From the NCBI GenBank assembly GCA_002269645.1, contig NIVC01000349.1:596849-660848 (forward strand): a stretch of 64,000 nt of DNA, read 5' to 3'. This document shows, in pieces, positions 1-64,000 of this stretch (the stretch's first letter is position 1; the number at the start of each line of letters is the position of its first letter). Made by a program: the position numbers and the translations under genes. The notes beneath the pieces are model-generated. The model saw only the letters and a list, made by a program, of their open reading frames with translations. It was not told the DNA's origin and searched no databases. This DNA is from Macrostomum lignano. Lineage: Eukaryota.

Positions 1-720
1 GACAGCAGAAAGGAAAGCAGAGAGGAAAGAGGTGAAAGAAGAGATGAAAGAGTAAAGGGAAGAGAGAAGAGATAAAGATAGGCCTACATCTCTACATCTC
101 TAAGGTTATAGAGATAAGAGAGGTGGAAGGAGAGATGAGAAATGAGAGATGAGAGATAAAGGAGAGAGGAGAGTGGAGAGAGAGAAGAGAGGGAGAGAGA
201 GTATAGAAAAAGGAAGAAAAGAGAAAAGAAGAAAAGAGAAAGCAAAGTGAAGAGTCAAAAGAGGGAAAAGAAAAGAGTATAGAGGAGAGAGGTGAGAGAA
301 GATATAAGACAGAAATGCCAGAATAAAGAGGGGGATGAGAGAGCAGAGACAAGAGTGAACAGATGAAAGATGGGAGAGTAGAGAGAATGGAGGAGAGATT
401 ACAGAGACAAGAGGAGAGAGGAGAGACAAAGGGAGAGAAGTGAGTAAGGAGAGAGGAGAGGAAAGAGGAGAATAGGGAGGGGAGAGAGTAGAGAGAGGAG
501 AGATAAGAGAGAGAGAGAGAGAGAGAGAGAGGGGAGCAGAGAGAAATGAGAAGAGATAAGAGAGAAAAGATAAAAGAAGAAAAAGGAAAGATAAGAGAGC
601 AAAGATGAGAGAGAAAAGAGATGAGGGAAGATACGAGAGAAGAGGGGAGGAGAGATGAGGGATTAGAGAGAAGAGAGGAAACAGAAGAGACAATAGAAAT
701 TTTAAAGGATCCAAGAGACA
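1..720. repeat. Purine-rich (GA/GAA) degenerate low-complexity tract
   Basis: Almost exclusively A/G on the + strand, with a pure (GA)n core near 505-530. The Leu/Ser-rich minus-strand ORFs are by-products. Confidence 0.9.
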
Positions 721-1200
721 TAGGGAGAGTCAGGGAGAGACCAGAGTTTGCCAATAAATGTTTTAGAGTCAAACAGACATTTCCTGACATTTTGTGCAAT
801 ACCCCAGCCAACAATATCAATGTTTGCCTCAAACCCTAATTTTACATGAATGTTTCCATTTTATGTCTACCTCTATCCTACTAACTATTAACAAGTTTTT
901 GTTTGTGTATGGCCTTAGATTTTAGAATACATGCAAAAATAGTTCCCAGGATTAGAATTCCCTGGGTTCAAAATCCATAGGTTTCAACATACCTATATGT
1001 ACTTTATGGGCTATCATCAGTACGAATTACCTTGGGTAGCTTCAGTGCCTAAGCAGCAAGACACTGCTGACCAACAAAGACAACAAAATTAGAATTTTCA
1101 GATCAACAAAATTAATAAAATGTAGACAGTGATTGATAAATGTGTGCATGGTTGAAAAATGAAAAGGAAGAAAAATAGGTAAGAATTTAGAATAATTTAA

Positions 1201-2347
1201 GGGTCACTTTCACAAGCCCTAAATTTCACAACGTTGCAAGACACAAACTTTCATAAGCTCTAAATTTCATAAACCCTAATTTTCACATTGTCGAAAAGTT
1301 GTGCATAGTATTTCATAAGCTCTAAATTTCACAACGTCAAAAACAAAACTTGCATCAGACTGCATAAACTATAAATTTCACAAGCCATACTTTTCATAAG
1401 ACCTAATTTTCACAATGTCGAAAAGTTGTGCACAGAATTTCATAAGCTCTAAATTTCACAAGCTCTAAATTTCACAATGTCTAAAAACACTATGGAGATA
1501 CAATCTATCAGACGTGTTTTTAGGCATTGTGAAATTTAGGTCTTGTGAAAGATTGTATCTCCATAGTGTTTTTAGGCATTGTGAAATTTAGGTATTGTGA
1601 AAGATTGTATCTCCATAGTGTTTTTAGGCGTTGTGAAATTTAGGTCTTGTGAAAGATTGTATCTCCATAGTGTTTTTAGGCATTGTGAAATTTAGGTCTT
1701 GTGAAAGATTGTATCTCCATAGTGTTTTTAGGCGTTGTGAAATTTAGGTCTTGTGAAAGATTGTATCTCCATAGTGTTTTTAGGCATTGTGAAATTTAGG
1801 TCTTGTGAAAGATTGTATCTCCATAGTGTTTTTAGGCGTTGTGAAATTTAGGTCTTGTGAAAGATTGTATCTCCATAGTGTTTTTAGGCGTTGTGAAATT
1901 TAGGTCTTGTGAAAGATTGTATCTCCATAGTGTTTTTAGGCATTGTGAAATTTAGGTCTTGTGAAAGATTGTATCTCCATAGTGTTTTTAGGCGTTGTGA
2001 AATTTAGGTCTTGTGAAAGATTGTATCTCCATAGTGTTTTTAGGCATTGTGAAATTTAGGTCTTGTGAAAGATTGTATCTCCATAGTGTTTTTAGGCATT
2101 GTGAAATTTAGGTCTTGTGAAAGATTGTATCTCCATAGTGTTTTTAGGCATTGTGAAATTTAGAGCTTCTGAAAATAGAAGCAAATTTAATTTTTGACAT
2201 TGTGATATTTAGGGTTTGTGAAATTTAGAGATAGTAAAATTTAGGGCTTTTGAAATTCCGTGCATGCCTTTAAGGTATTATGAAATATAGGTCTTATGAA
2301 AGGTTCTGGTTTCGACGTTGTGAAAATTAGGGTTTGTGAAACGACCC
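1201..2347. mobile_element. Non-autonomous foldback/TIR DNA element with TTAA flanks (Kolobok-like termini)
   Basis: Left end GGGTCACTTTCACAAGCCCTAAATTTCACAACG is the imperfect reverse complement of the right end CGTTGTGAAAATTAGGGTTTGTGAAACGACCC. TTAA lies at 1197-1200 and 2348-2351. AAATTTCACAA motifs point inward from both sides. Confidence 0.7.
1516..2162. repeat. 52-bp tandem array (~12 copies) inside the foldback element
   Basis: Unit GATTGTATCTCCATAGTGTTTTTAGGCATTGTGAAATTTAGGTCTTGTGAAA, period 52 (1561, 1613, 1665). One inverted copy sits at ~1470-1506. Confidence 0.95.
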
Positions 2348-2560
2348 TTAATTTAACACAGAAATGGGGAACTAACTAGGTCTAGAACATTGGTCATTGC
2401 CAAATTTAGTTTAATGTATGCAATATAATTATAATATATATTATATAAATATATAAAATAAAAATACATATTGTGATAACTGATACAAACTCATATATTG
2501 TTATATTCTTTGATTAATTGATTTGCACCATCTTAAAAAAGGCATAGAACTTTAATTTTT

Positions 2561-5500
2561 GGTAAGGGGTAAAACACTACCCGAAAAATGGGGTAACAAG
2601 CTACCTGATGATTTTAGGCGTCTACCTGCTTCAAATTGTCCAGAAAATGTGCCTAACCTATGCAGCTTCTAGTGTGGAATTTTTTTAGGTGAAAAACTGA
2701 AAGATTATGATGAAAATCACGTTTATTTTTGTTGGTAGTGTTAATTTACTCCAAAAAGCTACCCAAAACTACCCGACCCCTACCCCCGTCATTGAGAATC
2801 GAAAATCAATAGCTAAGCTTACTTTTACATCTTCTGCCATAATGTATAATATCAAGTGGTTTTAACGTGTATGAGCAAAGTTAGGGTAATGGGTAATTTG
2901 TTTTACTGTATTTTACTTTCGCATTTTTTAATAGGCATTTTCATTTACGTTTGGCAACTTAGTTATTGTGTAGCCCGTTAAGCTAGTGTAAGGTGCAAAC
3001 TAATATTAAAGTATCGTTTTTTAGTTGATGCATAGTATAGAAAATAAATTACATCTAATAGAGGCTCGGTATATTTTTGCCTCAATTCAAAGTGAATTTC
3101 ACTGTCGAAGTTTTTTATGGTTAGGCCTAACATTAAATTTATTCATTAAAAATTAAGCAGATTGTGTAAAGTATAAGTATGAAATGCCATATACCATATG
3201 TCAGCTGTCCTTTATAAGTTTATATATTTACGCTTTGTATACCAGAAGCATAATACTATGTTTACTCAATTATTTTTGGCCATGCCTTGTCTGTCACTAC
3301 CATTGGGCATTGCTATGGATGGCTTTTGATAGGTTTTTGAATACTCATTTTAGATTCTTCTTATATTGTGGCAGGCTGTGAAGCACTTCTATATTTAGGA
3401 ATGGATCATGATCTAATTAGAGTTACTATTTTACTTTATCCTACTCTACTTTAAGGAAGTTTCGGGAATAGCAAAACCATGATATTGATTATACTTATAG
3501 AATTTTACAATAGGAAGAATAAATTAAGAAAGGACCATAATCTAATGGGGGTTATTAAAATTTGCTTTCTCACTTTGTCTATTGGCCTTATAAATTTAAT
3601 AGCAAATTGGAAATGCTTTTAAGTTGATAACTAGACTTAGTTTGTTATCTATTTTTGCCCTAGGGCTCTCTATTATTCTTTCTCTTGGTTCTAACTTATA
3701 TACACTTTATATATACTTTATAAAGTATACAATACACTTTTCTTCTAATATTTCTCTTGTCTAAACTTCCTCTCTTTGGTAGTGGTTGTGCCCAAGCAGC
3801 TTGGCACTCTTTCTTATAGTCTAGGCATTGTGATCTAGAGGGTCATAGCAATTACACAATCTAAATGATTGGAATACTTCTTGAATTTAGACTTCAATGA
3901 TTTGCTCACTTTCAAGCTAATTGCTCTTTGTTGCTCATTAGTAAGATGATTCCTTTTAGTCTAACCACCTATATATTTATAGTAATTTTTCAAGATATTT
4001 AAAAAAATATAATTTTATGCTTTAATTGGGCATCTAAATATAATACAATATTGTAGAATATTTGAGTGTTTTAACAAAGTTTACTAGGCCTATATGATTT
4101 GAACATTAAAAGAAATTGCTTTGATACAAAATCAATTTTCAAATATTCAATAGTGAATATTTTAAAGATGGCCTAATAATTTCTAATTATAATATCTTTT
4201 AGACAAAATTTGGAATGAATAATAGCAAAATGCAATATTTACTTGTTTGTCATAGCCTTCTAATTAGACTGATAAAAGTTTTATACAATTATAGCATTTT
4301 GTGCCTTACTTTGCTTTTTATCTGTTATGATTACAATTAAAGTCCAAACTTATTTAATAACTAACTTAGAGTATTGCAAACTGAAGATTCTATTATTAGT
4401 ATATATTTTCATTTTTAGAATACTAGATTGTCATAGGCCTGGCATTACTTGGCATTTACTTGGCAAATGCCATAGGCCTAGGCCTGGCCAAGTAACTGAT
4501 TACATGGCATTACCTGGCATTTACTTAGCATTAGTTGGCATTTACTTGGCAGACACCTGGCATTAGTTGGCATTTACTTGGCATTAGTTGGTATCAGATG
4601 GTATACATTAGTTTTCAGTTTGCATTGGGTTGGTTCATAAATGTAAAGTGTAGTAACTATAGGACAAGCACAAATAGTATCTCTGTAGTACTATTGTCTC
4701 TGATCCAGTCTTTCTGAGTGTCTGTCAATTTAGATGCTAATGTTAGACTTCTAAAATCCTATAAAAATTGCAGCTGAACCTCCTATAGACTACACTTACT
4801 GTAGACTTACTGCAGCCTGGTCCGCCACTGCCATGTCCTGATAGTTCTGTAATTGTGGTGTTTGCACTCCCACAAGATCTACCATTGCGCAGTATATGCC
4901 AAAGGCTTTGTGTTTATACTCGTGGAATGACTGCGTCTTGTGTTCACATTTACAGTCAGCATGGCTACAAGCGGTGTGGTAAAGACCGAGTGTCTGTTAT
5001 TACTTCCATTGAAGAGCCTAAAGTGGCTATATTTCTACATGGCGTATATGGTGGAGCAATCCATGGCAAGCACCACCAAAATGGTAAAGAGTGGCTTTGT
5101 TGTCTTTCTACCCCATCTAGACAGTAAATTTACCTCACCAACCTTGCCTTGCTCATCCGTGCACATCACCACACATGCGACGTATACTTCAACGTTTGCT
5201 CACCCAGTTGGTGCTCTGTGGGAATGACCGCGTTCTTCGATGCTTTATTCTGTGGTTGATCTCTGCTCCGCTATTCCGTTATAGAACAATGAGCCCAATC
5301 ATAGCCATTATAATGAAGAGTTAGTCAATAACCTTGAAGTAAACATTGGCAAGCAGGAGCTGGGCGGCGACAAGCAGGAGCTGGGCGGCGATGAGCAGGA
5401 GCTGGGCGGCGACAAGCAGGAGCTGGGCGGCGACGAGCAGGAGCTGGGCGGCAATGAGCAGGAGCTGGGAGGAGACAAGCAAGAGTCGGTTGTCCTGATG

Positions 5501-7484
5501 CAGCTGCAATCGCGGCAAGTAAAATCTCAGATGATGCTTCGTAAACGGCGTGTGGGATGAGCAAGATAATCTATTTAAAATTTCCATATGGATTCACTTG
5601 ATCTGTGAAACCCGCACTAGCCGTACTAGAAACAATATGCATTGTGGACACAAATGTTTAAGAAACAGTTATCTCATAGACTTTTAATAGTGGTTTATGG
5701 AACCAATATCAATATAAGTGAAAGGAACTTATTTCTAAGACACTAAACTAGGATACAAAATGTGATCCATGTCTTCTGTTTGTTTTTCTAATAGAAATGA
5801 GACCTAGCAAGCTGTTAGTAGCAATCCATTTGTTAGGTCAATGCGTATACGTTAGCCATATTTGGAAGAGTAAGTTTTAAAGTGTAATTCTCTTGGGGTG
5901 CTCTACACGCATCCCGACAAAAAATTTCTGGACATAATCAGCGTACTTTTGGTAATCCATTTTGCATCTGTAATTTTGTAATTTCTCTATTCCTTGGACC
6001 TTGAAATATATTGTCTTAGCTCCTACGTGTTTTCTTTATATCCATAAGAACCATCTGATTCTTATCAATTTAGTCAATTTAGAGCAACAATAAATTTCGT
6101 AATTGACATTTATCTTAATTGACTTTTGGAACATCTCAACTTTCACTAAATCACCCAGGATTCGCCCCATTCTGGTCCGTGATATCGCTAGGTGCTGTGC
6201 AAATGGTGCACAAATACGTAGATAGTGAACTTTTAGGCACAGAAATGCACTATACAATGCTTTGAGATTTCTACTTTAGAATATCAAACTTTGAGATTCC
6301 AAATCTCTAAGCCGAGAAAAAGTTAAAAATAGCTCCAACTTTTTTGCCTCACTGCCTGGCGTCTCCGGAGTTTTGCCATTTGATTTCTCATGCCAAAATC
6401 ATTGGGAAAGAGTCATTTTGCAAGTGGGCAATCATTTTGAAAAAATTTTGACTTTTCAAAATCTCAGGTCAACTTACTAAAGTAATCCATGCCCATACCA
6501 GCCATTCGAGCTCGAGTACATACTCGTAGAACCGCCCAACATCATCCGGACCACGCTACATTTTGATTGGGCATGCAAAATGCGTTCGAAAGACGGCAAC
6601 GCGGTCGCTCAGAACCTATTAGAAGCGCTTCTAGTGGGCTAAAATAGCACATCTATTGGGTCTTATATCGATTTTTTTATCAGAAATCAGCATTTAGTCT
6701 ATAAACCTATCAAAAGCCATCCATAGAATGCCCAATGGTAGTGACAGACAAGGCATGGCCAAAAATAATTGAGTAAACATAGTATTATGCTTCTGGTATA
6801 CAAAGCGTAAATATATAAACTTATAAAGGACAGCTGACATATGGTATATGGCATTTCATACTTATACTTTACACAATCTGCTTAATTTTTAATGAATAAA
6901 TTTAATGTTATTGTTAGGCCTAGGGCCTAACCATAAAAAACTTCAACAGTGAAATTCACTTTGAATTGAGGCAAAAATATACCAAGCCTCTATTAGATGT
7001 AATTTATTTTCTATACTATGCATCAACTAAAAAATGATGCTTTAATATTAGTTTGCACCTTACACTAGCTTAACGGGCTACATAATAACTAAGTCAAACG
7101 TAAACGAAAATGCCTGTTAAAAAATGCAAAAGTAAAATACAGTAAAACAAATTACCCATTACCCTAACTTTGCTCATACACGTTAAAACCACTTGATATT
7201 ATACATTATGGCAGAAGATGTAAAAGTAAGCTTAGCTATTGATTTTCGATTCTCAATGACGGGGGTAGGGGTCGGGTAGTTTTGGGTAGCTTTTTGGAGT
7301 AAAACACTACCAACAAAAATAAACGTGAATTTCATTATAATCTTTCAGTTTTTCACCTAAAAAAATTCCACACTAGAAGCTGCATAGGTTAGCCGCATTT
7401 TCTGGACGATTTGAAGCAGGTAGACGCCTAAAATCATCGGGTAGCCTGTTACCCCATTTCTTGGGTAGTGTTTTACCCCTTACC
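2561..7484. mobile_element. Mutator-like (MULE) element with ~780-bp terminal inverted repeats, non-autonomous
   Basis: 2561-3336 is the reverse complement of 6703-7484 with few differences, and the termini are GGTAAGGGGTAAAAC...GTTTTACCCCTTACC. A perfect 9-bp TSD TTAATTTTT lies at 2552-2560 and 7485-7493. Long TIRs plus a 9-bp TSD are typical of Mutator. No intact transposase ORF is present inside. Confidence 0.85.
5285..5560 (+). pseudogene. Exon-like coding remnant inside the MULE with (QELGGD[K/E]) 7-aa repeats
   Basis: Preceded by ctattccgttatag (acceptor-like). Reads NNEPNHSHYNEELVNNLEVNIGK(QELGGDK/E)x6...MMLRKRRVG*. Variation among the 21-bp units is largely synonymous or conservative in this frame. 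Confidence 0.4.
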
Positions 7485-7967
7485 TTAATTTTTGGTTGTT
7501 TACTATCTCTAATGATTTCTATATAAGATAATTCGAGTGAACTATCAGTAATAATATAGAATTGTCTAAATCTGAACATATATAATAATGCAAAAAAGAG
7601 GTCCGAGGTCCTGGGAGACTGGGAGTCGCCAACTATTCGCTGCATGGGTTGTTGATTCGGGTCCATATAATCTTTAATTACTTTGATTGCGTTGCGGCTC
7701 TACAATAATCTAAATATACTAAATCTCTAATATTTGTTTGTTTCTAATTGTATGTCCATAACGCTATAGTACTTCTACTATATTTGGTTGGCGACTTGGC
7801 GACTTTGAGATTTCTCCAAATTTCTCCAAAAACGTACGGGTGAAGGGCTGATGTTTTTGTAGTTGAGTTGTTCTAAATTCATAATGGTTGGATCAACGAT
7901 TGGACTATTCGAGTTTTTAATGTCAATTACAACTGGCCTACATGCAGAATTTGTTTGACTTGGTTTC

Positions 7968-8148
7968 CAGTGGCACAACCAGCGGCCGGCGGGGGGCGGT
8001 CGCCGCCCCCCTCAGGCGGAGACCGAAAAAAATTCGAAGGGGGACCAAGCGAATTTTCGCCAAAAACAGAGCCGCCCCTCCGCCCCCCTCCCGGGTCTTT
8101 ACTCTTCAGAAACCGCCCCCTTAGAAAATTTCCATGGTTGCGCTACTG
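7968..8148. mobile_element. hAT-type MITE (181 bp)
   Basis: TIRs CAGTGGCACAACCA / TGGTTGCGCTACTG and an 8-bp TSD TTGGTTTC / TTGGCTTC (1 mismatch). The interior is GC-rich within AT-rich flanks. Confidence 0.75.
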
Positions 8149-9234
8149 TTGGCTTCAGTCCTGGAAATTATCTCTGGCAGTTTCCAGGAGTGGGGGAGTG
8201 ATTTTTCCTAAACTAAGAGTTGATAGTTAGAACATCGGGGAAGCTTAACGAGAAAACTTAGAAAAGTAATAGGGTGATCCTTCCGTACCAATGCAAAATT
8301 CCAAAATTCCTGTAAATTCCAAAGTCTTTTTTCAACTAAAATATGAATATTTAACTATGCGTACAGAACAACCAGTACAAAAATTAATCTTTCACCAGAA
8401 CCACATAGCAGTACCTTACTGCTGTAACCAGTAGTACATGTATGTACATGTATATATATGACTGAGATAGAGCATTCGACGTGTAAGTTCTTTGATTACT
8501 TACCGAATTTTGCCCCAAAAATATATTTGCTTGTTTGAATACAAAATTTTTTATTATCGCATACTGCAGCGCAGTGTGCATGTAATTTTAATGTACTTTT
8601 TATTACATGTTACAATGTATACGCGGCCTATTAAAACCAATTAACTTTATAAACTCCATCATGAGATGGACACCCTGGGAGGAAGCTGAATACTGCAGTG
8701 GCTGCATGGCAACAATGGGATTGATGAAACGTAGATATCTATAAGACTGTGCCATTTTTGTGTGAAAGTGTACTATACTGCACTATACTACTACTTATAC
8801 TAATGTTCTGACATAGGGTCAAAATAGCTTTATTTAGTTAAATAAACAAATTTATTTTAAAATAAGCTCAAGCTAGTTTGATTATGAAACTATCTATATT
8901 CTACCAGTATGTAAATATGTATTAGTTTATATATAAGATTCAGTATAGGATTTTAGTGAAAGACGGTTGACTGACTGATAATTCGTGCATACATGTACAT
9001 GTAAGTTTGAATGGAAAAGAATAGGCAAACGAATTGTGAACCTTATACCTACAGTATTATAAATTTGAAAAACTTTATCCCATGCATGTATTGAAGGCAC
9101 CATGCGAAAATGCTGGTTTGACAGTTGCTGCATACAGGTTCTGCAGGACTCACAAAAAAGTAAAGCTGCACATGTCATTTTTTGTGTGCCACACAATCAC
9201 CTGTGGCACTTTTTGCAACCCCGGGCTGTGACAG

Positions 9235-10050
9235 AAAATTACAGAGATATTATACTTATCATGCTGTTACAGTAGATTACAGGAAATAAACATGCGGTGA
9301 CAGTAAATTACAGAGATTTACATGCTGTGACCGTAAACTACAGGGATGTGTCATGCTGTGACAGTAAATTACCGAGATTTATCATGCTGTGACAGTAAAT
9401 TACAGAGATTGATCATGCTGTGACAGTAAATTACCGAGATTTATCATGCTGTGACAGTAAATTACAGAGATTGATCATGCTGTGACAGTAAATTACCGAG
9501 ATTTATCATGCTGTGACAGTAAATTACCGAGATTTATCATGCTGTGACAGTAAATGACAGAGATTGATCATGCTGTGACAGTAAATTACAGAGATTTATC
9601 ATGCTGTGACAGTAAATTGCAGAGATTTATCATACTGTGACAGTAAATTACAGAGATTTATCATGCTGTGGCAGTAAATTACAGAGATTTATCATGCTGT
9701 GACAGTAAATTACAGGGATTTTTCAGGCTGTGACAGTAAATTACAGAGATTGATCATGCTGTGGCAGTAAATTACAGGGATTTTTCAGGCTGTGACAGTA
9801 AATTACAGGGATTTGTCATGCTGTGACAGTAAATTACAAAGATTGATCATGCTGTGACTGTAAATTACAGAGATTGATCATGCTGTGACAGTAAATTACA
9901 GGGATTTGTCATGCTGTGACAGTAAATTACAGAGATTGATCATGCTGTGACTGTAAATTACAGAGATTTTTCATGCTGTGACAGTAAATTACAGGGATTT
10001 GTCATGCTGTGACAGTAAATTACAGAGACGTTCATGTATCTATCATGCTG
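9235..10050. repeat. 31-bp minisatellite
   Basis: Unit CATGCTGTGACAGTAAATTACAGAGATTTAT, period 31, about 25 copies, directly 3' of the DEG/ENaC stop codon. Confidence 0.95.
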
Positions 10051-10125
10051 TGATGAAGAAGCAGCCATTGAAACTGAACCCAGTGACCGATCCAAATCGC
10101 TATGCAGAGAGCTGCCGGTTCGAAC

Positions 10126-12234
10126 TCAGGACTCTTCTTCAGTGTCCGAGTCGTCATCATTTCTCCTGCACCTCTGCACCAGAATATAGATGAACTCAAG
10201 CAGCTCAAATGTGCTCACGACGCTGATGCCGAGCCAGAGTCCCAGAGTTCCTCCGACCTGCGGAATATCGAGGAAAAATTGAAAACTGGCACAGCAGCTC
10301 AGTGTTGCTAAGGGAACCAGGGTGGTGGGATTTGCTGGAGCCGATTTTAACTGGGCATGCAAGTGGAGCTGAGGGTGAGACAGTGGGGCTAAGGCGGGTC
10401 TGACCACCAGCCTTAAACACTGGAATATTGCAATAACCGGAATGCAGCTCTCACCTCCGACAGGGCCTCAGTCCAGTGGTATCTGTACATCTCTTCGTAA
10501 ACGTCCGCGGCAGGACTCTGCAAGCTGATGCTGACTGCTGCCAGGTTCTCCGCCAATTCGCTATGACGAACGCAAGGCGTTCCGAAATTTATATAATCTT
10601 CGTATGCCTGTAAGTTCTTTAATTAATAAACATTACGGCAGGTTCTGTCGTGAGATAGACGAAAATTAACTAGAATTTCCTGTCTGGATCTGTGATTTTT
10701 CTTATAGATATGATGCACCTTGCCATCCTCGGGCAGGAACTCGACTCCATGTGTGACTTGTGGCACCATCAGGTTCTCCCAGATCTCTTGAATGGCGCTG
10801 AACGGGGGCCACCCGCGGCTCTGCTGCCAAGGCCGTTGCTGAGTGAATTGGCACCACATCCGGTGTTGGAACTCCTTCGCCAGCTCCTCGCTTTTCCTCT
10901 GTGCGTGCTCAAACCAGTGATCATGGCAGTCGATTCTCTTCAGCACAGCATCCGATGGGGTGATCCACTCCTGTGGTGGAGCGAAGTAGCAAAGGTCGCT
11001 CGTATTCACCGAGAACGGGAGCAGGTGCGAGTAGCAGCCGCAGTTGCTGTGCAGGATGCTCTGCTGTGCCTCGACTACGAAATCGGAGACGGACTTTGAG
11101 TAGGCCTTGGTGACCACGTTCAGCGAGGCGTTGGAGAAGTGCCTGACATAGTTGATGGTTTCGATTGGAGGCTCGGAGCAACTGCGGCTCGGCGTCGACT
11201 TGAGTCGGTTGTGGACCGGCCTGAGTTTGATGGAGGTGCTGGTGGCTGAGGCCACGTCCACGAACTCGGTCTCTGCGGTTTGGCATGGGTTTGGCATTGG
11301 CTGTGAGACTGGTTTGGCATGGGTTGTGCGTGGGCTATGAGACTATGTGACCTACGAGCTATGAAAACAATTTAATGCGACCTCAAAATTACGTACGACT
11401 CATCGGGTAGCTTTTCGCGTCGTGAATGAAAAGGCGCAATCCAGTAGACTGAGGCTGGTTGTTCTGCAGTAGCCGATTGGCAGATCTGCTTCTGAATAAT
11501 ATGCGGGACATGCAGGATGGAGGGTTATTTTTTTCCTGTTCGGTCTGAAAAATATACCTAGAATAGTAGGAACTGTCTGTGTAGCCATCGGTGAAGAGCA
11601 CCATGTCGAGCTCGGCTCCCCTGCCCCCAGAACCGCTGGACGACTGCCCCGGGTCCGGGTGGAACGTGTAGCAGCTCCAGAACCGGCTGGTCTGGACAAG
11701 CGAGAAGTTCTTGTGACTGCAGGGCTCGTTGTTGTAGCGGCAGCTCAGCAGCATGGTCTTATCGAGGTGGGAGATGTCTCTGGTGTCGCCCGACACCCAC
11801 ATCACGTCCAGGACCTTCTTGCACACCTTCTCAATTCGGTTTTGGTAGCTTTCATCCGATTCCTGCGGGCGCTTCTTGGTGTCCTCTTGGAACCAGTTGT
11901 CGAAGTTGCCCCAGAAGGCTTTCAAGTAGTTGTAATATTGACTATTCACGGATAAGCTAAGAGACATGGGCTTGAAATTGCAGATTGTGACGTCGGGAAA
12001 CTGGGCTCGTTCGCTCCTCAGCTTCAGCCGCGACTCAACGGAGCGATCGGTGAATTTCTGCACCAATTTTGCCAGGTGGACGGTGCAGCCGATCAGGGCA
12101 GCTACGAACAGAAGCAGCCAGAAGAGCCGTCGAGCTGTGCCTCTGGACAGGAATATGTGCAGCAAGCCGTGGGTTCTCGTGATGCCAGCCACCTCCTGGG
12201 CGGCACCGGTCACCGTGCGGAGTCGGGCTCGCAT
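10126..12234 (-). CDS. DEG/ENaC (amiloride-sensitive sodium channel family) subunit, 4 exons, ~558 aa
   Basis: Exons 12234-11397, 11272-10719, 10607-10455 and 10257-10126 have GT/AG ends and consistent phases (1,0,0; total 1677 nt). Motifs: pre-TM1 HG (ITRTHGL), TM1, FPDVTICN, CRYNNEPC, CYTF, Cys-rich thumb (NCGCYSHLLP), and TM2 ALSE/VGGTLGLWLGIS with a GxS filter. The 10719 donor is the least certain. Confidence 0.9.
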
Positions 12235-12863
12235 TTTCCTCTTCAGTTTTTAAAGCAGCCTGCAGAACGGAATGCTGTAGATTTCTTAAGGCAGTTGCTA
12301 AGGAGTTATTTGCTAGTACTCAGAGGTTATCGAGCGCTCAAGCCAAACTCTTCCGCTCGGCAGTCCTGTTCCGCAGTGCGAGCTGCATCCTATCGGTGCC
12401 CTAGACTAAAGCATTCCCGCAACTGGGTGGCTTATTTGCTACTTGGCTTACATGGATTTTGCTACGCAATTTAGGCGCAGCTAAAACAGTACTGTATAGA
12501 CTGTAGAGTATGTAATATTCTAGCCAATACATGCACATAATTTTCTAGCAAATCTGGTCCCTAGATCCCGGTCAGATCGCCAGTGCTTTAAGGTTAAAGG
12601 TTAGGGGTCTGGTGAAGTCGCCAAAATGAGTACCTGTGGTGCCAAAATGAGTGTGCTAACAACACCGACTCGCAAAATAATTTACAAGTAGAATTCTTGT
12701 CTTTGTCCCCCCCCCCCCTTCGACCATAAAAGCCAGGGCAACGCAACTGCAACGTAAAAAAAAATTAAACGTCAGAGTAAAATTACATTAAGAGTTTAGG
12801 CGTCAATTTTGAAAAGCTTGTAGGTTAATTCACTTTACTGCGATGACTCTTTAGTCAATGAAT

Positions 12864-13430
12864 GTTCACGAGGGAGCTGCCAGTCACTGAAAGTTCACGA
12901 GGGAGCTGCCAGTCACTGAATGTTCACGAGGGAGCTGCCAGTCACTGAATGTTCACGAGGGAGCTGCCAGTCACTGAATGTTCACGAGGGAGCTGCCAGT
13001 CACTGAATGTTCACGAGGGAGCTGCCAGTCACTGAATGTTCACGAGGGAGCTGCCAGTCACTGAATGTTCACGAGGGAGCTGTCAGGCTGTCAGTCACTG
13101 AATGCTCATGAGGGAGCTGTCAGGCTGTCAGTCACTGAATGCTCATGAGGGAGCTGTCAGGCTGTCAGTCACTGAATGCTCATGAGGGAGCTGTCAGGCT
13201 GTCGGTCACTGAATGCTCATGAGGGAGCTGTCAGGCTGTTAGTCACTAAATGCTCATGAGGGAGCTGTCAGGCTGTCAGTCACTGAATGTTCATGAGGGA
13301 GCTGTCAGGCTGTCAGTCACTGAATGCTCATGAGGGAGCTGTCAGGCTGTCAGTCACTGAATGCTCATGAGGGAGCTGTCAGGCTGTCAGTCACTGAATG
13401 TTCATGAGGGAGCTGTCAGGCTTTCAGTCA
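12864..13430. repeat. Compound minisatellite: 29-bp units followed by 37-bp units
   Basis: GTTCACGAGGGAGCTGCCAGTCACTGAAT (29 bp) switches at ~13080 to GCTCATGAGGGAGCTGTCAGGCTGTCAGTCACTGAAT (37 bp). Confidence 0.95.
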
Positions 13431-13697
13431 CTTCTGGTTAAAAATTGCAGATTTGAAGATTGGTTGATTTGAGTCTGGTAGCAGTACGTTGCATACAACG
13501 TACGTTATAAGAAAATATACCTACAATAATCCAAGACACACAAAGACATGTACAGAAGAACTGAAGAAAAGAAATTAGAAAAGAACAATACATGTACTTG
13601 AAAAAAATTACAAAAAATTTGCATGTACACTAGTGTAACTTTAGATCCAAAAGCCGTGAGACAAAAAAACCAAGGCAACGAAGTCCTCATCATCAGG

Positions 13698-16600
13698 TCA
13701 TTGCAGTTTCATTCTATTGAGCTTGGCGTGAGTCCAGCTGTCTAACTGCTCTACTGCTGTTTCCATGGCAACCAGACCCCCCAAGTCGGCCCCGTCTCGC
13801 AGCAACCTCGCCCTCGCCCACAGCCTCCGCTCCTCATCTTTCCTGCTGCGGTGAGCGCCGCTGTCGCTGCCGCTGCCGTTCGAAACTCGCCACCGCTTCT
13901 GCCTGACCCAGCCGATCTTCTCCTCGTCCTGCGTCTCCATGGCGACGCGTCTCTCTTTCTCGATCATCTCCATCTGCTGCAGGCTGAGCTCCACGTGCTC
14001 GCGGCAGTCGCTGTAGTGAGCCAGAGTGAGCAGCTCCTCCAAGTCCGGGTCTCCAAGCAGCTGCTCAATCCAATGATCGAATGCGATTGCAGGTGCGCGA
14101 TTGCGGAGCAGCTCAGCTTGGAGACTCCAGCTCAGGCAGCGGAAGTTCACGTACAGGTGAGAGGAGAGAGGCTGCGACAGTCTGGCTGTGAACAGAGTCT
14201 GCGTGAACTCGGGAAGGAATGGGAAGCGAGGCGGAGAGTCGCAGGGGAGGCAGAACCTCCACGCCCAGTCTGAGTCTTCTGGCAGTTTTATCTCTTTTTC
14301 TCCACTGCTTATACTCTCATCTCGAATATCCTGTGGCTTCAACCCTGACCCAACTTGATGTCTCTGCAGCTCCATGGCGAATCTCTCAGCCTCCTCAGAT
14401 TCTTCGAACTTCAAATGCGCCATGGCGGTCATGCACAGGGCGGCGCACTTGCACCACTGCAGCTCATGCAGGAGACTGAGCTGCCTCATCAGGGTGTCTC
14501 TGTCGCTCGATTCCGACTGCAGCTCGCTCACACACTGGTGCACCACACTGTACACGTCTGCAAACTTGCAAGTTTCCAGATAGTTACTTCTTTCCCTGAT
14601 CTCCGTGACAGCAGGCGGCGCTGTCAGAGGCAGCAGAGTGAACGGGTGAAAGTAGAACTTCTCTGACTGCAGAGGTCTCACGAGTCTCCTCAGCTGCTCG
14701 ACCACTCCGCCGATGTCGCTTCTCAGCTCACAAAGTCGGTCTCGAACCCTCGCCTTCGTGTTGTCAAAGTCGCCGCCGATTCCAGCGTTCTTGAAGTAGA
14801 GCGGAGCGTCGGGCATGAAGAAGTGCGGCATGCACTCATCGGGCGAAGTGTTTGAGTTGATGAAGCTCAGCATCATGTCGAGAGACTCCTTGAGCAGAGC
14901 GATCAGATATTGGGGTTGCCAAGCCTCATTCCGCCAACTATATGTGCCATGCTTTTCCAGCATGAAGAAAAGCATAGTCTTTGCATGATAGGTTTTGAGT
15001 CCAGGTGTGTCCAGAGTGAGCGGCAAGTGTCTCTTGAAGATGAACTTGATGAGTGTGAACAGCTGGCCCTGTACTGTGCTCATCTGTCTCATGATTTCTT
15101 TCTCTTGGAAGCTGAAGCTCACTCTGAGCTCGTTGGTCGAGCTCGGTCTGGTCGCTCTGACAAGGTGAACGTTCGTATCCTGATAGCTGAGAAGCCTCTC
15201 AACTCTGCTTTGACAGAAACTGCTGCAGCACTGGATCGCCTGGCAGATGTCTTGAGCAGGCCTCACACCGCATGCAGCCGCTGTCACGGTTGGTTGATTT
15301 CCTGAATTTTTTGTTTCAAATGCTTCACTTGATAATCTACTGCAATGAAATTAGCTGTAAAATTTTACATTTCTCTTCATTCTTGTCATCACAATGAACT
15401 ACCAAAACATTGTCCGGAATTTATTAAACCCAGCCTCACTCACCTGCTCCCACAGACACCTGTGCGTGGCCCTCCTTGACTTGCAGCCGAGTGGCATATC
15501 TGCAGGAGTCCTTCCATCTTTCGCAGCCACCTTCTAGGTGGAACTCTTGCCCAGCAACCAGCACAGTCCAGTCAATGTCCGAGTCTGCAGCTGTCCTGCC
15601 GTTCACTTGCACCAGACTGTTGGCCCAGCCCTCTGCGTAGCTGCCCGTTATCTGCCTGCCATCCTGTGTGAGGACTCGAGCGACTCCTTCAAGCCAGTCA
15701 GCCAGTCTCTGCTGACACTCCGCTCTCTCCCTGGTGAATCCCGCCTCGCTAAGCAGTCGATGAAGCTCTTCGCTCAGGCGCCTGTCTTGCTGGGAGTCGT
15801 CTGAGAGCTTGGAATGCTCTTCGCTGAGTTGCCTCTCATTCCGAGTGTCGTCTTTGACCCTGACAAATACATATAAAGAAGATTACGCAATTCTCAATTG
15901 GCAGTCAACTACGAGTATTAACTCTAACGTATAAAGTTTCTAAGGTTTCCATAAAGTTTCTGCTACAATTGGCAAATGAGTAAGACTGATAAGATGCTAA
16001 GTGTAGTGAGTCGCTATTTAGTTAGGCGCCGCACTAGTCAGCTGGTTTCCTCGCCCTCGCCCCAGGCTTCTGTCTGCCGCTGGGCAGTTGTCTGTCCCTT
16101 CTCGCCTGTCCTCTGGCCTGTCCCTTGCCCGTTTGCCTGTCTGTCTGTTTGTCCTCGTTTGCCCCCTTTTGTTTCGTGTTCTCGTTTTGCAGTGCCCAGA
16201 CAGCTTGGTCTGGCCTGCCTCTGTTTCGTCTCTGTTAGGCACCTCCAAATCTGGAGTGCCGTTCTGTTTTCCGATCCCAAGGTCACGAGTGCCTTCACTT
16301 GTGGGCCCTTTTCCCCTTGTCGTGTGAGCCAGTCACATGACAAGCCTCTTCTGTCTTATTAGTCCAAAGTACAATGATTTCCTCATTGTGCACTGGGCTC
16401 GTGTTTATGGGGACATCACGTGCGTCAGGACCCCCTGTCTCCTCTTCTGAGGCGGAACCCGCTCGCTTGTTGCTAAAAATAGCAACAGCGTCATCTATGA
16501 CGCGCATCGATTGCACCATTTTGTGATATGGTGCAATCGATGCTCCCTATAAATGCAGTCCCTCTCATGGCTTGGCTCAGACAAGCGCGTCCCCTTTTCT

Positions 16601-19600
16601 GCCTCACCGTTTCACCTGTCTCTCAGTTTCAAGCCAAGCTCGTGTGCCAAGTTTGAGCCTAAGTTTGAACTCCAAGACTCCCGACTTTGCGAGTGCCTGC
16701 TTCTAATTGTTCCTGCTATCTATTAGCGGGCCGGCTCAGATCGCCCGAAGCTAGCACCATCGCTCTAGCCCCGAACTAGCCCGGCAGGGACTGCTGATTG
16801 TGGACGCATCTGCTCGAGAACTGCTAGTTATTGCTAGTTATTTGCTTCTACGAGCTCAGCACCTCACCGAAGGCTGCGACTCTACGAAGCTGGTGGCAGC
16901 ACTACCTACGCTACGAGAACTAGTTTCTAAGAAACCGCCAGCTAGACGCCTCCGCCAGGAGCTAGAAGATCTGCCAGCCCTTCCGAGACAGCCCGAGGAA
17001 GCCAGCAGACACGACATTGGTGGCAGCGGTCTAGTCAACAACCACAGGCAAGAGCACTTACTTCATTGGTGGCAGCGGTGGGATTCTAAGACCTACCATG
17101 CAGGCCATCTCCAGACCAACTAAAGTGCAAATACTTCAGAAGCAACTGCCTATTTTCATTTTAGGACTTTTAGCTCCGATAATAACATTATAATCCTCAC
17201 ACTGAATTCTGTTCAAGAAGTCGGAGCACCTGCCGCTGCTCGAATCGCTGTGCCACCTGCGCACACGTCAGACCCCGACCGTCTCGATGACTCGCATCCG
17301 CTCCTCTGTCCATCAGAGCCTTGGCTGCTCGCACGTGACCGGCTTCGCACGCTCGTGACAGAGCAGTCCGACCCTGACTGTCTTTAGCACGCACTGACGC
17401 ACCGAGATCGATGAGTTTCTCAATGAGCTCGTGATGACCTTCATCAGCTGCCAGCATGAGAGCAGTGGCTCCAGTGCTGTCTGGCAGATCGACATGCTGT
17501 GTGCTGACTCGCTCATCATTGATCAGTGTGACAGCAAGAGCCACGTGTCTTTGAGAGATGGAGAGACGAAGCAGCTGTGTGATGAGAGCTGGCTGCATTC
17601 GAGAGAGGGTGTCGGTGAGAACAGAGTTCCTGCCTTCGATGGCCATTGCTGCAGTGAAGCTGAGGATGGTGCTGGATTGGAAGAGCCAGTCGGGCTCGAG
17701 GCCGAGGGATGCAACGACATCTTCATGAAGACGAGAGCAAGCCGCGACTGCATATTGGAAACGGAGATTCGCTTTGGGATCCCGACTTGAGATACACGAG
17801 ATGAAGAACTTCGCGACTTCTAGCTGACCCTCTTCAGCAGCATATTTCGCTGCCCCAATGCAGCACTGATCTCTGTTTGTTTGGTCAGCGACTGACTGAA
17901 CCAGAAACTTCACAATTTCCCACTGACCATTGCTTGCAGCAGATTTCACTGCCTCAATGCAGCACTGATCTCTGTTTGTTTGGTCAGCGACTGTCTGCAC
18001 CAGAACCTTCACAATTTCCCACTGACCATTGCTTGCAGCAGATTTCACTGCCTCAATGCAGCACTGATCTCTGTTTGTTTGGTCAGCGACTGTCTGCACC
18101 AGAACCTTCACAATTTCCCACTGACCCTCGCTTGCAGCAGATCCTGCTGCTTCAATGCAGCACTGATCTCTGTTTGTTTGATTAGCGACTGACTGAACCA
18201 GAAACTTTACCACTTCCCACCGACCCTTTCTTGCAGCAGATTTCGCTGCATCAGTGCAGCACTGATCTCTTTTTGTTTCGTCAGCGACTGTCTGCATCAG
18301 AAATTTCATAACACCGAAGTGACCTTTGCTTGAAGCAGATTTTGCTGCCTCAATGCAGCAATGGTCTCTGCTTGTTTGGTCAACGACTGTCTGCACCAGA
18401 AACTTCAGTACTTCCCACTGACCCTCACTTGCAGCAGATACTGCTGCCTCAATGCAGCACTGATCTCTGTTTGTTTGGTCAGCGACTGTCTGAACCAGAA
18501 ACTTTACCACCTCCAACTGACCATTGACTGCAGCAGATTTCGCTGCCTCCTTGCAACCGTGATCTCTCAATTTTTGGTCAGCGACTGTATGCACCAGGAC
18601 CTTCACCTCCTTCAAAACACCGTTGATTGCTGCAGATTTTGCCGCTTCAATGCAGCACTGGTCTCTCAGGCTTTGGTCAGAAATGGTCTGGACCAGAAAC
18701 TTCACCACTTTCCACTGACTGTCTCGTGCAGCAGGCCTCACTGCCTCCATGCAGCACCGATCTCTCACATTTCTGTCTGTCACAGTCTGCACAAGAAATT
18801 TCACCACTTCCCACTGATGCTCATCTGCAGCAATCAGCGCTGCCTGTAAGCAGCAGCTATCTTTGAAATTTAAGTCGCATATCAAATTAACAGCATAGTC
18901 AAGAATCTTTAAATTTCCAAATCTTGCTGCCGACTTAGCAGCCTTTGTGCAGCATTTGACCCTCATGGTTTGATCGCATGCCACCTTCAGCAGGAACTCC
19001 ACAGCCTCCCACTGGCGTTCTGTTGCAGCGGCATTCACAGCTTGTACGTAGCAAGTCTCTTTTAGCTCCGGGTGAGTAATTTCCCGAGACAATAGTTTCA
19101 ACAATTCCAGATGCCCGAACTTGGCAGCGGACTTTGCCCCTTCAGAACAGCACTGATCGCGCAGACGTTCATCAGAAATCTGCTCGAGCAGCAAAATTAT
19201 TATCTTAGAATCGCCACATTCTGCAACTCCGTTTACGAAAACCGCGCAGCAATGAAATTTCAACGTAGAATCAACCACGATCTGGTTAAAAAGCTTTAGA
19301 ACTTCATAATTTCCTACTGTTGAAGCGGCAGAGACTGCTTTCTTACAGGAAATCTTCTTTAGATCGTCTTTCATTATACAGTGCAAAAACAGATTCAGGG
19401 TGCTCCACTCGCATTTTACTGCGACATCTTCTATGATTTCAAAGAAGCACTGATCTCTTGCAAAGCCGTCTGTAACGCTGGTTACTAAAAGTTTCACGAC
19501 TTCCCATTCGGTTTTCTTAGCAGCAAATTTTGCCACCTCCAGGCAGCACCGATCCCTGTCCGGGATGTCAGAGATCTGTTGAATCAGAAACTTCATCATC

Positions 19601-20205
19601 TCTATCAGGTTCATACTCGGCGTGTCTCTGAACTCAACCATGCAGAAGTCTGCAAACATGCTCTCCTCGGTCTGCAGGTTCACGACTGTCAGCGAAGTCT
19701 CATCCGATCGCCAGTGCTGCAGAGTGGACGTCATCAAGAGTTGAACAATTTCCCACTGGTGATATGTGGCCGCAGATTTCGCTGTCTCAATGCAGAATTC
19801 GTCAATAAAGTCTCTATGTACTTTTAGATAGAGATAGCGCACGACTGACACCCGACCAAATTGTGCAGCACATTTAGCAGCCTCTAAGCATCGTCCTGCG
19901 TCCGTTAGTTGGGATCCGTCTGATTGTATAATAGAGTCGAGCAGTTTCAAACGACCAATCTTAGCGACAGTCAGCACTGATTCTTTATCAAACACTTGGC
20001 AAGCAAAAAATTCAATATTCTTCATTCGAGTGAACGCTAAAGCTGACGTCAATCGATTTTTGACAGAGCTTTTGTTAAACACCACATAAATAACAAACTG
20101 AGTGGCGGGATGCCTTCTTCCAGAAGACTTTTGTATTTGACCAGAATTCCAATTTTTAGTCCAGCGTCTGCGACCTAAGACGTAGGCCCTGGTTAGATCT
20201 GGCAT
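13698..20205 (-). CDS. Ankyrin-repeat + Mab-21/cGAS-like nucleotidyltransferase (cGLR) fusion, copy 1, 3 exons, ~1674 aa
   Basis: Exon 1 20205-17201 is the ankyrin-like array, with donor GT|gtgagg in phase 2. Exon 2 15859-15444 is absent from the ORF track and reads ...ITGSYAEGWANSLVQVNGRTAADSDIDWTVLV..., acceptor ttgtcag, donor G|gtgagt in phase 1. Exon 3 15301-13698 contains QDICQAIQC, RVSFSFQEKEIM, GLKTYHAKT and MPHFF. The total of 5025 nt is in frame. The exon 1-2 junction is inferred from phase and from copy 2. Confidence 0.8.
16318..17016 (+). mobile_element. LTR (~700 bp) of an LTR retrotransposon in intron 1 of ANK-cGLR copy 1, antisense to the host gene
   Basis: TGTCGTGT...ACACGACA 8-bp inverted ends and TATAAAT at ~16548. 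It is immediately followed by the PBS-like sequence TGGTGGCAGCGGT (17018-17030). Confidence 0.65.
17067..17086 (+). promoter_or_regulatory. Primer-binding site complementary to the tRNA-Leu 3' end
   Basis: TGGTGGCAGCGGTGGGATTC is the reverse complement of the eukaryotic tRNA-Leu 3' end (GAATCCCACCGCTGCCACCA). It is preceded by ...TTCA-T. Confidence 0.8.
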
Positions 20206-20865
20206 GTCCTTCTTCGAATAGCTGTCCAGTTTGAGCGAACAGCATCGAACTAAAATTTGAGCAATTTCAAGCGTTTATTATTGGTCTATAGTGAAACTAT
20301 CTTTTCTAGCTCATTCAAAATACACATTACTGGGGATGCAGATGTATAGTTATGATCAACTGAAATTCCAAGGTAATTTTCGATCAGCCCATTCAGAACT
20401 TACCGTTGCTTCACAAGTTTTAGGCAAGTGCAAATGTGTATTGCATGAGTTCTTCTAAAAACTGTTCTGCATTTAGAGTTGCCAGAGCTTATTCCAGCTA
20501 AACAGCTCGTAGTTCCTTATTTTTACGCGGTAATAGCAAAGATACGTGTACTTTGCAAATGTACATTGAGTGTACATTGGGGGAGAGGGTTGATATAGGT
20601 AGGTTCAAAAGAGGAGATTCCCTTTTGTTAAGCAAAGCAAAAAAGTTTCATAATTTCTTGCCTTATAAACTTCCGCTCAATTTAAAATGAAACTTGATAG
20701 TGCCAGTTGTGAACAATTTTTCAATCTTTAAAAAGAGACTATGAATTCGTAAAAATTCAGTTTTGGCTATGTGTTTTAATATTGTCATAATTTTGTGCAG
20801 GCAGTACGCTTTTTCCGCCGAAGCTTATTTCTTGGAAACGAACTGTCGTGTCACGTGACTCAACG

Positions 20866-21352
20866 AGTGTACACAGGGGGGATTTCACAAACTCGAAATT
20901 TCACAACGTCGAAAGCACCTTCTTTCACAAGATCGAAATTTCACAAGGTCGAAATCTCATAACACCGAAAACTCAAATAGCAGCCACTTTCACAGGGTCG
21001 AAACTTCATAAGGTCGAAATTTCACAACGTAGAAAACTTTAGCATAGTTCTCGTTATACGCGCGAAAGTTTTCGACTTTGTGAAATTTCGAGCTTATGAA
21101 GTTTCGACCTTGTGAAAGTGGCAGCTATTTAATTTTTCGATGTTTTGAAATTTCGATCTTGTGAAATTTCGACCTTATAAAGTCTCTTACTGAGTTTTCA
21201 ATGTAAAATTTAGACCTTGTGAAGTTTCGACTTTGTGAAAGTGGTTGATATTTAAGTTTTCGACTTTGTGAAATTTCGACCTTATGAAGTCTCTTGCTAA
21301 AGTTTTCGGTGTTATGAAGTTTCGACCTTGTGAAAGCACCCCTGTAAACACT
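20866..21352. mobile_element. Small foldback/MITE-like element with inward-facing AAATTTCACAA/TCGAAA motifs
   Basis: Left AGTGTACACAGGGGGGATTTCACAA versus right TTGTGAAAGCACCCCTGTAAACACT. The left half has AAATTTCACAA motifs and the right half their reverse complements. No clear TSD was found. Confidence 0.6.
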
Positions 21353-21919
21353 GGGTATTCGACTGTTTTAATTGACTCGTTAAACGTTTTTTGTGCCACA
21401 AAAGTTTCAAAATTGGTAGAATAGGCTTCTGCTACTAATAAAGTTAGTTACTTTTCCATGAATGTCTATGGAAATAATAAAGAAAAGAAATTCGTATTTC
21501 AACTTTACCTGTTGTGTTCTAAGGCAGCAAGAATTATATGTATCTGGGTAAAACAGCTTTTAGCTCGAATGCATGTATTTTTTATTTTTCTAATTTATCC
21601 AAGCTGTGAATATAAACAGACTTTATGAATCTCTCTCTCTCTCTCTCACTCTCTACAGCTCTATCTTATCTAATATTGTCTTATATTTTCAGTACTGTGC
21701 AGAAAGACACGTGTACATGTAACAGGGTACTAATTTCCTGCATCGCCGTACTCCACCCCAAAGCCTTGCAGGGATCCGCAATAGCTCTAGCGCATTCAAG
21801 GTGTGTCAATGACTCGGCCATGTGATGACCCCGAAAAAATCAAGACTGAAGATTAAAGGAAAACTTGAAAATGCTAAATTCAGTTTACTTGTGGAGCGAA
21901 AATTTGGAGAGAAAATTGG

Positions 21920-23576
21920 TGGCGCACCAGACCCCAGCTGGTGCATCAATGCTCGGTGGATCAAGTACAAGCTAAATGATGACGCTAACGCACTGTCCAG
22001 AGCGCCGGTGGAGGAGCCTAAAGCGAGCGATCAGATCCTGGAATTCGACAACAGGGAGCAGGCTATCAGCTCAGTGCACGCTCTGTTGCAGTCGGAGAAA
22101 GAAATCTCCGAAGCAGCAAACCGTGATTCAGAATATCGGCTTCTCAAGAAGATAATCCTAGATGGTTTTCCAAACTGCAAGGCGAACCTCCAAGAGAATA
22201 TCCGTGCGTACTGGCACCTACGGCAACAACTCTGCGTCGAAGACGACCTCATCCTGGCTGGAAGACGGCTACTGATCCCTAGGAAGCTAAGGAGAAGCGT
22301 CCTCGAAAATCTCCTGAAGATGCAGCAGGGGATTCCACAAAATGAAGGAGCAAGCAAGGCAAAGCATTTTCTGGCCTGGCCTGATCAACGACATCGAGCA
22401 GATCGCTAAGACGTGCAAACCATGCCAAGAAAATCTTCCTAGCCTGGCGAAGGAACCCATGGTCGTTCCAGAGCCACCGGAACGAGTCTTCCAAGAGATC
22501 TACGCGGATCTATTTGAATATGCAGGGAAGAATTTCCTTGTCATCGTGGATGGCCTATCCGGTTGGGCAGCTCTCAATTACCTTGGCGATGACACACCCG
22601 CAACCAAAGTCGTCAGTGCTATCCGACAGAGATTCGTCGAGAAATCGGTCCCCGACATTTTCTGGTCAGACGCCGGTCCACAATTCAACGCAAAAAATTT
22701 CAAGGATTTCCTACTAGCACGCTGGAACGTCGAACACCGAGTATCGTCTCCACATTATCCACAGAGCAACGAACGCGCCGAAGCTGGGGTGAAAGAAATG
22801 AAGAAGATCGTCAGAGGGTCTTGGAACCATCAGACTGGCACGCTGGACTGGGAGAAACTGTCAAAAGGCCTCTTAGTCTATCTCAACACTCCAAGATACG
22901 ACGGCAAGTCCCCAGCTGAAACAGTGTTCGGCCACCCAATTCGTGACACGATTCCGGCACACAGAAGAGCGTTCGCACCTGAATGGCAAAAATCTGCAGC
23001 TGAGATCGAGGAGAAGCAGGCTAGAGTCAAGGCGACTACGGAGAAATACTACAACCAAGACGCTCAGCCCCTGCCGGACATCAAAGTGCATCACAGAGTG
23101 GTGGTTCAGGACTGTCACACCGGATGATGGGACAAGTACGGCGTGATCGTGGAAGCCGGACGGAACCGAGATTTCATGATTCGACTGGCGAGTGGGAGAT
23201 GTCTACGGCGGAACCGCAAGTTCATCAGGAAGCGGATCCCAGTCAGCCCAATCGAGGCCAAGAAGACCGCCGCGGACGGTGCTACCGAGCAAGGCATGCC
23301 TGGAGCATCCGGAGGGTCGGCCGAGCCAAGGAGGACCCGATTCGGCCGAGAGACTAAGAAACCTCAGATGCTACAGGTTGACCTATAGGAGGAAAAACTA
23401 TGATAGTTGAACTTTGAAAGGGGAGATGGTGTATCCCCAGCCTTAGTTGTGTGGCTTTGGTCATAGACAATTATACGCGTGACTGTAACCGTATGCAAAT
23501 ATACGTCGTACTGAAGACGGCCACCGCGACTGAGCGGATTATTAAGCTAAGCCGATTATCTATTAGAGATACAACA
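21920..23576 (+). mobile_element. Decayed Gypsy/Ty3 LTR retrotransposon 3' portion (RNase H end, integrase, PPT, 3' LTR)
   Basis: NALSRAPV (RH end), QARQSIFWPGL...CKPC (HHCC region with degraded His residues), DLF...FLVIVD, DAGPQF and YPQSNERAE. There is a frameshift at ~22340 and an in-frame stop at 23125-23127. The PPT AAAGGGGAGA is followed by a 150-bp LTR TGGTGTATC...GATACAACA (23427-23576). Confidence 0.9.
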
Positions 23577-23767
23577 CCAGCCTGGTTGGTAAATAGTTTG
23601 GCTTACGTCTGACTTTGACCTTTTTCCTTACTGCTCTCTGATTGGCTGAGCTAGATTAGGCCTGCCCCCTAGACTCCTGACTTTAACGACCCCTCCTTAC
23701 TGCTTTCTCATTGGCTGAGCCAGATTGGGCCTGCCCCCTCGGCTGAGTTTAATCTGTCTTGCGTTCA

Positions 23768-24506
23768 TTTGCGTACATCGAGCGATCGACAGGCTGGTCG
23801 AGCTGGCATCGAGCGTCGGTCTGATCGTCAACACGCTAAAGACCGAGGTGCTGACTGTGCCGGCCGACATCCCAGCGGACCTGACGTGCCGCGGCGCAGA
23901 CGGGCAGATGACCAAGCTCGCATGCTGCCAGCGGTTCACCTACCTCGGCGGTCTGGTGCCCTACGTGGAGGAAGACCTCCGGCGGCGCAGAGGACTTGCC
24001 CCGGGCAGCCTTCCGTTTGATCCGGGCCGTCCTCCAGTCCGAAGTGCTACCCGACCGCCAGAGGGCTCGGCTGTGGCAGGCGGTGGTCAAAACCGACCTG
24101 CTCTACAACGCCGAGACGTGGACGCTGACGGCTACGCTAGAGCGGCAGCTGGACTCGGTGCACTCAGGGCTGCTCCGCGCGGTCTTTTAAGCTGACGAGA
24201 TCGAGCGTCGGGACCGAGGCCCTGTACGATCGGGCCAAGCTGCAGCGCCCGTTCATCATCCTGCGCCGGCAGCGACTTCAACTGGCGGGCCACGTGATCA
24301 AGGGCTACTGCCCCCAACCTGTTCAGGACGTCCTGCTGTTCACCTTGCAGGGCCCGTTCAGGCGGGGTCAGGCCCAAACCCGTGATGGATACGTGGACTG
24401 CCTGCTGTGCCACGCTGGGGCACCCGACACTCCAACGGAGCGGACTTCGTCCGCTCTCAGGCTCTGCGGCTCTGTAACCGTGACCTTTGCATGCGGAGCT
24501 GCGTAG
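23768..24506 (+). mobile_element. 5'-truncated RTE-clade non-LTR retrotransposon (RT C-terminus), frameshifted
   Basis: GLIVNTLKTEVL, FTYLG, LLYNAETWTLT and RLQLAGHV motifs lie across shifted frames. Confidence 0.85.
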
Positions 24507-24723
24507 TTAAATGCTCGTTGTTCCCATATGCTCCACTTTTTTATTACACAGTTTATGTTTACGATACAATTTATGTTACACAGCTTAAACAAATACGAGC
24601 TCTTACTACCAAAACAGACTAGCCGTTCTACTTTTTTTACTATTTTAATGGCGAGTGACATACATGTACTTGTTTTAATTTTTCGAAGTTATTCGTACAT
24701 GTATGCATGACAGTGGATATGAA

Positions 24724-25090
24724 ACAACAACAACAACAACAACAGAGTACGCTGCCAGTTCACAAAAGCAGCGTCAGATGGCGCGCTTCAAAGCTTGGGC
24801 GCGAACAAAAGCCGCACCGCCGGCAGAGTCCGGGGCGCCGGCGTCAGCCAGCAGACAGTCGACGTAGCGCCGAGTCTTCGCCTGTCCCCGCCGGTAGGGT
24901 GCCTGCAACGAAAGTAGCAGCACCTCCTGCACCGGCTCCGGACAGTAGGCCTCGGCGCGGATGACGTGGCCTGCCAGCTGGAGTCGCCGACGGCGCAGCA
25001 GATCGCTAGGACGGGCCAGGCCGGCGCGATGATAGAGCGCCGTGTTGGTGACTCGCTCGATGCCGATCTTGAAGGCGGCGCGGATATGAA
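24724..25090 (-). mobile_element. Second RTE 3' fragment with (TTG)n tail, tail-to-tail with the first
   Basis: LYHRAGLARPSDLLRRRRLQLAGHVIRAEAYCPEPVQEVLL is homologous to the + strand copy and ends in a (TTG)n microsatellite tail (+ strand CAACAACAA at 24724-24743). Confidence 0.85.
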
Positions 25091-25334
25091 ACATAAACAT
25101 CTTACTGACCTGTTCATCCTGTCCTCTGTCAGTAAAGTGGCTGAAGATTAAATTTGTTGCAGACATCTGTAGCATCCACTATATTAAGATACTTAGCAAA
25201 ATTTTAGTACCGTATTACGAGTACACAACCTACAGTCATTGTTGCTGTAGAAGATTGTACAATCTTGTTAAACTCTGCATACAAAAATAGCCAGCCAACA
25301 AATAGACAGATTTATCTCTTCGCCCCTGCCTTTT

Positions 25335-25545
25335 AGAGCTAGAGTTGCCTTTCTAGAGCTAGAGTTGCCTTTCTAGAGCTAGAGTTGCCTTTCTAGAGCT
25401 AGAGTTGCCTTTCTAGAGCTAGAGTTGCCTTTCTAGAGCTAGAGTTGCCTTTCTAGAGCTAGAGTTGCCTTTCTAGAGCTAGAGTTGCCTTTCTAGAGCT
25501 AGAGTTGCCTTTCTAGAGCTAAAGTTGCCTTTCTAGAGCTAGAGT
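25335..25545. repeat. 20-bp tandem repeat
   Basis: Unit AGAGTTGCCTTTCTAGAGCT, about 10 copies. Confidence 0.95.
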
Positions 25546-26336
25546 TGCCAGCACCAGAGGCACCAGCACCAGAGGCGCCAGCACCAGAGGCGCCAGCACC
25601 AGAGGCGCCAGCACCAGAGGCGCCAGCACCAGAGGCGCCAGCACCAGAGGCGCCAGCACCAGAGGCGCCAGCACCAGAGGCGCCAGCACCAGAGGCGCCA
25701 GCACCAGAGGCGCCAGCACCAGAGGCGCCAGCACCAGAGGCGCCAGCACCAGAGGCGCCAGCACCAGAGGCGCCAGCACCAGAGGCGCCAGCACCAGAGG
25801 CGCCAGCACCAGAGGCGCCAGCACCAGAGGCGCCAGCACCAGAGGCGCCAGCACCAGAGGCGCCAGCACCAGAGGCGCCAGCACCAGAGGCGCCAGCACC
25901 AGAGGCGCCAGCACCAGAGGCGCCAGCACCAGAGGCGCCAGCACCAGAGGCGCCAGCACCAGAGGCGCCAGCACCAGAGGCGCCAGCACCAGAGGCGCCA
26001 GCACCAGAGGCGCCAGCACCAGAGGCGCCAGCACCAGAGGCGCCAGCACCAGAGGCGCCAGCACCAGAGGCGCCAGCACCAGAGGCGCCAGCACCAGAGG
26101 CGCCAGCACCAGAGGCGCCAGCACCAGAGGCGCCAGCACCAGAGGCGCCAGCACCAGAGGCGCCAGCACCAGAGGCGCCAGCACCAGAGGCGCCAGCACC
26201 AGAGGCGCCAGCACCAGAGGCGCCAGCACCAGAGGCGCCAGCACCAGAGGCGCCAGCACCAGAGGCGCCAGCACCAGAGGCGCCAGCACCAGAGGCGCCA
26301 GCACCAGAGGCGCCAGCACCAGAGGCGCCAGCACCA
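25546..26336. repeat. Near-perfect 15-bp tandem repeat (~52 copies)
   Basis: Unit GCACCAGAGGCGCCA. It is stop-free in several frames (PAPEA, GAGAS, VLAPL, WCWRL), with no ATG-initiated GAGAS or PAPEA frame. Confidence 0.95.
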
Positions 26337-27066
26337 TCTTCCAATCAAAGAACCTCAGATTTGCAGAGGGGTCTATGCACTCGCAAGCGAATCCAGAGTT
26401 ATGGTTGCAACAGATGTCCATAAGTTGTCCGAGTTTGTTCCTTCAAATGCAGTTTTCGTAAGCTCGACCTGATGGTTTATTCACGTAAAACAGACTTTCA
26501 GGACCATGCTGTTGCTGTTTTAAGACATTGTTTTAAGCGCATTTTCAAACTAATATTATTATTAATGTTGCTGGTATATAAGCGCAAATATATGCCTATT
26601 CATTGCATGTTCTGCGGAGTTCTTCTGCTATGATGGTGTCTCCTGCGTGAGAGGCAAAAAACCTGCTATATTTAAAAGGACACCACTTGTCAACACAACT
26701 GACTATTCAAGGTGAAATTCTTCACCTGTCCATATTCATTCGTCAATCAGATGTCAATCAGTGATCCAGTATTTAGTAATCATAAAATTTACTTGAACTT
26801 GAACTTGAACTTTACTCATAATGATGACAAAACTAAAGATTCTACTGGGATAAGTAGCGGATAGGGCGAATATGCTGAAAAATTTGAGTTTTTTTCGAAA
26901 AAAGGATTGACATGAAGTTTTGCTACTGGAAATGTCACTGCACTACTTGCAATGCTGCTACTGTTTTCTAAACTAAAAACCTATTTTAATTGCCTAAAGC
27001 ATAAAGTTTCTGAAACATTCTTTGTTTTCTTGTAGCAGTTTTGCACATTGGTTCGCCTCAGCGGCT

Positions 27067-27210
27067 TCAGTCTGTGGTTGCTGCTTGAGCACTGCTGAGG
27101 GAATTCTTTGAGCAGCGGCAGGCGAGACAACGCAGTTCTTTTATGTCATCGGCTCGCTGATCCTCCAGTCTTTGCAGCCGGACATGCTGCCTGCAAAACA
27201 ATAGATAGAT

Positions 27211-27276
<66 letters not shown>

Positions 27277-30200
27277 CACCCACCTAGCCAGAGCCTCATC
27301 AAGCTCTGAGTGCACTTCAGCCAGCGCATTTCTCGTATGCGACTTCAGCACGTCAGCATCGGACCGATTTGCCTCCAGTTGCCGCGACAGACCCGGGCGC
27401 GAGCGCCGAAATTGCGTCGCCTGGAACTCCAGGAAGTCGATGTACTTCTGCGGATAGTCCGATTCTTTCAGCCACCAGCTCTGCGGGAATAATTTTTCGG
27501 GATTGGCGGTATAGGCAATCAAAATAGACAAATATAGAAACGTTAAAAGACTTTAAATTGCTCAGAAACCTTAGCCTTGCTTTCGTCGTCAGTTCGATTC
27601 ATCCGACGGCACTTGGCGCACTGTTGAGCCAATTTGAAGGGGTAGTAGACAAAGGACAGCGGCGGCACTGGACCGGACCGCTTGTACTCGAGCAGCATGT
27701 AAAAGTAGGATCTGCGCCAGATGCCTCGCGCTTTACTAGACATAATGCTCACGCGTAGGTTGAAAAGCGCAATGAGCAGGTTGAGCATGACCAGGTTGCA
27801 CACCAGCAGGAAGGTGTAGCGAGCGAAGTGCTCAAACACCGGATATCCAGTCGGATGTGCGGCCTCGCTACTCATCGACTGATTGATTTTGTCAGCCTTG
27901 GCCGCGGTCAGGTCCTCCGGGAAGTCGGTGAAGAGCAGCTTCAGGGGCATAGTGTACACCTGAACGAAGACATCAATAGCATAAGTGGCCGAGCTCGTCT
28001 CCGATGCCGGCGCTGTCACCACGGGGAACAGCAGATTGAAGAAGAACACGCCAAATGAGTACACGATGACCAGAATGATGCCAAGAAACGGCAGCAGGTC
28101 TCGGATGAGCAGGTGCTGCAGCATGGTGATCACTGGCCCGATTAGTTCCGAATAGCTCAGGAAGGACACGGAACGGAACCCCCAGAGCAAGTAGGATGTA
28201 CTTAAAACCATTTGACAGGTGTAGACAGTTGGGTGTGTCGGATTGTCCTGGATCGCAAGTTTCCAAACAATCCCTAACCACATGAACACCAGAGCTAAGC
28301 AGTCGAAGTAGTTGAAAATATCTAGGAAATATTCCGGAAAGCTGCATGTTCGCTTGCAGCGCCTCGAGTGCCACTGGCGGGGGCGCAGGCTTCGAAAAAA
28401 GTCGTTGACCTCGTGAGCAGTCAGTGACAGCGTGTACAGGAGTAGAACAATATCGGACCAAACATTCAGAAAGGTAGTCTTAAAGTCGATGATGTACCAG
28501 GAAAAGTAGATTAGAAACAGGGCGAATCCGAAAAGATGAATGTAAAACTTGGCCTTCGGTGACGCCGCCTTGGTTTTGGCTTGCTCCGAGCGACCCTCCC
28601 ATTCTTGTTTCACCAACTCGTACATGCAGTCGGTGGCGAACAGGTCGTTGCAGTCCGCCTCCTTGATCAGTTCGAACAGCGTCTGGTAGGGGGCAACCTC
28701 GTCATCGCTCTTGTTCGGCCGTCGAGGTGAACAACACGTTGACTGCACGTTAGCACAGGCGCAACTTCGCGAGGCACTAGCGAGTTGTCTGGTGGGAAAC
28801 CGAGGCCCAGAGCTTAAACTGTCCTCTGCCTTAATGCCGCCTAAAATATAACTAAACAAAAGATTCTTCTGCGTTTGGTCCGCATTCACGAACAGCTCGT
28901 CCAATGCGTTCACCGCGATGCAGACGGTGGCGCTGTGCAGCCGCCTCAACTGCTCGTGCCGGCCCTTATTGCTGATAATCTTCGGCTTAATCTGGATTAG
29001 CAGAGTAACGCAGGCGGGTATCAACTGAAACTGCCTGGTCAGGATCAAATCTGGCAGAACTTCTACGACTCGTAGCTTTTCAAAGTGCAAGCAAAAATTT
29101 ATAATGTGCATCTCGGATGTTTCGTCCTTTTTCAGTTCGTCAATACCATTCTCTCCTTTGGGTTCTTTGAGAAGGAATTCTTCGAGTTCCTTCTTTGAGA
29201 AGCTCTCCAGCTCAGTTTGCTGAGCTCCCAGCTTCAAAAGTTGGGTGATGAAGTCTAGAAAGCTATTTTCTGTACTAGGCGAAATCAGACCAAGCCGAAT
29301 CCCGCTGCGAAGAATCTTTGAGGAGTCCAGATGGAGCGCTCGTAGCAGAATCTTTAGATCAGTCCTGCCGCTAGTTTCTTCCGTGTTGAGGATGCCCGCG
29401 TCCCGCTGTATCGTCACTCGCATCGTTTCGTCTGCAATTGAAGCCAGCAGGTGGCGAGCTGTAGACCGGTCGGGCAGCTTCAGCGACCGGTTAACGGGAT
29501 CCACAAGCCGCAGCAGGTCGATCCGTTGCACCCCCGGCAAACCAAATATGACATTCTTCTTGCCCTTGTCGTAGCCGAAGTCGATGCAGGACTGACCATC
29601 CTGGGTTTTCTCCGCCAGCCACAGGCCGCACTTCATCAGGTATTGCATGTTCTCCTCGTGACCGGCTTCGCAGGCAAAGTGTAAACTCGTGGCACCTTTG
29701 TTCGGGCCCTTGGCCACAGTAAGCTGGAGCATTTCTGTTAACTGCATGTCAGATAGTTCGGAGAGCGACTGGGCCAATTCCTCCAAGTTGTACCGACCTG
29801 CAAAAGCGTGAACGGCATGGACACCGTCGGAATTAGTTGGAGCCTTTTGAAAAAACTTCTTCAGCTCTGCATCTGCGGCAGCTTTGCTGAGAATATCGAT
29901 AAAAATGTTTGAGGCGATGATTGAGCCATGAAGACAGGTCTGCCCCATATTGTTCTCAGCTTTCATATCGACTCCAGCCTTGATTACTTCGTTCAGCGTA
30001 GCGAAGAACTCATCTGTAGACTGCTCTCGGCTGTCATTGAGGAAGACAGCATGGGCTAAGGTGTTCTTGTCAACGTCAAGCCGTTCAAACTCTTTGCCAG
30101 CCGAGTCACCCTGAATAATAATGCCGCCGCTATTCCAGCCAATGCAAGCGTAGAAGAGCATATTTCTGTCTGACGCATCTACAAACCTCACATTTTCTTG

Positions 30201-31649
30201 GATCAACGATTTTTCTAAAAACGGCTGGCTGCTTGCATGCCTCATAGCCAGGTGCAGCACTGTCTGGTCGTGCCTGTTTGTCCACAGCCAGCAGTTGTCG
30301 CTCAAACTGGAAGCCGCGGCTTCAATGACTTCATGACGCCCGCACTGAGCTGCATAGTGCAGGCAGGTGTTTCCGTCCTGATCGCGTAGCTTAATAACGG
30401 CCGCTTTGGCTTTCCTGACCAGTTTAACTGCCATTCCTTTGCTGCAATGCCGAACTGCCAGATGCAGCACTGATTGGCCTGTCTTGTTTTGCGATCGAAG
30501 ACAAGCCGCATTAGTCTCTGTCACCAGTGCGTCAATCTTCTTATCGCAATCAACCTTCGACAGGACCGCAAAATGAGCGTTCCGGTTTCCGTCGTTGTCA
30601 GCTTGATTCAGTATGTCCAGTCCGGCATCTTTAAACTCGTCCCTCAGCGATTCGACAGTTTGAAATCGGCAAGTCTTCAGCACAAGGTGCCACACGAGCT
30701 CGCCCCTGAAGTTGCGCATTAGCAGGCACATTTTACCGGCCACTTTTACGATTTCAATTATTACAACATCGTTGCCATCCTTCATGGCCGCATAATGAGC
30801 GCATGTGTTGCTATTGCTGTCTCGGAGGCTAATAATATTCAAGCCGGCTATTCTAATGAGCTTCTTTGACGTGTCTGGACCGCAGTACTCTAATACAATA
30901 TGCAGCACAGACTCTTTGTGATTATTATTCAAAGACAAGATTTTCTGTCTGTTGAGCAGTTGAGACACCGCGTTGTCATCTGTGCCTCTCTTTGCGACAT
31001 AGTGAGCCCAGCTGTTGCCCTCTTCATCTGTCAGATCCTGGGCCGAGCCCGCCTGGTCTAGAAGCGGCTGCAGCTCAGAACCTGCCGCATTCAGTAAGCC
31101 GATGTGCAGAACCGGTTGACCTTTGGCATTTTGCCAAGCCAAGCATTGAACTCCAATACAATCTACTGGCACTTTGATTGCATCCTTGTGCTCAATGTTC
31201 GAGGCTGCATAGTGAGGTACCGTATTGCCAAACTTGTCCTCCCTCTCTAAATACGCGGCTGGCTTGGATACACCAGCCAGGATTTCGTGCAAATCGTCCG
31301 CGGTTTGCTTGGCAGCGGCCAGATGCAGCGGAGTGATTTGCAAGCAATCGGCCGTCTCCAGACACCGATGGCCAGAGCGCTTAATTATCCGCTTGAGCAG
31401 GCCTGCACCCTGGGGGCTCAGCGCGGCATAGTGCGCCGCTGTCCGCTCGTCGGAGTCCTGCTCTAGCGGCACGTTTTGCTTGAGCTTTGCGGCCAGTTCG
31501 CTGGCAGCACTGAACTGACCTCGCTTCGTTAGGGCTAGTAGGTGACGGACATCTGAGCTGTCGATCTCGATTGGCTCATCGACCTCGGCTAGACGGCGGC
31601 TGTCGATCAGCTTTAACAGGTCGATCACGTCAATGCTGTTGCCAGCCAT
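27067..31649 (-). CDS. Ankyrin-repeat TRP cation channel, 3 exons, ~1466 aa
   Basis: Exons 31649-27570, 27480-27284 and 27190-27067 (phases 0 and 2; total 4401 nt in frame). Many ankyrin repeats (TPLHLAA, TSLHFAC) are followed by six hydrophobic helices, YFLDIFNYFD, S6 LNLLIALF, a TRP-box-like IWRRSYFYMLLEY and a C-terminal helical tail. Intron 2 holds a (GATA)n tract. Confidence 0.88.
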
Positions 31650-31840
31650 AATCTATATTTGCATTAACATTATTGCGAATACGCAAATGAAAAAAAATTA
31701 GGAAATTTTATAATGGCAAGTTTAATTTTAATTTTTTTAAGTTAGGAACTTTTAAGTTAGAAGAGCAAAAAGTATAGTAAAGATAAAAGATAAAGTGTCT
31801 CAAGTGGACGATTAGTGGGCAGTAGCGGAGACGTAGGCAT

Positions 31841-32881
31841 GTGATAAGAGTATTACAGCCACCCTCCATTCCAGATACCAGTAGTCAAAGCGAGGTGGCA
31901 TCAACGTCAGCCGAGGTTACCGGGCAGGGCCATTCACTACGGTGCCAGGCGACCCAAGACAACGAGATCACACGACTTTTGGGCGAGATAAAGCGACGTT
32001 TGACAGTCGAAGTCAGTGCTGACGAGCGTGAACTGATCTCCTGTAATCACCCCGACTCAACCTAGCTAAAATAGCTGATACCAAATAATCTATATTGTCC
32101 CGTAGCAACCAGCTAGTTTAATGTAAAAATGTAGCTGCGTCTGTTTATTTGTTTATTTGAACCCTGCTGTTGTTAACCAACAAGGGAATCCACCGCCTCC
32201 AGCCACAGGGAGTGACGTGCCCTGGACGTTCTATTATTCATTTACGCTAAAGGCACGGAAAGACAGCAAGGAGATTGAACAGCCTCCAGTGCTCAAGTAC
32301 GACCACAGTTTGTACTTGTTGCGTCGGTGGTTGTTGAATATTCAAGGCCAATCTCTAGGCTCTTATTATTTCTTAATTACAGTAGAGCCTGCGATTAGCG
32401 ATTAGCCAAAGTTGAACTGCCATAGACAAATGTACAGAATTGTAAAATTACTTAAGGCACACACAAGTTAACCAGCTGGAGCAGGGTTTAACCACTTTTC
32501 AACTCTTGTTATACGTCGATCTTGACGAAATTGATTTGTCGTTCGACCAATTCTTTATGGATATGGAGTCAGCTCAAGTTGCGACATGAGTCAATAGCGA
32601 TGAAGCACCGGCCTACGAAACCGCTTGATAATAATACTGACGGTTGGAGATCTACAACATCTGGACGACACCTGGAAGGTTCGAATTATGGCTGAGACTC
32701 CTCAGTGATGGCGCTGACCCTAGAACTAATTCGTCTGTTTGTCTCCAGTTCTCAACAGATTGACGTTCGCGTTGAACCTCTTGGGTAGACAGGTCAGGAT
32801 ACTGTACCACCTGCTGAGAAAAACAGGTTCTGTCGACAAGGTGGAGATTGAGAGGGTTGTAGTGTTTTTCAAGCGATTGTA
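31841..32881 (+). pseudogene. Possible small multi-exon gene or remnant, unidentified
   Basis: Several protein-like GC-richer segments: 31841-32065, 32157-32405, ~32490-32680 (...PLDIILTVGDLQHLDDTWK|gt) and a last-exon-like 32759-32881 (ttctcaacag|...LTFALNLLGRQVRILYHLLRKTGSVDKVEIERVVVFFKRL*) followed by AATAAA at ~32892. No start codon or consistent full model was found. Confidence 0.3.
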
Positions 32882-33669
32882 GTAAAAATTCAATAAATGT
32901 AGCTTAAAGCCAATTGATCAAACTGTTATTTGCTATTATCTTGTTGCCATTTAGTATAAAAAACATGTTTGCCTTCGTGAAGACAGCCCAGTGCATGTAC
33001 GAGCTATGCCAACAAGCCCATTTTCTAGATAATGCTATAATAAGCGGACCATTATACGAGCTTCTTTGGTGTAAGTGAAGTTTACGCGTTTATTTAAAAA
33101 ATTCATTTGACCGCGCCAAATAAATGATCAATTAGACAAATAATACAAACAAATAAGCCATAAGAAAGTACTCGAACAAATGAAAGCAACTAAATATTAT
33201 GTTCTAGAATAGCGAAAAGTTCAAAGTGAAGACAAATAAACAATCGTTTTCCGACACCTCACAAATCACGGAACTCACCAGTTGTCGTGAACTATCACTA
33301 CCAAGCACACCTTCAGACCAGAGCTTCTTTTTGATGCTAGATGGAACAGGTCCTGCACAACGCAATCCACTACCCTTTCCAGTACGGGTACTCAGCTCCA
33401 CCAAAGTATCTATAGCGCGCGTCGGCTCTCGTTGAATTTCACGTCATTCCAGAAGCATGCTGACAAAAATCCTTCAACGTAAAAGCGTCATAGCGATCAC
33501 CACGCGCTTATTTCAGATCTCTAAGATAAACCACTTAAGAACGTAGTTGAGATCGTCTCGGATAGATCGGTCTACACCACCAAAATCGGTTTATGTTCTG
33601 CCTTAGCCCAGCAAATCTTCTTCTCATGCCACGATCAAAAGATTTATACCATCCATTTACCCAGAACAG

Positions 33670-34910
33670 AAATTGTTCACCTCTTTATAAACATCCGTCC
33701 ATCAGCTGTCACCAACCGTGTTATCCAGTTTTGCCTAAATTACTAGATTTCTATAAGCAAATACGCTTGTAAGCAATCTTTATTCATATACAAACTGATG
33801 GCAGAATCATAGCTTCTACTGGAATAAGTAGGGGGCAGGGCAAATATGCCGAAAGATTTGAGTTTTTCCGAAAAAAGAGGATTGACAAGAAGTTGTTCTA
33901 CTGGAACTGCCACTGCTCTTCTTGCTGTGCTGCTACTGTTCTAAACTAGAAACCTGTTTTGATTGCTGAAACATTCTGTCGTAACCAGGGTCGGTTTAGG
34001 TGCCCAGTCCCCAGTACAATATGTTATACGTAATATAACAGGCGCAGTGACCCTCTGTCAGGTACTTCTATACATGTAGATACGAGCAGGCGTGACGACG
34101 CTCTGCGATAATAGGTCGCTCCGTCTGGTGTTGTGACACTCAGAGTTCACGCTGCAGCTCGAGGTGTGGTGACACTCTCGAGTGCTTCTAGTTTCGATAC
34201 TTTAGGCCAGGGTGTACACACTATATAAAGTAAGCGGTACAGTACTACAATAATACACAATATACTACTCTGCTGTGCTGCAGTGATCACAGTTGCAGGC
34301 GTGATGACGCTCTAGCTATGGAACCACTGCTACGGCAAGACCTCGGAAAAGCTAAAGAAGCGAATGAACTCGGGGTCTTACTGGTGCCAGAAGCTGTGAG
34401 GCTCGTTCGAATATCGCTACCACTTGACCGATTTATTTGCTCGCAATTAATTGAGTCCTCGCAGAAAGAGACCGTCTAGAAAGAGAAGAGCTAGGAGCGG
34501 GGCGCGGAGCGGTGGGGAAGCTGGCTGGGCAAGGGCTTAAGCACCATATACCACTTAAACAGGGTAGAGAGGCAGACAGCGTGAGAGAGAGAGAGAAACG
34601 CCAAACAAAAGAGACGACCCGTCAGCCAATCAGCGTGCCCGCCGAGCAGATCTGATTCAATAGGGGCTAGAGCGAAAGGCGCAAACTCACAGGCCCAGCC
34701 AATTAGAGGCCGCCGCGGGGAAAGACTCAAGCCGCGCCGGGAGACTCCCAACCAACCAGAACTGGTCCGGGGATGGCCGCCTAGGGCGCACGCAAAAACC
34801 TAAAAAAGTGCAGACGGTGCCAGACACCATAATTCTTTGTTTTCTTGCAGCAGTTTGCACAGTGGTTCGCCTCAGCGGCTTCAGTCTGTGGTTGCTGCTT
34901 GAGCACTGCT
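33670..34910 (-). other. Diverged duplicate of the TRP gene 3' end and 3' flank (26715-27096), split by an insertion
   Basis: 33808-33976 aligns to 26843-27020, and 34832-34910 is nearly identical to 27017-27096 (last TRP codons). It is followed directly by (GATA)n. Confidence 0.8.
33977..34826 (-). mobile_element. Solo-LTR-like insertion (~850 bp)
   Basis: It interrupts the duplicated TRP flank exactly and has TGTC...GACA ends. CCAAT-like and TATA-like motifs are present. The TSD is not clean. Confidence 0.45.
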
Positions 34911-34911
34911 T

Positions 34912-35287
<376 letters not shown>

Positions 35288-35719
35288 GGCAATGCAGGCC
35301 CTCTTCCCTACCCTCGCCTCTCCCTGACAGAACTACTCCAATAATTCAACACACAGCAAGTAAAAGTTGCTCATGGAAAGTGCAAAAACACAATACTTTT
35401 GAAGCTTTGGTAGGAACTGTGGCTGAGTTGGTCCCACACCGTTTCTAGACCCCAATTAGTCTCCTACAAGTGATATTCAGAGCGCAAGCAAGGTGTACAA
35501 TTGGGAGTCTTTTGTTGACTAAAGTGAGAGCTGTAGCCTGAGTTAACCTCTCCGCTGCCAGCTTTGTACTTCGCTTGGGGTAAGGAAGACAGGAGAGAGA
35601 AAGGGACTTCGGGCGCGGGTTCAAGGATTCTATTTAGAGCTAGAGTATAGATTGGATGAAACAAAAATTAAATGTACTCGTCTTGTTGCTTGACTAATTG
35701 GACCACAGTTTATGCCGAT

Positions 35720-36120
35720 TTGACAGCAGCTTTAGCGCCAATTTAACAGCTGCTTTGGCGCCAAGTTGACAGCAGCTTTAGCGCCAATTTGACAGCAGCT
35801 TTGGCGCCAAGTTGACAGCAGCTTAGCGCCAATTTGACAGCAGCTTTAGCGCCAATTTGACAGCAGCTTTAGCGCCAATTTGACAGCAGCTTTAGCGCCA
35901 ATTTGACAGCAGCTTTAGCGCCAATTTGACAGCAGCTTTAGCGCCAATTTGACAGCAGCTTTAGCGCCAATTTGACAGCAGCTTTAGCGCCAATTTGACA
36001 GCAGCTTTAGCGCCAATTTGACAGCTGTCTTGGCGCCATCTTGACAGCTTTTTGACGCCAATTTTGACAGCTTTTTGGCGCCAATTTTGACAGCTGTTTT
36101 GGCGCCAATTTGACAGCTTT
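35720..36120. repeat. 23-bp minisatellite
   Basis: Unit GACAGCAGCTTTAGCGCCAATTT. Confidence 0.93.
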
Positions 36121-36664
36121 CAAATTGCAAGCGCCTTTTGTAGAATCCTTTCTATATGCTAAAAATGTTAAATTCTAAAATTTCCTGCCAAAAATAAGGA
36201 GAAAAAATCCCATTCCTGATTGCTTCTGTTGGTTCTCCATGGCTCCTTGGGGAGGCGGGGCTGAGGACACACGGAACAGGCATCCCCTCTTCTCTTCCTC
36301 CGCTGCAGACCCGATTTCATTGGCTGACGCGAAAGCTATTCTTGTTCCTACGTCTTCTCCTGAACAGGCCCACCCTTGCATACCTTCAGCTCGTGAATAA
36401 AAAGTTAAACCAGAAAGCCAGAAGAGACAAAGGTAAACGAACTTTACACCTATACACATAGCTATCGAGAGACTGCTTTCGTATAAAAAACCCGCAGATT
36501 TGATTACGTAATCGTTAAAAGCGTTTCTTGGTCTTTGGACAAGTCGCCCGATCGAGAAACCTGAGACCATGTAAACCATTGAGCAACTCGAGAATATCAT
36601 TAAAGAAAACCTCATTATCATTATTAGGACGCGAGCTTTGAAGAGTTGGCAAACTCGACTCGAA

Positions 36665-51459
<14,795 letters not shown>

Positions 51460-52061
51460 GCTCGTTGAATCTAAGAGTTAAACTACTGCGAGTAGAATAC
51501 AAGGAAAATGCAAATCCGTCTAGTCCTTTGTAAGCGATCGCTTCTCTAGCTAGTGCCTTTTTAGGCGAATGCGTCCGTCATAAACTTTTGTTCATTCTAG
51601 CTCGCTAAGTTTCAGCTCGTAATCTTATTGAAAGTCACAATTTTCAAATTCAAACTTTGTACAGTTTTGAGTTCAAATTATGTTATTAGCTAAAAAAATA
51701 AACAAGCAATTCAGCACACACAATGCAGCTTTGTCACTTAACAATCACTGGTCTGTAATTTCCAGCCCATCATGCTTCGAAAGCAAAAAAATAAATGATT
51801 TAGTTCTTTTTATTTGCTTTTTAAAAGTAAAAATTTATGATAGGTTCTTTAAAAGAAAAGAAAACAGTTTCTCTAAAGAAGGTTAAATTTGATGTTTAGA
51901 CATGATGATTGAGTTTCTTTAGATTTCCATCGAATAAGGAATAAACTTTATGAAGCTACTGAAGTTTTCCGAACTTGAATAGTTGTCAAGGGTGCCGCTC
52001 CACTTTCTGAGCAAACACTGACAATGCTCCGAGTCAGCAGTTCCTCAGTTCCTCAGCCCAG

Positions 52062-55000
52062 TTACGACCGACACAGAGCCACACTGAGGCTGCGATGCAG
52101 AGCCTCGAAGTTGACATAAATTTCATTGCCGCTTATAAGCAGACAGGTCGAGAAAATATTGTTCACGGACAAAAAGTTTAACTTTATTGGTGAATCAAAT
52201 TTCAAGTAGAATTTCCAAGCAGAGTCATGACTTCTCAGGTGCTGCCAGACGAGCTCCTTGGTTGGTTCAAACTGGGACAGCTCTTCCTTCCAGCTGATGC
52301 CCCGGTGGACCTCGGGCTGCCGGCTACTCAGCAGCACCTCTGACGCAGCTTCCAGACGGCCGAACTTGATGCAAGACAGAGCTCGCAGAGTCTCTCGGCT
52401 TTTGCTGGCGCAGTCAGGCAGGCGCGCAATGACATCATCTAAGACAGATCTACAGTCGGAGCTTGTGTCGTCTTCGTCTAGCATAACAAGTGCTTCTTTC
52501 ACGTTGTCATAAATACTGAGATACTGAATTTCCAAAGCAAATTTTTCAATAGAAGCTTCAATTAGTGGCTTGGGTTTCTTTTCCAGCGTTGGTAGCAGTA
52601 GAAATGGATGAAAACTGAAATTTTCAGAATCAGGAATGCTGGCAAGACCATCGTTGAACTCTGCCAGTATGTACGGCAGTTGGTGAATCAACTCAATTAG
52701 GCATTGAGCAATTTTCATCGCTGTGTCCCGACTTTGTCCTTGCAAGTACAAGGCAGCATCACTCAGAAAGAAGTGCCTCATGATTTGTCCATCGAATGTC
52801 TTCGAATTGCAACTCTGCTCAACGTAGTTTAGCATCATCTGCAAGGCATGTCGAGTGAGACTGAAGAGATTCTCCGGTCTCCACTGATCAGCCGGTGTCG
52901 CTTCAAGCATTCGGAACAGGAGAGTTTTGGCGTGATATGTTTTCAAGCCCGGCACACAGTTGCTTATAACTCGTTTAAACAGATATTTGATAATAACGAA
53001 CAGCTGACCTTGCAGTGTCGTGAGATTTTGCATCAGCTTCCTCTCTAAAAAGGCTGTGCTCACGCGGAACTGCGAGCCAGCAGATCCTGGAGATGCGGCA
53101 CGTACCAAATGACAGGGCGATGAGGTGATCTCTTGCCGGAGCAAGTCCAGCACCCTCTGTGATATGTTGGAGTCATTTTGAGACTGCAACACTGCCATTG
53201 GTGGATGGCAGCACAGACTGAGGGCGGTCTCCAGGTGAATCGCTGGCCCCAAAGATTTGTTGCCAGTTTCGACATGTTTTGTAGAACAATTTGACGCTAA
53301 AAATAAGATAAAACCGTCAACTTTGGGCTTTAACAGAGATTAAAGTTATAAAGCAACAGTATAGACTAGAAGGTTTACTTAAGAACGTTGCAATTCCACT
53401 TACCAAAATCATCGCAGGTAATTTCACCGTTGCAGTATTCAACAGTTTTTTTAACGCTATCAGAATCAATTTGCCTGCAGCGGCAATAGTTCTTCAAGTG
53501 AAACAGTTGGTTTGTGTCAATCATCAAATAGTCGATGTCGGAGTCTGGATCGATGTCGCCATTTAACGAGGCCATGCAGCTGCCCCAGCCTTCAGCAAAG
53601 CTGCCCATAACAAATATTTTATTCTCTTTATCACACCGACTGCGCGCAGAGACCAGCTGGTGCAGAACCTCGGCAGCCGCAGTCTGCAGTGCCGCCCTGG
53701 GCCTGGTGAAGCCAGCACGGAGCATTGACTGGTGCACCAGCAGACTCTGCTCACTTGCTGTTGACCTGATCAAGGATGGAAAGTTTATCGTCAGTTATTT
53801 TATTTTCACTGGAGGGAAGTTGCAGCCGTGAGAAGGTACACATGTATGCAGTCATGCCTATTCGCTGACCCCTGAGCACCCCATTTTGCCTCTCCGGTGT
53901 CGAGAATGCGGAGCATTTCATCTGTGAATGCCCCCGGACTTTACTGAAGGACGAGCTGACACCTACTTCGGCCCAAACCTGAGAATCTCTGCCACCTCAT
54001 CCGCAACCAAAGGGCTACCGGGCGAGCACTATTCACCTCCTGGACTCTCTGGAGGGAGATTGCGCTATGGATATTGGCACCACCGGATCTCCCTGCGAGA
54101 CACCGCAGCACCAGCTGCCCGTGGTCGCCAGGGGTTAGTGGAATGGAATGCTAGGAACCCCCTGCGAAATCCTCCGCATTCTGGTGCAAGCATCTCAACG
54201 AAATCTACTACTGGCCCGCTCGGACTTACGCCGGAAAATAATTATCAACCGAGAGTTTCATGGTCGAACGGTAACTTGTCAACCTATCTAGAACCTTCCT
54301 GTGGCCATTCAGTGCGGAAATCAACATCGGCGTTATTCCGTCGTGAGCCTTCAACTCGGGGACGGCTCCGGCAGCCAGTAGCAGATCCACCGTGTTTGTG
54401 TGGCCCTCTCGCGAAGCAGCGAGCAGCGCCGAGCAGCCGGTTGAGTCTGTGAGATTCATGTCGATCTGAGGAACGCTCAACAAAATTTTTACCGAAGCCG
54501 CGTGACCAGCTTGTGACGCCAGGTGCAGAGCTGTGCACCCGCTGCTTAGCCGAAGGTTCACGTCGGCCAGGGCGACTTTAGCGAGCAGTTGGACAATTCG
54601 ATGGTGGCCCAACTGACTGGCGATGTGAATCGGTGCCGCGCCTTCCGGATGCGACGTGGCATCCGCATCCGCGTTCACTTCAACCAGAGCACGCGCAATC
54701 TTCCAGTGGTTCTCCTGCGCCGCTGTGTACAGAGCTGTTGTGCCCAGCTCGCCAATTTGATTAACGTCAACTTGAGCTTTAATGAGGCTGAGTACTATTG
54801 GCAGCTGGTTGCAATGTACGGCTACGTGAAGCGCTGGCTGAATTACGGAAATACCACAGTCCAAATTTGGATTTGCTCCGAGTTTTAGCAAACTGTCCAC
54901 TATAGACCGATCGCCCAGGAAGAATGCACCATAGAGCGGTGTGCAGAGGTGTGCCGTTTCTGGTTGGACAGCTGCCTTCGCCTTGATGAGTTCCTGCACC

Positions 55001-56012
55001 ACCAACTTGCGTCCATTTTGTACCGCAGCGTACAAAGGAGTGCTGCCGTTCAGCATGGCCTGATCGATGTCCGCCATGGCTTGGACCAGTGCCTGCACTA
55101 TCTCAACATGGCCCTCCTGCGATGCGATGTACATTGGCGTAGCACCGCTGAACTCGGCAAGATTGACGTCAGGAACTCCGAGCTCCAACAAGCAGCGAAC
55201 AATCTGACGGTGGCCGAATTGCGTCGCGATGAGCAACGGAGTTGCACCATCAACTTGCTGAATATTGACGTCTGCGGCTGCCCGACTGAGCACCTCGACA
55301 ACCTCCGCGTGGCCTTCCTGTGCAGCTGCGTAGATGGCAGTCCTGCCTCGCTCCTGTTGCAGGTCGAGGGTTGTTTGAGCTTTGAGCAGCGCAGCCACCA
55401 CTTGCCGATGACCATTCTGAGCAGCGATGTACATTGGCGAGCAGCCGTCAGTTTTCTGCGCGTCAACATCGGCCATAGCTGAGACCAGCTGGGTGACAAT
55501 TTCCCAGTGTCCGTTCTGAGCGGCCATGTAGAGCGGCGTGGACCGGACGTCTGTTCTGGACTGATTCACGTTGGCCTGAGCCTCGATGAGCAGCTGTACA
55601 ACAGCGCGGTGCCCGTTCTGAGCAGCGACCCAGAGCGGCGTGCAGCCGAGTTTCTGAGGCAGATCGACGTTCGCACCCTGCAGAATCAAGCTGCTGACCA
55701 ACCTGTCGTGACCATAGGCAGAGGCCACAAAAAGTGGAGATTCTCCGTGACTCGATTGACGATTGACGTTCACTTCTGGCTGCTTTGAGGACCGGGTGAG
55801 CAGCTGAGCGGCCTGTAGTTGCCGGTGATGCAGGCCAGATGTAGCGGCGACAGGCAGCTGCCGTTAAAATTGAACATCTGATCAGGAGACTGACCACCGG
55901 TCAGATGCGCCCTCAGCTTGTCGGGGTCCGCCTGAAGCACCGACTGCAAGAAGTCCTCATTGGGAGTGTCGGCTACTCGCGTTAAGTGCGAAATTTGCGT
56001 CCACTGACTCAT
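52062..56012 (-). CDS. Ankyrin-repeat + Mab-21/cGAS-like nucleotidyltransferase (cGLR) fusion, copy 2, 3 exons, ~1126 aa, with a 1-nt frameshift near 55811
   Basis: Exon 1 56012-54230 holds canonical ankyrins (donor GC|gtaagt, phase 2). Exon 2 53765-53404 reads VMGSFAEGWG...DPDSDIDY (donor G|gtaagt, phase 1). Exon 3 53296-52062 contains RVSTAFLERKLM, GLKTYHAKT and MRHFF. Exon 1 is one base short of frame; restoring a G at AGG[G]CC gives NYRAAQLL. It may be a pseudogene or a sequencing error. Confidence 0.8.
53880..54212 (+). mobile_element. 3' fragment of a non-LTR retrotransposon in intron 1 of ANK-cGLR copy 2
   Basis: One + frame reads VENAEHFICECP, the H-x3-4-CP half of the C-terminal CCHC knuckle of LINE ORF2. 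It is followed by a UTR-like stretch ending in CTACTACT. Confidence 0.5.
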
Positions 56013-57862
56013 GCTTAAAGTCCTGGACTGAATCAGCAGCCTATATAATTGGTCTTTTCTGAAAAGAAAGGTCGCTTCTTCGAGTGACCAACAGTTAAAA
56101 AACTAGATTTTAAAGCTCTGATTCCATTCAGAAATTCAACCGCAATTTCTGTGAAAAATTTAAACATAAATTTAAATTCAAATTTGCGAGCTAAGAATAC
56201 AAGATTCAATCCTTTAAAAATGTTTAAAATAGGTTTTCGACTTAAGCAATTCTTTATTATGTCTTATTGCTAAAAATACAGGTGAAATCAGCGAAATTTG
56301 TGTACTTTAATTAACACCATAATATTATTAAAATAAGTTTAATTGAATGAGTTTCTGACTCGAAAAGTGGCTGAAGACAACATATAATAAAGAAATAAAT
56401 ATTTAATTAAATAATAGTAATTAATTTAATTAAAAAGTAGTTGATAGTATTAAATAAATATAACTAGATATAGACTTATTTTGTTTCAGTAGTAAAATTC
56501 TTTTTGTTATGTTGTCTAACATTTTAAAGCTGCAGTAAAGAATCGGTTTACGTGAGTATCAGAAAATATAATCTTCGCAATTCATGGACCACTATAGCAG
56601 ATATTCGAATAAGTAAAATATCCTTCCACTTTTTATTTTATTTAACGGCTCATCATGAAAGCTAAATAACTAAAAAATTGTTCATAACGGAATTAAAACA
56701 AGAGAGTAGCTGCTGTTAAAGCAAAAATTTATTTTAGTTCCTTGTCAGTGGTAATATTCACATTTGCAGTCATGCTTTGCGCACTTATTTCGCTGAAAAA
56801 GTACGAGTTAAATATACACTATTACTTGATAAAAAGATCTTTCGTAACAAAAAGAAATTATTGTGATTGCTTATGTTAGCTTTTTCACAGAAATGTTTTG
56901 TACAACCCTTAAATTTCGTTTTGCAATGCTTTAAATCTTCTTTTTTGTTATACTACTGTTAATTATAACACCAAAATAAGCCGCAAATATGCTGTAGAAC
57001 CCAATAAACAATATTATTTGAACTTTTAGAAGAAGTAAGCTGAGCTAGTTTCAAGAAACCTCTTCTTGTATTATATTGCAAGTCTGATGAAAATACGAGC
57101 GGAAATTAAAGCACATCCGAATGTAATTCACTTTAAGGTGCTAATACATGTTGGATATGTTAGACGAATAACGTGTAAAAGAGACGAAAAATTAAAAGTC
57201 GAGTTCGTTAAAACTATTTTTCTAAATATGCTACTGTACTAAACGTACGTAGATACGAGAAAAATGTACATGCATTCTTAGTGTACATGCACATGTATAC
57301 CCATGCAGCAATCTGATATGGCCACAATGTCGGCCAACGCGGTTTTCGACGTCTATCGACGAGTGAGTGGCAAATGAGTACTTTTACAGTACAGCGATGG
57401 TTCAGTAGACGACCTTACATGTATGACGTTACGTACGTTATCTAATGTAAATGTAATGTAATGTACGTATTTGTCAGCGACGTTGATAATACTTGTCTAC
57501 AGACGTCGGACTGCGGTACCAGCATGGTACATATGTATATATGCATGCAATATATAAGATGCGAAAGTATAATTCGCATTTCCCCCAATGAAAGAAAAGT
57601 TTGATTTTGGGTGGAGCCGCTATAGCTAAAGGATCTTGCATGGGGAGACGAGATTTCTTGACGAGAGTTTATTTTGTGATCGAGCTTCGGCCCGATATCG
57701 CGGTGAGGACTGCGCACGGGTTTGAGAAGAGAGAAAACTGTTTCTGAAGCACTTGGGGGGAACTCATGGAGGGTCGAGAATTGGGACGGCAGTGAGCGTG
57801 CCGGCGAAATTGCTTTCACTTTGAAGAGTTGCCGCGTGCGTGCAGGCCGGCCTCGAGTTTGT

Positions 57863-57986
<124 letters not shown>

Positions 57987-58727
57987 GTCGCACAGAGCTG
58001 GGAGAAGGAGTCCAGATCGACCTCGTCGCGCTCTCTATCCTAAGCAAAGCTCTCGGCCGCGGGCTTGGGAGAAAAACAGGGAGCTGGGTAAGAGAGGAGG
58101 GAGAGAGAGCCGAGAGTAAGGGGCGATTGAGGTGAGGATAGATTTTCTAAGCTCAAGGCCTGCCAGCTAAAAGTACTGCTTTCCCGCAGTTGATTGGCCT
58201 GGGGGCAGTGACGATCAGGTCGGGACGGGGATGGATGCAGCGGACGAGAGGGAAGGCCGGAGACGTGGAGGTCTTGGCTGAGGGGCTGAGGGGGGATTTT
58301 GGACTTGGGGGAGGGGATAAACGAGGGTAGACGGTGCAGGAGCGAGTCAGTTGGGCTTTGGGGGGAGGGACTGCTTTGCTAACAGGGGGACAGCTGAAGG
58401 AGAGAGAAATTTAAGGGACAGGGAGGTGGACGGAGAACCCCAACTGAACCTATAGGTTCGTGTCCGCCTCCCTCTCTCGGACATTTCCCCTCCTTTCCTC
58501 CTCCTTCTTCTTCTGCGCGCCCGGCCTCTGCCAACCTATACATAAGCCCTTTTCTTAAGTTAACCAAGCCAAGAAAAGTTTTCTTTTCCTCAATTCTTTC
58601 TCCTGGCAACTTTGTAGGCCGACCGACTGGCGAGGTAAGGCTTAGCGCCTCTGTGATCACATTCACTTGTTCGCATCTTGAATTAATATTAAAGCAGCTG
58701 TTGATTCCGTCAGCTTTTTTAGACAAG

Positions 58728-60425
58728 ATGGCCAGCGCCACTCAGGCACCAGAAGTCATGATGAGCGTCAACGGCGGAGCCAGCAGCAGAGACGAACCGT
58801 CCATCACCCTGTCGCGATACTCTGAATACGGCCTGCTGATCTGCATTGGAATTGTCGGCATCATCGGCAACTTCGGCATTGCACTGGTCATTCTGTTCGT
58901 CCGCCGTCTGCGAAAGGCCGCGAACGCCTTCATGTTCCACCACTGCCTGCTGGACCTGCTGAAGTCGCTCTACTGCCTGATCTTTGCCAACAGCCTGCTG
59001 CACGACCAGGAGCCGATGTTCTGCAACCTTCTTGGCGGCTCCTTCATCGTGTGCGTGACCAGCACGGCCTTCAACATCCTGGCCATGGTCATGAGCGAGG
59101 CTTACGTCTTTGCCGACCTTAGCGCTGGGGTGAAGGACAGCGGCAACTACTGCTGCATCCTGTTCAGCATCAGCACCATCTGGTTCGCCAGCATCATTCT
59201 CAACTTGGGCGTCGCCTTCCTGCCTGGCAATCCGAGCTACATCCAGAAAGTCGGTCACTGCACTTTTAGCTACGGCGAGACCCGGAACTACGTGCTCCAC
59301 GTGCTGTGGATCATCCTGGTGACGTTCGCCATGAGCCTGGCCATCATGTACTTGAAGAAGCTTCGCCAGGACATCAAATCCAACTCGACCAGCGGAGTTC
59401 TGCAATCGGATCTGCTGCGCATCATCCGCCAGTCCATCGCTGGCCCGTCCGACCTCAGCCCGTCCGGCCACCCGCAGCTGCAGCAGCAGATGATGGCCGA
59501 TCAGTGCGTCGACGACGTGGCAGAGAGGGCCCTGTTGAAGAAAGTGGAGCGATTCGCCATGACCAAACTGTACACCCTGCTGCTCATGACGGCTCTGTTC
59601 GTGCTGTTCTGGTATCCGCTGTTCATCCTCACCCTGGTCGATCCGAACTTCCACGGACAGCCGGTGGCCTACAAGGCCCTGACAATCTTCGCCTGCTGCA
59701 ACGCCGCCGTCAACCCGTTCGTGTTCATCTGCCTGATCAGCAAGCGTGGCTGCTGTCGCACGGAGATGCCGCGCCTCCGGCTGGCCAAGGGCAACAGGGA
59801 GCTCTTTCAGGAGCCCGGCGGCATCGCCACCCTCAACCGGTACGGCCGCGGCAGCCGCTCAAAGAAGAACATCCTGCAGGCAGAGATGCAGTCGCCGCCA
59901 CCACCACCTCCGCCGCCGCCGCCTGTGCACCAGCCGGTGGCGACTCTGATGCAGAGCGGCTCGTTCGACGACTCCAGAGGCCGGGCCAGCTTCCGGCATC
60001 AGCACTCGTCCTCTTCGCTGCGACAGTCGCACCATCAGCAGCAGCAGCACCCGCAGCACTCGCTGATCTCTGACGCAGCCGATCATCCCGGCATCTACAA
60101 CGAGTACTTCGCCATGCACCCGCTGCCGCCGCCGCCTCCGCACTCGGTGCCGCCGCCGCCGCCGCCCCCGGCCGCCTACCTGCACCGCATGGAGTCCTTC
60201 GAGCGGTCGCAGTCGCCGCCGCCTCCGCCGATGCCACCGCCGCCTCCGCCACCGGGGATGGCGGGAGCCACGTCGTCAACTGCAACCGCAAGTCCGCGGA
60301 GACACATGCAGCAGCAGCAGCAGCAGCAGCAGAGGTCGCAAGGAACCTGTGGACACCGCCGTCTGGTGCGCAGTCGACATTGTAGAATTGCAAGACTCAG
60401 CAGCAAGGCCCATGCAGTCATATAA
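58728..60425 (+). CDS. Class A (rhodopsin-like) GPCR, possibly SREB/GPR85-like, with Pro/Gln-rich tail, ~565 aa
   Basis: The ATG at 58728 follows a likely 5' UTR intron (gtaagg at ~58636, tttttag at ~58722). There are seven hydrophobic segments with TM1 GN, TM2 HCLLD, TM3 EAY in the DRY position, TM6 FWYP and TM7 NPFVF. The SREB-like assignment is from recall only. Confidence 0.88.
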   Translation: MASATQAPEVMMSVNGGASSRDEPSITLSRYSEYGLLICIGIVGIIGNFGIALVILFVRRLRKAANAFMFHHCLLDLLKSLYCLIFANSLLHDQEPMFCNLLGGSFIVCVTSTAFNILAMVMSEAYVFADLSAGVKDSGNYCCILFSISTIWFASIILNLGVAFLPGNPSYIQKVGHCTFSYGETRNYVLHVLWIILVTFAMSLAIMYLKKLRQDIKSNSTSGVLQSDLLRIIRQSIAGPSDLSPSGHPQLQQQMMADQCVDDVAERALLKKVERFAMTKLYTLLLMTALFVLFWYPLFILTLVDPNFHGQPVAYKALTIFACCNAAVNPFVFICLISKRGCCRTEMPRLRLAKGNRELFQEPGGIATLNRYGRGSRSKKNILQAEMQSPPPPPPPPPPVHQPVATLMQSGSFDDSRGRASFRHQHSSSSLRQSHHQQQQHPQHSLISDAADHPGIYNEYFAMHPLPPPPPHSVPPPPPPPAAYLHRMESFERSQSPPPPPMPPPPPPPGMAGATSSTATASPRRHMQQQQQQQQRSQGTCGHRRLVRSRHCRIARLSSKAHAVI

Positions 60426-62085
60426 ATGATGAGCAGCATGTATATTAAACAGGACAAAGAACAACAAATAGTTTCCAATTATTCGTAGCATGCTTATTAG
60501 TGTTGCCTAAACTGTCACAACATTTATGGAAACAAGAAAGACATGAAAAAATAGTTTCTATCCCATATCCATAATATAGACAAAGTAGGTTGAGGCCCCA
60601 GCGAGTTGTTGGGCAGATATTTTATTTTAACAATAAAATCGAAGTTATCAACATATTCACGCACTTTTTTTCTGCGTACATTGTTCATTAACTACTCTCG
60701 CTTACAGTCTCTGAAGCCTGTGTTTGTTGTAAGTTAGAAGCTCTTTAGTCAATAAAATGCACTTCATTTTGCACACTATATAATTATATACTTTGTTTTA
60801 ATCAAAGGTCAAACAATCCGTATACTGTTTTAATTTTGAAATTTTAGCACGTTGATTTTAACAAATATTTCTCTTTCTCAGAAAGTAAGCGTAATATTTA
60901 AAAGTAACTTTGAAATTCTATTTCATATTTGAAACTAACAATAATGAATAGTTTGCTTATATACAATAGTTTATAAACGATTTTCAATGCACCGTTTTTA
61001 CAATATTTTAGTGTGGAATTTAAGCACTATGTACTTATGAAACACGATGTGCTGTATATTCTCCAATAACGAAAAATTTATTTACTGCACATATTCGAAT
61101 ATTACATCAAAATTTCATACATTTTACATGTTATACATTGTAGGTATATCATTCACTTGGCAAAATAAATTATGATTATAGCTTCAGACGAATCAAAATG
61201 AATCACGCTGACAAATATTCTCACTGTATCTTTGTTATAAGTAGTATCGTTTCGTTTTAATTTAATTAATTTCGTGAATTTCATTTTCGTTTTAATTAAA
61301 TAGCCAATAAGGTAAAAGCTACGTTTCTAGCTAGTAGTTTTTTGGTAGTCAAATCTAACTAAAATATTTTTTGTTGTGAACTGTAATAACTGTGAACCTG
61401 TTGCAAAACAGTTCAAAAGTACACCCAGTTCTTAACAGTGCATGTACATCGCAGAAGTACATGTTGCGTAAAAAGTGACATCTTTTTTCAGCAAATAAAC
61501 TTTACATTTCTCAAAGTTGCAGCACATTTTCCAAGAAACAATTTCATCATTATTGATTTTTTGTTATAAATTTGCATTTTTTAATGGCCACAATTCGAAT
61601 GAGCATTTGCTGGACTGGGTGAGTCATGTATATTTCTACTTTACATGCATGTACCTGACGTCTACATAATTTCCTAGCAAACTTCTCTGCAAACTTGCAT
61701 GAAAATGTACAGTGTAAAATACAATATATGACTCGATTTTCGGCACTGCAACTTCAACACACACTGGAGACATTGGGAAGTGAGATTGAGAGGGAGGCCT
61801 CCTACTCGTAAAAACTGAGACCGCCTCAGGCCCGACTTGTGAAGGAAAAACTCGGCAATTAACACTTACAGAAGCTGCTCCCCTGGGGCTTTGAGGACTC
61901 GCGGATCGCGATGAGGCTGCTGGCACGCACGCGCCCCAGCCGATCTTATAGATTTCTCGCGACGGGGATGCTGGCTCGACTTCTGCGGGAAGCTCGGACT
62001 GCTGGCTGTTTTAATTAAAATTCCGCGAGCGCTGCTTCTGCCAGTGCTCCGAACTTTTTTCCACGATTGAGCAACCCTGATTTCT

Positions 62086-62880
62086 CACCCCTAAATCTGC
62101 CCATATCTCACCCTTAAATCTGCCCATGTCTCACCCTAAATATGCTTATATCTCACCCCTAAATCTGTCCATATCTCAACCCCAAATCTGTCCATATCTC
62201 ACCCTAAATCTGTCCATATCTCACCCCTAAATCTGTCCATATCTCACCCCTAAATCTGTCCATATCTCACCCCTAAATATGTCCATATCTCACCCCTAAA
62301 TCTGTCCATATCTCACCCCTAAATATGCCCATATCTCAGCCCTTAAATCGGTCCATATCTCACCCCTAAATATGCCCATATCTCAGCCCCTAAATCGGTC
62401 CATATCTCACCCTGAAATCTGTCCATATCTCACCAAATCTGCCAATATCTCACCTAAATCTGTTCATTATCTCTCAGCTCTAAATCTGTCCATATCTACC
62501 CCTAAATCTGTCATATTCACCCTAAATATGTTCATATCTCACCCCCAATCTGTCCATATCTCATCCCCCCAAATATGTCCATATCTACCCTCAAATCTGT
62601 CCATATCTCACCCTAAATATGTCCATATCTACCCCCAAATCTGTCCATATCTCACCCCTAAATATGTCCATATCTCACCCCTAAATCTGTCATATCTCAC
62701 CCTAAATATGTCCATATTTCACCCCTAAATCTGTCCATATCTCACCCCTAAATATGTCCATATCTCACCCCTAAATATGTCCATATCTCACCCTAAATCT
62801 AACAATTTCTCACCCTAAATCTGCCCATATCTCACCCCTAAATATGTCCATATCTCACCCCCTAAATATGTCCATATCTC
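62086..62880. repeat. 23-bp minisatellite
   Basis: Unit CTCACCCCTAAATCTGTCCATAT. Confidence 0.93.
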
Positions 62881-63109
62881 AGAGCGTGTCTCAGATTCCG
62901 CCAGATAAAAACTTGAAGCACCGCACTGACAGTCGGTCGATATTGGTGTGACGATTCACAAGAATATTGATCTGCACAAGACAAAGCAGGCAGGCTTGTT
63001 TTGCTCAAGGTCCATGACACCATGCACTTTGCAGGATGCAGGAAGAAACCTGATATGAAGTATATTTAATATAAATATTCGATACTGTGTATACAATACA
63101 CAAAATGAT

Positions 63110-63905
63110 CTACACGAATGAAGAATAGAAATTGCTAATCTATCTCACGAATGAAGAACTAGAATGGAAATATCTCATAATGACTATATATCTATCTCAC
63201 GAATAAGAACTAGAATGGATTACTAATCCATCTCACTAATGAAGGACTAGAATAGATTGCTAATCTATCTCACTAATGAAGAACTAGAATGGATTGCTAA
63301 TCTATCTCACGAATGAAGAACTAGAATGGATTACTAATCCATCTCACTAATGAAGGACTAGAATAGATTGCTAATCTATCTCACTAATGAAGAACTAGAA
63401 TGGATTGCTAATCTATCTCACTAATGAAGAACTAGAATGGATTGCTAATCTATCTCACTAATGAAGGACTAGAATGGATTGCTAATCTATCTCACCAGTG
63501 AAGAACTAGAATGGATTACTAATCTATCTCAATAATGAAGGGTATTAATGGATTGCTAATCTATCTCACTAATGAAGGGTATTAATGGATAGCTAATCTA
63601 TCTCACTAATGAAGGATTGAATGGATTGCTAATCCATCTCACTAATGAAGGGTATTAATGGATTGCTAATCTATTCTCACTAATGAAGGATTAAAATGGA
63701 TTGCTAATCCATCTCACTAACGAGGGGTATTAATGGATTGCTAATCTATCTCACTAATGAAGGATTAGAATGGATTGCTAATCGATCTCACTAATGAAGG
63801 TATTAATGGATTGCTAATCTATCTCACTAATGAAGGATTAGAATGGATTGCTAATCCATCTCACTAATGAGGGTATTAATGGATTGCTAATCTATGTCAC
63901 CAATT
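63110..63905. repeat. 37-bp minisatellite
   Basis: Unit GCTAATCTATCTCACTAATGAAGGATTAGAATGGATT. Confidence 0.93.
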
Positions 63906-64000
63906 AAAGATTACAATAGACTGCTTGCCGCAAAATAACTAAATCGTTGGCAAGATCATAATTCATTGAAGAAGCAATTAAACGTTCTGAAGCGAGAGTA

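What the first reader, a model, noticed from the sequence alone, without database searches (positions are those of the whole stretch)
52062..56012. Second ANK-cGLR with identical intron phases but a different repeat module: sensor swapping by exon shuffling
Copy 2 lies 32 kb away on the same strand. It has the same three-exon plan (phase-2 intron just before the NTase exon, phase-1 intron after DSDID) and clearly homologous NTase exons (AGFTR, GS[YF]AEGW, DSDID, QGQLF, GLKTYHAKT). Its N-terminal exon encodes canonical TPLY/GH ankyrins rather than the Cys-rich repeats of copy 1. Inference: a modular receptor family in which one large repeat exon is exchanged in front of a conserved signalling cassette, comparable to diversified NLR-type immune receptors.
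Basis: partly seen in the sequence, partly recalled or inferred. Interest (0 to 1): 0.8.

Follow-up and report, generated by a model that had tools for sequence, protein, structure and literature searches.

The report
Second flatworm ankyrin-cGLR gene, probably degenerate
This is a second ankyrin-repeat/cGAS-like (cGLR) gene of the flatworm Macrostomum lignano, from a large and already catalogued family. It arose by ordinary gene duplication rather than exon swapping, and this copy shows signs of having lost its enzyme activity.

Summary
The gene is real. A three-exon ankyrin + Mab21/cGAS-like gene lies on the minus strand at 52062-56012. It has a phase-2 and a phase-1 intron, as does the copy at 13698-20205, and all the quoted motifs are present.

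Four points change the picture.
1. Exon 1 has a one-base frameshift at 55814/55815.
2. The position that holds the third catalytic Asp in 125 of 137 family domains is His here.
3. The conserved C-terminal tail is cut off by stop codons.
4. The "Cys-rich repeats" of copy 1 are themselves ankyrin repeats (Pfam Ank_4, E = 3.7e-24), amplified in place as a 99-bp tandem array.

The window is Macrostomum lignano. The family has at least 91 clusters at 50% identity, and 36 of 41 long representatives carry ANK. Both introns recur in paralogues of both clades. N- and C-terminal similarities are concordant (Spearman 0.80). No pair of paralogues shares an ANK exon while differing in the NTase, and no outside donor of the ANK exon exists.

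Whole-gene duplication and divergence therefore explains the data, and exon shuffling is not supported. ANK-cGLR fusions, M. lignano's included, are already listed in Li et al. 2023. Interest is low to moderate.

The parts
54230..56012 (-). Exon 1 of copy 2: start codon at 56012 and about 16 ankyrin repeats. It ends with 2 bases of a codon (phase-2 donor GTAAGT at 54229).
   Evidence: Pfam Ank_2 E = 5.2e-89 and Ank E = 9.8e-82.
55814..55815 (-). One-base deletion (frameshift) inside the second ankyrin repeat: GGCAACTAC^AGGCCGCT. The intact reading would be GNYQAAQLL.
   Evidence: CDS length is 2 mod 3. L001 has an extra C here. P0002 reads ITGNYQAAQLLT.
53766..54229 (-). Intron 1 (464 bp, phase 2, GT..AG). 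An in-frame TAA follows at once if it is left unspliced.
   Evidence: The junction is used in models P0001 and P0002. There is a matching phase-2 intron in paralogue P0004.
53404..53765 (-). Exon 2: N-terminal helix (AGFTR), GS activation-loop motif (53585-53605) and DSDID catalytic acids (53531-53545).
   Evidence: Family alignment A1.
53297..53403 (-). Intron 2 (107 bp, phase 1), in the codon for Ala of DDF|A|SNC.
   Evidence: The same codon position and phase occur in copy 1 (G of GAG|NQP), P0004 (PGY|A|SSPA) and P0025 (GAG|SQPA).
52062..53296 (-). Exon 3: rest of the NTase core, the Mab-21_C domain and a helical C-terminal extension. The stop codon is at 52062-52064.
   Evidence: Pfam Mab-21_C E = 2.7e-5, 24.7 bits against a cut-off of 24.1. 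Family profile against PDB: cGAS E = 5.4e-7. Foldseek: human cGAS E = 1.8e-6.
53235..53237 (-). His codon (GPAIHLETA) at the family's third catalytic Asp position. A Glu two residues later is unique to this lineage.
   Evidence: D in 125 of 137 aligned family domains, H only in copy 2, P0001 and P0002.
52005..52061 (-). Possible remnant of the lost C-terminal tail, in frame after two stop codons (LG*GTEELLTRSIVSVCSE).
   Evidence: Weak tblastn match to the copy-1 tail, E = 0.054. Clade A paralogues have 56-84 aa after the YxNF motif; copy 2 has 14 (EALHRSLSVALCRS; paralogue counts).
13698..20205 (-). Copy 1: an intact 1674-aa ANK-cGLR of the other clade. Exons are 20205-17201, 15859-15444 and 15301-13698. 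Exon 1 holds a 99-bp tandem array (17837-18817) that encodes the CC-type ankyrin repeats.

Best explanation
Copy 2 is a diverged paralogue in a very large, Macrostomum lignano-specific expansion of ankyrin-repeat cGAS-like receptor (cGLR, Mab21-fold nucleotidyltransferase) genes.

Origin. The ancestral gene of the family already had an N-terminal ANK exon, a phase-2 intron in the linker and a phase-1 intron inside the NTase domain. Copies 1 and 2 descend from it by whole-gene duplication and long divergence (about 30% identity in the NTase). The two ANK exons differ because ANK arrays evolve fast. In copy 1's clade the TPLH motif changed to CCxEA, and that repeat was then amplified in place by tandem duplication.

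Mechanism (inferred). In active family members the ANK array would act as the ligand- or partner-binding, or autoinhibitory, module. The NTase would make a cyclic oligonucleotide signal.

State of copy 2 (inferred from sequence). It has probably lost catalysis. The third catalytic Asp is His, the tail is truncated and the ANK exon carries a frameshift. It is either a decaying gene or a non-catalytic family member.
For: - Organism and family: all close hits are M. lignano. The locus is collinear at 98.2% with NIVC01000038.1.
- cGAS fold: the AF2 model has pLDDT 78 and pTM 0.83. The top Foldseek PDB hits are human cGAS, Cv-cGLR1, MB21D2 and MAB21L1, at E about 1e-6. The family profile hits cGAS at 5.4e-7 and Sp-cGLR1 at 1.5e-4.
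- Ancestral fusion: ANK is present in 36 of 41 long representatives.
- Inherited introns.
- Both exons are ANK: the Cys-rich repeats alone hit Ank_4 at 3.7e-24 and Ank_2 at 6.4e-22. hhalign against copy-2 repeats gives 95.4% probability.
- In-place amplification: a 99-bp unit in 9.9 copies and a 297-bp unit in 3.1 copies.
- Concordance: Spearman 0.80, and no pair with a similar N-terminus and a dissimilar C-terminus.
- No donor for the ANK exon.
- Degeneration: the frameshift, His at the Asp position, Ala at the second Ser of RVSxS and the short tail.
Against: - dN/dS between the window and its 98% relative L001 is 0.48 (one-sided p = 0.029). The gene has therefore been under some constraint.
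- All six single-base indels between the window and L001 in exon 1 sit in 2-nt homopolymers. Each assembly has its own set. They could be assembly or polishing errors in a repeat-rich exon.
- A Glu unique to this lineage lies two residues after the His, on the same predicted strand. It might partly replace the lost Asp.
- Canonical ANK arrays are 35-40% identical to almost any other ANK array. The concordance test therefore has little power for copy 2's exon, and one ancient replacement at the split between the two clades cannot be excluded.
- No expression or enzymatic data were available.
Confidence: 0.65

Rival explanations
1. The family diversifies by exchanging one large repeat exon in front of a conserved NTase cassette (exon shuffling through the phase-2 intron). 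Copies 1 and 2 would be two outcomes of such swaps.
For: - The N-terminal exon is far more variable than the NTase cassette across the family.
- A phase-2 intron separates the two parts in every locus examined.
- P0020 and P0036 have an NTase 51-57% identical to clade B but an ANK region of another type.
Against: - Both exons are ANK.
- 36 of 41 lineages carry ANK.
- No pair of 27 paralogues shares a similar ANK exon with a dissimilar NTase.
- No outside donor exceeds the generic ANK background.
- Identical phases are expected from simple inheritance.
- P0023 and P0037 show the intermediate state (C-terminal part 65% identical, N-terminal part 32%) that faster divergence of the ANK part would produce.
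- The one apparent non-ANK N-terminus (P0027) is a junk gene model.
Confidence: 0.1
2. Copy 2 is a fully functional ANK-cGLR sensor. On this view the frameshift is an assembly error, the His/Glu pair still supports catalysis or metal binding, and the short tail is a tolerated variant.
For: - dN/dS is 0.48 overall and 0.32 in the ANK exon.
- The indels sit in homopolymers and differ between assemblies.
- The GS and DxD motifs, the RVS...E motif and the fold are intact.
- A Glu at +2 is unique to this lineage.
- Splice sites are intact.
Against: - The neighbouring 3.7-kb TPR ORF shows 0 indels between the same two assemblies, against 6 in the 1.8-kb ANK exon (p = 0.0012).
- Copy 1 and the other long ORFs of the window are intact, so this assembly is not generally error-prone.
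- His at a position that is Asp in 91% of family domains is confined to this lineage.
- Two stop codons precede what looks like the old tail.
Confidence: 0.22

Closest known systems
ANK-fused cGAS-like receptors (cGLRs) catalogued by Li et al. 2023 (bioRxiv 10.1101/2023.02.22.529553 / PMC9980059; Fig. 1C, Table S2)
   Same: - The architecture is the same: N-terminal ankyrin repeats followed by a cGAS-like NTase.
- Table S2 lists M. lignano proteins PAA67649, PAA58690, PAA68676 (= P0025 here), PAA86972 and PAA45980 with Ank_2 domains. It also lists ANK-cGLRs from many other accession series, whose species were not looked up here.
- Five M. lignano NTase domains (#89-93) were cloned for their screen. 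Two of them belong to copy 1's clade.
   Different: - Copy 2's lineage has His at the third catalytic acid, a shortened tail and a frameshift in this window.
- 'Mlig008770', part of the source name of the database relative P0001, was not found in the supplementary files as held; three of the seven files were cut when stored.
- None of the five M. lignano constructs carries an 'active' label in Table S3, so no ligand or product is known for the family.
cGAS / Drosophila cGLR1 / Cv-cGLR1 / Sp-cGLR1 (solved structures)
   Same: - The fold is the same (Foldseek E about 1e-6, TM normalised to the target 0.5-0.58).
- The GS loop, the [DE]h[DE] motif, the R-x-S-x-S...E motif and the Mab-21_C helical lobe are shared.
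   Different: - Sequence identity is only 11-15%.
- There is a roughly 250-aa family-specific helical C-terminal extension.
- The N-terminus is a long ANK array rather than a short unstructured or absent one.
- Pfam's NTase-core model PF03281 does not match.
Catalytically inactive Mab21 proteins (MAB21L1/2)
   Same: They have the cGAS fold with an incomplete active site. MAB21L1 is among the structural hits.
   Different: Copy 2 is not an orthologue of MAB21L1. It is a recently derived member of an otherwise catalytically complete, lineage-specific family.
Diversified repeat-based immune receptor families (NLR, VLR)
   Same: A large lineage-specific expansion, with a variable repeat domain joined to a conserved signalling domain.
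   Different: - No NACHT/NB-ARC or LRR domains are present.
- No evidence of module exchange or somatic assembly was found.
- An immune role is untested in this animal.

Membership tests
cGLR (criteria of Li et al. 2023) | Predicted structural homology to cGAS | tested here: met
   AF2 model with pLDDT 78 and pTM 0.83. All top Foldseek PDB hits are cGAS, cGLR, MB21D2 or MAB21L1 (E 1.8e-6 and up, probability 1.0). Profile against PDB sequences: cGAS 5.4e-7.
cGLR (criteria of Li et al. 2023) | G[S/G] activation-loop motif | tested here: met
   GSFAEGW at 53585-53605. G and S are present in 120-121 of about 123 aligned family domains.
cGLR (criteria of Li et al. 2023) | [E/D]h[E/D] catalytic pair | tested here: met
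   D-I-D within DSDID at 53531-53545.
cGLR (criteria of Li et al. 2023) | Third catalytic [E/D] 50-90 residues downstream | tested here: not met
   - At the homologous column (RPAxDxxxA in paralogues, TDLIPAF in PAA86972) copy 2 has His (GPAIHLETA).
- The column holds D in 125 of 137 domains and H only in this lineage.
- A Glu at +2 satisfies the bare spacing rule but is not at the homologous position.
- Copy 1 has the Asp.
cGLR (criteria of Li et al. 2023) | Synthesis of a nucleotide second messenger, activated by a ligand | not testable with these tools
   This needs recombinant protein. The five M. lignano constructs in Li et al. Table S3 carry no 'active' label.
Pfam Mab-21 (PF03281 / PF20266) | Score above the gathering cut-off | tested here: inconclusive
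   Mab-21_C (PF20266) scores 24.7 bits against a cut-off of 24.1, which is barely above it. There is no PF03281 hit for either copy.
Ankyrin repeat proteins | Pfam ANK models above the cut-off; 33-residue repeat | tested here: met
   Copy 2 exon 1: Ank_2 at 293 bits, Ank at 265 bits, 33-aa register. Copy 1 Cys-rich repeats alone: Ank_4 at 84.7 bits, Ank_2 at 78.4 bits.
Exon shuffling / module exchange | Incongruent histories of the ANK exon and the NTase exons | tested here: not met
   Spearman 0.80 between N- and C-terminal similarity over 27 paralogues. No pair has a similar N-terminus and a dissimilar C-terminus. Power is limited for canonical ANK arrays.
Exon shuffling / module exchange | Identifiable donor of the exchanged exon outside the family | tested here: not met
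   In a search of 5.8 billion proteins, the best hits after copy 2's own lineage are generic ANK arrays at 25-41% identity.
Processed or unitary pseudogene | Disabling mutations confirmed in the organism's DNA; neutral evolution | tested here: inconclusive
   One frameshift in the window, five others in L001, and two stops before the tail remnant. However, dN/dS is 0.48, the indels are of homopolymer type, and reads were not available.

The most novel reading that the evidence does not exclude
M. lignano's roughly 90-lineage ANK-cGLR family may be a real diversified receptor repertoire in which the fast-evolving ANK array sets ligand specificity. This would include the CC-type repeat, which may sense metal or redox state. 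Members that have lost the catalytic Asp, such as copy 2 (about 9% of family domains), would be kept as non-catalytic decoys or regulators of active paralogues rather than being dead genes.
Probability: 0.12. Interest if true: 0.6.

Novelty: new member of a known kind. Interest (0 to 1): 0.27.

Why it matters
cGLRs are a major class of innate immune sensor in animals, and most flatworms have lost them (Li et al. 2023). M. lignano instead carries a very large ANK-fused expansion whose ligands and products are unknown.

This case shows how the family diversifies. It does so by whole-gene duplication, fast ANK divergence, tandem amplification of repeats within an exon, and occasional loss of the catalytic site. 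A dedicated exon-swapping mechanism is not needed. That removes the most exciting part of the claim.

For annotation, copy 2 should be flagged as a possibly non-functional or non-catalytic member.

Tried and rejected
- Pfam's NTase-core model (PF03281) does not match either copy. Membership therefore had to rest on a profile search of PDB sequences and on fold comparison.
- I compared family profile A1 with five cnidarian cGLRs by hhalign, hoping for an independent mapping of the third Asp. Only the C-terminal lobe aligned (80% probability). The mapping therefore rests on the within-family alignment, the TDLIPAF motif of PAA86972 and column conservation.
- I looked in copy 1's intron 1 for a mini-exon like the one in P0025. 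Nothing convincing was found.
- A 62-sequence MAFFT alignment was useless for column counts, because a tandem-domain reference misaligned. It was replaced by an alignment to the A1 profile built with HMMER (hmmsearch).
- P0027's non-ANK N-terminus looked like a domain swap but is a junk gene model.
- The linker and the 3' end of exon 1 are too variable, even within clade A, to serve as a marker of orthology.
- Literature searches for Macrostomum with cGAS or STING found nothing specific on this family beyond Li et al..
- I considered and rejected rescue of the frame by an internal start or a short intron. There is no ATG in the second frame before Met 163, and the ankyrin repeat is continuous across the shift.
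Full report
WHAT IS THERE

The window is eukaryotic, with GC-rich exons in AT-rich, satellite-laden DNA. On the minus strand, an ATG at 56012 opens an ankyrin-repeat reading frame that runs to a GTAAGT donor at 54229.

A second exon (53765-53404) encodes ...AGFTR...GSFAEGW...DSDID... and ends at another GTAAGT. A third exon (53296-52062) encodes the rest of a Mab21/cGAS-like domain, including QGQLF and GLKTYHAKT. The first intron is phase 2 and the second is phase 1.

The gene at 13698-20205 on the same strand, 31.9 kb away, has the same plan and phases. Its exons are 20205-17201, 15859-15444 and 15301-13698. The NTase parts of the two genes are 29.8% identical over 541 residues.

1. The three exons of copy 2 sum to a length of 2 mod 3. 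The second ankyrin repeat jumps frame at GGCAACTAC^AGGCCGCT (55814/55815), and inserting one base restores ...ITGNYQAAQLLT.... Both the M. lignano Mlig_3_7 locus and a UniProt model have that base.
2. The position that is Asp in the family motif RPAxDxxxA is His in copy 2 (GPAIHLETA, codon 53235-53237). The same motif reads TDLIPAF in the M. lignano cGLR PAA86972 (the canonical D-L-V-P-A form, from my own knowledge). In an alignment of 137 family domains to the family profile, this column is D in 125 and E in 1. It is H only in copy 2 and its two database equivalents.
3. The second Ser of the RxSxS motif, which HMMER aligns with cGAS 'RLSFS', is Ala only in this lineage.
4. Copy 2 stops 14 residues after the YVNF motif, where clade A paralogues continue for 56-84 residues. 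A weak, in-frame remnant of the tail follows two stop codons.

ORGANISM AND FAMILY

All close protein hits are from the free-living flatworm Macrostomum lignano. Window 47383-64000 is collinear at 98.2% identity with contig NIVC01000038.1 of assembly GCA_002269645.1.

A profile of the NTase part finds 91 clusters (50% identity) at E <= 1e-30 among 1.84 billion representatives. All nine strong hits sampled are M. lignano, and a weak one is a mussel.

IS IT A cGLR?

Pfam gives only a borderline Mab-21_C hit, 24.7 bits against a cut-off of 24.1. The family profile, however, hits cGAS chains in the PDB at E = 5.4e-7 and Sp-cGLR1 at 1.5e-4.

An AlphaFold2 model of the copy-2 C-terminal 526 residues (pLDDT 78, pTM 0.83) retrieves human cGAS, oyster Cv-cGLR1, MB21D2 and MAB21L1 as top structural matches. 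These have E about 1e-6 and TM 0.5-0.58 on the target.

The fold, the GS loop and the DxD pair meet the criteria of Li et al. 2023. The third acidic residue at the homologous position does not. Copy 1 meets all the sequence criteria.

ARE THE TWO N-TERMINAL EXONS DIFFERENT MODULES?

No. Copy 1's repeats have a strict 33-residue period (RDQCCIEAAKSAASNGQWEVVKFLVQTVADQTN). Taken alone they hit Pfam Ank_4 (3.7e-24), Ank_2 (6.4e-22) and Ank (1.8e-18). Their profile aligns with the profile of copy-2 repeats at 95.4% probability.

They are ankyrin repeats in which TPLH has become CCxEA. They form a 99-bp (and 297-bp) tandem DNA array at 17837-18817, which indicates amplification in place. Three canonical ankyrin repeats follow them in the same exon.

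TESTS OF EXON SHUFFLING

(a) Distribution of N-terminal domains. Of 41 long representatives of the family, 36 carry ANK. The exceptions include a tandem double NTase (P0038), one protein with a caspase domain and one with EGF/DSL domains. The EGF/DSL case may be a fused gene model, but this was not examined. The fusion therefore predates the radiation of the family.

(b) Introns.
- In paralogue P0004 (clade A, locus L002) a 105-bp phase-2 intron precedes the NTase exon. An 80-bp phase-1 intron splits PGY|A|SSPA, the codon homologous to copy 2's DDF|A|SNC.
- In P0025 (clade B, locus L003) a phase-2 intron follows LRLLNPT(E). This is one residue from copy 1's LRLLEQNS(V).
- In P0025 a 42-nt phase 2-2 mini-exon follows, and a 17-kb phase-1 intron splits GAG|SQPA, as in copy 1.
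- Shared phases are therefore inherited family characters, not a signature of exchange.

(c) Concordance. Over 27 paralogues, normalised N- and C-terminal similarity correlate (Spearman 0.80).
- Copy 2's ANK exon is closest to the same clade (P0004, P0008, P0031, P0032, P0034) that is closest in the NTase. P0004 and P0008 give 38-39% identity in the ANK part and 40-41% in the NTase.
- Copy 1's ANK exon is closest to clade B (64-91% identity in the ANK part for most members, 75-85% in the NTase).
- No pair combines a similar ANK exon with a dissimilar NTase, which exchange among paralogues would produce.
- The ANK part diverges faster than the NTase (P0023: 65% C-terminal, 32% N-terminal). This accounts for P0020 and P0036, whose ANK no longer resembles clade B's.

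(d) Donor. Searching the ANK exon against 5.8 billion proteins returns its own lineage (95% and 87%) and then generic ANK arrays from all kingdoms at 25-41% identity. No donor gene exists.

The same result also shows that canonical ANK arrays are about 35-40% identical to almost anything. Test (c) is therefore weak for copy 2, and a single ancient replacement cannot be formally excluded.

IS COPY 2 DEAD?

The evidence is mixed.

For decay:
- The frameshift, the His, the Ala and the lost tail all point that way.
- Between the window and L001, the 1.8-kb ANK exon has six one-base indels, while the adjacent 3.7-kb TPR ORF has none (p = 0.0012).

Against decay:
- All the indels are in 2-nt homopolymers and differ between assemblies, as errors would.
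- dN/dS between the two sequences is 0.48 (14 synonymous and 22 non-synonymous changes, one-sided p = 0.029).
- A Glu unique to this lineage sits two residues after the His.

I conclude that catalysis is probably lost. Whether the gene is a pseudogene or a retained non-catalytic paralogue needs reads, RNA and an enzyme assay.

COMPARISON WITH WHAT IS KNOWN

Li et al. 2023 (bioRxiv 10.1101/2023.02.22.529553) describe ANK-cGLR as one of the recurrent domain architectures (Fig. 1C). They state that most platyhelminths lack cGLRs.

Their Table S2 lists M. lignano ANK-cGLRs, including PAA68676, which is P0025 here. They also cloned five M. lignano NTase domains for their screen, none of which is labelled active. 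The family and the architecture are therefore already catalogued. What is added here is the gene-structure evidence for how the family diversifies, and the degenerate state of this particular copy.

VERDICT

- The shuffling interpretation is not supported.
- The gene is an ordinary, probably degenerate member of a known kind.
- Interest is 0.27.

Noticed in passing
window 17837-18817 (inside copy 1 exon 1): A 99-bp (9.9 copies, 80% matches) and 297-bp (3.1 copies) tandem DNA array encodes the CC-type ankyrin repeats. The last three protein repeats are almost identical, which indicates recent amplification in place within an exon.
   Followed up: partly
window 27543-31649 (-): A single 1368-aa ORF with N-terminal ankyrin repeats (Ank_2, E = 8.5e-25) and a hydrophobic C-terminal part. 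It may be a TRP-like channel, but no channel domain was detected by Pfam at E <= 0.01.
   Followed up: partly
window 47788-51459 (+): A 1223-aa ORF with TPR repeats (TPR_12, E = 7.3e-18), convergent with copy 2 and ending about 600 bp from its 3' end. It differs from the Mlig_3_7 locus by 68 substitutions and no indels.
   Followed up: partly
window 58653-60425 (+): A rhodopsin-family GPCR ORF (7tm_1, E = 6.3e-15). The Mlig_3_7 copy has five indel columns, four of them near the 3' end.
   Followed up: no
window 21822-25175: ORFs that read like retroelement integrase and reverse-transcriptase fragments lie between the two cGLR genes. They were not scanned against Pfam.
   Followed up: no
window 42278-47642: A 34-bp satellite of about 92 copies (43395-46529), with GC skew down to -0.79. 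It is flanked on both sides by arrays of the same 42-bp repeat (42278-42953 and 47383-47642).
   Followed up: no
window 10623-12234 (-): Two adjacent ORFs whose sequence (FPDVTICN...) looks like the start of a DEG/ENaC-type sodium channel gene. They were not scanned.
   Followed up: no
family representatives (alignment A6; P0038): One M. lignano family representative carries a caspase domain (Peptidase_C14, E = 2.7e-25). One carries EGF/DSL domains and may be a fused gene model. P0038 has two NTase domains in tandem (GS motifs at 69 and 815).
   Followed up: no
L003 7582-24686: The conserved phase-1 intron of paralogue P0025 (PAA68676) is about 17 kb long. The same intron is 80-143 bp in copy 1, copy 2 and P0004.
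   Followed up: no
window 53229-53231 (Glu two residues after the His): A Glu at +2 from the lost catalytic Asp occurs only in the copy-2 lineage (3 of 137 family domains). It could be a coincidence or a partial compensation.
   Followed up: partly
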